From Ilumatobacter sp. (GTDB lineage: Bacteria > Actinomycetota > Acidimicrobiia > Acidimicrobiales > Ilumatobacteraceae), in assembly GCA_020439405.1 (NCBI GenBank), contig JAGQSS010000001.1, positions 31,189 through 95,188 on the forward strand: a stretch of DNA of 64,000 nt. The letters are read 5' to 3'. The translations under genes were made by a program, and so were the position numbers. The notes under the pieces were generated by a model. It was not told the DNA's origin and did no database searches. It saw only the letters and a program-made list of their open reading frames with translations. Below are positions 1-64,000 of this stretch, piece after piece. Every line of letters begins with the position of its first letter. The stretch's first letter is position 1.

Positions 1-247
1 CCCGAGCGGCCCAGACGACCGGCATGCCGTCGGCGAGGCACATGTCGGCGCGACGGAGGATCGACAAGACCGCCGCATCGCCGAGTCCGTTGACGAGGAA
101 GTCGACGTTGACGGTGGCGACCTGGTGGGTCGTGCCGCGCTGCCGTCCGAGGGTGGCGAGTTCGACGATTCGATCGACCACCGAGTCGTTGTCGACATGT
201 GAGATCGGGACGCCGAACACCAGCGATGGTGGGAGTGCGTCGGTCAC
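1..247 (-). CDS. WecB/TagA/CpsF family glycosyltransferase (5' part only, runs off the window)
   Basis: Manual translation from GTG at 247, which overlaps the upstream TGA as GTGA: MTDALPPSLVFGVPISHVD...VATVNVDFLV...ADMCLADGMPVVWAAR. TxNVD and ADGMPVVWAAR are WecB/TagA motifs. Not in the ORF track. Confidence 0.88.
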   Translation of the reverse strand, partial: MTDALPPSLVFGVPISHVDNDSVVDRIVELATLGRQRGTTHQVATVNVDFLVNGLGDAAVLSILRRADMCLADGMPVVWAAR

Positions 248-1527
248 GGCGATTCCGTCGCTCGGCGAGTGCGCACCCAGTCGGTCGTGCCTCCGGGGAG
301 CAGTGACCGCAGCCATAGTGCGGTCTTCCAGGCCACGATCCGCGGCGCATCGAGCAGGCTTCGGTAGTGCGACCGGTCGGCCCCGACCGCGGCCAGGCCG
401 CCGATGGCGTGGGCCGCGACGAGTGCGACGCACGCGCCGGATACCAGAACCGTGCGGCGATCGCCGGTTCTGCCGAGCGCGGCGCCGGGCAAAGCGAGCG
501 CAGCGGCGGTCATGTGAGCGGTGAACAGGACCGACAGCGGGGGGAGCGTCAGGTCGAACATTGCGTCGGCGAGCGCGCGACGGGTCGACGGGCCGGCACC
601 ATCGCGCCACGCCGACGAGATTCGGGGCAGGAATCGCCGGGCGATCTCGATCCGACCGCGTTCCCATCGGCGCTGCTGCGATTCCGACTGGTCGAGCGCG
701 GTCGGCATCTCCGCCCGGACGATCGCGTCGGCGACATACTCGACCATGACGCCGTCGAGCAGCAGTTCGATCTGCAGCTCGGCGTCCTCGACGAGGTGGT
801 TCGACCACGGCCGGTCGTGCAACACGTCGGGTTTGAAGGCCATCCCGTTGCCGTACAACCCGCACGATCCACCCAGGCGGCGCCGACCGAGCGACCGGAC
901 GTGGTGGCGACACGCCAGCGCGGCGTAGCGGAAGCTGGTCGCCGGCGAGGCGTCCGGATCTCGAACCGAGTAGAAACCCTGTGCGACCGCGACCTTGCCG
1001 GTACGGAACACCTCGTCCATGGCCACGAAGAAGTCTGGGTCGACATCGGTGTCGGCGTCGACGACGACCACGACGTCACCGACGCGGTCGGACGTCTCGA
1101 GCCGATCGAGGAGCCAGTTCAGCGCCGGACCCTTCCCGGGTGCCGTCGTGTCCGCTCGTTCGTGCACCTCGAAACCGTTCCGTCGGACCACGTCGGCCGT
1201 GGCGTCCGTGCAGTTGTCGGCGACCACGTGAACGGCGAGGAGCTCCGCCGGATAGTCGGCGGCGGCGATCGAACGCAGCGATCGACCGATGCCGTCGGCT
1301 TCGTCGTGGGCAGGCATGAGGAGCGTGAACGACGTGGACGGTCGGCGGTCGCGTCGCGCGGCTCGAACCCGCCGCGTCCCGATCGCGCCGAGCACGGTGA
1401 CGTAGCCGACCGGAATCGCGGCGACCGTCGAGATCGCCGCGCCGCCCAGGCCGATCGCAGCGGCCGCTGCACGTGTCGAGTTCATCGGTCGGAGGAACGC
1501 GTCGATGTCCCGTGACGAACGCTGCAT
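244..1527 (-). CDS. GT2 family glycosyltransferase (membrane-associated)
   Basis: LMPAHDEA, VADNCTD, GKGPALN, VDAD, LVED and QQRRW motifs, with hydrophobic segments at both ends. Start may be 1484. Confidence 0.9.
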   Translation of the reverse strand: MQRSSRDIDAFLRPMNSTRAAAAAIGLGGAAISTVAAIPVGYVTVLGAIGTRRVRAARRDRRPSTSFTLLMPAHDEADGIGRSLRSIAAADYPAELLAVHVVADNCTDATADVVRRNGFEVHERADTTAPGKGPALNWLLDRLETSDRVGDVVVVVDADTDVDPDFFVAMDEVFRTGKVAVAQGFYSVRDPDASPATSFRYAALACRHHVRSLGRRRLGGSCGLYGNGMAFKPDVLHDRPWSNHLVEDAELQIELLLDGVMVEYVADAIVRAEMPTALDQSESQQRRWERGRIEIARRFLPRISSAWRDGAGPSTRRALADAMFDLTLPPLSVLFTAHMTAAALALPGAALGRTGDRRTVLVSGACVALVAAHAIGGLAAVGADRSHYRSLLDAPRIVAWKTALWLRSLLPGGTTDWVRTRRATESP

Positions 1528-1621
1528 CCCGCCATGGCGCGCATCGTAGCGGCCGCCGTGACGGTCGGTCCGTGACGACGGCAGCTACGGTGACGCCGGT
1601 GACCCCCCGGTTCGATCCGAC

Positions 1622-2173
1622 ATGAACGTGCCACGACGGTTGTCACACGCCGTCAGGGAGGAGGTTTCGTCGTTCCGGCCGCGGCGGAGCGTCGCGCTCA
1701 CGGTCGCAGCCCTCGTGCCCGAACTCGTCGGCAATCGGTTCCGCGCCCGACTTCTCCGGCTCGGGGGCATCACCGTCGGACCCGGGACGACGATCGGCGG
1801 GCGGATCACCGTGTCCGGAGGCGACGAACTCCGGATCGGGGGTGGCTGTTGGATCAACGCGGGCTGCCGATTCGACACGTCCGCGTCGATCGAGATCGGC
1901 GACGGGTGCGCCTTGGCGCAGGAGGTCGTCGTCCTCACGAACACCCACGAGATCGGCGGGCCGGAGCGCCGCGCCGCAGGGTTGAGGAGCATGTCGGTTC
2001 GAATCGGCGACGGGGCATGGCTCGGAGCGCGCGCGATCATCCTTCCGGGCGTGCACGTCGGTGCGGGTTCGATCGTTGCCGCCGGCGCGATCGTCACCCG
2101 TGATGTCGAACCCGACACGGTGGTCGCCGGCTCGCCGGCCAGACCGCTCCGCCGGCTCGATCCGAGCGGCTGA
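1622..2173 (+). CDS. Hexapeptide-repeat O-acyltransferase (maltose/galactoside acetyltransferase-like)
   Basis: IG.G hexapeptide repeats, TNTH, IGDGAWLGARAIILPGV and VAGSPAR. Confidence 0.88.
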   Translation: MNVPRRLSHAVREEVSSFRPRRSVALTVAALVPELVGNRFRARLLRLGGITVGPGTTIGGRITVSGGDELRIGGGCWINAGCRFDTSASIEIGDGCALAQEVVVLTNTHEIGGPERRAAGLRSMSVRIGDGAWLGARAIILPGVHVGAGSIVAAGAIVTRDVEPDTVVAGSPARPLRRLDPSG

Positions 2174-2180
2174 GTCGAGG

Positions 2181-2729
2181 TCAGCTGCCACGGACGACCG
2201 GGCGTGCAGGGATCCCGACCACCGTCGCTCCCGGTTCGACGTCGTGGACGACCACGGCGTTGGCGCCGATCGATGCTCCGTCGCCGATCGTGATGCCGCC
2301 GAGGACCCGCGCTCCGGCGCCGACGAAGACGCCGTCGCCGACCGTCGGCCATCGGGCGTCGTTGCGCGTGCCGAACGTGACGCCTGCGATCACGGTGACG
2401 TTCTCCCCGACGTGCTCGGCCACGAGGACACATCCGACGGGATGCGCGATGTACAAACCGCCGCCGGCGTCCATGCCCGGAGGGATCTCGAGTCCGTACT
2501 TGACCAGCAGACGTCGTTGGATGAGTCCGGGGATGCTGCGCATCCGGCACCGGTTGGCGAGCGCGGCGACGCGAAACCAGACGACGGCCCGGAACGACGG
2601 GTGTCGGACGAGCAGACGCATGATGACGGTCGGTGTCACCTCGTCGTCGTCGGCGATCTGCTCCGGGCGAACCCATCGGGCCGCGTCGCGACGGATGAGG
2701 CGTCGACATTCCTCGACGTGTTCTCTCAA
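2181..2729 (-). CDS. Serine O-acetyltransferase-like (WcaB/EpsC-type) polysaccharide acetyltransferase
   Basis: GLEIP..GGGLYIAHPVG, PTVGDGVFVGAGARVLG and VVGIPAR. TTG start at 2729 is inferred; the longer ORF overlaps the opposite-strand gene. Confidence 0.82.
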   Translation of the reverse strand: MREHVEECRRLIRRDAARWVRPEQIADDDEVTPTVIMRLLVRHPSFRAVVWFRVAALANRCRMRSIPGLIQRRLLVKYGLEIPPGMDAGGGLYIAHPVGCVLVAEHVGENVTVIAGVTFGTRNDARWPTVGDGVFVGAGARVLGGITIGDGASIGANAVVVHDVEPGATVVGIPARPVVRGS

Positions 2730-2879
2730 CGGTCCACCGCTCCGGACGCCTCCATCGGAGCCGAATGTACCTCGGTGCGACGCCGAGTGCGCCGAGGCCT
2801 GCCCCCTCGAAATACTCAAGTTCTCGTCAACGGGGTCCGATAGGGTCTTCGGCTGTTCGAGCGGCGGGAGACGAGCGAT

Positions 2880-3458
2880 TTGGAAGCGAGCGTGGAAACG
2901 ACATACGTGCACCCCTCGGCAACGGTCGAGGAGGGCGCCGATGTGGGCGAAGGCACCAAGATCTGGGCCAATGTCCAGATACGCCGCGGCGCTCGAATCG
3001 GCCGCGAGTGCGTCTTCGGACGAAACAGTTTCGTCGATGTCGACGTGACGGTGGGCGACCGGGTCAAGGTGCAGAACAATGCGTCGCTCTACGAGGGCGT
3101 CACGCTCGAGACCGGGGTCTTCATCGGCCCGCACGTCGTGTTCACGAACGATCTCGTGCCGCGGGCCATCAACCCCGACGGCACGCTCAAGAACACCGAC
3201 GACTGGGTGCTCGGTCGCACGATCGTGCGGCGGGGAGCGGCCTTGGGCGCGTGTACCGTCGTCGTCACCGGCGTCGAGATCGGTGAGTGGGCGATGGTCG
3301 GGTCCGGAGCAGTCGTGACTCGCGATGTCCCGGCCCATGCCTTGGCCGTGGGCAACCCTGCCCGTGTGATCGGCTACGTGAGCGCGTCGGGACAACGATT
3401 CGACACCGCCGAGGCGGCCGCTGCGGCCACCTCGGTCGAGACGGAAGGAACGTCATGA
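2880..3458 (+). CDS. Hexapeptide N-acetyltransferase, WbpD/QdtC-like
   Basis: YVHPSATVEEGADVGEGTKIW, VKVQNNASLYEGV, VFTND..PR and VGNPARVIG. Start may be GTG 2892. Confidence 0.88.
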   Translation: MEASVETTYVHPSATVEEGADVGEGTKIWANVQIRRGARIGRECVFGRNSFVDVDVTVGDRVKVQNNASLYEGVTLETGVFIGPHVVFTNDLVPRAINPDGTLKNTDDWVLGRTIVRRGAALGACTVVVTGVEIGEWAMVGSGAVVTRDVPAHALAVGNPARVIGYVSASGQRFDTAEAAAAATSVETEGTS

Positions 3459-4486
3459 TCGGTGTGGGAGTGATCGGATACGGCTATTGGGGGCCGAACC
3501 TGGTGAGGAACTTCGCTCAAGTGAACGGCGGCGCCGTCGTCGCCGTGTGCGATGCGAACGAGAAGCGACTCGAGGTCGTCGAGAAGCTGTATCCGGCGGT
3601 GGCGACCTACCGCACGGTCGACGAAATGCTCGCCGACCCGGCGGTCGACGCGGTCGCGATCGCGACGCCGGTGAGTTCGCACTTCCCGCTGGCCGAGGCA
3701 GCGCTCCTCGCCGGCAAGCACGTGTTCGTCGAGAAGCCGTTCACCCGGACCTCGGCCGAGGGGGAGCGACTCATCGAGCTGGCCACCGATGCCGGGCTGA
3801 CGCTGATGGTCGACCACACGTTCATCTACACGAGCGCCGTTCGCAAGATCCACGAACTGATCACGACCGGTCAACTCGGTCAGTTGCACTACTACGACTC
3901 GGTGCGCGTCAACCTCGGTCTGTTCCAGAGCGACGTCAGCGTGATGTGGGACCTGGCGGTCCACGACTTGTCGATCATGGATTTCCTGCTCGGCATCGAC
4001 CCGATCACCGTCGCGGCGACCGGCGTCGCCCACGTCGCCGGTCAGCCGGAGAACATGGCGTACATCACGTGCATGTTCCCCGACAATCTCATCGCCCACT
4101 TCCACGTGAACTGGCTCGCACCTGTGAAGGTCCGGCAGACGCTCGTCTGCGGTTCCGAGAAGATGGTGGTGTTCGACGACGTCGACATGAGTGAGAAGGT
4201 GAAGGTGTACGACAAGGGCGTCATCCTCGACGAGGACCCGCGTGAGGTGTATCAGAAGCACGTGGGGTACCGCACGGGCGACATGTGGGCGCCGCGCCTC
4301 GACAACGTCGAGGCATTGGCGCTCGAGACCCAGCACTTCGTCGACTGCATCGTCGACGGGACGACACCGGACTCCGACGGCCACGCCGGACTCCGCGTCG
4401 TGCGGATCCTCGAGGCGGCACAGGAATCGATGACGCACAACGGGCTCCCGGTCGAGGTCCCGAAGATGCGGACGGTGGCCCGATGA
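3455..4486 (+). CDS. Gfo/Idh/MocA family oxidoreductase (WbpB-like nucleotide-sugar C3 dehydrogenase)
   Basis: GYGYWG Rossmann motif, EKP and DLAVHD; ATGA overlap with the upstream gene. Confidence 0.9.
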
Positions 4487-5613
4487 CCGGACCGTCCGAG
4501 ACGCCTGCGCCCGTCCCGTTCGTCGACCTGCGAGCGCAGTACCACTCGATCAAGGACGAGATCGATGCCGCCGTGATCGGCCTGTTCGAGAGCACGCAGT
4601 TCGTGCTCGGCAGCGAGGTCGCGGCATTCGAGTCGTTGTTCGCACCGTACGCCGGGGCCGAGATCGCCCTCGGCACCAGTTCGGGCACGAGCGCGTTGCA
4701 TCTGGCGTTGCTCGCTGCCGGGATCGGTCCGGGCGACGAGGTGATCACGACACCGCACACGTTCATCGCGTCGGTCTCGGCGATCGACTACTGCGGCGCG
4801 ACGCCCGTCTTCGTCGACATCGATCCCGTCTCGTTCACGATCGACCCGGCGGCGATCGATGCCGTCGTGACCGATCGCACCAAGGCGATCCTCCCGGTCC
4901 ACCTGTACGGGCAGACCGCCGACATGGACCCGATCATCGATGTCGCGAGTCGACGCGGACTGTCGGTCGTCGAGGACGCGGCGCAGGCGCACGGCGCCGA
5001 GTACGCCGGACGACGCGCCGGATCGATCGGCGACGCCGGCTGCTTCAGCTTCTACCCCGGCAAGAACCTCGGCGCCTACGGCGAGGGCGGCGCGGTCACG
5101 ACCAGCGACCCCGAGCTGGCGCGCCGGGTCCGGATGCTCCGCGACTGGGGGGCCGAGGAGAAGTACCACCACGTCCTCAAGGGGTTCAACTATCGCCTCG
5201 AGGGTGTCCAGGGCGCCGTGCTGCGCGTCAAGATGGCCTACATCGAAGCATGGACCGAGGCCAGGCGGGCAGCCGCCCGCCGCTACGACGAGTGGCTCGC
5301 CGACGTGGACGTCAGGACGCCGACCGAGGTCGATGGGCGGCGCCACGTGTACCACGTCTACGCGATCCGCACCGACGACCGGGCCGGACTGATGAGCTTC
5401 CTCGCCGACCGCGACATCGCATCCGGCATCCACTACCCGATCCCGGTGCACCTGCAGGAGGCGTTCGCCGAACTCGGTCACGGACGCGGCGACTTCCCCG
5501 AGGCGGAGTCGGCGGCCGATGAGGTGGTGTCCCTGCCGATGTTCCCCGAGATCACCCCCGACCAGCAGGAACGTGTCGTCGACGCGGTCCGCGACTGGTG
5601 CACGAGTCGCTGA
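4483..5613 (+). CDS. DegT/DnrJ/EryC1/StrS aminotransferase (WbpE-like)
   Basis: [38 protein letters not shown] (PLP lysine); ATGA overlap. Confidence 0.93.
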
Positions 5614-5626
5614 ACGGAGACGAGCG

Positions 5627-6601
5627 ATGACGAGTTTCGACAAGGTCGTGGTGACCGGCGGCGCCGGGCTGATCGGCTCCCACATCGTCGACCTGCTGGT
5701 CGCCGGTCGGGAGGACGGCTCCTACGGCGACATCGTCGTGTTCGACAACCTCACCCGTGGACGAATGTCGAACCTGGCCGAGGCGATGGCACGTGGTCCG
5801 GTGGAGGTGATCGACGGCGACGTTCGCGACGTCGCTGCTGTCGATCGTGCGATCGACGGTGCCGACCTGGTGTTCCACCTGGCTGCGATCCGCATCACGC
5901 AATGTGCAGAAGATCCGCGTCTGGCCCACGACGTGCTCGGCACGGGGACGTTCAACGTCGTCGACGCAGCGCACCGGGCCGGAGCGCGCAAGATCGTCGC
6001 CTCGTCAAGTGCGTCGGTCTACGGGCTGGCGGAGCAGTTCCCGACGACCGAGTCGCACCACCCGTACAACAACCGGACGCTGTACGGCGCGCTCAAGGTG
6101 TACAACGAGGGACTGCTGCGCTCGTACCACGACATGTACGGACTGCCGTACGTCGCGCTCCGCTACTTCAATGTGTACGGCCCACGTATGGACACGATCG
6201 GGGTGTACACCGAAGTGCTCATCCGTTGGATGAACCGGATCGTCGCCGGTGAGCCGCCGTTGATCTTCGGCGACGGCAAGCAGACGATGGACTTCGTGTT
6301 CGCCACCGACATCGCGCGGGCCAACATCCTCGCGGCGCAGAGCGACGTCATCGACGAGGTGTTCAACGTCGCGAGCGCCACCGAGACGAGCCTGAACGAC
6401 CTCGCTGCCGCACTGTGCACGGTCATGGGCTCCGACCTCATGCCGGAGTACGGCCCCGAACGGTCCGTCAATCCGGTGCCCCGGCGCCTGGCCGACGTGT
6501 CGGCCGCACGTGAGCGGATCGGGTTCGAGGCCGAGGTCGATCTGGAGGAGGGCCTCCGTCGGCTCGTCGAATGGTGGAGCGCTCTCGAGGAACGGCCATG
6601 A
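5627..6601 (+). CDS. NAD-dependent epimerase/dehydratase (extended SDR)
   Basis: TGGAGLIG, SSASVYG, YGALK (YxxxK) and LRYFNVYGP. Confidence 0.92.
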   Translation: MTSFDKVVVTGGAGLIGSHIVDLLVAGREDGSYGDIVVFDNLTRGRMSNLAEAMARGPVEVIDGDVRDVAAVDRAIDGADLVFHLAAIRITQCAEDPRLAHDVLGTGTFNVVDAAHRAGARKIVASSSASVYGLAEQFPTTESHHPYNNRTLYGALKVYNEGLLRSYHDMYGLPYVALRYFNVYGPRMDTIGVYTEVLIRWMNRIVAGEPPLIFGDGKQTMDFVFATDIARANILAAQSDVIDEVFNVASATETSLNDLAAALCTVMGSDLMPEYGPERSVNPVPRRLADVSAARERIGFEAEVDLEEGLRRLVEWWSALEERP

Positions 6602-7764
6602 CGGCGCCCGTCGCCACCGTGCCGATCGCCAAGCCGGTGATGGGCCAACCGGAGGCCGATGCCGCACAACGGGTCATCTTGTCGGGCTGGATCACGCAGG
6701 GTCCGGAAGTGGCGGCGTTCGAGTCGGAGTTCGCCGAGTTCGTGGGCGCCACACACGCCACCGCAGTGTCGAACTGCACGACGGCGCTGCATCTCGCGCT
6801 CCTCGGGGTCGGTGTCACGTCCGGCGACGAGGTGATCACGGTGTCGCATTCGTACATCGCCACGGCGAACGCCGTGACCTATTGCGGTGCCACACCGGTC
6901 TTCGTCGACGTCGACCGTGACACGAAGAACATCGACTCGGCCTTGGTCGAAGCGGCGATCACCGAACGGACCGCCGCCATCCTGTGCGTGCACCAGGTCG
7001 GCCTGCCGTGCGACCTCTCGTCGCTCGCCGCCATCGCCCGTCGTCACGGACTACCGCTCGTCGAGGACGCGGCGTGTGCGATCGGGAGCGAGATCCGCTG
7101 GGATGGCGACTGGCAGCGAATCGGTCGTCCGCACGGCGATGTCGCGTGCTTCTCGTTCCACCCGCGCAAGGTCATGTCGACCGGCGACGGCGGGATGTTG
7201 ACCACCGACGACGCCGAACTCGACGCCCGGTTCAAACTGCTCCGCCAACACGGCATGTCGGTGAACGACCGGGCCCGTCACACCTCCTCGAGCATCATCT
7301 TCGAGGAACACGCCGTGATCGGTTTCAATTACCGGATGACCGACATCCAGGCGGCTGTCGGCCGTGAACAGCTCAAGCGCATGGCCGGGATCGTGGCGAG
7401 GCGCCGCGAGATCGCGGCGACCTACGACACTGCGTTCCAGGAGGTCGAGGGGATCGAGCCGCCGTTCGAACCGGAGTGGGCACGTACCAACTACCAGAGC
7501 TACATCGTGCGAATCCCGGACGGTGTCGAGCAGCGCGACTTCATGCAGCGCCTCCTCGACGACGGTGTCTCGTCGCGACGCGGGATCATGAACGCACACC
7601 GCGAGGCGCCGTACCGCGGCGTCCACGACCTCCCGGTCTCGGAGTGGGCGCAGGATCGACACGTGGTGTTGCCGTTGTACCCCGCGATGACCGACGACGA
7701 GATCGAGCGAGTGATCGCGACCGTCTCGCTGACCGCGCGAACTCCGGGAGCCGTGGCCGGGTGA
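6598..7764 (+). CDS. DegT/DnrJ/EryC1/StrS aminotransferase (second copy)
   Basis: NCTTALHL, EDAACAIG, FSFHPRKVMSTGDGG and GFNYRMTD; ATGA overlap. Confidence 0.93.
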   Translation: MTAPVATVPIAKPVMGQPEADAAQRVILSGWITQGPEVAAFESEFAEFVGATHATAVSNCTTALHLALLGVGVTSGDEVITVSHSYIATANAVTYCGATPVFVDVDRDTKNIDSALVEAAITERTAAILCVHQVGLPCDLSSLAAIARRHGLPLVEDAACAIGSEIRWDGDWQRIGRPHGDVACFSFHPRKVMSTGDGGMLTTDDAELDARFKLLRQHGMSVNDRARHTSSSIIFEEHAVIGFNYRMTDIQAAVGREQLKRMAGIVARRREIAATYDTAFQEVEGIEPPFEPEWARTNYQSYIVRIPDGVEQRDFMQRLLDDGVSSRRGIMNAHREAPYRGVHDLPVSEWAQDRHVVLPLYPAMTDDEIERVIATVSLTARTPGAVAG

Positions 7765-9506
7765 CCGGTCCGACGTCCAACGTCGACGTCTTCGAACGGC
7801 TTCGCGGCTACGACGTACCGCCCCCACCCGATTTCGCCGATGTCACCTCACCGGAGGTCCTCGAGCGGTACGGCATCAGTGGCCGGCCGCTGAGCCGGGC
7901 GCTGGCCGGAACAGTATTCGCCGCATCCGGTCTGCGGTCATTCGCGCGGATGCCCGACGTCGATCGCGAGCGCGTCCTCCGAGCCGCCGATTCGCGCCGT
8001 TACGACCACCCATTGGCGCTCGTCGCCACCCTGACACTCCGAGACGACCCGCTCCATCGAACGCTGCGTTCGCGCGCCACGAGCCTGGTCGTGGCGGCGG
8101 CATCGCTCGCCGTCGAGGTTCGGAGCGGCAGGTACGAGCAGATCCGGCGTCCATCCGGGGCTCCGGAGGAGATGGGCCAGTACCCCAACCTGTTCGGGAC
8201 GGGACTGCACTTCGTCGGCCCGGAGACCGAGTTCCGCCGAACCTCCTCACCGTCCTCACTCGCCGTCGCGTGTCGGGGCCGCCTGTTCCTCGTCGAATTC
8301 GGGCCGCTCTCGACCTGGAGCGCCGCTCGTATCGACGACGCGCTCGGTCGCATCCTCGACGACGACACGCCCGGCAACCAGCCGTTCGGGCTGGTGTCGG
8401 CGACCTCCGAGCACGTTCGCGGACCTCTGATCGACCGGATCCGATCGGAATCCGCGGGCGCTCGAGTGCTCGATCGGCTCGAGGAAGCGCTGTTCACGTT
8501 ATGTCTGCACCCGGACGACGACGGCGGGACGCCGTCCGAACTGTTCGCGAGTGTGCACGGTCGTGTCAACGTCGACCGGTGGTTCGGGTCGAGTCTCCAG
8601 TTCGTCGTGCACCGCGACGGTGGGGCGGCGGCGATCGCCAACTTCCGAGCCTGGCTCGATGGGAACACCATGATTCGCGGTGTCGGTGACATCAGCCGGG
8701 GAGCGCGATCCGTTCCGACGATCTCGGCGCCGGATCGGTCAGCGAGCGCGGCGATCGACGAGTTGAGAGCGGAACTGCCGGAATCGATCGCCGAGAGGGC
8801 AGCGATCGATGTCGCAGGGCACCTGCGCGCGTGGTCACGTCCGCTCGCCGATATGCCGTGGGGTGAAGCCGACCTTCGTGCGGAGGGGGTCGCCGCCGTC
8901 GACTCGTTCACGATCGCTGTCGCCCTCGCTGTCCGTCGACGTGTCGGAACGGTTCCGATGATCGGCCAGGCGGTTTCGGCGTCGGGGTTCGCGTGCGGTG
9001 AACTCCAGTTCGCACAGGTGCCTGCGTCGGAGTTCGGCGCCGCGATCGACGCGCTGACCGATCCGTATCGCCCCATCGAGGAGCGGGCGGCGGCAGTACG
9101 CGAGGCCGCGATAGCACATCGTCAGGCTCTTCGACAGGTCCGCAGTGTGGTGCAAATCGATGCACTCCGTCGCATCCGTGACGCCTCCCGAACACAGCAG
9201 TGGCCACGACGGTTGGAGGACCTCGGGCTCCGGCTCCTCCGCGGACTGCGGTGGTTCGACCCCACCACGCCGTCGGTGTTGCTGTCGCACCCGACGATCG
9301 ATGAGGAGTTCACGGCCTTGGGTCGCCCGGGCGCATTGATGCCGTGGTGTCGCCACTACGCGTTGCACTACCGCATCGGTGACCGAACGACGCAGGTTGC
9401 GCTCGCCGGTGGACCTGAGCTCTCCGAGTCGGACGACGAGGTGTGGTCCGATCTCGAACGTGCGCTCGCCGACGTGGTCGCCGCCGTCGACGGGCTCAGG
9501 CCATGA
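7761..9506 (+). CDS. Choline/carnitine O-acyltransferase-fold protein (divergent)
   Basis: MGQYPNLF, AVACRGRLF, LEEALFTLCL and HG..NVDRWFGSSLQFVVHRDG...NFRAWLDG resemble the CrAT/CPT motifs (MxQYxxLF, IExALFxLCLD, NRWFDKSLQF, EHSxxDG). GTGA overlap with the DegT gene. Confidence 0.72.
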   Translation: MTGPTSNVDVFERLRGYDVPPPPDFADVTSPEVLERYGISGRPLSRALAGTVFAASGLRSFARMPDVDRERVLRAADSRRYDHPLALVATLTLRDDPLHRTLRSRATSLVVAAASLAVEVRSGRYEQIRRPSGAPEEMGQYPNLFGTGLHFVGPETEFRRTSSPSSLAVACRGRLFLVEFGPLSTWSAARIDDALGRILDDDTPGNQPFGLVSATSEHVRGPLIDRIRSESAGARVLDRLEEALFTLCLHPDDDGGTPSELFASVHGRVNVDRWFGSSLQFVVHRDGGAAAIANFRAWLDGNTMIRGVGDISRGARSVPTISAPDRSASAAIDELRAELPESIAERAAIDVAGHLRAWSRPLADMPWGEADLRAEGVAAVDSFTIAVALAVRRRVGTVPMIGQAVSASGFACGELQFAQVPASEFGAAIDALTDPYRPIEERAAAVREAAIAHRQALRQVRSVVQIDALRRIRDASRTQQWPRRLEDLGLRLLRGLRWFDPTTPSVLLSHPTIDEEFTALGRPGALMPWCRHYALHYRIGDRTTQVALAGGPELSESDDEVWSDLERALADVVAAVDGLRP

Positions 9507-10402
9507 GCGTGCCGGCCGCCTCGGTCGTGGTCTGCACCCGAAATCGACCCGACGATCTCGAACGCTTGTTGGTATCGATCGAGTCGAACGTAGCCGACGA
9601 TGTCGAGGTGATCGTCGTCGACCAGAGCGATTCGGCGAGTGTCCGGGCAGCGTCGGCGCGAGTGCGTCACATCCGAACCGACACGGTGGGATTGTCGGTC
9701 GCTCGAAACGTCGGACTCCGCGCAGCGACTGCGCCGATCGTGGTAATGACCGACGACGATTGTGAGGTCACGCCGGGTTGGGTCGAGCACATGAGCGCAC
9801 CGTTCGCCGACGAGACCGTCGCATTGGCCTACGGGAGAGTCACCGCTGGACCGGCGGACTGGTCGATGGGCTTCATCCCGATCAGCGACATTCGGATCCG
9901 CCGGCGCATCGATCGATTGCGGTCTCACGATCCCCGCGTCGGGATCGGGGCGAACATGTCACTTCGTCGCGACGTCGCGCTCGCGATCGGGGGCTTCGAC
10001 GAGCGACTCGGCGCCGGTGCCGATTTCGTCGCCGGCGAGGAAATCGACATGGCCTTGCGGCTACTGCGACGAGGGCACGCCATCATGCTCGAGCCGGGCG
10101 CCGAGGTCGTCCACCACGGCTTCCGGACATTCGAACAAGGTCGACAACTCGTGCGAGGGTACGCCCTGGGCAGCGGTGCGGCCTATGCGAAGTTGCTCAA
10201 GTGCGGTCACGTCGGCGTGGGGGCGTCCTTCGCCCGGTCGGTGAGCGGACTGCTCCTCGAACCGACCATCGGCGCGATTCGTCGAAAGGAGATCCCTCGG
10301 GTCCTCGGGAGGGCGCGCTACCTCGCGGCCGGGGTCTGGAGGGGATTCAGGGCGCCGGTCGATCGGACCGTCGGCAACTTCCGACCTCCGGCACGCGGAT
10401 GA
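9503..10402 (+). CDS. GT2 family glycosyltransferase
   Basis: SVVVCTRNR, VVDQS, ARNVG, TDDD, GANM and GGFDERLG. Confidence 0.92.
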   Translation: MSVPAASVVVCTRNRPDDLERLLVSIESNVADDVEVIVVDQSDSASVRAASARVRHIRTDTVGLSVARNVGLRAATAPIVVMTDDDCEVTPGWVEHMSAPFADETVALAYGRVTAGPADWSMGFIPISDIRIRRRIDRLRSHDPRVGIGANMSLRRDVALAIGGFDERLGAGADFVAGEEIDMALRLLRRGHAIMLEPGAEVVHHGFRTFEQGRQLVRGYALGSGAAYAKLLKCGHVGVGASFARSVSGLLLEPTIGAIRRKEIPRVLGRARYLAAGVWRGFRAPVDRTVGNFRPPARG

Positions 10403-11439
10403 GCGCCACCAGACTGCCGAGTGTCGACATCGGCATCCCGTGTTACGACTACGGCCGATACCTGGCCGACGCGGTGGCGCATGCCCTCGACCAGGACGGC
10501 GTCAGGGTTCGCATCCTGATCGTCGACGACGCGTCGACCGACGACACCGAGTCGATCGGACGAACGCTCGCAGCATCGGACGAGCGGGTCCGCTACCTCC
10601 GGCACCCGGTGAACCTGGGGCCGACAGCGACGTTCAATGACGCGGTGCGGTGGGCCTCGGCCGAATATTTCGCGCTCGTCTCGGCCGACGACCTGCTCGC
10701 GCCCGGAGCACTCGCCCGGGCGGCCGACGTGATGGAGCGCCGACCCGAGGTGGGGTTGGTCTACGGAGAGGCCGTCGACTTCGTCGATGCGCCGGATCGA
10801 TCGTCCATCGGCGATCCCGTCGTCGAGCGGTTCTCGAACGGTGAGGAGTGGCTGACCCGCCGTTGCGTCGAAGCGACGAACACCATCCGATCACCCGAAG
10901 CAGTCGTGCGCACCAGGGTCCAACACCACGTCGGGGGGTACGAGCAGAGTCTCCCGCACACCCACGACTTCCACGTCTGGCTGAAGGTCGCGGCCGTGTC
11001 GGATGTGGTTCGGCTCGGCGGACCCGTGCACGCGTGGTATCGGGTTCATGGTGACAACCTGTCGATTCGCCAAATCGACGGCCTCGAGACCGAGCTACGG
11101 CATCGCCACGCTGCCCTGTCGTTGTTCTTTGCGGAGGGGTGGGTCCCCGAGTCGCTGGGAGCGGATCTGCGTCAAGCATCTGGGGATCGGCTGGCAGCCC
11201 TGGCGATCGACGGTGCGAACCGTCTACTGGATACCTCCGGATCGTCGACGGCTGCCGACGACCTCGTCGCGTTCGCAGCCGAGGTCGGGCAGCCCGGTCG
11301 GTTCGCCTGCTCGATGTACGGACTCCGCCGACGGTCGGGGAGATGGTGGCATCGGAGCGGCGCAGCGATCTCGAGCCGCGTCGTACGACGATTACGGTCG
11401 GAGATCGCCTGGCGGCGTTGGCGACGACTTCCTGATTGA
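10399..11439 (+). CDS. GT2 family glycosyltransferase
   Basis: IPCYDYGRYL, IVDDASTD and SADDLL; ATGA overlap. Confidence 0.92.
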   Translation: MSATRLPSVDIGIPCYDYGRYLADAVAHALDQDGVRVRILIVDDASTDDTESIGRTLAASDERVRYLRHPVNLGPTATFNDAVRWASAEYFALVSADDLLAPGALARAADVMERRPEVGLVYGEAVDFVDAPDRSSIGDPVVERFSNGEEWLTRRCVEATNTIRSPEAVVRTRVQHHVGGYEQSLPHTHDFHVWLKVAAVSDVVRLGGPVHAWYRVHGDNLSIRQIDGLETELRHRHAALSLFFAEGWVPESLGADLRQASGDRLAALAIDGANRLLDTSGSSTAADDLVAFAAEVGQPGRFACSMYGLRRRSGRWWHRSGAAISSRVVRRLRSEIAWRRWRRLPD

Positions 11440-12369
11440 CCAGTCGTCCGGGGCGAGCGACAGCCCTCGTCGCGCCCCGCGCAGGAAACCTCGGATGAGG
11501 GACCACGAACGCCGGAGATGCGTCGGACGCTGCCGTCGGACGATGGCGCGGCCGGACAACATCAGCGCTCGCGCGAGTTCGTCGACGAACGCCGTCACGG
11601 CACGGATGTCTCGTTCACGTGCGTGCTTCCCGAGGCTCGCTCCGATGCCCACGAAGGCTTCGGCGATGTGCGCCGAGGCGACCCGGTCTTTCATCGGTCG
11701 GCCTCCGGAATGGATGACGACCAACCGAGGATCTCGAAGAATGTATGCCCCGTGCGCAAGAGCTCGGAGCGTGATCTCGAAGTCCTCGCCTGCTTTGAGG
11801 TCGCCACCCGGACCGAGATCGACGTCGAATCCGCCCAGCTCCTTGATCAGCGGTGCCGGGGCCACCATGTTCGCGCCGATGCCGATCACGCCGACCGATC
11901 GCCATCGTCGGCCGGCGGTCTCCTCGAACTCGTCGATGTCGAGCGTCGGCACGTGCTCGATCGACTCATCGTGCTCGTACGCGGCGACACGGCCGAACAC
12001 GATGGCATCACGACGTTCGCATGCCAGCGCGTTCTCGATCCAATGCGGTCCGGCCACACAGTCGTCGTCGGTGAACGCGAGCACGTCCGAGCGGGCGATC
12101 CGGATCCCGACGTTGAGTGCGCGACTCTTGCCGATCGATCGCAGAGGCACGTGTCGAATACGCTCGTCCCCGACTCCGTCGACCAGTTGCTCCACAGCGG
12201 CATGGTCATCGGACTGATCGAGTACGAGTACCTCGAAGTCGTCGACCGTCTGCTGGGTCAGCGATGGGATCAGCTGAGCCAGGTCGTCCGTGCGATTCCG
12301 CGTCGGGATCAGAACCGAGACCGCCGGACCCGCAAGAGTGGCTGGTGATGTCTTCCTCGACGTGTTCAT
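11392..12369 (-). CDS. GT2 family glycosyltransferase
   Basis: SVLIPTRNR, FTDDDC, GANM and GGFDVDLGPG..GED. Paralogue of 9503-10402. Confidence 0.9.
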   Translation of the reverse strand: MNTSRKTSPATLAGPAVSVLIPTRNRTDDLAQLIPSLTQQTVDDFEVLVLDQSDDHAAVEQLVDGVGDERIRHVPLRSIGKSRALNVGIRIARSDVLAFTDDDCVAGPHWIENALACERRDAIVFGRVAAYEHDESIEHVPTLDIDEFEETAGRRWRSVGVIGIGANMVAPAPLIKELGGFDVDLGPGGDLKAGEDFEITLRALAHGAYILRDPRLVVIHSGGRPMKDRVASAHIAEAFVGIGASLGKHARERDIRAVTAFVDELARALMLSGRAIVRRQRPTHLRRSWSLIRGFLRGARRGLSLAPDDWSIRKSSPTPPGDLRP

Positions 12370-12490
12370 CAGGTGGATGGCACCGGATGACCCGGCCCCC
12401 GCTCGACGCAGGACCCTACTGCGAGAAACCCGACGAAGTAGAGTACTCGTGTACACCGGCTGGTGAACCACTGGGAACTAGTCTCGGGTC

Positions 12491-13252
12491 ATGGCCGGCT
12501 CCGATGTACTTGTCGCCGCGGGGCGCCGAGTCGTCGACCGCGTGGGCACTGCGTGCCTCCAGCCGCCGCGGCTCGCCTGGAGATCGCAGTTCTCGGCCGG
12601 CGATCCCGCATCGACGACCGTCGCGCTGACCTTTGATGACGGGCCCGCCCCACCCGCCACCGGTCGCACGCTCGATGCGCTGAAGGCATTGGACGTGAAG
12701 GCGACCTTCTTCGTCGTGGGGGCGATGGCGGCGGCGCGGCCGGATCTCGTTCGCCGACTCCACGACGACGGGCACCTGATCGGCAACCACTCGATGTATC
12801 ACAGCCGAACACAGTCACTGGCTCCTGGACGTGAGCGATTGGATCACATCCGCGCTGCGGACGACGCCGTGTGGCGGGCAATCGGTCGACGGCCACGTTT
12901 CTATCGGCCCCCGTGGGGCTGGATGACGAGGTGGGAACGTCGACGCGCGGAGGCATTCGGGTTGGTGCCGATCGGTTGGGACATCGACGCAGGCGACTGG
13001 CAGGTGCCGGAGCAACCGGCATCGGTCACCGCCCGGACCGTCACGGACCGAGTGCGGCCCGGTTCGGTGATCCTCATGCACGACGCAACCTCCAACGTCG
13101 ATCCGTGTGACAAGGTCGAGACGGCGAAGGCCCTGGAACGAATCGTCGAACGGGTTCGGGCGAACGGCCTCGAGTTCGCTCGGATCGACGAACTGACGGG
13201 TCTCCAGCCGTACCGGCCCGTTCCGGCCGATGTAGATCGCCCGAGCAGTTGA
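12491..13252 (+). CDS. Polysaccharide deacetylase (NodB/CE4)
   Basis: All CE4 motifs present: TFDDGP, NHSMYH, RPPWG, DW and ILMHD. Confidence 0.93.
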   Translation: MAGSDVLVAAGRRVVDRVGTACLQPPRLAWRSQFSAGDPASTTVALTFDDGPAPPATGRTLDALKALDVKATFFVVGAMAAARPDLVRRLHDDGHLIGNHSMYHSRTQSLAPGRERLDHIRAADDAVWRAIGRRPRFYRPPWGWMTRWERRRAEAFGLVPIGWDIDAGDWQVPEQPASVTARTVTDRVRPGSVILMHDATSNVDPCDKVETAKALERIVERVRANGLEFARIDELTGLQPYRPVPADVDRPSS

Positions 13253-14019
13253 GCCGACAATTCGGTCCGGTGCGGCAACTTCCGCAGCGAGCCATCGATG
13301 CTGCCGCGAGACGCTTCAACCGGTGGGCGTCTCCGGGTGTGCCGATCGAGTCGCTCCTGAGCCTCGAGTCCGATTCGGCGGCGGTGAGCGCCGAGCTCGT
13401 CCTGCGCTCGGTTCGCGCCGTGTCGGCGATCGACCTGGTGACCGGCTACCTCGACAACCGATTCGTCCTCGGAGGCTACGACGAGACCGGGGCGCATCAC
13501 TTTCGGTGGTGCACGACGCCTGAGCGGGCGGTCATCACACGTGCCACAGGCCGGATGCCTCGCGACGTCCGACGCCGTCTCGACCGGGCCGAGTTCGACA
13601 TCGTCTTCGACGTCGAACTCCGTGCGATACTCGAGGGCTGCCGAGAAGGTCGCGACTCCTGGCTCACCGATGAGCTGATCGACTTGTACGTCGAACTCGA
13701 CGATCTCGGCTTCATGTCGACCGTCGCGACGTACCGAGACGGTGACCTCGTCGGTGGCTACGCCGGAATCCGTGTTGGCGGTTGCTTCGCTGGTCTCAGT
13801 CGATTCCATCGGGCGCCCGGAGCCGGTTCGGTCGCCTACGGTGCACTCGTGGCCGCCCTCCTCGACGGGACGGGACCGTCGATGATCGACAGCGGGCCGA
13901 TGAGTGACCACGTCGCTCGGTTCGGCGCAATCGCTCGCGATCCGGAGGTGCATCGTCGGGCCGTACTCGAGGGATTGGCCGCCCGCGGTCGTCGCTCGAG
14001 CGGCGACGGGCCGGAATGA
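13249..14019 (+). CDS. Leucyl/phenylalanyl-tRNA-protein transferase (Aat)-like protein, divergent
   Basis: WCTTPERAVI, ILEGC, SWLTDELIDLY, GDLVGGYAGIRVGGCFAGLSRF and MIDSG..DHVARFGA follow Aat (WWSPDPRAVL, VIEGC, TWIT..Y, ELVGGMYGV..GTLFCGESMF, LIDCQ..DHTASLGA). Overlaps both neighbours by 4 bp. Confidence 0.8.
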   Translation: MSRQFGPVRQLPQRAIDAAARRFNRWASPGVPIESLLSLESDSAAVSAELVLRSVRAVSAIDLVTGYLDNRFVLGGYDETGAHHFRWCTTPERAVITRATGRMPRDVRRRLDRAEFDIVFDVELRAILEGCREGRDSWLTDELIDLYVELDDLGFMSTVATYRDGDLVGGYAGIRVGGCFAGLSRFHRAPGAGSVAYGALVAALLDGTGPSMIDSGPMSDHVARFGAIARDPEVHRRAVLEGLAARGRRSSGDGPE

Positions 14020-15509
14020 GCGCGACCGCACGCGCAGGGCGTCGACTCGTCGACAACATCGTCGCACTGGTCACGTCACAACTGCTGGGTTGGGTGATGA
14101 GCATCGTGCTCATCGTCGTGGTCTCGCGCTCCATCGGAGCGGTCTCGGTCGGTCATCTCCAGGTGGCCACCACGTGGTGGGCACTTGCTGCGGTGTTCAT
14201 CGGCGCCGGCACTTCGACGGTCGTCACGCTCGACGTCGCGCGGGATCGCGACGCCGGTGCGACGCTGCTGGGTGCCGTCTACCGGGCTCGGCTACTGGTG
14301 TTCGTCCTGGTGACGGGTGTGGTCGCGCTCGCTTCGGCTCTGCTCGGCCAACCGCTCGAGCTGCGCCTGTTGCTCGTCGTACTGGGCGTCAACGCCTTGT
14401 TCACCACGTTCGCCGACGTGGCGGGTTCGACCTTGCAGGGTTACGAGGACCTGGTGGCACCATCCCGGATCGCGGTGATCTCGCGATTCATCGGTGTGGT
14501 GCCGGTACTGATCGCCGTGACCGTCTTCGACGCGCAGGTCATCGTCGTCGCGGTGATCGGCGCCGTTGCGAGCGCCGTTGCGGTCGTCCTGCTCCACCAG
14601 CAGGTTCGAACCTATTGCACGATCTCGTACGTCGCCGACTCGGCAGCCGTTCGGGCGGTGCTCCGACGTGGGCTGCCGTATCTCGGCGGAGCGCTCGCGC
14701 TCACCCTGTATCGCGAGATCGACGTCTTCGTCATGAGCGCGTTGCTCGACTTCGAGCCGCTCGGCTGGTATGCCGCGGCCGATCGACTGGTCAGCTCGAC
14801 CTTGTTCCTGCCGACGGTGGTCGCGGCGGCGTTCTTCCCGGTCGTCGCCCGCATGCACGCCGCCGACGAACGCGAAGCGACGCACTGGTTCGGGAAGGTG
14901 TTCGACTCGATGCTGCTGGTCAGCCTGCCCGCGGGACTCGGTCTCGTCGTCGTGGCCCAGCCCCTGGTCGATCTGGTGCTCGGTGACGAGTTCAGTCGCG
15001 CAGGACCGGTCTTGGCCCTGCTCGGAGTGATGCTGATCTTCACGTTCCACACCACCCTGGTCGGGCAGTTCGCTGTTGCGACAGGTCGCGAGGTTGCCCT
15101 GTACCTGACCGTGTTCGGTGCCGCGCTCCTCACCATTCCGCTCGATCTCGCCTTCGTGCCGTGGACCGACCGCCGCTACGGGAACGGTGCGATCGGCGGG
15201 GCGTTGTCGTACATCGTCACGGAGGTGGTGATCCTCGTCGTGGGCGTGGTGTGGATCGCGCCCGGCATCGTCACACGGTCGTCGGGAGTCCGGGTCGCCA
15301 AGTGCGCCGTTGCGTCCGGTGTCATGGCGGTCGCCGCATGGCAGCTCCGCGAGTTGCCGATCGTCGTCCCCGTCGCCGTGGCCGGCGGCATCTATGTCGT
15401 CATGCTGGTCGTCCTGAGGGTCCTCCACCCCGATGAGCTCGATCGCGTCGAGCGGGCCGCCGCGCGAGTGCGTCGACGGTTCGGCTCAGCGACCGACGAT
15501 GGTGCGTGA
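14016..15509 (+). CDS. Wzx-like oligosaccharide flippase (MOP superfamily)
   Basis: About 14 hydrophobic segments, with YREID..LGWYAAA and FFPVVAR. Confidence 0.9.
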   Translation: MSATARAGRRLVDNIVALVTSQLLGWVMSIVLIVVVSRSIGAVSVGHLQVATTWWALAAVFIGAGTSTVVTLDVARDRDAGATLLGAVYRARLLVFVLVTGVVALASALLGQPLELRLLLVVLGVNALFTTFADVAGSTLQGYEDLVAPSRIAVISRFIGVVPVLIAVTVFDAQVIVVAVIGAVASAVAVVLLHQQVRTYCTISYVADSAAVRAVLRRGLPYLGGALALTLYREIDVFVMSALLDFEPLGWYAAADRLVSSTLFLPTVVAAAFFPVVARMHAADEREATHWFGKVFDSMLLVSLPAGLGLVVVAQPLVDLVLGDEFSRAGPVLALLGVMLIFTFHTTLVGQFAVATGREVALYLTVFGAALLTIPLDLAFVPWTDRRYGNGAIGGALSYIVTEVVILVVGVVWIAPGIVTRSSGVRVAKCAVASGVMAVAAWQLRELPIVVPVAVAGGIYVVMLVVLRVLHPDELDRVERAAARVRRRFGSATDDGA

Positions 15510-16478
15510 ACGCGCTGCGAGCCGAGCGAGCGGTCTCGGCCGGTCGTACCGAATGGTGTGTCGAACATCGCACACCGGAGCGAATCTCCGCTTGTAGTCG
15601 CTGTACCCACCGAGATCGATTCGTTCGAGACCCGACTCGGTCGCCAGGCGGAACGTCTCGTCGATCAATCTGGTCCCGAGTGATCCTCTGGACCAGGAAA
15701 CGTCGCGCGCCGTGATGAGGCCATACACGACGCCCGACGCGACTTCGTTGACGTTGGCCGCCACGTAGTCGCCGCGGTGGCGGAGCCCGACGACGAACAA
15801 CCGGCCGGCCGCGAGGCGCCCGGGCCAGACCCGTTCCATGTCGGCGGCCGCTCCGGTCTCGTCGCTCTGGTGCTCTGACCAGTTCGACCGCCAGTTGTCG
15901 ATCGCCCAGGTGAGGGCACCGACGTCGCCGACGACGGCTTCCACCTCGGCGGTCCGGCCACGCGTCGCTCGCACGTCCTTCCATGCCTTGGACGACCGCC
16001 AGTAGTGCTCGTGTCGGCCATCGAGCGCCATGCCGTGCACTGCGAATGGTATGGCGGTCGACCCCGGGTACCGTGCGGGCGACTCGAACGTCTCCGGTAC
16101 CACGATGTCGTGTCCGATCATGTCCAGACCGTGGTCGTGCGCCCCTGACGACACGTTGCCGCCGATCACCACCGTCGCGGCCACAGGTTCCCAGTGCTGC
16201 TGACGCCGGCGGAGTGTCGAGACGAGGACGGGTTCACCGCGTCGGGAAACGACGACGTGCAGCTTCGGTCGATCGGTCGGCCGGGCGAGTTCGGCCACCT
16301 CGGCCGTCGAGAGCCCGGGCGGTGGACCGAGCCGTGCCAGGGCATCGTCGTGCACCGCCGTCCACACCGGCGATGTGTCGACGTCGTAGCCAGACGTACG
16401 TGCCCTGCCCCGGACGAGGACGTCGATGGCCCGTTCCCGCATCGCTGCGACCGACGAATGCGATGTCACGCGCTTCAC
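15486..16478 (-). CDS. GNAT family N-acyltransferase (CelD/BcsL/FemAB-like)
   Basis: C-terminal SLGTRLI..GLERIDLGGYSDYKRRF. GTG start at 16478 overlaps the upstream TGA. Confidence 0.72.
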   Translation of the reverse strand: MKRVTSHSSVAAMRERAIDVLVRGRARTSGYDVDTSPVWTAVHDDALARLGPPPGLSTAEVAELARPTDRPKLHVVVSRRGEPVLVSTLRRRQQHWEPVAATVVIGGNVSSGAHDHGLDMIGHDIVVPETFESPARYPGSTAIPFAVHGMALDGRHEHYWRSSKAWKDVRATRGRTAEVEAVVGDVGALTWAIDNWRSNWSEHQSDETGAAADMERVWPGRLAAGRLFVVGLRHRGDYVAANVNEVASGVVYGLITARDVSWSRGSLGTRLIDETFRLATESGLERIDLGGYSDYKRRFAPVCDVRHTIRYDRPRPLARLAARSRTIVGR

Positions 16479-17101
16479 ACGGCCAACAGGTTCGAGTGAT
16501 CGCACCGCCGGACGGCCGCCTCCGAGTGCAACTCGTGACGCAGCTCCGAGACTGCCCGCCCGTCGTCGAGGACGCGGGGAACGTCGACCTCGACGATCTG
16601 TCCACCGACCGAGCGCGCGAGCCCGATCGCTCGGACATTGGTGCTGAGCGTCGTGGCCGTGAGACGGGGCTGCCCGAAGTGATGCACCAGAAAGTGGACG
16701 GCGAGCCCGATCGCGGCGGTTCCGACGCCCGAACTCCGGCACTCCTGCCGGACCGCGACTCCGATGTTCGGGACGTTCTCGCTGTCGATCTGGATGAAAA
16801 TGCCGCCGACGACACCTTCGTGCTGATCCGCTTCGATACCGAAGATGATGCCGTTCTGGTGGTACTGGGTGGGTCGACGGTCGAAGCGGCGCCACCACGG
16901 CTCGGACGAGACGAGTGAGGTCATCCGATCGTCGCCGTAGCCGAGGAACGACTGTGCCTCTCGATCGATGAGGCACGCATTGATCGCGCCGAGATGACGC
17001 CGCTGGGGCGTGAACACTCGGACGCCGTTCGCGCGGAAGTCGTGCTCACGCTCGCCGCACCGAACAAGAAACGCCCCGCCGTCGAAGGCTTCCTCCCGCA
17101 T
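16475..17101 (-). CDS. GNAT family N-acetyltransferase (RimJ/RimL-like)
   Basis: IGVAVRQECRSSGVGTAA (acetyl-CoA loop) and TNVRAIGLARSVG. Confidence 0.75.
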   Translation of the reverse strand: MREEAFDGGAFLVRCGEREHDFRANGVRVFTPQRRHLGAINACLIDREAQSFLGYGDDRMTSLVSSEPWWRRFDRRPTQYHQNGIIFGIEADQHEGVVGGIFIQIDSENVPNIGVAVRQECRSSGVGTAAIGLAVHFLVHHFGQPRLTATTLSTNVRAIGLARSVGGQIVEVDVPRVLDDGRAVSELRHELHSEAAVRRCDHSNLLAV

Positions 17102-17183
17102 GCGTTGATGGTAACTCGTACCGATGCAACCCTCGCAGCCGTTACGCTGTCACCGACCACAGCGGAACGACCTTGGCGGGTGC

Positions 17184-17918
17184 ATGATGCGAGCAACAGA
17201 TCTGGTGTACGCAGTCGGCGACCCGGTGCTGACGAAGCTGTTGTCGCCGCCGCACGGCGGTCGTCGACACTACGTCAACCACGGGCCTCGAACCGAGCGT
17301 CGCGTGGCGCTCACCTTCGACGACGGGCCCTGCCGGGGCTCGACCGAGCGACTCCTCGATGCGCTCGGCGAACTCGAGGCGCCCGGCACCTTCTTCTGCG
17401 TCGGCGAGAACGTGCGGTTGAACCCCGAACTGGTCGAGCGGCTCGACCGTGAAGGACATGTCGTGGGGAGCCACTCCGAACGACACAGCCGCGGCGCCGG
17501 GCTCTCGTTCGGCGACACCGAGCACATCCTCGCCGCCGAACGTCGGATCGCCACGGTGCTCGGCAAACGGCCGGCGCTCTACCGACCGCCTTGGGGTTGG
17601 CTGACCCCGTGGGAGGGGAGGCGCCTGCAACGGCTCGGCTACACGATCATCGGGTGGGACGTCTACACGCTCGACTGGCAGATCCCCGAGCCCGACCCCG
17701 CCGATGTGGTGTCGGCGGCGATCGCCGACACCGAACCGGGTTCGATCTTCTGTTTCCACGACGCGTTCCCGCTGGAGGCCGCCTGGGACAAGGACGTCAC
17801 CGTCGACACGATCCGCGAACTCGTCCCCCGGCTGCGGTCGATGGGCTATGAGTTCGTCACCGTCAGCGACCTGCTCGGGGTCGACGCGTATCGAGCGATC
17901 GAGGACGTTGCAGCATGA
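17184..17918 (+). CDS. Polysaccharide deacetylase (NodB/CE4), second copy
   Basis: TFDDGP, SHSERH, RPPWG and FHD; paralogue of 12491-13252. Confidence 0.92.
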   Translation: MMRATDLVYAVGDPVLTKLLSPPHGGRRHYVNHGPRTERRVALTFDDGPCRGSTERLLDALGELEAPGTFFCVGENVRLNPELVERLDREGHVVGSHSERHSRGAGLSFGDTEHILAAERRIATVLGKRPALYRPPWGWLTPWEGRRLQRLGYTIIGWDVYTLDWQIPEPDPADVVSAAIADTEPGSIFCFHDAFPLEAAWDKDVTVDTIRELVPRLRSMGYEFVTVSDLLGVDAYRAIEDVAA

Positions 17919-18844
17919 CGGTCAGCGCTCCGACCCGCCCGACCGTGAGCGTGGTGATGGCCACGAAGAATCGATCCGAACTGGCGCGCCGGACCTTGCA
18001 GTCGCTCTTCGAGCTCGACCCCCACGACTTCGAACTGGAAGTCGTCGTGGTGGACGACGGTTCCACCGACGACACCGTCGAGCAGGTGACACGACTTCCG
18101 GTCCGGCTGATCCGAACCGAGGGAGTGGGCATGGCCGAGGCGCGGTCGCTCGGACTTCGCGCCGCGTCCGGTGATTTCGTCACCGTGCTCGACGACGACG
18201 ACGTCGTGCTTCCCGCTGCCTTCCACTCGCAACTCGCGGTCTTCCGTGAGCATCCCGAGGTGGCGCTCGTCCACGCGCAGGCACAGCTGGTCGGACCCGA
18301 CCTGACACCGTTCGGCGATCCGTTCCCGTACTCGCCGCTGCCGAAGTTCCCTCAGCTCCGCGACTGCCTGTCCTACTTCCCGCAGGTGGGCACCATCGTC
18401 ACGCGGATGGAAGCGGCCCGGGAAGCGGGCGATTTCGATCCGACGTTGCCCGGCGACAACGACTGGGACTGGATGCTGCGCATCGTGCGTCGCCATCCGG
18501 TTGCTGCCGTCGAGGAGCCCGTGTTGCTGTTCCGCCAGCGCGATGAACCGCAGGAGGAGCTGGCCTGGCGGCGCTACCCGGCGGTCGCCACCATTTTCCG
18601 TCGGCACACGGGTGACCTCCCGGTGGTCGACCGTGTCCGGCTCCGGCCGGTCATGTGGAGGCACCGGGGCTGGTGCACGTCGATGTTCCTCAACCACGCC
18701 CACGACAACTGGTGTGCCGGCGACCGGCACCGCGCCCTCACGAGCCTCGGATATGCCGTACGGACCTCGCCGGTGCACGTCGTCGTCGAGGGCGGTCGGC
18801 GGATCGGGCGCAGTCTCGTGCAGCGAGTACGGGGTCACGGGTGA
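17915..18844 (+). CDS. GT2 family glycosyltransferase
   Basis: VVDDGSTD, LDDDD and DWDWMLR. Confidence 0.92.
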   Translation: MTVSAPTRPTVSVVMATKNRSELARRTLQSLFELDPHDFELEVVVVDDGSTDDTVEQVTRLPVRLIRTEGVGMAEARSLGLRAASGDFVTVLDDDDVVLPAAFHSQLAVFREHPEVALVHAQAQLVGPDLTPFGDPFPYSPLPKFPQLRDCLSYFPQVGTIVTRMEAAREAGDFDPTLPGDNDWDWMLRIVRRHPVAAVEEPVLLFRQRDEPQEELAWRRYPAVATIFRRHTGDLPVVDRVRLRPVMWRHRGWCTSMFLNHAHDNWCAGDRHRALTSLGYAVRTSPVHVVVEGGRRIGRSLVQRVRGHG

Positions 18845-19788
18845 CGATCGAACGCGGCGGACTGCACCCCGACCCGCTCGATCTCGCTCCCGTGGAGCGT
18901 GACGACTGGTCGGAACTCATCGGTCGTGCTCACGCGGCGGGGTCGCTCGACCGATTCGCCGAGTCACTGCGGTACGAATCGCTCGACGTCCGTGAGGGCG
19001 TCATCGACGACCTGGCGACCTATTACGGCTTCGATCACCGCGAAGTCGTCGACCGATGCATCCGGTGGGAGGCCTGGTCGGTCGAGGAGTGGACCGACCA
19101 GGAACGCGACAGTGCCGACGGACTGACCGACTTCTATCGCACGACGCGTTCGTGGAGCTTCGATCTGCTTTGGTTCGCCTACCTCCAGGCCGAGTTGCAC
19201 CGGTATCCGGTGAGCGCCGTGATCGCCGCCGATGTGGGGCCACCCGAGGGACGCCGTCATCTCGACTTCGGCTGCGGTGTTGGGGTCACCGGCCAGCTGT
19301 TCGCCCGTTCGGGCTTCGAGAGCGAGGTGGCCGACATCGCGACCGGAATGCTCGACTTCGCCCGGTTTCGGCTCGAACGCCGCGGCGACCACGTCCGCCG
19401 AATCGACCTGAACGACGAGCGGCTCGAGAGCGACCGGTACGACGTCGTCACCGCGATCGACACCCTGGTGCACATCCCCGACCTCGAACGGGTCCTTCGC
19501 GATCTCCACGCTGCGATCCGACCGGGAGGGCTGTTGTTCGCCAACGTGGCGGCTCGACCCCGGACGCTCGAGAACGCGCAGTTCCTGTACGAGGACGAGT
19601 TGCCGGTACGACGTCTGATCCAGCGTTGCGGCTTCGAGCCCCTCGGTCAGCTCGACGGTATGGTCACGAAGTACCGGCGCGTCGAGACGACCGGTATCGC
19701 GCATCTCGCCCGTCGGGCCCGCGACGCAGTCGTGCTCAGCCCGCTGCGTCCGATCGTTCGTGGTTGGCGCGATCGGCTACGCAGCTGA
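18841..19788 (+). CDS. Class I SAM-dependent methyltransferase
   Basis: LDFGCGVG, YDVVTAIDTLVHIPD and IRPGG; GTGA overlap. Confidence 0.88.
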   Translation: MTIERGGLHPDPLDLAPVERDDWSELIGRAHAAGSLDRFAESLRYESLDVREGVIDDLATYYGFDHREVVDRCIRWEAWSVEEWTDQERDSADGLTDFYRTTRSWSFDLLWFAYLQAELHRYPVSAVIAADVGPPEGRRHLDFGCGVGVTGQLFARSGFESEVADIATGMLDFARFRLERRGDHVRRIDLNDERLESDRYDVVTAIDTLVHIPDLERVLRDLHAAIRPGGLLFANVAARPRTLENAQFLYEDELPVRRLIQRCGFEPLGQLDGMVTKYRRVETTGIAHLARRARDAVVLSPLRPIVRGWRDRLRS

Positions 19789-20730
19789 TCGTCGGGGCGG
19801 CCGGACGACTGCGGCGAACACGTCGCGGTAGGCCGGGAGCAGCCGAATGGTGTGCGGCAACGATCGCCACGCAGCGCCCCGAACGAACCGTCGCGCCTCG
19901 ACGAGGTCGCCGGCCTCGACGGCCGCACGGGCGTGTCCGAGCGCTCCGTCTGCCGATCGCCCGCGATGCGGCCAGGTACTCATGACGCGTTGCCACCTCG
20001 ACGGTCGGCTGCGGGCCTCCAGGCGACGCCCACGGCGCTCGACCGTGCGGCATGCGTGCTGAACGGCGAGCCACTGGGCGTACGTGGGGCGAGCCCGAGC
20101 GTGCTGCCGGATGTACCCGACCACGATCTCGACGCCGGCGACATCGCACTGAGCGGACATCCGCATCTGCAGATCCCAATCCTCGCTCTGCGTCACCGTC
20201 TCGTCGAAGCCCCCGGCCTCCAACACAGCGGCTCGTCGGCTGAGGCAGGCGTTCCAGGACACGATCGTGCGGAGCGAGAATGCATACGCCTCTCCGCTCG
20301 GGAACGGACCGGCGGGCACCGGGACGAAGACCGGCCGGAGCTGATCGTCCGTCATCATGAGCTGACCGAACGCGACCGCCAAACCCGGATTCGTCCGATG
20401 CACCTCGACCAGTGTCTCGACGAAGCGATCGTCGTACATGTCGTCGTCGTCGAGAAAGGCGACCAGGTCGGCGTCGGTCGTCCGGAGACCGACATTCCGC
20501 GCCCGAGAGACACCAGCCGGTGACGATCGTTCGAAGCGAGCACCGTGGAGAGCTGCGACAGCTCGCGCTTCGTCCGCCAGCCCGTCGGTCGAACTGTTGT
20601 CGACCACGACGACCTCGCCGTCGAGTCCGGATCTGGCGAGCGTGCGCACTGCGCTCGCGACCGCGTCGTCGAGGAAGCCTGGCCGATCCCGCGTCGGGAT
20701 GATGAGTGCGATGGTCGGTGTACCCGTCAT
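19777..20730 (-). CDS. GT2 family glycosyltransferase
   Basis: IIPTRDR, VVDNSS, FLDDDD and GGFDE..SEDWDL. Confidence 0.92.
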   Translation of the reverse strand: MTGTPTIALIIPTRDRPGFLDDAVASAVRTLARSGLDGEVVVVDNSSTDGLADEARAVAALHGARFERSSPAGVSRARNVGLRTTDADLVAFLDDDDMYDDRFVETLVEVHRTNPGLAVAFGQLMMTDDQLRPVFVPVPAGPFPSGEAYAFSLRTIVSWNACLSRRAAVLEAGGFDETVTQSEDWDLQMRMSAQCDVAGVEIVVGYIRQHARARPTYAQWLAVQHACRTVERRGRRLEARSRPSRWQRVMSTWPHRGRSADGALGHARAAVEAGDLVEARRFVRGAAWRSLPHTIRLLPAYRDVFAAVVRPPRRSAA

Positions 20731-20731
20731 G

Positions 20732-21841
20732 TCAGTGGGCACCGCCGGTCGCCAGCGACTTCAGACGATCGAGGGTCACCACCGCGTTCTTCTCGAGGTC
20801 GAACCGTTGCTCTGCGACGGCGCGGGCGCGACGCCCCATCGCCTCACCGCGGTCGCCGAGCCCGACAATGGTCTCGATGGCCCGACCCAGCTCCCGAACG
20901 TTGCCCGCCGGCACGATGTAACCGGTTTCGCCTGGATCGATGATGTCGGCGGTTCCGCCGACGTCGGACGCGACGACCGGGATGCCACTCGCCATCGCCT
21001 CGATCGTCGCAATGCCGAAGCACTCACCCTTGCTCGGCAGGACGAACACGTCGGCGGTCCGGTGGAGCGCCGTGAGTTCGGGCGAGTTCGGCCCGACGCC
21101 GAGGTGGACATGCACGCCGTCGTGCGCCGTGATCGGCTCGCGGGTGACGATGTCGAGTTCGATCGTCCCCGGTTCGACGGAGCGATGCCAGTCGAGCAGG
21201 TCGACACCTCCCTTGCGCTCGAAGTCGCCGCCGACGAACAACACTCGGGCGGGACGTTCGTCGGAACGTGGTGCGTGCCGCTCCGGGTTCCAGAACTCGA
21301 GGTCGACGCCGGGAGGGTTGAGCACGACCTGGTCGGCATCGATGTCGTAGTCGGTCACGACCGAGTCGCGAGCCCAGTTGGACCACGCCTGGTTCAGCGA
21401 CACTCGTTCGAACAGCCGCTTCATTCTGCGGTGCTTCACGGCAGCGACGGGACGCGAGTCCGGGTGTGGGGCATAGCCGCCCATCCGGTCGAGTTGGACC
21501 GGTGTCGAGTCGAAGTCGAACATCGTCGGGATCCGGGCGACAGGGCCTGGGTCGACGTATCCGATCGACGTATTGGTGAACATGACGTCGAAGGGTCGGC
21601 GACGGTAGGCGCGACGCTGCTCGACGAGCCCGCGTGCGACGCCGAACGGATGTGTCGACAGGAAGGGCGTGAAGCGCTCCCGTGTCCGCTCGATCCGTCC
21701 GCCCTCGACGTAGTAGTGGATCTCACACCACACGGGCTCGATGTCGCCGTCGCGATCGGCGATGCGACGCAGATTTCTGTATCCGGTCACGTGGCCGGCC
21801 ACCTGATCCATGATGAATCCGATGCGGATGGGGGGAGTCAC
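20732..21841 (-). CDS. GT4 family glycosyltransferase
   Basis: LFVGGDFERKG and ECFGIATIEAMASG (Ex7E); GTGA overlap. Confidence 0.92.
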   Translation of the reverse strand: MTPPIRIGFIMDQVAGHVTGYRNLRRIADRDGDIEPVWCEIHYYVEGGRIERTRERFTPFLSTHPFGVARGLVEQRRAYRRRPFDVMFTNTSIGYVDPGPVARIPTMFDFDSTPVQLDRMGGYAPHPDSRPVAAVKHRRMKRLFERVSLNQAWSNWARDSVVTDYDIDADQVVLNPPGVDLEFWNPERHAPRSDERPARVLFVGGDFERKGGVDLLDWHRSVEPGTIELDIVTREPITAHDGVHVHLGVGPNSPELTALHRTADVFVLPSKGECFGIATIEAMASGIPVVASDVGGTADIIDPGETGYIVPAGNVRELGRAIETIVGLGDRGEAMGRRARAVAEQRFDLEKNAVVTLDRLKSLATGGAH

Positions 21842-22983
21842 CGCTGTACCTCGTCGTAGATGTCCATCAGCTGTCGGGCTACTCGATCGGCAGAGTAGTG
21901 CGCGCGTACGCGGTCGCCGGCGGCCCGTTCGATCGAGGCGCGAAGGGCATCGTCGTCGAGTAGCCGGCCGGCGAACTCGGCGATCGACGTCGGGTCGTTC
22001 GGACGAGCGCAGAAGCCGCTGTCGCCGTGCTGCACCGCCTCGAGGTCGCCGCCGAAGGTGATGATGCAAGCCCGCTGCATCGCCATTGCCTCGAGCAGTC
22101 CGATCGACGCGGACCCGAACGGAACCGGGAGCACGAACACGTCCATGAGGCGTATGTGAAGCGACGGATCGGTCTGGAATCCGACGAACCTCACCGCTCC
22201 GTCGAGCCCCGCGGTGCTCGCGCGATGCTCGAGGTCGGCTCGGAGCGAGCCATCGCCGACGACGAGCAGCACGGCGTCCGGGTGGTCGGGCCGGAGCAGG
22301 GCGAACGCGTCGACGAGATCGTCGACGCCCTTGTCGGGTTCGAGCCGGATCGCCGTACCGACGACCGGCGCCCCAGGCGCGATGCCGAGGTCGGATCGAA
22401 GCGCGTCGAGTTCGTCGGGTTCGGGCTGTGGTTCGAACTTGTCCACGTCGATGCCGTTGTCGACCACGACGGTCGTGCACGGCGCGACGCCGAGGTAACG
22501 CTCGCGTGATTGCCGGTTGTTCTCCGAGACGCACACCAACGTCCGGATCAGCCGGGTGGTCAGACCTCGGATGCGGCGGGACTTCGCCGAGACCGGCGCC
22601 TCAGGAGCGAGGTGCTCGGTCATGACGATGCCGCGGACACCCGCCGATCGCAGTGCGAGGATGGCGACGGAGAAGCCGCGATAGGTCGTGCTGTGGAGGT
22701 GGACGGCATCGAAGCGTTCGCGGCGTGCGAGTCCCCACAGTCCGAATGCGTCCCGGAGCTGTCGGACCAAGCCGTAGCGGCGGTCGGGAGCGAGGAGGGT
22801 CACCGAGTCGGATGCCGTCACCATCGACCGGTGGAACTCTTCGGTTGCCGGCCAGTCCGGTACTGCGGTGTGCACCGTGAACCGGCTCCGGTCGATCTCC
22901 TTGGCGAGGAGTCGGACGTGTTCCTCCATGCCCCCCATCGCCACACTGTTGGTCATGAGCAGCAGCTTCTTGTTCGCCGTCAT
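21838..22983 (-). CDS. GT4 family glycosyltransferase
   Basis: GGMEEH, NGID, RLEPDKG and LLEAMA. Confidence 0.9.
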   Translation of the reverse strand: MTANKKLLLMTNSVAMGGMEEHVRLLAKEIDRSRFTVHTAVPDWPATEEFHRSMVTASDSVTLLAPDRRYGLVRQLRDAFGLWGLARRERFDAVHLHSTTYRGFSVAILALRSAGVRGIVMTEHLAPEAPVSAKSRRIRGLTTRLIRTLVCVSENNRQSRERYLGVAPCTTVVVDNGIDVDKFEPQPEPDELDALRSDLGIAPGAPVVGTAIRLEPDKGVDDLVDAFALLRPDHPDAVLLVVGDGSLRADLEHRASTAGLDGAVRFVGFQTDPSLHIRLMDVFVLPVPFGSASIGLLEAMAMQRACIITFGGDLEAVQHGDSGFCARPNDPTSIAEFAGRLLDDDALRASIERAAGDRVRAHYSADRVARQLMDIYDEVQR

Positions 22984-23100
22984 CGGTCCCGCCCTTCCTG
23001 CTCCTTTGGAACGTCGAACGTCCGCCCCGGAGTCCGAACCGACGATATCGTCCCGTCGGTGACCGGAAAACGGGATTCCCCAGCACCAGGGGGCCCCCCG

Positions 23101-24585
23101 GTGCCGTCACCGGCCGACGAGGTGGGTGTCGAGACGGATCGGCGAACGGTCGTCCAGAACGTCGCCGATCTCATGTCGTCACAAGCGATCACCTGGATCC
23201 TCGCGACCGTCCTGACCATCGTCCAGCCGCGGTTCCTCGGCCCGGAAGGTCAGGGCCAGCTCCGCCTCGCCTATTCGGTCTGGATGATCGTCGACGTGCT
23301 CGTCGCGCTGGGCACGTCGACATCGCTGACGCTCGCCATCGCGAAGGACCGTGAGCGAGGCCTCGCGATGATCCGCCCCGTTCTGACCATTCGCGCATGC
23401 GGCTACGTCGCTTCATGGGTCGCGGTCGTCGGCTATCTCCTGGCGTCGGGCGCAGGGTCGACCCAGACCTCGGTCATCGTCCTGATCGGTGTCGTCTCGA
23501 TGTTCGGCAGCGTCGCTGGGACCGCTCGATCGGCGTTGCTCGGTCTCGAATACATGCGCTACCCCGCCATGGCCGACGTCGTGACCAAGATCGTCGCAGT
23601 GGTGTCGGTCGTGACCGTGCTGGTTCTGGGAGGCGGTGTCGTCCTCGTCGCGGCGGTCGGCGTGGCGACGTCGGCGCTCAATGCGGTTCTGATGGTGAGG
23701 TTCCTCCGGCGTTTCCCACGACCCAACTGGCACCAGACGATGCGATTCGTCCTCACCGTGTCAGCCGGGCTCATGGTGGCGGACGCAGCATTGATCCTGT
23801 ATCAGCAGGTCGACACGGTCGTGATGTCGTTGCTCGTCGGCGACGAAGCGCTCGGCTGGTATGCGACGGCCGATCAGCTCTTCGGGTCATTGCTGTTCGT
23901 GCCGACGATCCTCGTGACGACGCTGTTCCCCGTCTTCGGTCGGTTGCACGAACAGGATCCTGCCCGACTCCGTCATGTGATCAGCCGCGCCATGGCGTCG
24001 GTTCTGCTGCTCACGGTGCCGATCGGTCTCGGAGCGGTGGCGATCGGACGGCCGCTCGCCCGCTTCCTCTTCGGCGACGAGTTCGATGGTGCGGGTCAGG
24101 TGCTGATGGTGCTCGGCGTCGTGCTCATCATCACGTCGGAGACGATCCTGATCGGCCGGTATGCGATCGCCACGCGTCACCAACGACTCTGGAACGTGGT
24201 GATGGTCGCAGCCGTCCTGTTGACCATCCCGCTCGACATCGTGCTCGTGCCGTGGACCGACGGCCGCTACAGCAACGGCGCCATCGGCGGAGCCCTCGCC
24301 TACGTCGTCACCGAGACCCTGATGCTCACGGTCGGTCTCGTGTGCTTCGGCCGGCAGGTGGTCACGCGAGCGACGGTCGGCCGGATGGCTCGGACGTTCG
24401 CCGCCGGGTTCGTCATGCTCGGTGTCATCTGGCCGCTACGCGATCGACCCCTCGTCGTTCCGTTGGTCGTCGGCGGACTCGTGTACGCGGGTGCGATCGT
24501 CGTCCTGCGAGCCCTCGGCCCCGAGGAGCGACGCGCGATCGATGGCGCGACGCGTTTGATCCGGGGGCGCCTCGGCCGTCGATAG
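23101..24585 (+). CDS. Wzx-like oligosaccharide flippase, second copy
   Basis: Multi-TM protein sharing LGWYA.AD and IPLD..VPWTD.RY.NGAIGGAL.Y.VTE with 14016-15509. Start is approximate. Confidence 0.88.
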   Translation: MPSPADEVGVETDRRTVVQNVADLMSSQAITWILATVLTIVQPRFLGPEGQGQLRLAYSVWMIVDVLVALGTSTSLTLAIAKDRERGLAMIRPVLTIRACGYVASWVAVVGYLLASGAGSTQTSVIVLIGVVSMFGSVAGTARSALLGLEYMRYPAMADVVTKIVAVVSVVTVLVLGGGVVLVAAVGVATSALNAVLMVRFLRRFPRPNWHQTMRFVLTVSAGLMVADAALILYQQVDTVVMSLLVGDEALGWYATADQLFGSLLFVPTILVTTLFPVFGRLHEQDPARLRHVISRAMASVLLLTVPIGLGAVAIGRPLARFLFGDEFDGAGQVLMVLGVVLIITSETILIGRYAIATRHQRLWNVVMVAAVLLTIPLDIVLVPWTDGRYSNGAIGGALAYVVTETLMLTVGLVCFGRQVVTRATVGRMARTFAAGFVMLGVIWPLRDRPLVVPLVVGGLVYAGAIVVLRALGPEERRAIDGATRLIRGRLGRR

Positions 24586-24631
24586 CGACGCCCGTTATCA
24601 CGGGAGATGCAGCGCACGGTACCCTCTCGAC

Positions 24632-25858
24632 ATGGCGACGGTGGCGGGCGGTGCCTCCCGCCCGAGTGCACAGGCGAGCGGACGGATCGACTCGCTGACG
24701 GGTCTGCGTTTCGTCGCTGCGCTGTCGGTGCTCGTCGAGCACTTTCCCGAGCTCGTTCCAGGAGTCTCGCCCGAACGGTTGGCCCAGGGCGGTGGCGGCG
24801 TCTCGCTGTTCTTCGTGCTGAGCGGATTCCTCCTCACCGTCCGGTACCGGGCGTCGCTGGGCGACCGGCCGGGCAGGGCGAGGTATCGATTCGGACGCGT
24901 GACCCGGATCGCGCCGCTCCATGTAGCAGCACTGGCGATCGTCGTGCCCATCGTCGTGATCCAGAGCGATCCGTTCACGACCTACGGTGCGGGACGGGCC
25001 ACCGTGTCGGTGCTCGCCAATCTCGGTCTCGTCCATGCCTGGGTCCCGGCCCAGGTGATGTACATCTGGAACGGGCCGGCGTGGAGCATCTCGGTCGAGA
25101 TGTTCTTCTACGCGATGCTCCCGGTGCTCCTCGTCGCCATCTCGGGCCGACACACCACGCGAGCCCCTGCCCGCCTGATCGCAGCGCTCCTCGCGGCCCA
25201 GACGTTCGTCTGGCTCATCGGGTCGTGGCTCGTCGGCCGGTTCCTGCTCAGCCGATCCGACGACATCGTCGGTACCCGGTTGATCGTTTCACGCCTCGCC
25301 AACATCCCGGCGTTGCGCGTCGGGGAGTTCGCGGCGGGTTGTCTCGTCGGCGTCGTATTCGCGTCGCGCGCCGCCGGCGCCCGTCCCTGGCCGCGTCTCG
25401 AATCGCCTCGATTTCGTCTCGGACTCCTCCTGGCCGCGATCGCTGCCGTCGTGGCGATCCAGTTCACCCCGTCCTGCCCGGCGACAGCGTGTTATCCCGA
25501 CGCTCAGAACGCCGCCGCGCTGATCGATCTCCGCTTGTTCGCCGTGTATGCGCCGATCGCCGTCGTCGTCATCGCAGCGTTGGCCTGGGGGCCCACCCCG
25601 ATCGGGCGGCTCCTCGAGCGGCCGACGATGGTGCGCCTCGGCGAGGCGAGCTACGCGCTGTACATCTTCCAGTGGATTCCGTGGCTACTGCTCTACGACG
25701 GCGGCCGGACGGAGCGTGGGTTCTGGCCGGTGTTTCTCACGGTCGTCGCGACGGTCATCGCGTCGGTCGCGATCCACCGCTGGTTCGAGGTGCCGGTCGA
25801 TCGCACACTGAGGCGTCGCCGCGAGTCACGACAGGCGGTCAGCCGAACAGACGCTTGA
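24632..25858 (+). CDS. Acyltransferase family 3 (OafA/YrhL-like) membrane O-acyltransferase
   Basis: SLTGLRF..V..H, FFVLSGF, R..RI.P, WSISVE.FFY, LGEASYALY and FE.P. Confidence 0.92.
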   Translation: MATVAGGASRPSAQASGRIDSLTGLRFVAALSVLVEHFPELVPGVSPERLAQGGGGVSLFFVLSGFLLTVRYRASLGDRPGRARYRFGRVTRIAPLHVAALAIVVPIVVIQSDPFTTYGAGRATVSVLANLGLVHAWVPAQVMYIWNGPAWSISVEMFFYAMLPVLLVAISGRHTTRAPARLIAALLAAQTFVWLIGSWLVGRFLLSRSDDIVGTRLIVSRLANIPALRVGEFAAGCLVGVVFASRAAGARPWPRLESPRFRLGLLLAAIAAVVAIQFTPSCPATACYPDAQNAAALIDLRLFAVYAPIAVVVIAALAWGPTPIGRLLERPTMVRLGEASYALYIFQWIPWLLLYDGGRTERGFWPVFLTVVATVIASVAIHRWFEVPVDRTLRRRRESRQAVSRTDA

Positions 25859-26879
25859 GCGCATCAGCGTCGCCGACCTCGTCGGCGACGCCACGGTGGT
25901 ACTCGATGGCGTACACCGCGCTGAGCAGGACTCGTGGTACGCGTGTCCCGCCGAGCCGCGCCGCCGCCTTGGCAACAGCACCCGCTGATGTCGCCGTCGC
26001 CCTGGCGAGCGTCGGCCGGGTGGCCGTCGCCCTGATGAGCCAGCGGAGCGGTGTGCGGTGTTCGTCGAGCTTCTCGCCGATGAACGAAAAGATCCAGTCC
26101 TCCCCGCGATCGCGGGCGAACACGACGTCGTTGCGACCGTAGGTGTACGCGGCCGTTCGCCAGGAGTCGTAGCTCCGTTCGGCGTAGTGGAATCCGACGG
26201 CCTCGGGTAGGTAGCGAAAGCGGAGGCCGGCGTGCTCGAGCCGGTAGGCGAGTTCGACGTCTTCGGCGCGGCGGAAGTTCTCGTCGAATCCGCCGACCGC
26301 GTCGAGGTGGCAGCGTCGGATGGCCGCATTGCCGGTGTAGAACTGGCGGGCGGTCGCCTCGTAGACACCTTTCCGCATCGCCTCGTACTGCTTGCGGAGC
26401 ATGAGCTGTTCCCAGCGGACCCAGGCCGACATGTCGTGGTCGTCCGGGTCGAGCATCGGACCGATCGTGACGAGGGAGTCGTCGATGGCGTGTTCGTCGA
26501 CGTGGCGCCGGACGAGATCGGGTGCCGCCACGACATCGTCGTCCAGGAACACGATCAGATCACCGTGCGACTCGGCGACGCCGCGATTCCGTGCGGCGGC
26601 CGGTCCGGCGTTCGCCTGGCTGACTCGTCGAACGGGCAGGGGTACGTCGGTCGACGCGAGATACTCGTCGGTCCCGTCGGTCGAGCCGTCGGAGACGACG
26701 ACGACCTCGAAGGGCACGCCGGCGTCTTGGGCGGCCAGCGATCGCAGCACGCGTTCGAGCCGTTGCCGCCGGTTGTACGTCGGCACGACGACGCTGACCG
26801 AGAGCGAGCAGCCGAGGGATTCTGCCGACGGGGCGTCGCCCGTCGTCGGTGCTGGTGTCACGGCGAGTGCGGACTCCAC
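25839..26879 (-). CDS. GT2 family glycosyltransferase
   Basis: SVVVPTYNR, DGSTD, FLDDD and GGFDENF..ED. Confidence 0.92.
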   Translation of the reverse strand: MESALAVTPAPTTGDAPSAESLGCSLSVSVVVPTYNRRQRLERVLRSLAAQDAGVPFEVVVVSDGSTDGTDEYLASTDVPLPVRRVSQANAGPAAARNRGVAESHGDLIVFLDDDVVAAPDLVRRHVDEHAIDDSLVTIGPMLDPDDHDMSAWVRWEQLMLRKQYEAMRKGVYEATARQFYTGNAAIRRCHLDAVGGFDENFRRAEDVELAYRLEHAGLRFRYLPEAVGFHYAERSYDSWRTAAYTYGRNDVVFARDRGEDWIFSFIGEKLDEHRTPLRWLIRATATRPTLARATATSAGAVAKAAARLGGTRVPRVLLSAVYAIEYHRGVADEVGDADALKRLFG

Positions 26880-28279
26880 ACGGTGACATCACGGACCCTC
26901 CATCGGTCGGCCCACCAGTCGTCGCCGCGGAACTCCACGGTGGTCGTGCCTTCGGGGATCGGATGCCAATAGCTGGCGAAGTGCTCTTCCTTGGTCTCGC
27001 GTACGGTCGCCTGCAGTTGGGCCGGCTGCCAGTCACCACCGTCGAACCGGACCTCGAGATCGAGCCCGATCCCGGCGAAGCGGAGGTGGGCATCGGCAGG
27101 TGCCGGGGCATCGAGTGTCATCGTCGGTGCATCCGACGTCGCTTGCCGAGCCGACGAGTGGACCACCGTGAAGGGCACCGTCGGTGACATCTGCACATTG
27201 TCCCAGTGCCACGTGTTCGGCAGGCACTCGGCGACCGCCGGACGGGGATTGTTGGTCGTGTTGCAGTCCTTCGACGGATTGTACGAATGGTGTCCGAACT
27301 GGACGACGCCCGATGTCCACTCGATCTCGGGGATGTCGGAATCGATCCACCAGAAGTCGTAGTCGGGCATGCCGACCTTGAGGTGGGTCGGGGACAGGCG
27401 GATCTCGACTGTGTCGCGCCGTCGTGCGTCGGGTTCGAGGAACGTCTCCCAGCCGGTGAACACGTCACCGGTCACCACGTCCTCCGGCCAGTTCGGGAAC
27501 AGGACCGGTTCGAACTCGTCACGGATCGTCGCCTTGACCTGGTTCTCGGTGCCCAGCATGACCTGGACCGAACGTCGCGGGGGTCCGGTCGCGTCGACCT
27601 CCGACCCGAGGTCGAGCGGGAGTTGCAGGTTGTCGTCGTACGGTGTGATCCAGACGTCCCACCAGTCGCGGACCGAATCGCGGTGCGTCGAGACGTCGAA
27701 TCGGATCACCGCCTCGTCGGAGAAGTCGATCATCTGATCGGGCGTGAGGTAGATCATGGCGTAGTCGGGGCCGTTGATCGCCGTCATGAGGTGGTCCTTG
27801 CACTGGTACACCGCCGTGGCGTACTCGGTGCTGAGATGTGTCGCATCGGGCGGAGAGCAGTCGGGGCCGTGCGCCGCCTGCATCGGGTCGAGCACATCGA
27901 GCGACTCGACGTCGCGCGAGTGGATCGTGATGTCCCAGTCGGCGCTGGCCCACGGCGTCGGAACGGCCGGGCTGCCGGTGAACGTCTCGACGAACGTCCC
28001 GGCGTCGCCCGTGGCCGTCGGCGTCGTTGCAGGAGGGTCGCTCCACACGGTGACCGGCGCCCCGTCGTCGGCCGTCGGGTCGACGTCGGACGACTGCTCG
28101 GTGGCGGCGTCGTCTGCATCGGCGGTCGAATCATCCGTCGGCTCGTCGACCTCGTCGACGGCCTCGTCGGTGGATCCGGCGACACCGACGCCGATCAGGA
28201 CACCGCTGCCGAGCAGCGTGAGCGCGGCGATGGCGCCCACGATCCAGGTCTTCGCGTGCTGTCCGCCGACGCTCGCCAT
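26858..28279 (-). CDS. Hypothetical exported or membrane-anchored protein (acidic linker plus Trp/Asp/His-rich beta-type domain)
   Basis: N-terminal TM helix, D/T-rich linker and globular C-terminal domain. TACCGT -10 box lies 7 nt before the ATG. Confidence 0.8.
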   Translation of the reverse strand: MASVGGQHAKTWIVGAIAALTLLGSGVLIGVGVAGSTDEAVDEVDEPTDDSTADADDAATEQSSDVDPTADDGAPVTVWSDPPATTPTATGDAGTFVETFTGSPAVPTPWASADWDITIHSRDVESLDVLDPMQAAHGPDCSPPDATHLSTEYATAVYQCKDHLMTAINGPDYAMIYLTPDQMIDFSDEAVIRFDVSTHRDSVRDWWDVWITPYDDNLQLPLDLGSEVDATGPPRRSVQVMLGTENQVKATIRDEFEPVLFPNWPEDVVTGDVFTGWETFLEPDARRRDTVEIRLSPTHLKVGMPDYDFWWIDSDIPEIEWTSGVVQFGHHSYNPSKDCNTTNNPRPAVAECLPNTWHWDNVQMSPTVPFTVVHSSARQATSDAPTMTLDAPAPADAHLRFAGIGLDLEVRFDGGDWQPAQLQATVRETKEEHFASYWHPIPEGTTTVEFRGDDWWADRWRVRDVTVWSPHSP

Positions 28280-28410
28280 GTATCCCACGGTACCGCCCAC
28301 GTGGCCGCTTGCGCGTTCGTTTCGGCAGGGTGACGGAGCACGGTCGGGCTGCCGTCCACGGTGGCACCCGCCGAGCCGGCGTGCGCTCGAGACACGGCGA
28401 GGCAAAAGGA

Positions 28411-28947
28411 TCAGAGGTGGCGGACGACCTTCGCCGGCACGCCGACGACGACCGTTCGAGGAGCGACGTCACGGGTGACGACACTGCCGATACCGACCAC
28501 CGAGTCGTGGCCGATCGTCACGCCCGGTAGGACCACCGATCGAGCGCCGATCCACACGTTGTCCTCGATCACGATCGGCTGTGCGGTCGGCGGGTCGAGC
28601 CGACGGTCGGGGTCGACGTGATGGAAGCCGGTGTCCATGATCATGCAGTGCGGACCGATGAGACAGCGCTCACCGATCGTCACACGATCGAGCGCCACGA
28701 TCGACGTGCCGAAGTTCACGAGCGTTCGGCGCCCGATCGAGAGCGTTCCGCCGGCCTCCGCGACGAGTTCGAGCCTCGCGGGCGTCGAGACGAGCTGGAC
28801 GCGGTCGCCGACGGCGAACGTGCCGCGAGCGATCACCCGTGGTCGGCCGCGCAGTCTCGTCCGAGGTCCCACCGAGGTCGCTCGTCGCAGATACCAACGA
28901 GCTCGTACGACCGCAGTGGCATCGCCGACCATCGACCGCAGGGTCAT
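28411..28947 (-). CDS. Hexapeptide-repeat acyltransferase
   Basis: IGERCLIG, DTGFH, IEDNVWIGARSVVLPGV and GVPAK. Confidence 0.9.
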   Translation of the reverse strand: MTLRSMVGDATAVVRARWYLRRATSVGPRTRLRGRPRVIARGTFAVGDRVQLVSTPARLELVAEAGGTLSIGRRTLVNFGTSIVALDRVTIGERCLIGPHCMIMDTGFHHVDPDRRLDPPTAQPIVIEDNVWIGARSVVLPGVTIGHDSVVGIGSVVTRDVAPRTVVVGVPAKVVRHL

Positions 28948-28982
28948 CGAACCGTCGTTGCTTTCATCGGTGGGAGACTAGG

Positions 28983-30083
28983 TCAGGGTTCGAGGTCGGC
29001 GACCGATCGCACAACGTCGACGATCCGCCGGGCATTCGCCGCGGCGTCGTGCTCGCGTGACGCCAACTCGAGCGCGCCGCCGCCGAGCCGACGACGTCGA
29101 TCGCGATCGACGATCAGGCGACGGAGTTCGTCGACCAGCGGATCGACTTCGCCGACCGGAACCAGCGCCCCTGTCTCGCCCGGACGCACGAGTTCGGGGA
29201 TCGCTCCGACGTCGGTGGAGACGAGGGGGAGGCCGGCGGCGGCCGCCTCGGCGAGGACCATGGGCAGGCAGTCGCCTCGCGTCGGCAGGCAGAAGATGTC
29301 GGCCTCGTGGTAGCGGCGGATGAGATCGGGGTGGTTGGCGGTCAGGCCTCGGTGGATCTCGACGCCGTCGGTCTCGTCGACGTCTCCGTTCGAGACGATG
29401 TCGACGACGACGTCGGGCATGTCGGGATCGTCGCGGAGCCGCCGAACTGCATCGACGAGGAGGTCGCCCCCCTTTCGACGGACGTCGCCGCCGACGAACA
29501 GGATCCGGACCGTCTCGTTGTCGGGGCGGGGGTCGTCGCGTCGCCATCGGGCCAGATCGACCCCTGGCGCGATGGTCGTCACTCGCTCGGCCGGGACGCC
29601 GTAGCCGTCAACGACGTCGGCGTTGGTCCAGTCCGACCACGTGATGATGTGGCGCGCGCGGGCGAGGCTCCGGCGGTTGAGCGCCGTCTTGGCCCGTTCG
29701 ACGGGCGCCGCACCCGTCGCATGGTCGTACACGTGTCCGAGCGCGTCGTACTGGCGTGGCGTGGCGTCGAGGGAGATGACGGTCGGCACGGCACTCAGCC
29801 GGCGCCCCATCAGCACGGCCGGAACTTGCGTGTGGACGAACATCGCGTCGGGTCGGCCCTCCTTCCGCCACAGTTCGTCGACGGCCCGCCGGGCTCGGCG
29901 CCCCGCTCGGACGGTCCAGTTGTCCCACACCGGGATCGACCGACGTCCGCCCACCTCGAACGGCACGGGGACGAATCTCGCCTCGACGTCATCGATCGCG
30001 GGCACCAACGAGCGCAGGTTGGCGGTATGGGTGATGTGCCCGAGCGTCTGCTCGAGCACCAGGTCGCAGCGCAGGGTCGTCAC
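28983..30083 (-). CDS. GT4 family glycosyltransferase
   Basis: LFVGGDVRRKGG and DCLPMVLAEAAAAG; paralogue of 20732-21841. Confidence 0.9.
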   Translation of the reverse strand: MTTLRCDLVLEQTLGHITHTANLRSLVPAIDDVEARFVPVPFEVGGRRSIPVWDNWTVRAGRRARRAVDELWRKEGRPDAMFVHTQVPAVLMGRRLSAVPTVISLDATPRQYDALGHVYDHATGAAPVERAKTALNRRSLARARHIITWSDWTNADVVDGYGVPAERVTTIAPGVDLARWRRDDPRPDNETVRILFVGGDVRRKGGDLLVDAVRRLRDDPDMPDVVVDIVSNGDVDETDGVEIHRGLTANHPDLIRRYHEADIFCLPTRGDCLPMVLAEAAAAGLPLVSTDVGAIPELVRPGETGALVPVGEVDPLVDELRRLIVDRDRRRRLGGGALELASREHDAAANARRIVDVVRSVADLEP

Positions 30084-30339
30084 GTCGGAGGACCGTATCC
30101 GATCTGGGTGGATCTCGACTGCCGAGACGGTAGTGTCAAATGCATCCTAAGTACTTGACGTGAGTTTCAAGGATGATGCAAGTGAATCCGTGGAGCGCGT
30201 TCGCGTCACCACCGAGCGTCGACAGAACCACCTGTTCATCCAGGTGTGACAAATATTCGCTCGCATTTTCCGGAAGAACACTGCTACAACATGATCTGAC
30301 ACATCGGCGGATCATCCTCGGCGGGAGCACTATTTCAAC
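30084..30339. promoter_or_regulatory. AT-richer divergent promoter region for the polysaccharide locus
   Basis: Visibly lower-GC intergenic stretch between divergent genes. Contains TTGACG (30155-30160), an imperfect dyad TGCATCCT...TTGA-N8-TCAA-GGATGATGCA, and TACGGT 8 nt before the GT4 start on the minus strand. Confidence 0.5.
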
Positions 30340-31878
30340 ATGAGCGGCGGACACACCTCGACTTCGTCATCCTCGGCGACCGAGATTACTTCACACGAAC
30401 TTGACACGTCACCCGTCGGGGCGACGGGTGTCCCCGTGGTCGATCGTGTCGTCCACGACGGCCCCGGTGAGCGGACGCAACGTCTGACCGCCGCGGGCAT
30501 CAAGCGACGTCTCGTGTTCGCCGACGCAGCGGCACTCGTCACCGGATGTGTCGTCGCCCTGGCGATCCAGCAGACGGTCCGACCGGTCGCCAGCTACCTG
30601 GCGTGGAATCAGCTGGTGTTGCTCGCCGCGTCGCTGCCCGGGTTCGCGTTCGGAGCGGCCATGAGCAAGCTCCACCTCTCCCGCGCGAACGAACGGCCCG
30701 CCGACGAGCGGCGCAACGTAATTCGCACCGTCTTGTACGGCGTGGCCGTGATGGTGCTGCTCGCATTCGGGTTCCAGGTCAAGTCGCTCTCGCGACTGTG
30801 GGTGCTGCTCGTCGCAGTGTGCACGATCGCTGCGCTGCTGCTCGAGCGTTCGATCGCTCGTCGTGCCTTCAACCGGCTCCGCTCGTCCGGCGCGCTGTCT
30901 CGTCGGATCCTGATCATCGGTACCGACGTCAACGCACTCCGCATGTTGCACATGTACGAACGCAATCCTGCCCTCGGGTACAAGGTGGTCGGTCTCGTGG
31001 GCGACGAGGAAGTCGGGGTCCGCGGCGGGGTGCGGGTGCTCGGACCCGTCGACGAACTCGACGAACTCCTCCTCGATGCCGACGCCAGCGGCGTGGTGAT
31101 CTCGCTCAACTCGATCCATCCCGACGCGGTCAACTCCCTCACCCGCCGACTGACCGACAACGGGTTCCACGTGGCACTGTCGTCCTCGCTGAGCGACATC
31201 GACGTCACTCGCCTCCGCCCACAATCGGTCGACGGCAGCACGCTGATGTACATCGAACCGGTGATCCGCAACGGCTGGCGGGCGCAGAGCAAGCGTCTGT
31301 TCGACGTCGTCGCAGCGCTGTCGATCCTCGTCGTGACGCTGCCGTTCTGGCTGGTCAGCGCGATCGCGATCAAGCTCGACTCGTCCGGTCCGGTGTTCTT
31401 CCGCCAGGAGCGGGTCGGCCGAGGCGGCAAGCCGTTCACCATGACGAAGTTCCGCACGATGTCGGTCGACGCCCACGAGCGTCGCCACGAGCTCGCTGCG
31501 CAGAACAAGTACGGCGACGGTCCGTTGTTCAAGCTCGACCACGACCCGCGGATCACCCGGGTCGGACGGTTCCTCCGCAAGACGTCGATCGACGAACTGC
31601 CACAGCTGATCAACGTGCTGCGCGGCGAGATGAGCATGGTGGGGCCGCGGCCGGCACTCCCGTCCGAGGTCGAGGAGTGGGACGTCGAACTCCGCGACCG
31701 ACTGCGAGTCCTGCCCGGGCTGACCGGCATGTGGCAGGTGTTCGGGCGGAGCGGGACGAGTTTCGCCGAGTACCGGCGGCTCGACCTCTACTATGTCGAC
31801 AACTGGTCGTTGGCACACGATCTCCGGATCTGCCTTCGCACGATCGGTGTCGTCCTGACCGGGAAGGGAGCCTCCTGA
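30340..31878 (+). CDS. Priming undecaprenyl-phosphate sugar transferase (WcaJ/WbaP-like)
   Basis: KRLFD, KLDSSGPVFFRQERVG, KFRTM, DPRIT, SIDELPQL, GEMSMVGPRP, PGLTG.WQV and DLYYVDNWS. Confidence 0.95.
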   Translation: MSGGHTSTSSSSATEITSHELDTSPVGATGVPVVDRVVHDGPGERTQRLTAAGIKRRLVFADAAALVTGCVVALAIQQTVRPVASYLAWNQLVLLAASLPGFAFGAAMSKLHLSRANERPADERRNVIRTVLYGVAVMVLLAFGFQVKSLSRLWVLLVAVCTIAALLLERSIARRAFNRLRSSGALSRRILIIGTDVNALRMLHMYERNPALGYKVVGLVGDEEVGVRGGVRVLGPVDELDELLLDADASGVVISLNSIHPDAVNSLTRRLTDNGFHVALSSSLSDIDVTRLRPQSVDGSTLMYIEPVIRNGWRAQSKRLFDVVAALSILVVTLPFWLVSAIAIKLDSSGPVFFRQERVGRGGKPFTMTKFRTMSVDAHERRHELAAQNKYGDGPLFKLDHDPRITRVGRFLRKTSIDELPQLINVLRGEMSMVGPRPALPSEVEEWDVELRDRLRVLPGLTGMWQVFGRSGTSFAEYRRLDLYYVDNWSLAHDLRICLRTIGVVLTGKGAS

Positions 31879-33170
31879 TGACTACCGTCGCAATCGTCGG
31901 AACCGGCTACGTCGGCCTCACGACCGGCGCGTGCCTGTCCCACCTCGGTGCGGACGTCGTGTGCTGCGATATCGATCAGGCCAAGATCGACATGCTCGAG
32001 ACGGGGGCCATCCCGATCGTCGAGGAGGGGCTCGAAGGGATCGTTCGCGAGAACCTGGCCGCCGGTCGACTTCGGTTCGTGCTGGGTCTCGACCCGGCGG
32101 TTTCGGAGGCCGACGTGGTTTTCCTCTGTGTGCCGACCCCACAAGCCGACGACGGATCGGCCGACCTGCGATACGTCACCGAGGCGGCCCGCGACCTCGG
32201 ACGTCTCGTGCGGCCCGGAACCGTCGTCGTCAACAAGTCGACGGTTCCCGTCGGGTCCTTCCACGTGGTCGGCGAGGCGCTGGCTCGGGACGACGTCGCC
32301 GTGGTGTCCAACCCCGAGTTCCTCCGTGAGGGCACGGCGGTCCACGATTTCCTGCATCCGGATCGAGTCGTCATCGGCGCCGATGATGCCGAGGCGGCGC
32401 GCCGTGTCGCGTCGCTTTACGAGCGGCTCGATGCACCGGTCCTGACCACCGACCCTGCGTCCGCGGAGATGATCAAGTACGCGGCCAATGGGTTTCTGGC
32501 GATGAAGATCTCCTTCGTCAACAGCGTCGCGAATCTGTGCGAACAAGTCGGCGCCGACATCACGAGTGTCGTCGAGGGCATCGGGAGCGACCATCGGATC
32601 GGTCCGGCTTTCCTGTACCCGGGACCCGGGTGGGGAGGTAGTTGCTTCCCGAAGGACTCACGAGCGCTCGTCGCGACGGCTGCCGAGCACGGGTACGACT
32701 TCTCGCTGATGCGCGGCGTGATCGACATCAACGAGCAGCAGTTCGGTCGTATCGCGCAGAAGGTGCTCGACGCAGCGGGCGACCATGCGGCGCCGACGGT
32801 CGGCGTCCTCGGGCTGACCTTCAAGGCCGGCACCGACGATCTGCGCGAGTCCCCGAGTCTCGAGATCATTCGGCGATTGCGCGATGCCGGAGCGCAGGTA
32901 CGTGCGTTCGACCCCACCACAGTCGGCGATCTCAGCCCGACGCAACTCCATCATCTCGGTGATCTCAGCGTGGCTGCCGATCCGTACGACGCCGTCGGCG
33001 GCGCAGATGTCGTCGTGATCCTCACCGAGTGGCCCGAGTTCGGCAAGCTCGACCTCGCTCGCGTCGCCGGAGCGATGCGGGGAGGGAGCGTCGTCGACGG
33101 AAGGAATCTCCTGCGTCCCGACGACGTCCGGGCCGTGGGCCTTTCGTACCAAGGCGTCGGTCGATCATGA
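31878..33170 (+). CDS. ugd: UDP-glucose 6-dehydrogenase
   Basis: GTGYVGL, CVPTP, NKSTVP, SNPEFLREG, GWGGSCFPKD and FKAGTDDLRESP. Confidence 0.93.
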   Translation: MTTVAIVGTGYVGLTTGACLSHLGADVVCCDIDQAKIDMLETGAIPIVEEGLEGIVRENLAAGRLRFVLGLDPAVSEADVVFLCVPTPQADDGSADLRYVTEAARDLGRLVRPGTVVVNKSTVPVGSFHVVGEALARDDVAVVSNPEFLREGTAVHDFLHPDRVVIGADDAEAARRVASLYERLDAPVLTTDPASAEMIKYAANGFLAMKISFVNSVANLCEQVGADITSVVEGIGSDHRIGPAFLYPGPGWGGSCFPKDSRALVATAAEHGYDFSLMRGVIDINEQQFGRIAQKVLDAAGDHAAPTVGVLGLTFKAGTDDLRESPSLEIIRRLRDAGAQVRAFDPTTVGDLSPTQLHHLGDLSVAADPYDAVGGADVVVILTEWPEFGKLDLARVAGAMRGGSVVDGRNLLRPDDVRAVGLSYQGVGRS

Positions 33171-34159
33171 CCCGAACCACGGTGGTCGCCGGCGGCGCGG
33201 GATTCGTCGGGTCTCACGTGTGCGACCGACTGATCGAGCGAGGCGAGCAGGTCGTCTGCGTCGACAACCTCTCGACCGGTCGTCTCGGCAATGTGTTGGA
33301 TCTGATCGGCCACCCCGCATTCCGCTTCCTCGACGCGGACGTGGCCGCGCCGGATTTCACCGACGCGCTCCGCGAGCATCTCGGTGGCGATCGGGTCGAC
33401 GCCGTGATGCACCTCGCGAGCCCGGCGTCGCCACCCGAATACCTACGTCGCCCGATCGACACGCTCGACGTCGGGAGCATCGGTACCCGCCAGTTGCTCG
33501 AGATCGCTCGGCGCGACGGGGCCCGCTTCTTCCTGGCTTCGACGAGCGAGGTCTACGGGGACCCGCTCGTGCATCCGCAGGTGGAGACGTACTGGGGTCA
33601 CGTGAATCCGATTGGCGAGCGGTCGGTTTATGACGAGTCGAAGCGTTTCGCCGAAGCGCTCACGATGGCCTACCACCGAACGTACGAACTCGACGTCCGG
33701 ATCGTTCGGATCTTCAACACGTACGGCCCGCGCATGCAGGCGGCTGACGGTCGCGTCGTCACCAACTTCATCGATCAGGCGCTGCGCGGTCGGCCGATCA
33801 CGATCTACGGCGACGGTTCGCAAACCCGGAGCTTCTGTTACGTCGACGACGAGGTGCGCGGACTGTTGGCCCTGCTGGACGGACCGGTCACCGGACCGGT
33901 GAACATCGGGAACCCCGGTGAGTTCACCATGCTCGAACTCGCTGCACTGGTCCTCGAACTCACCGGCTCCGATTCCGAACTCGTCTACCGCCCGTTGCCG
34001 TCCGACGACCCGCGTGTCCGACGCCCGGACATCTCGTTGGCGCGCGAGCACCTCGGTTGGGACCCCTCGATCGAGCTGCGTGAGGGTCTCGAACGCACGA
34101 TCGCGTGGTTCACGGCAGCGCTCGAGGCCGGCTCGGCCGAACCTCGGATCAGACGTTGA
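33167..34159 (+). CDS. UDP-glucuronate decarboxylase (UDP-xylose synthase family)
   Basis: GGAGFVG, HLASPASP, ASTSEVYGDP, YDESKR and RIFNTYGPRM. Confidence 0.9.
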   Translation: MTRTTVVAGGAGFVGSHVCDRLIERGEQVVCVDNLSTGRLGNVLDLIGHPAFRFLDADVAAPDFTDALREHLGGDRVDAVMHLASPASPPEYLRRPIDTLDVGSIGTRQLLEIARRDGARFFLASTSEVYGDPLVHPQVETYWGHVNPIGERSVYDESKRFAEALTMAYHRTYELDVRIVRIFNTYGPRMQAADGRVVTNFIDQALRGRPITIYGDGSQTRSFCYVDDEVRGLLALLDGPVTGPVNIGNPGEFTMLELAALVLELTGSDSELVYRPLPSDDPRVRRPDISLAREHLGWDPSIELREGLERTIAWFTAALEAGSAEPRIRR

Positions 34160-35237
34160 AGCGGAACTCCATCACGTCGCCGTCCTGGGCGACGTAGTCC
34201 TTGCCCTCGAGGCGGATCTTGCCGACATCCTTCGCCGCCGACCACGAGCCGAGGTCGAGCAACTCGTTCCACTGGATCACTTCGGCACGGATGAAGCCGC
34301 GCTGGAAATCGGTGTGGATCCGGCCGGCGCACTCGGGAGCGGTCGAGCCCTCGAAGAACGTCCACGCACGCGACTCCTTGTCGCCGGTCGTGAAGTAGGT
34401 GCGCAATCCGAGCAGGTGGTACGCCGAGCGGACCATCCGGAACAGGGCGCCTTCGCCGAGCCCGAAGCCCTCGAGCATCTCGGCGCGTTCGTCGGGATCG
34501 GAGATCGCGGCTGCCTCGGCCTCGAGCTGGACGCACATGCCGATGACCTCGACGTTGTCGCCGGCGTCGTTGAACTCGGCCTCGACGCGCGCTGCGGCCT
34601 CGTCGGCCTGTTCGACGGCGTCCTCGCCGACGTTGACGACCGCGAGCACGCGACGATTGGTCAGGAGGAAGTACGGCGCGAGCGTCGCACGGACGTCGGG
34701 CTTCAGTCCGGCGCGGTACAGCGGACGGCCTTCCGACAGTGCCGCCTCGGCGATCGTCAGCGCCTCGACGTCGTCGGCGAGCGATCGGTCGTTCTTGGCC
34801 TGCCGTTCGACGGCGGCCTTGCGCTTCTCGACCGTCTCGAGGTCGGCCAACGCCAACTCGAGTTCGACAACGCGGAGGTGCTCGAGCGGATCGGACGGGC
34901 CCGGCACGTCGTCGTCCTCGAACGCACGAAGGACGAACACGATTGCGTCGACCTCGCGGATGTTGGCGAGGAACTTGTTGCCGAGACCCTCACCCTTGGA
35001 CGCGCCCTCGACCAGCCCGCCGATGTCGACGACCTCGACCGAGGCGTGGATCGTCTTCTTCGACTTCGACATCGCCGACAGCTGATCGAGGCGATCGTCG
35101 GGCACGCGAGCGACGCCGATGTTCGGGTCCTTCGTGGCGAAGGCGTAGGGAGCGGCGAGTGCGCCGCCGCCCGTGAGTGCGTTGTAGAGCGACGACTTCC
35201 CGGCGTTGGGGAGTCCGACCAGACCAAACCGTTCCAT
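34149..35237 (-). CDS. ychF: Redox-regulated ATPase YchF
   Basis: GLVGLPNAGKS, DIGGLVEGASKGEGLGNKFLANIRE, IHTDFQRGFIRAE and EGKDY..DGD..FRFNV. Confidence 0.96.
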   Translation of the reverse strand: MERFGLVGLPNAGKSSLYNALTGGGALAAPYAFATKDPNIGVARVPDDRLDQLSAMSKSKKTIHASVEVVDIGGLVEGASKGEGLGNKFLANIREVDAIVFVLRAFEDDDVPGPSDPLEHLRVVELELALADLETVEKRKAAVERQAKNDRSLADDVEALTIAEAALSEGRPLYRAGLKPDVRATLAPYFLLTNRRVLAVVNVGEDAVEQADEAAARVEAEFNDAGDNVEVIGMCVQLEAEAAAISDPDERAEMLEGFGLGEGALFRMVRSAYHLLGLRTYFTTGDKESRAWTFFEGSTAPECAGRIHTDFQRGFIRAEVIQWNELLDLGSWSAAKDVGKIRLEGKDYVAQDGDVMEFRFNV

Positions 35238-35311
35238 GAGGTGCGTCAGGCTACCGGCCACCGGCAGCGTGACTCGTCGAAGCCGACGTGAGGTCGGCCT
35301 AGATTGCGGGC

Positions 35312-35845
35312 GTGCGAGTGCTGGTCGTGGGCGAGGCGGACGTCGGTCGTGCACCCCTGGTCGCGCGGCTGTTCGCGCAGCGCGGCCTCGACGCGACGTC
35401 GGCCGGGATCCAGCAGGCGTCGTGGCCCGTCCACAAGCACACCGTCACCGCTGCGAAGCGCGTCGGTGTCGGCGATCTCGGGGCACACGTCCCCCGTGTG
35501 CTCGACGTCGATCTCCTCATCCGCGAAGGTCGCCGACTGGCGGTCACGATGACACGGGAACAGGTCTTCACGTTGAGCGCCTACGACGCGTCGTTCTTCC
35601 GGACGACCTTCACCCTCCCCGAACTCGCCCGTCGGTGCGTGGCACTCGGCGTCGTCGACTCGTACGACGCCTGGATCGCCGCGGTCGGCGAGGGTCGAAC
35701 GGCGAACGACCTGTCACCGGGCTCGCCGAACGACGACGTCGTCGACCCGTACGGGCTCACCAAGCGCGCCCACATCGCGCTCGCCGAGGCCGCCGACACG
35801 ATGGTGGCTGCCGTCGTCGCGTCGATGGGCTGGCTCGACCGGTAG
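35312..35845 (+). CDS. Low-molecular-weight protein tyrosine phosphatase-like protein lacking the catalytic Cys
   Basis: RVLVVGEADVGRAP (canonical VCxGNICRSP), SAG, TM, TFTLPELAR and DVVDPYG. Confidence 0.75.
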   Translation: MRVLVVGEADVGRAPLVARLFAQRGLDATSAGIQQASWPVHKHTVTAAKRVGVGDLGAHVPRVLDVDLLIREGRRLAVTMTREQVFTLSAYDASFFRTTFTLPELARRCVALGVVDSYDAWIAAVGEGRTANDLSPGSPNDDVVDPYGLTKRAHIALAEAADTMVAAVVASMGWLDR

Positions 35846-35890
35846 TCGCCTGCGGCACCCGGCCGCGTGCGGATCGGTAGCGTGGTGCCC

Positions 35891-36868
35891 ATGCAGATTT
35901 CACGTGATGCGCGGGTGTACGTCGCCGGTCATCGGGGGCTGGTCGGGAGTGCGTTGTTGCGCAAGCTCGACGCGGAGGGCTTCTCGAACGTGTTGACGGC
36001 GACGCGCGACGAGTTGGATCTGCGCGATCAGTCGGAGGTGTCGCACTGGTTCAAGGCGAATCGTCCGGAGTTCGTGTTCCTGGTCGCCGGGACGGTGGGT
36101 GGGATCATGGCGAACAGCACCCGTCCGGCCGAGTTCATCTACGACAACATGATGATCCACGGCACGGTGGTGCACGCGGCGCACGAATACGACGTGTCGA
36201 AGTTGTTGTATCTGGGTTCGTCGTGCATCTATCCGCGTGCAGCGGAGCAACCGATCCGGGAGGATCAGTTGTTGACGGGGCCGTTGGAGCCGACGAACGA
36301 GTGGTACGCGGTTGCGAAGATCGCAGGCATCAAGCTGTGTCAGGCCTATCGGCGTCAGTACGGACGGGATTTCATCTCGGCGATGCCGACGAATCTGTAC
36401 GGACCGGGCGACAACTTCGATCTGGTGTCGTCGCACGTCTTGCCGGCGTTGATGCGCAAGTTCCACGATTCACTGTCGGCGGCCGATCCCGAGGTGGTGG
36501 TGTGGGGGACCGGCAGTCCGTTGCGTGAGTTCTTGCACGTGGACGATCTGGCCGATGCGTGCCTGTTTCTGATGGAGCACTACTCGGCCGATGAGCACAT
36601 CAACGTCGGTACCGGGGTCGATCTGTCGATTCGTGAGTTGGCGGAGAAGGTACGCGACGTGGTGAATCCTGACGCGCGTCTGGTGTTCGATCGGTCCAAG
36701 CCGGACGGAACTCCCCGTAAAGTGCTCGACGTGTCCAAGCTGAACGATCTCGGGTGGTCGCCCACCTACGACCTCGATGCCGGTGTACGCGCGACGTACG
36801 ACTGGTTCCTCGCCTCCCTCGCTGCCGATGACGGTCTGCGCGGTATCGACACCGCCGAGGTGGCGTGA
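35891..36868 (+). CDS. fcl: GDP-L-fucose synthase
   Basis: [40 protein letters not shown] and REFLHVDD. Confidence 0.96.
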
Positions 36869-37833
36869 TGACCAAGACGGCGTTGATCACGGGTGTGTCG
36901 GGCCAGGACGGTTCGTATCTGGCGGAGTTGTTGCTCGACAAGGGGTATGAGGTGCACGGTGTGGTGCGTCGGTCCTCGTCGGTGACGCGGTCGCGGATCG
37001 ATCACCTGGAGTCGGATCATCTCCATAATCTTCATCTGCACTACGGCGATCTGGGTGATCCGTTGGGGTTGGTGCGGATCATCGATCGGTACGAGCCCGA
37101 CGAGGTGTACAACCTGGCGGCGCAGTCGCATGTGGCGATCTCGTTCCAGCAGCCCGAGTACACCGGTGATGTGACGGGTGTGGGTGCGATGCGGTTGTTG
37201 GAGGCGATGCGTGTCGCCGACAGTGGGGCGCGGTTCTATCAGGCGTCGTCGTCGGAGTTGTACGGGTCGACGCCGCCGCCGCAGAACGAAGCGACGCCGT
37301 TCCATCCGCGGAGCCCGTACGCGGTCGCGAAGCTGTATGCGTATTGGGCGACGGTGAACTATCGGGAGTCGTATGACCTGTTCGCGTGCAACGGGATCTT
37401 GTTCAATCACGAGAGTCCGCGGCGTGGTGAGAACTTCGTGACCCGCAAGATCACCCGTGGTGTGGCGGACATCAAGAAGGGTCGGGCGACCGAGTTGCGG
37501 TTGGGGAACCTCGACGCGAAGCGTGACTGGGGGTTCGCGGGTGACTACGTGCAGGGCATGTGGTTGATGCTGCAGCAGGACGCCCCCGACGATTACGTGT
37601 TGGCGACCGGTGAGGCGCACTCGGTGCGCGAGTTCTGCGAGATCGCGTTCGGTCATGCCGGGCTCGATTGGGAGCAGTACGTCGTGGTCGATCCGGAGTT
37701 CTTCCGGCCCGCCGAGGTCGACTATCTGCTCGGCGATCCGAGCAAGGCCGAACGGCAGCTGTCGTGGAAGCCGACCACCACGTTCGACCAGCTCGTCACG
37801 ATGATGGTCGACCACGACCTCGCCACCGACTGA
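36865..37833 (+). CDS. gmd: GDP-mannose 4,6-dehydratase
   Basis: [40 protein letters not shown] and [16 protein letters not shown]. Confidence 0.97.
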
Positions 37834-37870
37834 CGCCGAGTTCACCCGCCCCACGGGGCCCGCATGTACC

Positions 37871-39226
37871 ATGGTGCATGTACGTGACCTCCCCGTCCTC
37901 GGGAACCGGCGGTGGGAGAATGAACCTGTGACAAGTGGTGTCGGCAGCGGTGGGCTGCACGACGACGGGTCGTCCCGGCTCGACCTGTGGCTGGCCATGC
38001 TCGCCGGCGACCGTGTGTGGGGCGACGGCGACGAGGATCCCTCGACGCGCCAGCAGGCCGTCTGTGCCCTCATGCTCGTCGCGCTCGCGGCCACCCTGCT
38101 CGTGCAGTGGGTCGCGCTCGCCAGCCGACACGCCGACGACCTCGGCCGACTCGCGATCCTCGCCGCGCTGAGCATCCTGGCGGCAGCGGCCCTGGCGGTC
38201 CGGCCGACCCGGCTGCTCCTCGGCCGTCAGAGCGAACCCCCCGGATTCCTGTTCAGCGTGATCTGGCGGGCGATCGCCTATCTGGTCCTGATCGCGTCGA
38301 CGACGGCCGTCATCGGCAGCTATCGCTTTCTCGCCGCCATCCCGCTCGGCCTGCTCGGTGGGAGCGATGCCCTCCTCACGTTGTGGGCGATCGGTGTCGC
38401 ACCCGCCCCCCGGATGTGGCTGAAGCGGTTCCTGTTCTCGACGATCCACTTCGGCGTGCTCGGCGCCATGCTCGCCGCCCTCTTCTTCGAGGCATCGCAG
38501 GAGACGCTCACCACGATGCTCGGCATCTATGTGGCGATGTGGCTCGGCGTGCTCATGGCCGGCATCACCGTGCTGGGCGTCAACCGTCTCAGCGCCGCCG
38601 TCGACGAGGAGAACCTCCGCAAGGAGGAGGCGGTCCGCGAGCGCGAGCGGCTGATGCGGGCCCACTGGCTGCACGACGACGTGCTGTCCGAGGTCCACCT
38701 CAGCACGCTGCGGTTGAAGAGCGTCGGCGATCTCGACGCCGCACGCGCCGAACTGGAGGAACTCGACCACCGGTTGCGGCTGCGGCAGCTCGACGAGGTG
38801 ATCCGTGGCGGCGAACCGCACCTCTACGAGATCCTCCAGCCGCACCTGCGCCGTATCCAGTCGCTCGGCATCCAGCTCTACCGTGTCCCGCCGCTCGAAC
38901 TGACGAACCGGCGCATCGACCAGGAGACGGCGCAGCTGTTCCACCGTGCCGTGTCGGTCCTGACGTCCAACGCCATCAATGCCGGTGCGACCCGTCTGGC
39001 GGTCGACCTGTTCAGCATCGAGGACGACACGATCGCGCTCACGGTCACCGACGACGCCGGCGGCTTCGACCTCGACGCCGTCCCCGCCGGACGCGGCCTC
39101 TCCAACCTGATCGCAGATCTCGGACCCCGACGGGTTCGCCGGCGCGACACGCAGCACGGCTCCGCCGTGACCGTCACCCTCCCACTCACCGCCCGCAGTC
39201 GGGCCCTCTCGAAGGAAGCCGTATGA
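37871..39226 (+). CDS. Membrane sensor histidine kinase (HisKA_3/NarX-like)
   Basis: About six TM helices, AHWLHDD H-box, SNAI N-box, DDAGGFD and GRGL. True start may be GTG 37928. Confidence 0.82.
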   Translation: MVHVRDLPVLGNRRWENEPVTSGVGSGGLHDDGSSRLDLWLAMLAGDRVWGDGDEDPSTRQQAVCALMLVALAATLLVQWVALASRHADDLGRLAILAALSILAAAALAVRPTRLLLGRQSEPPGFLFSVIWRAIAYLVLIASTTAVIGSYRFLAAIPLGLLGGSDALLTLWAIGVAPAPRMWLKRFLFSTIHFGVLGAMLAALFFEASQETLTTMLGIYVAMWLGVLMAGITVLGVNRLSAAVDEENLRKEEAVRERERLMRAHWLHDDVLSEVHLSTLRLKSVGDLDAARAELEELDHRLRLRQLDEVIRGGEPHLYEILQPHLRRIQSLGIQLYRVPPLELTNRRIDQETAQLFHRAVSVLTSNAINAGATRLAVDLFSIEDDTIALTVTDDAGGFDLDAVPAGRGLSNLIADLGPRRVRRRDTQHGSAVTVTLPLTARSRALSKEAV

Positions 39227-39933
39227 CACGCATCCTCCTCGTCGACGACGCCGCCGCCATGGCGGAGCTGTTCTCGAAGGAGGTCGCGACTCGCTTCGCT
39301 GCCGAGGTCGACGTCTGCGTCGCGGTCGCCGACGTCGAGCTGATGCTCAGTCGTGACCCGTACGACCTCGCCCTGGTCGATCTGTCGTTCCCCCAGGAGC
39401 ACGCGAACGGCATCGACGCGATGGCCGAGATCCATCGAGCGACCCCGGCGACGTGTCTGGCGATCATGACCCAGGGCGACGCGTGGGTGAGCGAGATCCT
39501 CCGTGACGCCTGGGACCTGCTGCCGATAGCGACGATCATCTCGAAGACGGCGCCGCTCGACTATCAGCTGGAGATGATCGAAGGGGTCCTCGAGGGGCGT
39601 GTCGTCGAGCCGGATCCCGCGGTCCAGACGCTGCTGCCGTCGCGTCGGAACCCCGAACGCACCCCGGCCCGCTTCTCCGAACTGATCCAGCACAACGGGC
39701 ACGCCAAGGTGTGGAACGTGCTGATGGACCGCAACTTCGAGGCGACGTACAAGAACGTCTCCGACTCGACGGGCCTCAAACTCAACACGGTCAAGAACTA
39801 CCGCTCGCAGCTCCTGCCCGAACTGCGCGTGCACCGGCTCGACGACCCGAGCCTGCGCGAGATGCAGGAGTTCGCGTGGCGGTGCCGGTCGTTCCTGCGG
39901 CCGTACGTGCAGGCGTCGCTCGAAGGGCGCTGA
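39223..39933 (+). CDS. Response regulator (receiver plus LuxR-like HTH)
   Basis: ILLVDD, LVDLSFP (phospho-Asp), IMT and ISK; C-terminal TYKNVS..GLKLNTVKNY; ATGA overlap with the kinase. Confidence 0.87.
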   Translation: MTRILLVDDAAAMAELFSKEVATRFAAEVDVCVAVADVELMLSRDPYDLALVDLSFPQEHANGIDAMAEIHRATPATCLAIMTQGDAWVSEILRDAWDLLPIATIISKTAPLDYQLEMIEGVLEGRVVEPDPAVQTLLPSRRNPERTPARFSELIQHNGHAKVWNVLMDRNFEATYKNVSDSTGLKLNTVKNYRSQLLPELRVHRLDDPSLREMQEFAWRCRSFLRPYVQASLEGR

Positions 39934-39950
39934 CCATCTCCACCCAGCTG

Positions 39951-40313
39951 TTGCGTCATGCGCCGGTGCGCGCCGTCGTCGGCCTCGCCGTCGGCTTCTT
40001 CGCCGCCGGTGCCACCTTCTTCGTCGTCGACCGCTTCGGCACCGGCGACGACGGTGGCACGTCGACGCTGGTGGTGCTCGATCCGATCGACTACGACGGG
40101 TATTGCTCGTCGACCTACGACGGGGCGAAGTCGATGCGGCTCGGCGACGGCGCGAACGACTGGCTCTGCGGCAGCCGGGTCGGCGGCCTCTGGAGTCCGA
40201 CCCCGATCGACCACGACGCGGTCTGCGCGTGGCAGTTCGGCCCCGAGAGCGAGCCGCGTCTGCAACCGGCGGGCACCGCCTTCGATTGGATCTGCGTCGA
40301 GCTGCGAGGTTGA
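39951..40313 (+). CDS. Small membrane-anchored protein with two Cys-pair repeats
   Basis: TM helix followed by IDYDGYC..NDWLC and IDHDAVC..FDWIC. Start is approximate. Confidence 0.68.
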   Translation: MRHAPVRAVVGLAVGFFAAGATFFVVDRFGTGDDGGTSTLVVLDPIDYDGYCSSTYDGAKSMRLGDGANDWLCGSRVGGLWSPTPIDHDAVCAWQFGPESEPRLQPAGTAFDWICVELRG

Positions 40314-40317
40314 CGGC

Positions 40318-41883
40318 TCAGAGCTGACCGTACGCCTCGAGAACCGATCGCACGCTGTCGTCGGCGACCCGCATCGTCGTCGCCGGATCTTGATTCCCGT
40401 CGACTGCGCCCGCTACGCCGATCTCGATCGCGCGGAGGACCTGTGCCATCGAACCCACCTGGATGCCTGTCGCCGCGAAGGTTCCCGGTGTGTCAGCGAC
40501 CTGGTCGTACGCGACACGCAGCTGTGGATGCAGCTGCCATGACTCGACCGTGATCGGGTGCTCGACTGCGGCCGGCGTCGTCGGGACGTAGCCGGTATAC
40601 GCCGCGAGTTCGGCGATGCGTTCGGGTTGCGTCAGCCAGTCGATCAGTTGCCACGAAGCGGACACGCGGTCGTCGTCGACGCCGTCGACCAGCCACAATG
40701 CGCCGCCGCCGGGAGATGCGCCGGGTCCTGGACCCGGGAGTGGGGCGACCCGCACATCGACGTCGCGCAGCAGTTCACTGTCGTCGAGTCGGAAGATGTC
40801 GCCGAGCGACGCCGAGGTGTGCAACGTCAGTCCGGTCGTCTCCGCAGGAGCGACCAGCATGACGAGATCGGTCTGATTGTCGGCGTTGAGGCCAGCCCAC
40901 GCGATCAGGCCCTGCTGCTTCATCTGTCGCATCTCCTCGAGGAGTGCGATGGTGCCGTCGTCGACCAGTTCGATCGTGTCGATCCGTGGGGCTCGCCCGT
41001 TGTCGGGCTCCATCAGGAGCCGGCCTTGTTTCGCCGCCGTTTCGGTCAGGAGCCAGAGCGCCGACTTGTCGTACAAGACCATGCCCGTGTCGACGACACC
41101 GGATTCGTCGAGTGCCCGCGCGGTCTCGAGCAACTCCGCGATCGTTGTCGGGGGATCGTCGGGATCGAGCCCCGCCCGCGTCCAGACGTTGCCGTCGTAC
41201 ATCAGCAGCGGCGTGCTGACGTTGTACGGCGCGGCCCAGAGGGTGCCGTCGTAGGTGTACGTGGTCTCGACGGCAGGAAGGAGGCCCGTGAGGCCGGGGG
41301 GTAGGCCCCCACCGGCGCAGTCCTCGACGGGCAGGAACGCACCGGAGTCGATCTGCTCGCGGACGAGGAGGTTGGTGCCCAACACGACGTCGGGTGGGGT
41401 CCCCTCCGAGGTGAAGACGTCGGCCAAGCCGCCGGCCTCCGTCAGATCGGCCTTGACGACCTCGACCTTGATGCCGGGATGTTGCTCTTCGAAACGCGCA
41501 ACGACGTCGGGGAAGTAGTACTTCGCGACGTCACCCGAGAGCGTGTGGACCAACCTCAGTTCGACGGGGCCCGACGGTTCGATGCCGTCGCCGCAACGTG
41601 GGGCGGGCGGCTCGGTGGTCGGGGTCGTCTCGGTGGTGGTCGCGGCGGTCGTGGTGCGCTCGCGTTCGGTGCCGGCGGGGGTCGAGTCGGCGGTGGCGGC
41701 CGTCGGTTCGGACGCGGGACTCGTGTCGTCCGACGGGCTGTCGACGTCGTCGGACGACGAGTCGTCGCTCGAGCACGCCGCGATCACCAAGCAGCCGACG
41801 ATCAGCGCTGCGAGCGCGCGTCGGGTTCGAGGTGAGGCGTGCCGGTGGTCTCGTGGGGTTCCCGCCCACGGTTGGTGTGGCAT
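40318..41883 (-). CDS. ABC transporter extracellular solute-binding lipoprotein (UgpB-like)
   Basis: Lipobox IAAC, PYNVSTPLLMY, GLDPDDPPTT, GGGALW and TGYVP. Confidence 0.85.
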   Translation of the reverse strand: MPHQPWAGTPRDHRHASPRTRRALAALIVGCLVIAACSSDDSSSDDVDSPSDDTSPASEPTAATADSTPAGTERERTTTAATTTETTPTTEPPAPRCGDGIEPSGPVELRLVHTLSGDVAKYYFPDVVARFEEQHPGIKVEVVKADLTEAGGLADVFTSEGTPPDVVLGTNLLVREQIDSGAFLPVEDCAGGGLPPGLTGLLPAVETTYTYDGTLWAAPYNVSTPLLMYDGNVWTRAGLDPDDPPTTIAELLETARALDESGVVDTGMVLYDKSALWLLTETAAKQGRLLMEPDNGRAPRIDTIELVDDGTIALLEEMRQMKQQGLIAWAGLNADNQTDLVMLVAPAETTGLTLHTSASLGDIFRLDDSELLRDVDVRVAPLPGPGPGASPGGGALWLVDGVDDDRVSASWQLIDWLTQPERIAELAAYTGYVPTTPAAVEHPITVESWQLHPQLRVAYDQVADTPGTFAATGIQVGSMAQVLRAIEIGVAGAVDGNQDPATTMRVADDSVRSVLEAYGQL

Positions 41884-41966
41884 CGCCGCACAGCATGGCG
41901 TGGAAGCCATTCCACCGCAAGTTGACCCACGGATCTACAGCAGTGCTGTCGTCGACGGACGCGACA

Positions 41967-42012
41967 GCGCCCGGCGGTTCGGGTGAGGGGAGGAGCCCGA
42001 ACCGCCGGGCGC
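41967..42012 (-). terminator. Hairpin downstream of trxA
   Basis: Perfect 17-bp inverted repeat GCGCCCGGCGGTTCGGG / CCCGAACCGCCGGGCGC. Confidence 0.65.
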
Positions 42013-42030
42013 AGAACGTGGTGAGGAGGG

Positions 42031-42405
42031 TCAGTTTGCGGCGTCGGCCTCGTCGGCCAACTGCTTGCGGACCTCGTCCATGTCGAGTTCGCGGACCTGG
42101 CGGAGCAGGTCGTCGAGTGCGTTCTTGGGGAGCGCACCAGCCTGGCTGAAGAGCTGGATGCCGTCACGGAAGATCATCAGCGTCGGGATCGACATGATGC
42201 CGAGCGCACCGGCGAGCTGTTGCTCGGCCTCGGTGTCGACCTTGGCGAAGGTCACGTCCGGGTTCTCCTGGGCCGTCTCTTCGAAGATCGGGCCGAACAT
42301 CTTGCACGGGCCGCACCATTCGGCCCAGAAGTCGACGAAGGTGATGCCGTCGCCGGTCACGGTCTCTTCGAACGTGTCCATCGAGAGTGTGGTGGTGGTC
42401 GCCAT
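42031..42405 (-). CDS. trxA: Thioredoxin
   Basis: VDFWAEWCGPCK and SIPTL. Confidence 0.95.
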   Translation of the reverse strand: MATTTTLSMDTFEETVTGDGITFVDFWAEWCGPCKMFGPIFEETAQENPDVTFAKVDTEAEQQLAGALGIMSIPTLMIFRDGIQLFSQAGALPKNALDDLLRQVRELDMDEVRKQLADEADAAN

Positions 42406-42545
42406 GTGGTCGGATTCCTTTCCGTTGCGTGCTGGGTGTCGAGGGGGGTCGACGTTCGTGTGGGCCTCGGAGGGTCAGGCCCTACGGTGAGATGAAACGG
42501 ACTCACCCGTCTCGTTATTCCCCGGCCTCGCGGTACGGTGACGCG

Positions 42546-43559
42546 ATGACGCCGGAAGCAGCACTGCTGCGGGTGATCCACTGCCTCGACCGGGCACTCG
42601 CGTCGCCGTACAAGACGCGGGCGTTCGTGCGAGCGCTCGAGGTCGTCCGCGACACCGATCCGGTCGAACTCGCCGAGCGTGCGCGCGACGGGCGGCTCAC
42701 CGATCTCGACGGCATCGGCGACGCCACCGCCGGCGTCATCACCGAGGCACTGGCCGGCCTCACGCCCTCGTACCTCGCCAAGGTCGAGGCCGAGTCGCAG
42801 ATCGAACTCACCGACGAGGGTCGCCCCTACCGAGACGCGTTGCGGGGCGACTGCCACCTGCACTCGACGTGGAGCGACGGCGGCGCGGCGATCGAGGCCA
42901 TGGCGGCGACCGCCATCGACCTCGGCCATCAGTACATGGTCCTCACCGACCACTCGGCCCGTCTCACCGTCGCCCACGGTTTGAACGAGGAGCGGCTGCG
43001 CCGCCAGCTGGTCGAGATCGACCGTATCAACGACGAGGTCACGGCGGCCGGACACGACTTCCGCATCCTCACCGGCATGGAGGTCGACATCCTCGAGGAC
43101 GGCAGTCTCGACCTCTCCGACGAGCTGTTGGGCGAACTCGACGTGGTCGTCGCGTCGGTCCACTCGAAGCTCAGGATGGACGGTGACGAGATGACCCGAC
43201 GGATGGTGATGGCGGTCGCCAACCCACACGTCGACATCCTCGGACACTGCACCGGGCGCAAGGTCGGCAAGCGTCCCCAGTCGTCCTTCGACGCCGATTA
43301 CGTCTTCGCCGCGTGCGCCCAGTACGGCACCGCCGTCGAGATCAACTGCCGACCGGAGCGCCTCGATCCACCCCGGGAACTGATCGACCTGGCGCTCGAG
43401 TACGGCTGCCACTTCTCCATCGACTCCGACGCGCATGCGACGGGTCAGCTCGAATGGCAGCCCTACGGATGCAATCGGGCGGCCGAGCGCGAGGTGCCGA
43501 TCGAGCGGATCGTCAACACGTGGTCGGCCGACGAGCTGTTGTCCTGGGCCGAGGCGTAG
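42546..43559 (+). CDS. PHP-domain protein with PolX-like N-terminal HhH domain
   Basis: LTDLDGIGDATA (HhH), HLHSTWSDG, TDHS, GMEVDI and DSDAH. Confidence 0.88.
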   Translation: MTPEAALLRVIHCLDRALASPYKTRAFVRALEVVRDTDPVELAERARDGRLTDLDGIGDATAGVITEALAGLTPSYLAKVEAESQIELTDEGRPYRDALRGDCHLHSTWSDGGAAIEAMAATAIDLGHQYMVLTDHSARLTVAHGLNEERLRRQLVEIDRINDEVTAAGHDFRILTGMEVDILEDGSLDLSDELLGELDVVVASVHSKLRMDGDEMTRRMVMAVANPHVDILGHCTGRKVGKRPQSSFDADYVFAACAQYGTAVEINCRPERLDPPRELIDLALEYGCHFSIDSDAHATGQLEWQPYGCNRAAEREVPIERIVNTWSADELLSWAEA

Positions 43560-43562
43560 CCC

Positions 43563-44237
43563 GTGTCCGACGCTCCCGGTCCGCTGATCGCGAGCGGGCG
43601 ATCCGCCGACATCTTCGACGTGGGTGGCGGTCGGGTGCTGCGTCGCGATCGGACCGGTCCGGTCAGCGAGCACGAGATCCTGGCCATCGAGGCGGCGCGT
43701 GCCGGCGGTCTGCCGGTCCCACAGGTGTTCTCGGTCGACGGCGCCGACATCGTGATGGAGCGCATCGACGGGCGGCCGATGATCGCGGAGTTGGAGCGGC
43801 GCCCGTGGGCGGTGCGGCGTCTCGGGCGACAGCTCGGTGAGCTCCACCTGGCGTTGCGGTCGATCGCCGCTCCGGCCGGACTTCGAGGCGAGGGTCCGGT
43901 CCTGTGCCACAACGATCTGCACCCGGGCAACGTGCTCCTGACCGACCACGGTGCGGTCGTGATCGACTGGGAGAGTGCCTCGCGTGGCGAACCCGATCGC
44001 GACGCCGCCCACATGTGGCTCCTCGCCGAGGCGGCCGAGGTCGACGACGTGGCGCCCTGGCTACGTCCGGTCCTCGGCGCGGTCCGCCGCCAGACGGTCG
44101 GGGCGTTCCTCGCCACCACCGGTCGACCGAGCGCCGCCACCGTCGTCGCGGTCGCCGACGCCCGCCTGGTCGATCCCAACATGCGTGAACCCGAACGTGC
44201 CGCCATCCGGGCGTTCGTCGACCGCCACGGAACCTGA
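43563..44237 (+). CDS. Aminoglycoside phosphotransferase (APH)-family kinase
   Basis: CHNDLHPGNV and VIDWE. Confidence 0.85.
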   Translation: MSDAPGPLIASGRSADIFDVGGGRVLRRDRTGPVSEHEILAIEAARAGGLPVPQVFSVDGADIVMERIDGRPMIAELERRPWAVRRLGRQLGELHLALRSIAAPAGLRGEGPVLCHNDLHPGNVLLTDHGAVVIDWESASRGEPDRDAAHMWLLAEAAEVDDVAPWLRPVLGAVRRQTVGAFLATTGRPSAATVVAVADARLVDPNMREPERAAIRAFVDRHGT

Positions 44238-44283
44238 CGTCCCGGGTGGGACTGGGCCGGTTTCTCCGTAGACTCGCATCCCT

Positions 44284-44370
44284 ATGTCGAAGAAGACCAA
44301 GAAGCGTAAGGCTCGCCTGCGTCGCAGCAAGGCGAACCACGGCAAGCGCCCCAACATGGGTCGCGGCTGA
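44284..44370 (+). CDS. 50S ribosomal protein bL37
   Basis: 28 aa, MSKKTKKRKARLRRSKANHGKRPNMGRG. The KANHGKRPN signature matches actinobacterial bL37. TAGACT -10 box at 44269. Confidence 0.9.
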   Translation: MSKKTKKRKARLRRSKANHGKRPNMGRG

Positions 44371-44405
44371 CACGCGTCACCCCACGAATCGAACGATTCC
44401 CTTCG

Positions 44406-44433
44406 ATGCCGCCGGCGGTCGAGCTGGCGGCAT
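44406..44433 (+). terminator. Hairpin after bL37
   Basis: ATGCCGCCGGC-6 nt loop-GCTGGCGGCAT. Confidence 0.5.
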
Positions 44434-44507
44434 TGTCGCGTCCGGACGCCTGACAGCCCGCTGAAATCCTCCGACCCGGGAACCCCGGGGGAGTACCGTG
44501 TCGGCCG

Positions 44508-46517
44508 ATGACCACACCATCGATCCCGACGCCCCGCCACGACGTCGTCGATGACTTCCACGGGATCGCGGTGCCCGACCCGTATCGCTGGCTCGAAGAC
44601 GGCGCGTCCTCCGACACGCAGGGGTGGGTCGACGCCCAGAACCGCACCACCCGCGCCGCGCTCGACGCGATCCCGGCTCGTGCCCAGTGGCACGCCGACC
44701 TGGTCGGGTTCATGGAGCTGCCGGTCGTGATGGCGGTCCAGGTTCGTGGCGACCGGCTGATCCTGCTCGAACGCGAACGCGGGGCGCAGCAGTCGCGTCT
44801 CGTCGTCCGGCCGCTCGACGACCCGGCATCGTCCTGCGTCGTCGTCGCCGACCCGGCCGCCGGCACCGGCGACGCTGCCGCAGCCGTCGACTGGTTCGAC
44901 GCCAGCGACGACGGCGAACTCGTCGCGTACGGGGTGAGCGAGGGCGGCACCGAGAACTCCGTGTTGCACGTCGCACGCTCGACCGACGGCTCCGACCTCG
45001 GCGAACACATCCCGAACTGTCGGGCCGCCAGCATCGCCTGGGACCCCGATGGCACCGGATTCCACTACACGCGGTATCCGGAGGACGACGAGTACCACCG
45101 AACCGTCCACCACCACGTCCTCGGCGCCGACTGGCGCGACGACCCGACGATCTGGGCCGAGCACCCGACCCCCCAGACCTGGCCGAACGTGTCCGCGTCC
45201 GACGACGGTCGCTACCTCCTCGTGGCAGCAATGGTCGGCTGGAGCCGCACCGACCTGCACCTGCTCGACCGGGAGACAGGTGTCTGGACCGCGATCCAGG
45301 TCGGCATCGACGCCGTCACCGACCTGCAGTTCGACGGCGATCGACTGATCGGGACGACGACCCTCGACGCGCCCCGGGGGCGGGTCATCGCGGTCGACCT
45401 CGACGAGGTCGGCAACTGGACGACGCTCGTCGACGAACGCGACGACGTCGTCGACCAACTGGTCCCGACGGCCGACGGATTCCTGCTCGCGACCTCGAAC
45501 ACCGGCATCGGCTCGATCGAACGGCACCACCGCGACGGTGGCGTCGATGTCGTCGAGGGGCTGGGGGTCTCGACGGTGCTGCAGCTCGCCGCCGACCGGA
45601 CGGCCGGGGTCGAGCTCGCGATCGTGACTGGCTTCGACGTCCCGGCAACGATCCATCGGCTCGACGGTGCCACGGCCGTCGAGATCTATCCGAGCCGCGA
45701 CGACGACATCGTGCCCGAGCTCACCGTCACCCACGTCGAGTACCCGTCCGCCGACGGGACGGCGATCGGGCTGTTCCTGATCCACCGCGCCGACCTCGAA
45801 CCCGGGCCCGACACGCCGACGATCCTCAACGGCTACGGCGGCTTCGCCATCACGGAGTCGCCGCTGTGGTCGCCGACGATCGCCAGCTGGTGCACGGCGG
45901 GCGGCCTGTACGCGATCGCCGGCCTGCGTGGCGGCTTCGAGCACGGCGAGGAGTGGCACGCGGCGGGCAAGCGGGCGAACAAGCAGAACGTGTTCGACGA
46001 CTTCCACGCCGCCGCCGACTGGCTCGTCGCCGAGGGCCTCACCACCCGGGAGCGACTCGCCATCGCCGGCGGGTCGAACGGTGGCCTGCTCGTCGGTGCC
46101 GCACTGACCCAGCGCCCCGACCTGTGCCGCGCCGTTTGGTGCGCCGTGCCGTTGCTCGACATGGTGCGGTTCCCGAACTTCCTGATCGCCCGCCTCTGGA
46201 CCGACGAATACGGCGACCCCGACGTCGCCGAGGAGTTCGGCTGGCTCTGGGGGTACTCGCCGTATCACCGGGTCCGTGAGGGAGAGCGCTACCCGGCGGT
46301 GCTGTTCACCACCGCCGAGGGCGACACGCGGGTCGATCCGCTCCACGCCCGCAAGATGGCGGCGGCATTGCAGTTCGCCGCCGCCGACCAGGACGATCGC
46401 CCGATCTTGTTCCACCAGGAGGGGCGCGCCGGCCACGGCGTCGGCAAGCCGGTCGGCAAGCGGGCCGACGAACAGGCCGACGTGCTCGCGTTCTTCTCGT
46501 GGCAACTGGGGCTGTGA
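44508..46517 (+). CDS. Prolyl oligopeptidase (S9A)
   Basis: DPYRWLED, GYGGF, LRGG.E.GEEWH, GGSNGGLL, DTRV and GHG catalytic triad motifs. Confidence 0.95.
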   Translation: MTTPSIPTPRHDVVDDFHGIAVPDPYRWLEDGASSDTQGWVDAQNRTTRAALDAIPARAQWHADLVGFMELPVVMAVQVRGDRLILLERERGAQQSRLVVRPLDDPASSCVVVADPAAGTGDAAAAVDWFDASDDGELVAYGVSEGGTENSVLHVARSTDGSDLGEHIPNCRAASIAWDPDGTGFHYTRYPEDDEYHRTVHHHVLGADWRDDPTIWAEHPTPQTWPNVSASDDGRYLLVAAMVGWSRTDLHLLDRETGVWTAIQVGIDAVTDLQFDGDRLIGTTTLDAPRGRVIAVDLDEVGNWTTLVDERDDVVDQLVPTADGFLLATSNTGIGSIERHHRDGGVDVVEGLGVSTVLQLAADRTAGVELAIVTGFDVPATIHRLDGATAVEIYPSRDDDIVPELTVTHVEYPSADGTAIGLFLIHRADLEPGPDTPTILNGYGGFAITESPLWSPTIASWCTAGGLYAIAGLRGGFEHGEEWHAAGKRANKQNVFDDFHAAADWLVAEGLTTRERLAIAGGSNGGLLVGAALTQRPDLCRAVWCAVPLLDMVRFPNFLIARLWTDEYGDPDVAEEFGWLWGYSPYHRVREGERYPAVLFTTAEGDTRVDPLHARKMAAALQFAAADQDDRPILFHQEGRAGHGVGKPVGKRADEQADVLAFFSWQLGL

Positions 46518-47128
46518 TCCGGCTCGCCACCGTGCAGGTCGGCGCCGACGCCTCGACCTGGGCGGCTCTCGGTTTCACCATCCTCGACGGGCGGTCGGCG
46601 CTCGCGAACGGCGCGCTCGTGTTCGGGTCGCCGCAGCCGGGCATCGGCCCGCTCGCCGTGACCGGTCTCGACGGTGATGTCTCGGTCGACGGGGTGCGGT
46701 TCGAGCCGGGGGAGCCGATGCCGGCCGACCCGCACCCGAACGGAGCTTGCTCGATCGACCACATCGTGATCATGACCGACTCGCTCGACCGGACGTCGGC
46801 CGCCATCGACGCTGGCCTCGGGCTCGAACGGCGCCGCCTGCGCGAGACCGACACGGTTCGCCAAGCGTTCCACCGATTCGACGATCCGGTCGACGCCGGG
46901 TCGGCCACGGGCGAGCGGGGGTGCATCCTCGAACTGGTCGAGAACCCCCGGATGCCGCATCCGGAGGTGTGGGGGCTGGTGGTGATCGTCGACGACCTCG
47001 ATGCACTGCACGAGACGTACCCCGATCTCGTTGCACCGCCGAAACCCGCCGTGCAACCCGGTCGCCGGATCGCCACGGCCCGACGCGAGGCCGACCTCGG
47101 CACCGCCGTTGCCTTCATGACGCCCTGA
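46514..47128 (+). CDS. Glyoxalase/VOC-like protein
   Basis: HPNGACSIDHIVI and LELV; GTGA overlap. Confidence 0.7.
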   Translation: MIRLATVQVGADASTWAALGFTILDGRSALANGALVFGSPQPGIGPLAVTGLDGDVSVDGVRFEPGEPMPADPHPNGACSIDHIVIMTDSLDRTSAAIDAGLGLERRRLRETDTVRQAFHRFDDPVDAGSATGERGCILELVENPRMPHPEVWGLVVIVDDLDALHETYPDLVAPPKPAVQPGRRIATARREADLGTAVAFMTP

Positions 47129-47293
47129 CGACGAGGTCGCCGGGCGACTCCGGGCGGCGCGCCCGAATTCTGTGGAAGCGATCATGACCGCCGCAGTCGT
47201 CATTGCTGCCACAGAATCCTGGGGCGGCGTTTCGGGAAGCTCGGAGGGTCGAATCGGGCTTGTTCGCTTCCACAAAGTGGGATTGCGCCGGGT

Positions 47294-48223
47294 TCAGTCG
47301 TCGTCGGCGGTGAGGTAGGACTGACCTTCGTCGCAGTCGGCGGCGAGCGGGCACCACTTGCACGACACGCCCGGGCGCTTGATCGGCGGCCGACCCTCGA
47401 CCTGCAGTTCGATCTCGGCGTTCACGGCGTCGAGCGTGCGGCGCACCGCCGTCATGAGTGTGCGCTCGGTGACGTCCTCGACCACCGGCTCGCCGGCGTC
47501 GAGGTAGAACGATGCCAGCTTGCGTGGCGGTACCCCGGTGCGCAGCGTCTCGACCAGCGCATAGAACCGCAGGTCTTCGCGGTGCTTCGGTGACACCCAC
47601 CCGGTCTTCAGGTCGATGATGACCTTGCGGCTCTCGGCGCCCGAGGGGCGGCCGATCGCCAGGTCGACCTTGCCGGACAGCACGATCGGTCCCTCGTTCG
47701 GCCATCGCACGGCGGACTCGGTGGTGGGTGCCGCACGCCGGTCGAGCGGCGGGAAGCACTCGGCGAACTTGATCACCTTGTCGACGGCGAATCCGGTGAG
47801 GTCGGCCCGGTCGGCCTCACCGAGCCGCTCGATCCAATCGCCGAGCGACGTGTCGTCGTCGGACAACCGGGCGATCGCCTCGTCGACGAGATCGGCGGGC
47901 ACCGGATCGCCGCGCCAGTTGACGCCCAGCTGGATCGCACGATGCGCCACCTGGCCGCCGGCGACGGCAGGCGACCAGCTGAACTCGTCGGGCTCGACGT
48001 GTTGGACCTCGCAGCCGAGCACGCTCGACACACGATGCTTGCTCAGGAACAACGAGGTCGACCCGAGCCGCTCGTGGAACCCCTCGAACGCCTCGTCGAC
48101 GTCGCGTCGGAGTTCGGCCACGAAGCCCTGGTCGAACACGATCGGGTCGGGAGCGCGGCGGAGCAGCGCCAGCGTCTTGTGTTGCAACGGGGTGAGTTCG
48201 GCGCCGTTGGCCGTGTCGGTCAT
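47294..48223 (-). CDS. PD-(D/E)XK nuclease family protein (AddB/Cas4-like with 4-Cys motif)
   Basis: GCE near the N-terminus, G..AH, E..V, GKVDL, IIDLKTG, DLRFYAL and CKWCPLAADC. Confidence 0.85.
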   Translation of the reverse strand: MTDTANGAELTPLQHKTLALLRRAPDPIVFDQGFVAELRRDVDEAFEGFHERLGSTSLFLSKHRVSSVLGCEVQHVEPDEFSWSPAVAGGQVAHRAIQLGVNWRGDPVPADLVDEAIARLSDDDTSLGDWIERLGEADRADLTGFAVDKVIKFAECFPPLDRRAAPTTESAVRWPNEGPIVLSGKVDLAIGRPSGAESRKVIIDLKTGWVSPKHREDLRFYALVETLRTGVPPRKLASFYLDAGEPVVEDVTERTLMTAVRRTLDAVNAEIELQVEGRPPIKRPGVSCKWCPLAADCDEGQSYLTADDD

Positions 48224-48315
48224 CGCCGTCGAGACTAACGACGGGGTGTCGCGACGTGCGTGAAGGACGCCGTCCGGTGTCGGACGCCGAAACCTCGCGA
48301 CACCCCCGGTTCATC

Positions 48316-48663
48316 ATGGGGACCATGCCCACCGCCGCCGACTTCGCCGCCGCTGCCCGCCTCTTCACCGCCGAGGCGCGTCGACGGGAACTCGTCGGCC
48401 CGAGCTTCCGGTGCCCGCCGCGGCTGGTGGGGGTCGACCGGTCCATCCGCCGCCGAGGCGACGGCGCGATCGTGTCCGTTCGTCTGCGTGGCCGGCCGTG
48501 GGCGGCCGTGCTGGCCGACATGATCGAGGGTGTGGTCGTCGCCAACCGCCTCGATCCGCCGCGCTCCGACCGTCTCCGGACCGAGCTCTGGGAGCTCGCC
48601 GCCCGCATCCTCGAAACGCCCAGCGTGGGCCCGGTTTCCGAGGCCGAACGTCGGGTCGCCTGA
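48316..48663 (+). CDS. Hypothetical protein
   Basis: Plausible ORF (PSFRCPPR..VDRSIRR, AVLADMIEGVVVAN) divergent from the nuclease. Start uncertain. Confidence 0.65.
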   Translation: MGTMPTAADFAAAARLFTAEARRRELVGPSFRCPPRLVGVDRSIRRRGDGAIVSVRLRGRPWAAVLADMIEGVVVANRLDPPRSDRLRTELWELAARILETPSVGPVSEAERRVA

Positions 48664-48750
48664 TCGGTTTCTGCCGAGCGGGGCTCAAGTCACCCGACGT
48701 GGTGACCGATGCACCAGTGCAGGCTTTCGAGATGGAAGGACCCGCTTGCA

Positions 48751-49212
48751 ATGCGATTGAGTGCAGAACCGAACTCGGCGATGGTGGGCAGCGCGAGTTC
48801 GACCACGGGCTACGGGACGGCGACGTCGTCGGGGGCCCCGGTCGAGATCACGGCGAAATCCGTGGCCGGACTCCGGTCCATGCGGCAGGCACTCGAGCGC
48901 GTCCTGACGGCGTCCCGTTGGCTCCGCAGTGAGATCGCCGACGCCCAGCTGGTGTTGGCCGAACTCGCCACCAACGCCTTCACACACGATTGCGCCCCGG
49001 AGTTCTCCGCGGTCGTGACGTGCTCGAACCGACAGCTCGAGATCACCACCTTCCACGCCGGACGCGTTCTGCCGCCGGAGCCACCCGTGGCTCCCGCGAG
49101 CGACGACACGCCCGGCGGACGGGGCCTGATCATCGTCGACCAGATCGTGAACGAACGGCTCGTCTCCAGTCGCGCCGGCGTCACCTCCACATACGTGCGC
49201 CTGACCCGCTGA
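48751..49212 (+). CDS. RsbW-like anti-sigma factor / Ser kinase (HATPase_c_2)
   Basis: QLVLAELATNA and GGRGLIIV. Confidence 0.82.
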   Translation: MRLSAEPNSAMVGSASSTTGYGTATSSGAPVEITAKSVAGLRSMRQALERVLTASRWLRSEIADAQLVLAELATNAFTHDCAPEFSAVVTCSNRQLEITTFHAGRVLPPEPPVAPASDDTPGGRGLIIVDQIVNERLVSSRAGVTSTYVRLTR

Positions 49213-49399
49213 CCCCGGGTTCGCCGGCCCCCGGGCGGCACCGAGCGTGATGCTCGGGACGCCCCGACCACATCCGGCGAATGTGCGGTCAAGGCATCCG
49301 CAAGGTCCACCGAAAGCGGTTTGGCAACCGCTCCAGGTGGGAACAGCGCCGCCACCACGCTCCCGAGCCACCGGGAACCCCGGGCGGAAAGAAGCAGCA

Positions 49400-50191
49400 A
49401 TGAACACCACCACCGACCCCCACCCCGATCGTCCGTCCGACGTCGCGCGCGCCATCGCCGCGATCGACGACGACACGCCGATCGTGGCCGGTGCAGCCCC
49501 CTTGTCCGAGGCCGAGATCGACCGGCTCCGTGAGGAGCTCTACCGGTTGGTCAGCGACACCCGTCCGACCGTCGCCGTCGAGCCGATCATTCACATCCAG
49601 TCACGCACCCGCGTCGGCGGCGAGGCACTCGCACGCTTCCCCGGTTCGGCGTCGACGCACGAGTGGTTCCGGACCGCCGACGCGCTCGGCCTCAAGACCG
49701 AACTCGAGATGCGGATCATCGAAGAGGTCGTCCGGAACTCCCAGACGGGTCGCGGATTCATCAGCGTCAACGTCTCGCCCGACACCTTGCTCGACCCGCG
49801 CTGCCTCCCACTGCTGAAGAGCGCCGACGGTGCCGAGCTCGTCGTCGAGATGACCGATCACGAATCGGTCCCGAGCCTGTCGCTGCTGCGCCCGCACCTC
49901 GACGCCATCCGCGACGCCGGTGTGCGCGTCGCGGTGCACGTGTCGTCGTTCGGCACCGACATCACGCGTCTGCTCATGCTCACCAACCCCGACGTCGTCA
50001 AGCTCGACCCGCCGCTCAGCGCGTCGATCGTGGCCGGCGGGCAGCAGCACGCCTCGGCCCGCAACTTCTTCTCGTACTGCCGCCGCCACGGCGTCTTCAT
50101 CGTCGCGGTTGGAGTCGGTGACGGCGATCTGCCGGCGCTGCACGACGCCGGCGCCGACGCCGTCCAGGGCCGTCAGCTCAGCCTCGGCTGA
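49400..50191 (+). CDS. EAL-domain protein, degenerate
   Basis: EPI, GGEALARF, SVNVSP, VVKLD and QG are present, but DDFG reads SSFG and AEGVE reads AVGVG. Confidence 0.82.
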   Translation: MNTTTDPHPDRPSDVARAIAAIDDDTPIVAGAAPLSEAEIDRLREELYRLVSDTRPTVAVEPIIHIQSRTRVGGEALARFPGSASTHEWFRTADALGLKTELEMRIIEEVVRNSQTGRGFISVNVSPDTLLDPRCLPLLKSADGAELVVEMTDHESVPSLSLLRPHLDAIRDAGVRVAVHVSSFGTDITRLLMLTNPDVVKLDPPLSASIVAGGQQHASARNFFSYCRRHGVFIVAVGVGDGDLPALHDAGADAVQGRQLSLG

Positions 50192-50306
50192 CGGGCGTCG
50201 CACCGCTGCACCACCTCGCCTCATGCATCTGCATGAGGCCAGGTCAGGACTGGTGCAAGGTTCGATCAAGACCGGGTCGAATCGGGTTTGAATCGGTCAA
50301 GACAAG

Positions 50307-52025
50307 GTGATTTCGGCCGATGAAGGAAGTATCGCCACATCGACTTCGCCCATCGACGCGGCTGAGGGCCTGACCACGAAGAGGCTCGGCAGCACCGACG
50401 TCGCGACGCTCCGCAACGATGCCCTCGTCGTCTGCGGGGTCCTCATCGGCTACTACGTCGGTGCCGTTGCTGCGTACCAGATGCTCGAAGCGTCGACGCT
50501 CGGTGCCGTCTTCTTCCCGCCGGCCGGCATCACGCTCGCCGCACTCATCTCGAGCCCCACCCGACGGTGGGCGCCGATCCTGATCGCCGTGGCGGTCGCC
50601 GAGTGCTTCGTCAACGTCCAGCACGGCGTCGCCATCGGTCTCCCGCTCGCCGGCTTCGCCGCAGCGAACGTGCTCGGACCACTGGTCGGCGCGTTCGTCG
50701 TTACCCGCCGCACCCGACGAGTCGACCTCGCACGGGTCAGCGACCTCATGTGGTTCATCGGCGGCGGCGTGCTGCTCGGACCGCTCGTCAGCGGGCTCGT
50801 CGGCGGCGCGACCGTCTGGATGACCTCTCCCCGTGCGTTCGTCGACGCCACGGCCGCCTGGTGGTTGGGCGACGCACTGGGCGCCATGATCGTCGGCGCA
50901 CTCATCGTGTCGATGTTCGCGACCGACCTGCCACGCTTCTCCTTGCCCGAGACCGTCCTCACGGTGGCATTCACGGGCGGCGTCGCCTTCGTCATCCACT
51001 GGTGGACGACCCAACCCGCCGGCTTCATCGCGATCATCCCGCTCATGTTCCTGTCGGCCCGCAACGGCACCCGCGCCGCGGCGATCGGCTCGATGCTGAT
51101 CACCGCCGTGGTCGTCGCCTCGTGGGTGGGCGGACACGGTGACGTGTCGGGCTTCTCCGCCGATGGCGGTGTCCTGCTCACCAAGCTGCAGCTGCTCACC
51201 ATGGCTGCTGCGTCACTGCTCGTCGCCGCGGAGGCGGCGGAGCTCGAGGCGGCCTCTCGCCTGGCGGGCGTCCAGTACGAGACGGTGCAGTTGCTCCGCC
51301 GTGCGCTGGCCCCGGACACCGAGATGCACGGCCGGTTCGCCGACGCCGAGGGCGTCTCCCGGTCCGCCGACCAGCGGCTCGAGGTGGGCGGCGACTGGTA
51401 CGACATCATCGAGACCGACGACGACCGTGTCGGCATCGTGATCGGCGACGTCGTCGGCCACGGTGAGGAAGCGCTGATCCAGATGGGTCAGTTGCGATTC
51501 GCCGCCCAGGCGTTCGTGATGATGAGCCGCGACAGCGGACAGGTCCTCGAATGGCTCTCGTACTACGCAGACACCTGCACGGGCGGCACCTATGCCACCT
51601 GTCTGGTCGCGTACTACGACCCGGCGACCGGCGAACTGAACTACGCCTCGGCCGGCCACCCGCCGGGGCTGGTCGGTTCGGGCGACGGTACCTGGCGCTG
51701 GCTCAGCGGTGCCCGGTCGACCCCGATCGGTGTGCCGTCGAACAAGCAGCGTGTGTCGGAGACCATCGAGGTCGACGGCGACGCATCGCTCGTCGTCTAC
51801 ACCGACGGTGTGGTCGAGCGGGCCGGCGAGATCATCGACACCGGTCTGGCCCGGATGTTCGACGCCGTCTCGGGCCCCGAGCACAACTCGGTCACCCAGC
51901 TCGTCGACCGCCTCGTGACCGCCGGATCGGACGATGCGTCGTTCGTGCGGGTCGAGCTGCGCCGCGGGCAGCCGGTGGTGGCGGTGCCGAGTGACGGCGC
52001 CACGCCGTTCCCGCCGCCCGCCTGA
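50307..52025 (+). CDS. MASE1 sensor fused to SpoIIE/RsbU-type PP2C phosphatase
   Basis: FFPPAGI and WWLGDALG (MASE1); VGGDWYD, IGDVVGHG, AGHPP, YTDG and DDA (PP2C). Confidence 0.9.
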   Translation: MISADEGSIATSTSPIDAAEGLTTKRLGSTDVATLRNDALVVCGVLIGYYVGAVAAYQMLEASTLGAVFFPPAGITLAALISSPTRRWAPILIAVAVAECFVNVQHGVAIGLPLAGFAAANVLGPLVGAFVVTRRTRRVDLARVSDLMWFIGGGVLLGPLVSGLVGGATVWMTSPRAFVDATAAWWLGDALGAMIVGALIVSMFATDLPRFSLPETVLTVAFTGGVAFVIHWWTTQPAGFIAIIPLMFLSARNGTRAAAIGSMLITAVVVASWVGGHGDVSGFSADGGVLLTKLQLLTMAAASLLVAAEAAELEAASRLAGVQYETVQLLRRALAPDTEMHGRFADAEGVSRSADQRLEVGGDWYDIIETDDDRVGIVIGDVVGHGEEALIQMGQLRFAAQAFVMMSRDSGQVLEWLSYYADTCTGGTYATCLVAYYDPATGELNYASAGHPPGLVGSGDGTWRWLSGARSTPIGVPSNKQRVSETIEVDGDASLVVYTDGVVERAGEIIDTGLARMFDAVSGPEHNSVTQLVDRLVTAGSDDASFVRVELRRGQPVVAVPSDGATPFPPPA

Positions 52026-52161
52026 CCCCGAACACGTGACCGCCGTCTGTCCCGAGATCGGTGTCGCGCGCCCTGCAATCGGCCGCTCCTTGATGACCTC
52101 TTGACGACAAAACCCCTGGTCAGAGGTTTGATTTCGGTGATTTCGGGGAACCGCCGGATGC

Positions 52162-53670
52162 GTGACCACATCCCGCCGAACCACCGCTCGACGCGTCGAA
52201 CTGACGCTGTCGGCGGTCGCCGTCGCGGTGGTCGCGGCGCTGGCGTTCGGCGCGATACCGGGCGACGGCAGCGACGGCGCCCTCGACACCACAGTGGTCG
52301 AGACCGTGCCTCCCGCCAGTTCCCCTCCCGCCACGACCGCTGTGACCGTCCCGCCGACCACCGTGCCACCGACCACCGTGCCACCGACCACGGTGCCGTC
52401 GGTCGTGGCCCAACCCGTGGCGTCGCCGCGACGGCTCGAGGCGTGGGCGGCCGCCGTCCCCGGTGGCGCTCATCCGATCGGCGGCGCCCCGGTGCTGGCG
52501 ACGCCCGATCGGGTCGTCACCGTCGACACGTCGACGACCGCCCAACGCTGGCACGGTGTCGGCGCCGCGCTGACCGACGCGTCGGCCAGGCTCCTCGCCG
52601 ACCGGGACGACGCCATCGCCACCCTGTTCGGTGACCCGACCGACGGGGGAGCGGGGCTCGATCTCGTCCGACTGCCGCTGTCGTCGACCGACTTCTCGAC
52701 CGACGACTGGACGTGGGCGACGACCGACGACGGTGTCGAACCGTCGCCGCAGGCGGTCGCCGCGCTCGATGTCCTCGATCAGATCCGCGACGCCGATGCC
52801 GGCGTCGGGGTCTACGCCGCAGCGTGGACCTCGCCGTCGGGCCTGCGGACCGATCCGGAACGACGCGGTGGGCACCTGCTCGACGAGGGTCTCGCCGACT
52901 ACGGCGAACTGCTGCTCGGACAGGTCGAGACGTTGCTCGACCGAGGCGTCGACCTGCGAGCCATCAGCCTCGGGAACGAGCCGGGGCACGTCGGTGACTA
53001 CCCGACCCTCGGGATGACCGACGAGCAGATGATCACCCTCGCCGACCGGGTTGCCGAACAGCTCGACGAGTTCGATGTCGATCTGCTCGCCCTCGACCAC
53101 AACTGGTCGGACGCCGAGCGCGCTGCCCGGCTCGTCGCGAGTGCGCCGTTCGACGGTGTCGCGTTCCACTGCTACGACGGTGTGCCGGCCGACATGGCGC
53201 TCGTGGACGACCCGATCGTCACGGAGTGCACGGCGACCACGGGGGAGTGGGCGACGTCGGTCGGCTGGATGGCGCGCGAACTCGTCGCCGAGTCGGTCCG
53301 TGCCGGCGCACGGGGCGTGCTCACCTGGAACCTGGCCCTCGACCCGCAGCACGGACCGAAGGCGGCAGGCGGATGCGACGATTGCCGCGGGTTGATCACG
53401 GTCGATCCGACGACAGGTTCGATCGAACCGACACCGGAGTTCTCGGTGATGCGGCAACTCGCCCGTGCGGGCGACCCCGGTGCGGCCGTGGTCCCGACGG
53501 AGCGGATCGACTCGATGCCGATCGTGGCCTTCTCGAACCCCGACGGCACCGTCGGGGTGTTCGGCCACAACGACTCGTCCGAGTCGGTGACGGTCGAGCT
53601 GGTCGTCGACGACGTGGCGCCGCTGCGGTTCGTGCTCGATCCGTGGGCGGTCTTCTCGGTACGCGGCTGA
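52162..53670 (+). CDS. Secreted glycoside hydrolase family 30
   Basis: Signal/TM segment, PT linker, GVGAALTDAS, GNEP (acid/base), DHNW, FHCY, TEC (nucleophile) and WNLALD. Confidence 0.88.
   Translation: MTTSRRTTARRVELTLSAVAVAVVAALAFGAIPGDGSDGALDTTVVETVPPASSPPATTAVTVPPTTVPPTTVPPTTVPSVVAQPVASPRRLEAWAAAVPGGAHPIGGAPVLATPDRVVTVDTSTTAQRWHGVGAALTDASARLLADRDDAIATLFGDPTDGGAGLDLVRLPLSSTDFSTDDWTWATTDDGVEPSPQAVAALDVLDQIRDADAGVGVYAAAWTSPSGLRTDPERRGGHLLDEGLADYGELLLGQVETLLDRGVDLRAISLGNEPGHVGDYPTLGMTDEQMITLADRVAEQLDEFDVDLLALDHNWSDAERAARLVASAPFDGVAFHCYDGVPADMALVDDPIVTECTATTGEWATSVGWMARELVAESVRAGARGVLTWNLALDPQHGPKAAGGCDDCRGLITVDPTTGSIEPTPEFSVMRQLARAGDPGAAVVPTERIDSMPIVAFSNPDGTVGVFGHNDSSESVTVELVVDDVAPLRFVLDPWAVFSVRG
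52345..52398 (+). repeat. 15-bp tandem repeat encoding a (TVPPT)n linker
   Basis: ACCGTSCCRCCGACC three times plus a partial unit. Confidence 0.8.
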
Positions 53671-53710
53671 CGGCGGGAGCCGTCGCTGCGGATGACCGGC
53701 GGGGGGCGCG

Positions 53711-54028
53711 TCAGCTGTGGCGGATGTCGAAGAAGTCGTCGAGCGAGCTGAGCTCGAAGACGCGCTCGACCGGCGAGGACGGGTCGGCGATGACCATCGA
53801 CGCGTTCCGGGCGGCGAACGCCTGGTGCTGCTGGACGAGCACGCGCAGGCCGCTCGAGTCGACGAAGTCGGTCTCCGAGAGGTCGAGAATGACGTCGCCC
53901 TCGACCGCGTCGAGGGCCTGGCCCAGGCGGGGTGCGGTGTGGGCGTCGATCTCACCACGGACGAGGAGGCGGTTGCCGTTCACCTCGACCGAGAGGTCGT
54001 CCACACTCGGGTCTGGTTGGTGGTCCAT
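53711..54028 (-). CDS. STAS-domain anti-sigma factor antagonist (RsbV-like)
   Basis: GEID..TAP and LDLSETDFVDSSGL (phosphorylatable Ser). Confidence 0.92.
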   Translation of the reverse strand: MDHQPDPSVDDLSVEVNGNRLLVRGEIDAHTAPRLGQALDAVEGDVILDLSETDFVDSSGLRVLVQQHQAFAARNASMVIADPSSPVERVFELSSLDDFFDIRHS

Positions 54029-54227
54029 CGGGATCCATCCTGGCAGCGATTGACCCGAAATCCCGGCAATTTACGCAATAAGTGCATTATCGAACGCACA
54101 CCGTGACGTTCTGTCCGATTGTGTCACGATCCGTCACGCACGCTGTCGAGCGCCACCGATCCTCTGGTTTTCGTTCAGATCGCCCGGAACGAGTTTCGAA
54201 TTCGGTGCGTCGGGAGACGCTCCACGC

Positions 54228-54698
54228 ATGCCGTCACCAGCAGCGATCTGTAGCGCCGTGAAGTCATCGTCGGTCACCCTGCCGATCGGTGACGTCTGGC
54301 GATGGAGCGGCCGGATCGACGGCGACGAGTACGCGCCGCGAACCGCTCGAGCGGCCGTCCACGAAGCCTGTGGCCGCAAGTTCGATGCCGGCACCGTGGT
54401 CGACATCCAACTGGTCGTGTCCGAACTCGTCACGAATTGCGTCGAGCACGGCCATGCCGACTCGGTGCAACTCTGCCTGGCCGGTGTGGGCGACAAGATC
54501 ACCGTCACGGTTGCCTCCGCTGCGCCGCTCGATGGCGTGCCGCACCCCGACGACTGGTGTCTCCCGACCGCCACCGCCTGCTCCGGACGTGGTCTCGCGA
54601 TGGTGGGCCGGATCGGCTGCGCCGGGTTGCGCGTGACCGATTCGGGCGACGATGCCTGGTCGGCCATCACGGTGTCGATCGAGCCCCGCACCGCCTGA
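54228..54698 (+). CDS. RsbW-like anti-sigma factor / Ser kinase, second copy
   Basis: QLVVSELVTNCVEHG and SGRGLAMV. Confidence 0.82.
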   Translation: MPSPAAICSAVKSSSVTLPIGDVWRWSGRIDGDEYAPRTARAAVHEACGRKFDAGTVVDIQLVVSELVTNCVEHGHADSVQLCLAGVGDKITVTVASAAPLDGVPHPDDWCLPTATACSGRGLAMVGRIGCAGLRVTDSGDDAWSAITVSIEPRTA

Positions 54699-54731
54699 CC
54701 GGACCGGACCACCGGGTACCGTACGTGCGGA

Positions 54732-54817
54732 GCCCGGGTGGTGGAACTGGCAGACACGGGGGGCTTAAACCCCCCTTCCGCTCCGGTGGAGTGCGGGTTC
54801 GAGTCCCGCCCCGGGCA
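54732..54817 (+). tRNA. tRNA-Leu (anticodon TAA, reads UUA; equivalent to Streptomyces bldA)
   Basis: Acceptor stem GCCCGGG/CCCGGGC-A, D-loop GGAACTGGCAGAC, anticodon arm GGGGG-CTTAAAC-CCCCC, long variable arm, T-arm GCGGG-TTCGAGT-CCCGC. CCA is not encoded. Confidence 0.95.
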
Positions 54818-54828
54818 CTCCTGCTCAC

Positions 54829-56172
54829 TCAGTCGCAGATCGTGTGGGCGATGTGGGTCCAGAACTCGACGCCCAAGCCGAGTGACGCGACGTCGATGCG
54901 TTCGTCGTGGCCGTGGAACCGGTTGGCGAAGGTCTCCATGTCGACCGCCGGCGAGTAGATGCCGGCGCCGTACGCGACGGCGCCCTTGGCGCGGTAGAAG
55001 GGCGAGTCGGTGCCGCCGGTGACGAGGCCCGGCATGAGCTTTGCCCCCGGATACGCGACCTGGGTCGCCGAACTGATCGCGTCCCACAGTGGGGTGTCCG
55101 TCGGTGACGCGGTCGACTCTCGGTGGATGTCACCCTGCACGGCCGAGATCTCGACGTCGGAACGCAGTTCGCCGAGCAGATCGACGAGCATGGTGTCGAC
55201 GTCGTCACCGGTGATCCCGGGCAGGGTTCGGATGTCGACGTCGATGTCGACGACGTCGGGGATGATGTTGGTCTTCTGCCCGCCGTGCACCACGTTGGGG
55301 GAGAACGTCGTGTGGCACGACGCGTGGCAACTCTTCGCGAGCTTCGGCGGGAGTCGGTCGAGCGTCGCCCAGGTCCGTTCGGGATCGAGGAGCGCGGCGC
55401 TGATCTCGGGATCGAGTTCGGCGCGTTCGACCCAGCTGCGGAACGCGTCGCTGATCACCGTCGCCCCGCGATACGTCGCCAGTCGGCGGATCACCTCGGC
55501 CGCCTTGATCGCGGCGTTGTCGCTGCCGTAGGGCATCGATCCGTGGGCCGGGGTGCCCCGGACGCGCAGTCGGCGCCAGGCGATGCCCTTCTCGGCGACG
55601 TTGATCGCGAGCGATGGTGCCTCGGTCGCACGGATGGGGATGCCGCCCGCCTCGGTCAGCACGTAGTCGGCGCCGACGGCGTCCCAGTGGTGTTCGGTCA
55701 TCCACTCGGCGCCGTGCGCGCCGCCGGCCTCTTCGTCGGCGACGCCGAAGTAGATGAGCGTCCCGCGGGGCTTCCAACCGCTCTCGGCGAGACCGCGGAA
55801 CGCCACCGCCATCGTCGCCGTCATGTTCAACATGTCGATCGCGCCGCGGCCCCACACCTCGCCGTCGACGAGTTCGCCGCCGAACGGGTCGCGTGACCAC
55901 CCGTCGGGGTTGACCGGCACGACGTCGGTGTGCCCCATCAGGCACAAGGTCGGCGCGGTGGGGTCGGACCCCTCGATGCGTGCGACCACACTCGTGCGGC
56001 CCTCGATCGGGCTGAACCGTTCGTGTTCGCCGGTCGCCCCCTCGAGGAATCCGGTGAGGAGTTCGGCGTTGCGGATCTCGCCGCCCGAGTCGGGCGTGCC
56101 GTCGTTGACGCACTCGTTGCGGATGAGCGCCTGGAGCAGCTCGATGGCGATGTCCTGCGACGCGTTGGCCAT
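54829..56172 (-). CDS. M20/M25/M40 family metallo-hydrolase
   Basis: GHTDVVP, WGRGAIDM, DEEAGG, AEKG, HGS, GGTD and HGHDE. Confidence 0.93.
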   Translation of the reverse strand: MANASQDIAIELLQALIRNECVNDGTPDSGGEIRNAELLTGFLEGATGEHERFSPIEGRTSVVARIEGSDPTAPTLCLMGHTDVVPVNPDGWSRDPFGGELVDGEVWGRGAIDMLNMTATMAVAFRGLAESGWKPRGTLIYFGVADEEAGGAHGAEWMTEHHWDAVGADYVLTEAGGIPIRATEAPSLAINVAEKGIAWRRLRVRGTPAHGSMPYGSDNAAIKAAEVIRRLATYRGATVISDAFRSWVERAELDPEISAALLDPERTWATLDRLPPKLAKSCHASCHTTFSPNVVHGGQKTNIIPDVVDIDVDIRTLPGITGDDVDTMLVDLLGELRSDVEISAVQGDIHRESTASPTDTPLWDAISSATQVAYPGAKLMPGLVTGGTDSPFYRAKGAVAYGAGIYSPAVDMETFANRFHGHDERIDVASLGLGVEFWTHIAHTICD

Positions 56173-56285
56173 CCAACGACGGTAGTCCGAGTGGTGATCG
56201 GGTCGGACCGGCCGGCCGCCGCCGGCGGGGGAGTCGGTCGCGAACCTCCTGCGTAGCGACCGACTTCGCGCCGATTCGTCGAGAG

Positions 56286-56355
56286 CTCCTGACCGACCGA
56301 CCAACTACTCGGTAGGTTCTCTCACGAACCGACCAACTACTCGGTCGGTCAGGAG
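56286..56355. promoter_or_regulatory. Double palindromic operator-like element
   Basis: 18-bp direct repeat ACCGACCAACTACTCGGT at 56296 and 56328, each ACCGA-N8-TCGGT, enclosed by the 15-bp inverted repeat CTCCTGACCGACCGA / TCGGTCGGTCAGGAG. Confidence 0.6.
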
Positions 56356-56372
56356 AGGTCCGAGGGGAAACC

Positions 56373-56630
56373 GTGCCGACCATCGTCGTCGTCCACATGG
56401 ACCGGCCGGCCGTGGTCGCCCCCTTCATCGAGTCGGCGGTCGGTCTGGTCGCCGAACTCGGCGTGTCGCCCGACGTCGTCGCCGACGCACTCGTCGGGCG
56501 CACCGGCGCCGGTGGCCGCATGCCGTTCACCTTGTTCGCGTCGATGGCCGACGTGGTCGCGTCGCCGTGCGATCGGCCCGAGGGCGACCCGTTGTTCCCG
56601 CTCGGCGCCGGCATCGGCAAGGTCGACTGA
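56373..56630 (+). CDS. Small hypothetical protein
   Basis: 85-aa ORF with a GAGGGG RBS-like motif and GC3-rich codons. Confidence 0.5.
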   Translation: MPTIVVVHMDRPAVVAPFIESAVGLVAELGVSPDVVADALVGRTGAGGRMPFTLFASMADVVASPCDRPEGDPLFPLGAGIGKVD

Positions 56631-56648
56631 GGCCGTGACCCGACGCGG

Positions 56649-57287
56649 TCAGACGGTGCGGCAGCGGAGGATGCAACCGCCGGCGAACGGATCGCGCCGC
56701 TCGAGGTCGGCGACCTCGAGCCCGCCGATCTTCGACGCCAGCCCTTCTGCCATGCCGCGGTGCAGCGCACACACGATGTCGGACTCGCTGGCCGCGGCGG
56801 CATAGGGGCACGGTCCGAGACGGATCTCGACGTCGCCGGTCGCGGTGCGCGTGGCGTCGGGTTCGAAGCCGTGCTCGTCGAGAAAGCCGATCAGGGCGTC
56901 GAGCGCATCGCTGTCGGCCGGTCGAACCGCAGCGGCGCCGACCCGGCGACCGACCTCGACGGGTGTGTCGCCCGTACCGGCCACCTCGAGCAGGAGCATC
57001 GAGAGCCGCTCGTACGGGCCGACGACGTCCCACCGGTTCCCGACGCGGGGGTCGATCCGGTACACGAGCTTCGGACGTCCGACGGTCCCGGTCTTCGCGG
57101 TCGACTCGACGACGAGTTCGGCGTCGACGAGCTTGGCCAGGTGTTGTCGGATGGCGTTGTGGTGGATGCCGACCTCGTCGGTGATCGCGGCGACGCTCGC
57201 CGGTTCGTCACGGTCGGCCAGGAATCGAAAAATGCGGTAGCGCGTGGGGTCGCCGAGGGCACGCGCTTGCGCCTGCAGTGTGGTCAT
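56649..57287 (-). CDS. ArsR-like HTH transcriptional regulator with Cys-containing C-terminal domain
   Basis: ALGDPTR..I, HHNAIRQHLAKL, GRPKLVY and CPY...C.LH.G...C. Confidence 0.87.
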   Translation of the reverse strand: MTTLQAQARALGDPTRYRIFRFLADRDEPASVAAITDEVGIHHNAIRQHLAKLVDAELVVESTAKTGTVGRPKLVYRIDPRVGNRWDVVGPYERLSMLLLEVAGTGDTPVEVGRRVGAAAVRPADSDALDALIGFLDEHGFEPDATRTATGDVEIRLGPCPYAAAASESDIVCALHRGMAEGLASKIGGLEVADLERRDPFAGGCILRCRTV

Positions 57288-57413
57288 GTTGTTGCGGTGT
57301 GGGTGGATCGCTGGGTCGAGACCGTGGGGAAACGGTTCGAGCCACCCTAGACCACGCCTGTTATCGGGACCATCACCGAGGTCGGTCGGGTCGCCCGGCG
57401 GTGGTCAGGCGGT

Positions 57414-58853
57414 GTGCAGGACGCGTTGGGGGAACGCGATGACGATGCCGTTGGCAACGCGAGCGGAGGTCTTCACGCCGTCGTTCGGCGGCGCGATGAT
57501 GCAGCGGTGCCCACCGTCGCCGCACCCAACGCCACCACCGAACTCCTGCAGCAGCTGATCCGGCTGCAGTGCGTCAACACCGGCGCCCCCGACTCGGGCG
57601 ACGAGACGCGCGCCGCCGATCTACTGCGGCCCGTCGTCGACCTGCCCGGCGTCGAGGTGCAGTCGCTCGGTCCGCTCCCGAACCGCCAGTCGCTCATCGC
57701 GCGCCTGCCCGGTACCGACCCTGCGGCGCCCACCTTGCTCCTGCTGGGTCACACCGACGTCGTGCCCGCACCGCCCGACGACTGGCGACACGACCCGTTC
57801 GGCGGCGAGCTGATCGACGGATGGGTGTGGGGTCGCGGGGCGATCGACATGTTGTGCGTCACCGCGTCGATGGCGGTCGCCTTCGCGGAGCTCGCCCGGC
57901 GTCGGGTCGCGCTCCCCGGCACCGTGGTGTTCGCCGCTGTCGCCGACGAGGAGGCGGGCGGCGACGCCGGTGCCGGATGGCTGCTCGATCACCATCGCGA
58001 CGTCGTGATGGCCGACTACGTGCTGACCGAGTGCGGCGGTACCCCGATGCACACGGCGTCCGGGATGAAACTCCCGGTCCTCGTCGCCGAGAAGGGTGCA
58101 GCGTGGACGAGGTTGGTCGTCCACGGACGCGCCGCGCACGGGTCGACCCCGCTCATGGGCGACAACGCACTCGTGACGGCGAGCGAGATCGTCCGTCGTA
58201 TCGCGGCCTACCGGCCACTCGCCGAGATCCACGACACGTGGCGCGGCTACGTCGCGGCGATGGACTTCGACGACGAGCTCGAGCGGGTGTTGCTCGACCC
58301 GGTCGGCCTTCGCGAGTGGGCCGAGCAACACCCCGATCGCGGGTTCGCCGCCGACTGCCACGCCTGCACCCACATGACGCTGTCGCCCAACGTGCTGCGC
58401 GCCGACGGCAAGACGAACACGATCCCCGGGTCGGTCGAACTCGAGGTCGACATCCGGACCTTGCCCGGCCAGACCGACGACGACGTCCGTCGCGTCCTCG
58501 AGGACCTGATCGGCGATGACCTGATCGGTCGCGTCGACATCCACTTCATGCACGAGGAGTGGCTGGCCACGGCGTCGCCGATCGACTCGCCGCTGTGGCG
58601 CGCCGTCGAACGTGCCTCGGCGTCGGTCTACCCCGACGCCCGCTGCGTGCCGGCGATCACGCCGGGTGGCACCGACGCCCGGTTCTACCGCCGTGACGGG
58701 GCGACCTCGTACGGCTACGGCCTCTTCTCGCGTGAACTGTCGTACGACGACTACGTGTCGATGTTCCACGCGGCGAACGAGCGGTGCGACGTGCACTCGC
58801 TGGCGCTGATGGAGCAGCTCTGGAGCGACATCGCCGTCGACCTGCTCCGCTGA
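57414..58853 (+). CDS. M20/M25/M40 family metallo-hydrolase (paralogue of 54829-56172)
   Basis: ELLQQLIRLQCVN, GHTDVVP, WGRGAIDM, DEEAGG and GGTD. Start may be GTG 57507. Confidence 0.92.
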   Translation: MQDALGERDDDAVGNASGGLHAVVRRRDDAAVPTVAAPNATTELLQQLIRLQCVNTGAPDSGDETRAADLLRPVVDLPGVEVQSLGPLPNRQSLIARLPGTDPAAPTLLLLGHTDVVPAPPDDWRHDPFGGELIDGWVWGRGAIDMLCVTASMAVAFAELARRRVALPGTVVFAAVADEEAGGDAGAGWLLDHHRDVVMADYVLTECGGTPMHTASGMKLPVLVAEKGAAWTRLVVHGRAAHGSTPLMGDNALVTASEIVRRIAAYRPLAEIHDTWRGYVAAMDFDDELERVLLDPVGLREWAEQHPDRGFAADCHACTHMTLSPNVLRADGKTNTIPGSVELEVDIRTLPGQTDDDVRRVLEDLIGDDLIGRVDIHFMHEEWLATASPIDSPLWRAVERASASVYPDARCVPAITPGGTDARFYRRDGATSYGYGLFSRELSYDDYVSMFHAANERCDVHSLALMEQLWSDIAVDLLR

Positions 58854-58902
58854 CGCCGACACCGATGCGCGGCCGCCCGGCCGGCTCGCTTACCGTACGG
58901 AC

Positions 58903-60048
58903 ATGCGCGCATTGTTCGACGACGATCACGAGGCTTTCCGCGAGAGCTTCACGACCTGGATCGACAACGAGGTCGTCCCGCACTACATGGAGTGGGAGGA
59001 GGACGGCATCGCACCCAGGTCGATGTACACCTCGGCCGGGAAGTTCGGCTTCCTCGGCATGCAGATCCCCGAGGAGTTCGGCGGCGGCGGTTCGGACGAC
59101 TTCCGGTTCAACCAGGTGATCGCCGAGGAGTTCGCTGCGAAGGGGATCGGTGGCGCAGGTCTCGGCCTGACGTTGCACAACGACATCACCACGCCGTACT
59201 TCATCGAGTTCACGAACGACGAGCAACGTCAGCGCTGGCTGCCGGGGATCGCGACCGGCGAACTGATCACGGCGATCGCGATGACCGAACCGGGGACGGG
59301 TTCCGATCTCGCCGGTGTCGTCACGACGGCCGTGCGCGACGGGGACGAGTACGTGATCAACGGATCGAAGACGTTCATCACGAACGGCATCAACGCCGAC
59401 CTCGTGATCGTGGCGGCCAAGACCGATCCGAACGAACGCCACGCCGGCATGTCGCTGCTCGTCGTCGAGCGCGGCATGGTCGGTTTCGAGCGCGGCCGAA
59501 ACCTCGACAAGATCGGCATGCACAGCAACGACACCGCCGAACTGTTCTTCACCGACGTGCGGGTCCCGGCCGCCAACCTGCTCGGTGAGGAAGGCGGCGG
59601 CTTCCGCTACCTCACGAACAATCTGGCGCAGGAGCGACTCTCGATCGCAATCACGGGCATCGCATCGGCACGTGCGTCGCTCGGCTGGGCGCTCGAGTAC
59701 GTGCAGGAGCGTGCCGCGTTCGGCAAGCGCGTCGCCGACTTCCAGAACACCAAGTTCGTGCTGGCCGAGGTGGCGACCGAGGTCGACATCGTGCAGGCCT
59801 TCGTCGACCAGTGCGTGCTGTCGCACAATCGGGGCGAGCTGTCGGCGGCAGACGCCGCCAAGGCGAAGTACTGGTGCACCGACCTCCAGAAGCGTGCCGC
59901 CGACCGCTGCCTCCAGCTGTTCGGCGGCTACGGCTACATGACCGAGTACCCGATCGCCCGCGCCTACGCCGACGCCCGCGTCACCAGCATCTACGGCGGC
60001 ACCAACGAGGTGATGAAAACCATCATCGCCAAGTCCCTCGGCCTGTAG
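58903..60048 (+). CDS. Acyl-CoA dehydrogenase (long-chain type)
   Basis: AMTEPGTGSD, NGSKTFITNG, QERL, FGGYGY and IYGGTNE. Confidence 0.95.
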   Translation: MRALFDDDHEAFRESFTTWIDNEVVPHYMEWEEDGIAPRSMYTSAGKFGFLGMQIPEEFGGGGSDDFRFNQVIAEEFAAKGIGGAGLGLTLHNDITTPYFIEFTNDEQRQRWLPGIATGELITAIAMTEPGTGSDLAGVVTTAVRDGDEYVINGSKTFITNGINADLVIVAAKTDPNERHAGMSLLVVERGMVGFERGRNLDKIGMHSNDTAELFFTDVRVPAANLLGEEGGGFRYLTNNLAQERLSIAITGIASARASLGWALEYVQERAAFGKRVADFQNTKFVLAEVATEVDIVQAFVDQCVLSHNRGELSAADAAKAKYWCTDLQKRAADRCLQLFGGYGYMTEYPIARAYADARVTSIYGGTNEVMKTIIAKSLGL

Positions 60049-60158
60049 CGACGAAAGGGGTCGGATACGTTTCGTCGTCAGATGGGGTCAGGCACCTCCT
60101 GGCCGTCAGCTGAAGGAGGGCACGACCTGTGACGCCAGGAGGTGCCTGACCCCATCTG
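60049..60158. repeat. REP-like long inverted repeat / bidirectional terminator
   Basis: 25-bp perfect arms CAGATGGGGTCAGGCACCTCCTGGC (60079-60103) and its complement (60134-60158), preceded by GGGGTCGGATACGTTTCGTCG. Confidence 0.75.
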
Positions 60159-60159
60159 G

Positions 60160-61653
60160 TCAGGCGGGGACGTGGGTTCTTTCGAAGTGGAGGGCGTCGT
60201 CGGCGATGGGGGACTCGACGATCAGGCCGATGTCGCCCTTGTAGTTCTGGAGCGCGACCCACGGCTCACGGTCGCCCTGCTTCGGGAGCATCGGCACCAT
60301 GCGCTGGATGTAGCCTGCCGAGAAGTCGTCGATCCACGGACGCAGCGTCATGTCGGCGTCCTGCGGGCGGAGACGGGGCACGGCGACATCGGTGCCGGTC
60401 GCCCGCATGTAGTTGAGGACCCGGCAGACCCAGCCACAGACGATGTCGGCCCGCAGCGTCCACGACGCGTTCACGTAGCCGAACGTCGACGCGAGGTTGG
60501 GGACGCCCGAGTAGGCGACGCCCTTGTACGTGATCGTCTGCGAGAAGTCGACCGGTTCGCCGTCGACCGTGAAGTCCATCTCGCCGAGCGTCACCAGCTG
60601 GAGTCCGGTCGCGGTCACCACGATGTCGGCGTCGAGGTGCTCGCCCGACGTCAGCTGGATCCCGGTCTCGTCGAACGTCTCGATCGTGTCGGTCACGACC
60701 GACACCGAGCCGTCGTTGATCGTCTCGTACAGGTCGCCGTCGGGGATCAGGCACAGCCGCTGGTCCCACGGGTTGTAGCTCGGCGTGAAGTGCTGATCGA
60801 CGACGTCGTCGCCGAGCTGCTTACGCGACATGTCGAGCAGTTGCTTCTTGACCTTCTCCGGCTTCGTGCGGGTCTGCTTGTAGAAGAACTGGCCCATGGC
60901 GATGTTCTTCCTCCGCGTGATCTTGTACGCCAGCTCGTCGGGCAGCACCTTGCGGAGACCGTTGGCGATCGCGTCCTTCGCCGGGCGTGACACCACATAG
61001 GTGGGGGAGCGCTGCAGCATCGTGACGTGGCCCGCTCCGCTGCGCGCCATGGCAGGCACCAGCGTCATGGCCGTCGCGCCCGACCCGATCACGACCACCT
61101 TCTTGCCCGCATAGTCGAGGTCGTCCGGCCACTGCTGCGGATGCACGAACGTGCCGCCGAAGCGCTCCTCGCCCGGGAAGTCGGGCCGGTAGCCGCCCTT
61201 GTACGAGTAGTAGCCCGAGCACATGAACAGGAACGAGCAGGTGTAGGTGACCGGCTGGCCGGTGGACGTGTCGCGGGCGTTGATCGTCCAGCGGGCGTCG
61301 ACGCTCGACCACTCGGCGCTGTCGACGTGGGTGTTGAAGCGGATGTACTGCTCGAGATCGAACGCCGCGACCGTCTCGCGCAGGTACTCCATGATCGACG
61401 GACCGTCCGCGATCGCCTTCTCGTGCTTCCACGGCTTGAAGCTGTACCCGAGCGTGTGCATGTCGCTGTCGGAGCGGATGCCCGGGTATTTGAACAGGTC
61501 CCAGGTGCCGCCGATGTCGGCGCGACCCTCGAGGATCACGAACGACCGGTCGGGACACTGATGCGTGAGGTGGTAGGCGGCACCGATGCCGGAGATGCCG
61601 GCACCGACCACCACCACGTCGACGTCGGTCTCGAGACGGGTCTGCTCGCTCAT
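60160..61653 (-). CDS. Flavin-containing monooxygenase (Baeyer-Villiger, EthA-like)
   Basis: GAGISG, GGTWDLFKYPGIRSDSD, FGGTFVHPQQW (FxGxxxHxxxW), GSGATA and ATG. Confidence 0.93.
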   Translation of the reverse strand: MSEQTRLETDVDVVVVGAGISGIGAAYHLTHQCPDRSFVILEGRADIGGTWDLFKYPGIRSDSDMHTLGYSFKPWKHEKAIADGPSIMEYLRETVAAFDLEQYIRFNTHVDSAEWSSVDARWTINARDTSTGQPVTYTCSFLFMCSGYYSYKGGYRPDFPGEERFGGTFVHPQQWPDDLDYAGKKVVVIGSGATAMTLVPAMARSGAGHVTMLQRSPTYVVSRPAKDAIANGLRKVLPDELAYKITRRKNIAMGQFFYKQTRTKPEKVKKQLLDMSRKQLGDDVVDQHFTPSYNPWDQRLCLIPDGDLYETINDGSVSVVTDTIETFDETGIQLTSGEHLDADIVVTATGLQLVTLGEMDFTVDGEPVDFSQTITYKGVAYSGVPNLASTFGYVNASWTLRADIVCGWVCRVLNYMRATGTDVAVPRLRPQDADMTLRPWIDDFSAGYIQRMVPMLPKQGDREPWVALQNYKGDIGLIVESPIADDALHFERTHVPA

Positions 61654-61721
61654 GTCGCGACGGTACCCGTCGTCGTGCACCCGCTGCGTGTCGAGCGCGC
61701 CGTCCCTGCGATGCTGGCGCC

Positions 61722-62687
61722 ATGATCGACGTCGAGTTCACCACCGTCGCCAACGGCGACATCGAGATCGAGGTCGCGACCATCGGGTCGGGACCCCTCA
61801 TCGTGTTCGTCCACGGCTGGCCCGAGCTGTGGTTCTCCTGGCGGCACCAGATGGAGCACGTCGCTGCCAACGGGTACCGGGCGGCGGCGATCAACGTCCG
61901 CGGCTACGGCGGCAGTTCGAACCCCACCGAGATCGAGGCGTACACGATGCGCGAGATCACGGGCGACGTCGCAGCGGTGATCGATGCGCTGGGCAACGGT
62001 GAACCGGCCGTGGTCATCGGCCACGACTGGGGCGCCCCGATCGCGTGGAACACGGCCCGCCTGCACGCCGACAAGGTGCGCGCCGTGATGGGGATGAGCG
62101 TGCCGTACCTGCCGATCGGGCCGACGTCGTCGCTCGACATCTTCCGCCAGATCTACGCCGACAAGTTCTTCTACCAGCTGTACTTCCAGGAGCCGGGCGT
62201 CGCCGAGGCCGAACTCGGCGCCGACGACGCCCGCTCGCTGCGGATGATCTACTTCGGGGCGAGCGCCGCCGGGCGCGGGACGTTCCTCGGCGAGAAGCCT
62301 GCCGATTCCACGTTCCTCGAGGGCATGGTCGATCCCGAGATGCCGTTGTCGCACCTGACCGAGGACGAACTCGCCGTCTACGCCGCGGCGTACGAGCGCA
62401 GCGGCTGGCACGGCCCGATCAACCGCTACCGGGCGCAGGATCTCGACGCCGCCGACATCGGCCACCTCGACGACGACGGTGTGCTCACCCAACCGGCGGC
62501 GTTCGTGGGCGGGGCCGAGGACGCGGTCCGCCAGTTCATCCCCGGTCTCGACCTGTTCGACATGGCCCCGAACTCGTGCGGCGACTACCGGGGCACGACG
62601 ATCGTCGACGGTGCCGGCCACTGGGTCCAGCAGGAGCGCCCCGCCGAGACCAACGCCGCCATCGACGCCTTCCTCCAGACCTTGTAA
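61722..62687 (+). CDS. Alpha/beta hydrolase, epoxide hydrolase-like
   Basis: HGWPE..WRHQ, GHDWGA, YQLYFQ, YR and GHWVQQE. Confidence 0.92.
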   Translation: MIDVEFTTVANGDIEIEVATIGSGPLIVFVHGWPELWFSWRHQMEHVAANGYRAAAINVRGYGGSSNPTEIEAYTMREITGDVAAVIDALGNGEPAVVIGHDWGAPIAWNTARLHADKVRAVMGMSVPYLPIGPTSSLDIFRQIYADKFFYQLYFQEPGVAEAELGADDARSLRMIYFGASAAGRGTFLGEKPADSTFLEGMVDPEMPLSHLTEDELAVYAAAYERSGWHGPINRYRAQDLDAADIGHLDDDGVLTQPAAFVGGAEDAVRQFIPGLDLFDMAPNSCGDYRGTTIVDGAGHWVQQERPAETNAAIDAFLQTL

Positions 62688-62733
62688 GGGGTCGGAGACG
62701 TTTGGTCGGTCCCGACGAAACGTTTCCGACCCC
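62688..62733. repeat. REP-like hairpin between convergent genes
   Basis: GGGGTCGGAGACGTTTGGTCGG-TC-CCGACGAAACGTTTCCGACCCC; its arm matches 60057-60077. Confidence 0.7.
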
Positions 62734-64000
62734 TACATGTAGGCGACGACGTCGATGATCAGGTGGGTGCTGCCGTACGCATAGCTGCAGAAGCCGTCCT
62801 GGGTCGCGGTGAAGCCGAACGCCGCCAGGCTGAGGTTGGCCACCGTCTGACCGGGGACGTAGTTGAGGTTCGACGCGTACGGCACCGGGTCGAACACGTC
62901 GGTGCAGGGGTAGACGGTCACGTGACCAGCGGCCAGCGGATCGACCGCCGTCACGTTCACGATCGCGAGCACGGCACCCGGCGTCACGCCACCTCGTCCG
63001 TACCATCGGCTCTGCCCGACGACGCGCGTCACGGGCAGATACCGCGAACTGTCGCCGGCGAGCCGGCCCTCACCCTGTGACAGCCCGTCGACGGTCGGTT
63101 CGCCCGGGCGTGTGTCCATCAGGCGGGCAGGCTGGACCGACAGCAGACGGCTCCCGGGCGCGACGGCCGCGTTCACGTCAACGACCAGGTGCATCGTGGC
63201 ATGGGTGTAGATGCAGACATCACCCGCGGGCGACAGCTTCGCGAAGACGGCGTTCGCGACGACCTGACCGGGGGCGTAGTTCAGGTTCGACGTGGTGGGC
63301 TGGGGCTGATCGCACGGCCAGACGGTGATGTGACCGGCGCGATCCGGAGCGATCGCCGTGACGTTGAGCATCACCGCCTCGGTGCCGGCGGGGACGCCAC
63401 TGCGGCCGCCGATCCGGAGGGTCCGGACCGTGCCGGCGATACGGGGCCCCTCGCCCTCGTCCTGGTGATCGACCGTGACGAAGCCCGGACGCGTCTCGAG
63501 GAATCTGGCGGGCACCATCGTTCCCAACGTCGAGTCGATCGGCACATAGCCGTTCACGTCGACGATCAAGTGGGTGCGGGCGTGGACGTAGATGCAGATC
63601 CGTCCGGACGGGTCGAGCTTCGCCAGCACGGCATTCGGCACCGTCTGCCCGGCGGCATGGTTCAGGCTCGACGCCTCGGGTCGGTCGTCGGCGCACGGCC
63701 ACACCGTGACGTGCCCGGCCGCTTCCGGGTCGACCACCGTGACGTTGAGCATCGCGGCTGCCGCATCGGCGGTGACCTCGCCGCGTCCGGCCACGTCGAG
63801 TTCGACGACCGAACCGGCCGCGAGCTTCCCTCCGACGGCGTAGCGGCCGTCGACGGTCGAGCTGCCGAACAGGTTGCTGTAGAAGCGAGCAGGCTCGGTC
63901 GGGATGATCGGCAGCGGGCGGAAGTTCGCCACGACGTGTGCCGTCTCGCGAATGGTGCGGGTGTTGTCCTGTGAGGACGAGCCGATGGGGCCGACGTCGA
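62733..64000 (-). CDS. Surface or secreted protein with about three C-terminal ~125-aa beta-repeat modules (5' end outside the window)
   Basis: Repeated PARxxxTR..TVD..GR.GV...A..LNVT..P...GH.TV.PC...SNLNY.PGQ.V.N...C.Y....HL.VDV. The frame stays open to the window edge. Confidence 0.82.
   Translation of the reverse strand, partial: DVGPIGSSSQDNTRTIRETAHVVANFRPLPIIPTEPARFYSNLFGSSTVDGRYAVGGKLAAGSVVELDVAGRGEVTADAAAAMLNVTVVDPEAAGHVTVWPCADDRPEASSLNHAAGQTVPNAVLAKLDPSGRICIYVHARTHLIVDVNGYVPIDSTLGTMVPARFLETRPGFVTVDHQDEGEGPRIAGTVRTLRIGGRSGVPAGTEAVMLNVTAIAPDRAGHITVWPCDQPQPTTSNLNYAPGQVVANAVFAKLSPAGDVCIYTHATMHLVVDVNAAVAPGSRLLSVQPARLMDTRPGEPTVDGLSQGEGRLAGDSSRYLPVTRVVGQSRWYGRGGVTPGAVLAIVNVTAVDPLAAGHVTVYPCTDVFDPVPYASNLNYVPGQTVANLSLAAFGFTATQDGFCSYAYGSTHLIIDVVAYM

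Follow-up and report, generated by a model that had tools for sequence, protein, structure and literature searches.

The canonical L/F-transferase (Aat) of E. coli moves leucine or phenylalanine from tRNA onto the N-terminal arginine or lysine of proteins, and its residue M158 presumably lies in the donor pocket. The Arg/Lys acceptor is held in place by E156 and Q188 (PMC4964394) and a basic helix cluster docks the tRNA (PMC4105747); catalysis that does not depend on Q188 has been put forward as an alternative, by a tRNA-hydroxyl route. Enzymes of another kind carry amino acids from aminoacyl-tRNA to non-protein acceptors. One source describes the FemX-fold proteins Orf11 (BD-12), Sba18 and Sbb17, which acylate the amines of amino sugars, and VlmA of the valanimycin pathway, a tRNA-dependent transferase of GNAT fold that uses a small non-protein acceptor and acts downstream of an oxygenase (PMC12945691). 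For the Caulobacter holdfast, acyl transfer by HfsK to amines exposed by HfsH has been proposed (PMC5362036).

The stretch of DNA analysed here (the window, 64,000 nucleotides) comes from an Ilumatobacter sp., a bacterium of wastewater sludge, and contains a Wzx/Wzy glycan locus with the following genes; G106 and G355 are two other genomes.

2880..7764, + strand: amino-sugar operon (Pfam; orthologues of 60–86% in G106 and G355), comprising a hexapeptide acetyltransferase, a Gfo dehydrogenase, a DegT transaminase, an epimerase/dehydratase and a second DegT transaminase
7761..9506, + strand: carnitine/choline acyltransferase-like gene (PF00755, 72 bits)
12491..13252, + strand: NodB/CE4 polysaccharide deacetylase (PF01522, 98.1 bits; TFDDGP, HSMYH, RPPWG and LMHD motifs)
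13249..14019, + strand: Aat-like transferase of the branch lacking E156 and Q188, 256 aa from a TTG start (PF03588, structure model; alternative start GTG at 13270)
14016..15509, + strand: flippase of Wzx type, of which the locus has two (PF01943, 73.4 bits; PF13440; NF041871 at 94.1 bits, below its cut-off)
15486..16478, - strand: FemX-like GNAT (PF13480 by Pfam; basic helix, D-x-G...YK motif)
16475..17101, - strand: single-domain GNAT (Acetyltransf_3, Pfam)
17205..17918, + strand: second NodB/CE4 deacetylase (Pfam, motifs)
30436..31878, + strand: priming sugar transferase of the locus (PF02397)

A sequence-only reading of this DNA had proposed that the deacetylase, the Aat-like gene and Wzx are coupled, each overlapping the next by 4 bp. 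The three open reading frames and both overlaps (TTGA and ATGA) were confirmed, the first overlap holding only with the TTG start; public records for the protein cluster give 256, 249 or 226 aa. Overlaps of 4 bp were found in 10 of the 14 listed successive gene pairs on the + strand of the locus, and being so common they point to a likely operon, rather than to any special coupling of these three genes. Nor was the order conserved: in G106 a DegT transaminase gene precedes and overlaps the Aat-like gene, and the distances to the deacetylase and to wzx are about 6 kb and about 10 kb. Contigs from two further sequencing runs map to the Aat-like gene, and none of the listed differences falls within it. 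In one RNA run, available as assembled contigs that give no measure of expression, the deacetylase was represented by a 219-base piece, and none of the pieces listed matched the transferase. A search for a promoter-like site found none.

The Aat-like protein matched PF03588 (Leu_Phe_trans) at 102.7 bits (E = 2e-29) against a gathering cut-off of 22.7, and scored 82.3 bits with TIGR00667, below the equivalog cut-off of 143.55 that all nine branch proteins scanned also missed. The separate canonical aat that the sequence-only reading had asked about was present in the same genome, at 184.5 bits for TIGR00667. An AlphaFold2 model (pLDDT 89.5; an earlier model built from two sequences only was unusable at 32.7) predicted an Aat fold, with a Foldseek E-value of 2.2e-15 against Aat. 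When superposed on E. coli Aat (2dps), the predicted structure gave Z = 20.5 and an rmsd of 2.9 over 200 residues; the next entry stood at 11.2, and FemA, FemX and Sbb17, at 10.6–11.2, fell far below Aat. By these scores, and with no PF13480 hit in a Pfam scan, the protein is not of the double-GNAT kind that has a FemX-type catalytic Lys. The residues discussed below align with E. coli Aat as follows, all on the + strand.

13561..13587, + strand: basic helix R105–R113, aligned with the tRNA-docking cluster R76/R80/K83/R84, here R, R, D, R
13660..13662, + strand: W138, equivalent to W111, invariant in the branch (62/62 rows)
13792..13806, + strand: GLSRF in place of GESMF (G155-E156-S157-M158-F159), giving E156L (L183) and M158R (R185)
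13810..13827, + strand: RAPGAG loop in place of RMENAS, residues 188–193, with S166G and loss of K167
13888..13896, + strand: DSG in place of DCQ (D186-C187-Q188), with D186 kept and Q188G (G216)

Both the basic tRNA-docking helix and the tryptophan that stacks on the 3'-adenosine were found, R105, R109, R113 and W138 being retained, with K83 replaced by Asp and W49 by Leu. The donor pocket positions M144, F153, L170, F173 and I185 are Y171, F180, Y197, L200 and I213 in the window protein, together with R185 at M158, and the alignment suggests for this copy a bulkier and more polar pocket than the hydrophobic one seen across the branch. The GLSRF and DSG motifs, read where the sequence-only reading had placed them, are shared by a homologue of 64–67% identity, and can therefore not be assembly noise; these two proteins are the only ones in which they recur.

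Judged from alignment and phylogeny, the Aat-like gene belongs to a rare, separate branch of the Aat family, whose members made up 54 of the best 150 hits. In the tree, 57 of 161 rows fell on one side of a single branch with a support of 100 (98 without the motif columns; SH-aLRT 94 in IQ-TREE). E156, K167 and Q188 were lost together and G166 was carried in 61 of 62 branch rows; Met is the usual replacement for E156 and Gly the usual one for Q188, for a consensus of xMSMF/DCG, and F47-P48 became V-L. The donor side was kept: D186 is present in 58 of 62 rows, the five pocket positions are hydrophobic in 55–62, G143, G146 and S157 are invariant, as is W111, and the basic helix has a mean net charge of +3.7, against +4.5. 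The proposed alteration of the acceptor pocket is thus supported by a residue loss shared across the whole branch. M158R, found in only two of the 62 rows, was ruled out as a branch marker, and because the branch consensus retains a hydrophobic pocket, the altered donor pocket proposed earlier is a private trait. Compared with canonical E. coli Aat, the protein has the same predicted fold, approximately 30% identity, W111, D186, S157, F159, the basic helix and, taken across the branch, the hydrophobic pocket positions; it differs in the branch replacements (E156 to Leu or Met, Q188 to Gly, S166 to Gly, K167 lost), in an N-terminal part about 30 residues longer, and in that genes of the branch occur rarely, as a second copy in genomes that have canonical aat.

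Searches of whole genomes with a branch profile, in overlapping draws, matched 2 of 401 genomes in the class, 4 of 401 in the family and 2 of 396 in the order, and none of 331 in another class. A draw from the phylum matched 19 of 401, of which 17 score 156–170 bits and keep E156 and Q188; these 17 include G725, a genome marked unpublished that enters no other result. Named members were found also in Balneolaceae and Thermoguttaceae. A scan of genome_contigs gave no member and one weak 35% locus, its motifs unreadable by the pattern used; scans of metagenome_contigs, viral_contigs and phages gave no branch relatives, and plasmids gave only 28–35% matches, annotated aat where named, and no branch member.

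Gene context was obtained for four genomes, amounting to about three independent cases: the genome of the window (G000), which was the selected starting point, G106, G802 and G846. All four also hold canonical aat, and the branch copy is therefore not the housekeeping copy. G000 and G106 share a Wzx/Wzy glycan locus that includes the branch gene, transaminases for amino sugars, a FemX-like GNAT and a deacetylase that is orthologous between the two (52% between 12491..13252 and its G106 counterpart); in G355 the orthologous locus lacks all three of the Aat-like gene, the deacetylase and the GNAT, and has other amine-acylating genes in their place. In G802 and G846, which are of one genus and 86–88% complete, the branch gene is not part of a glycan locus and is arranged tail to tail with a flavin monooxygenase of HsaA type, and neither genome matched the window deacetylase or the window GNAT; G802 does have a glycan cluster, but of a different make-up and on a separate contig. 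The expected recurrence in glycan loci was hence borne out by G106 and not by G802 or G846. A glycan gene lay within about 1.5 kb of two of the four branch loci and none of 33 canonical aat loci (background 1.8%), in a control whose glycan queries were drawn from the G000 and G106 loci themselves. A common origin of the branch genes in G000 and G106 was not rejected (AU p = 0.285); these may therefore represent one recruitment, and independent recruitment was dropped as a demonstrated result.

The FemX-like GNAT at 15486..16478 was overlooked in the sequence-only reading, and is the partner with fusion evidence: in the metagenomic protein P0061, a homologue of it is fused to a branch Aat-like domain. 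A search for longer fused forms at E = 1e-25 found none, which is weak evidence. Matched against the PDB, a profile of six such GNATs placed Sba18, FemX and Sbb17 first (E = 4e-4 to 4e-3), weak matches from a mixed profile, while the window GNAT alone gave nothing below E = 0.99. The PF13480 GNATs beside Aat-like genes accordingly resemble Orf11, Sba18 and Sbb17 (PDB 9wqw–9wqy) weakly. The Aat-like protein would share its proposed chemistry with those enzymes, and is, like them, a member of the GNAT superfamily (Z = 11.0 to 9wqx); however, they are double-GNAT, FemX-type proteins of antibiotic pathways, whereas the window protein is of Aat type, in a Wzx/Wzy glycan locus, at 12–13% identity. 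Like HfsH and HfsK, the locus combines a cytosolic deacetylase with a FemX-like GNAT tied to exopolysaccharide genes. By that analogy, the scheme of the sequence-only reading is one already proposed for proteins of the HfsK kind, which is the kind of the PF13480 neighbour; no Aat-family protein figures in the Caulobacter system, and acyl transfer by HfsK is itself a proposal there.

The reading preferred here, to which a probability of roughly 0.55 is given, is that the Aat-like enzyme carries out tRNA-dependent aminoacylation of an amine on a cytoplasmic surface-glycan precursor, ahead of flipping by Wzx. Hydropathy predicted no membrane or signal stretch in the deacetylase 12491..13252 or the transferase, and a cytoplasmic location fits the needs of an enzyme using aminoacyl-tRNA. 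How the amine is presented is a more tentative matter. A relay is the likeliest of three options, if itself somewhat doubtful: sugar amines would arise from the DegT transaminases, the NodB deacetylase or both, the GNAT would attach a first amino acid to the sugar amine, and the Aat-like enzyme, keeping its ancestral chemistry of alpha-amino acylation, would extend this by adding a second residue to the non-basic aminoacyl group, after which Wzx would flip the repeat unit. Such a relay would account for a loss restricted to the residues that grip Arg/Lys, since the acceptor would be non-basic and the acylation chemistry unchanged. Direct transfer onto an amino sugar made by DegT appears unlikely, and direct transfer onto an amine freed by the deacetylase no less so. 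For most of the branch a hydrophobic donor amino acid is probable; in the window copy, Y171, R185 and Y197 point to one that is smaller or polar. If the reaction follows the proposed mechanism other than the tRNA-hydroxyl route, catalysis may suffer from the loss of Q188. In the relay, the flavin monooxygenase, where present, may further oxidise the added residue.

It is unlikely, though the least so of the competing explanations, that the branch still labels proteins, as an N-degron transferase with specificity for non-basic N-termini that travels with variable loci. The nearest structure to the predicted model is Aat by a wide margin, the donor side is intact, two of four genomes offer no glycan context, and acceptor switches are known, Bpt acting on Asp/Glu (PMC4052509); against this, the gene overlaps others in operons of glycan genes in two genera, is fused to a PF13480 GNAT, and occurs very patchily alongside intact canonical aat. 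The monooxygenase, closest to Rv3094c/HsaA-type enzymes, raises the thought that it and the Aat-like enzyme form a core unit that makes or modifies a small aminoacyl metabolite, borrowed secondarily by glycan loci. Its pairing with the branch gene in G106, G802 and G846 parallels the oxygenase-then-transfer order of the VlmA pathway, although VlmA is outside the Aat family. In valanimycin biosynthesis, hydroxylation of the VlmH type precedes transfer by VlmA. The VlmA precedent (PMC12945691) favours the idea, as do the 50% identity of the monooxygenases in these three of four genomes, the restriction of matches at that level to G106 among five genomes tested, and the position of the pair in G802, where it lies, together with an ABC importer for amino acids, between genes that are direct neighbours in G000. 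However, G000 has no orthologue (best approximately 30%; the genome is 79% complete, but its Gfo and DegT genes meet in an ATGA overlap that closes the junction), and in G106 the monooxygenase lies inside a sugar-nucleotide operon; a separate metabolite is accordingly considered improbable. Membership of the KijD3/ORF36 kind of nitrososynthase was discarded for the monooxygenase, none being among 15 PDB matches at E = 1e-5, although the enzyme may still have such chemistry.

The remaining explanations dispense with tRNA or with function. GNAT enzymes bind the CoA pyrophosphate through a loop of the form R/Q-x-x-G-x-G/A, and residues 188–193 of the window protein read R-x-x-G-x-G, S166G is near-invariant in the branch, and the place behind the second DegT gene, held in G000 by the carnitine-acyltransferase-like gene, is taken in G106 by the Aat-like gene. 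A reversion to acyl-CoA-dependent N-acylation of an amino sugar is nevertheless quite improbable: the full loop pattern occurs in 3 of 62 rows, the Aat loop length in all 62, and W111 is retained, as are the basic helix and the donor pocket. A decaying or inactive paralogue in a variable region would be in keeping with a low GC3 (0.75, against 0.84–0.94 for most neighbours) and the disappearance of two catalytic-site residues, yet the frames are open, the branch is deep with W111, G143, G146 and S157 invariant, the substitutions are coordinated rather than random, and members are named in Balneolaceae and Thermoguttaceae; decay is very improbable.

A branch in which precisely the residues that grip the acceptor are missing offers a natural way to ask whether catalysis requires Q188. 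Were the relay correct, at the doubtful level given above, the Aat branch and the FemX-like GNAT would together furnish a Wzx/Wzy surface polysaccharide with a dipeptide side chain, built from charged tRNAs in two steps and without the ribosome, and the Aat family would gain its first member acting on a non-protein acceptor. Amide-linked amino acids on polysaccharides have so far been proposed for FemX-like proteins such as HfsK; if the Aat-like enzyme acts on glycans, it would provide an assayable route to them on surface polysaccharides, and would tie the surface chemistry of a sludge bacterium to translation.

The window carries three overlapping genes and, beyond them, a fourth that the sequence-only reading did not mention:

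12491-13252, NodB polysaccharide deacetylase
13249-14019 (+), Aat-like transferase
14016-15509, Wzx flippase
15486-16478, GNAT (PF13480), facing the flippase

The first three matched PF01522, PF03588 and PF01943, each over the curated cut-off, and the 4-bp overlaps claimed between them were confirmed (TTGA and ATGA). The overlap with the deacetylase holds only from the TTG start of the Aat-like gene, for whose cluster public gene calls give 256, 249 and 226 aa; four-base overlaps are frequent in the glycan locus (10 of 14 successive plus-strand gene pairs listed). The motifs GLSRF (13792-13806) and DSG (13888-13896) were present as described, aligned to GESMF and DCQ of E. coli Aat. A structure model made from 45 branch sequences (pLDDT 89.5) had its best structural matches in E. 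coli Aat (Foldseek E 2.2e-15; Z 20.5 and rmsd 2.9 over 200 residues), followed by FemA (Z 11.2). Family match and predicted Aat fold were both found. The genome also has a separate canonical aat, a further PF03588 gene located on a different contig that reads GESMF and DVQ. This copy passed the aat equivalog test at 184.5 bits, while the window copy scored 82.3; the latter shares PF03588 membership with canonical Aat but falls short of it on this score and on the acceptor residues E156 and Q188. A PF03588 match was present in 39 of 40 relatives; no relative had a second full-length copy, although two had two matches on complementary parts of the profile.

An exhaustive protein search (E 0.001) returned 2268 proteins. 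Among the best 150, examined for motifs, 54 fell into one distinct class and 7 gave no score. Of 196 aligned rows, 189 were scorable; the class comprised 62 of them, including a few near-duplicates, after removal of row P0075, which is without E156 but retains K167 and Q188. Joint loss of E156, K167 and Q188 with presence of G166 characterized 61 of the 62, while 102 of the 127 remaining scorable rows had none of these four changes. E156 was replaced by Met in 54 class rows and Leu in 6, and Q188 by Gly in 55. In a FastTree phylogeny of 161 rows, from which sequences shorter than 190 aa and roughly two thirds of the canonical copies in relatives were excluded, the 57 class rows were separated from all others by a branch with support of 100, or 98 with 17 motif columns dropped; IQ-TREE recovered it with SH-aLRT 94 (55 rows). 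Named members include Balneolaceae and Thermoguttaceae, and the branch thus spans distant groups. It is nonetheless rare, occurring in 4 of 401 genomes of the window's family and in none of 331 genomes searched from another class. Five Aat copies from one family (L039, L040, L042, L050 and L053) retain E156 and Q188 with AGN, AGS or GGN instead of ASK; judged by these residues, they are an intermediate state in which only K167 was lost.

According to a review, E156 and Q188 of Aat anchor the acceptor Arg/Lys side chain, while M144, F153, L170, F173 and I185 form the donor pocket (PMC4964394); R76, R80, K83 and R84 dock the tRNA (PMC4105747). The acceptor pair is lost and the donor side retained across the branch. 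The altered acceptor pocket previously proposed held branch-wide; the altered donor pocket did not, since M158R occurred in only 2 of 62 class rows, although with Y171 and Y197 it may change the donor of the window copy. A canonical aat is present in all four genomes for which context was available. That the branch is a protein-labelling variant is unlikely. W111 persists in 62/62 class rows and D186 in 58/62, and the pocket positions are hydrophobic in 55-62 of 62. Q188 and D186 have been proposed as a proton relay, with a tRNA-hydroxyl route as the alternative (bioRxiv 2022.07.20.500667); Q188G need not, therefore, abolish activity. The basic helix has a mean net charge of +3.7 in the branch against +4.5. 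A switch to acyl-CoA chemistry is improbable, and decay of the Aat-like gene highly improbable.

The three genes sit in the variable middle of a Wzx/Wzy-type surface glycan locus of about 45 kb, DNA from the window being present in activated-sludge sequencing runs. The locus holds a priming transferase, many GT2 and GT4 genes, two Wzx, two NodB deacetylases with CE4 motifs mostly or fully retained, and an amino-sugar operon (acetyltransferase, dehydrogenase, two DegT transaminases, epimerase). No hydrophobic stretch above 1.4 (19-residue scale) was seen in either deacetylase, the transferase or the GNAT at 15486-16478, and all are therefore probably cytoplasmic. The second Wzx (22510-24585, +), beside an Acyl_transf_3 membrane acyltransferase (24632-25858), raises the possibility that the locus exports two distinct repeat units. 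Within the amino-sugar operon, overlapping the second DegT, is a choline/carnitine acyltransferase-family gene (7761-9506, +; PF00755, 72 bits), with nothing closely matching it in the rest of the genome or in the loci of two complete genomes, G106 (another genus) and G355 (the window's genus); its product may be another amino-sugar acyltransferase. At 26858-28405 (-) lies a likely lipoprotein or anchored protein of 515 aa, with no Pfam or NCBIfam match but a 60% homologue in the G106 locus; several unannotated secreted proteins in the upstream flank are similar to it.

Both complete genomes have the orthologous glycan locus, and genes upstream of the window are 45-58% identical to their Wzy_C and WecG genes. 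The G106 locus holds a branch gene, overlapping the second DegT (ATGA) and facing two PF13480 GNATs, with a 52% identical deacetylase about 6 kb and wzx about 10 kb away. The G355 locus lacks a branch gene, and nothing in it matched the window's deacetylase 12491-13252 or its GNAT; instead there are another NodB, a PIG-L deacetylase, another PF13480 GNAT, a dioxygenase and an AMP ligase adjoining a likely carrier protein. By this comparison, genes that make or acylate amines seem to form an exchangeable set in the middle of the locus. Where the window genome has tailoring genes, G355 (L083:10476-13725, -) encodes a PLP decarboxylase, an AMP ligase and a small likely carrier protein, together with a pyruvyl transferase and a dioxygenase of the PhyH type. 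An FkbH-domain protein and acyl carrier protein within the G106 locus (L037:6461-8652, -) suggest glyceryl-type acylation of its glycan.

Besides the window genome and G106, branch-gene context was available for G802 and G846, two genomes of a single genus at 86-88% completeness. In both, the branch gene adjoins an amino-acid ABC importer and lies tail to tail with a flavin monooxygenase of the HsaA/Rv3094c type, with no glycan genes nearby. Such a monooxygenase accompanies the branch in three genomes:

G106, L036:13637-14908 (-), between a Gfo dehydrogenase and the first DegT
G802, L057:8256-9599 (+)
G846, L059:3617-4885 (+)

The G802/G846 enzyme is 50% identical to that inside the G106 sugar-nucleotide operon and has no orthologue in the window genome; a small-molecule module with the monooxygenase is distinctly unlikely. 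PF13480, NodB and DegT genes occur elsewhere in G802 and G846, in G802 as a different glycan cluster. A position among glycan genes recurred in G106, with deacetylase and wzx apart, and not in G802 or G846. In a control comparison, none of 33 canonical aat loci had a glycan gene within about 1.5 kb, against 2 of 4 branch loci and a background of 1.8% across the genome; the glycan queries derived from these same loci, and the window had been selected beforehand. The window and G106 copies are 38% identical, and their grouping together was not rejected (AU p = 0.285).

The favoured reading, at a probability of 0.55, is tRNA-dependent aminoacylation of a cytoplasmic glycan precursor by the Aat-like enzyme, every chemical step of which is inferred. 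Its most economical version is a relay, in which the FemX-like GNAT would first aminoacylate a sugar amine; the Aat-like enzyme, its Aat chemistry kept, would then extend the new non-basic alpha-amine by another residue. This would account for the selective loss of E156 and Q188 and for the fusion P0061, a metagenomic protein in which a homologue of the window GNAT is joined to a domain of the branch. When six PF13480 proteins from these genomes were combined into a profile, its leading PDB matches were Sba18, S. aureus FemX and Sbb17, all of them weak (E 4e-4 to 4e-3). Two further versions of this reading would have the Aat-like enzyme act directly, either on the deacetylase product, as the sequence-only reading had it, or on an amino sugar made by a DegT transaminase; each is unlikely by itself.

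On the glycan reading, the Aat-like protein would work like Orf11/Sba18, for which tRNA-dependent addition of an amino acid to an amino sugar is proposed (PMC12945691), but it is not a FemX-type member. Deacetylation followed by acylation was earlier proposed for HfsH/HfsK (PMC5362036). A literature search of titles and abstract openings, with subscription papers mostly missing, found no report of an Aat-family protein in glycan tailoring. The Aat subfamily is real, with a rewired acceptor site; it is apparently undescribed so far, and its recruitment to glycan tailoring is plausible though unproven.
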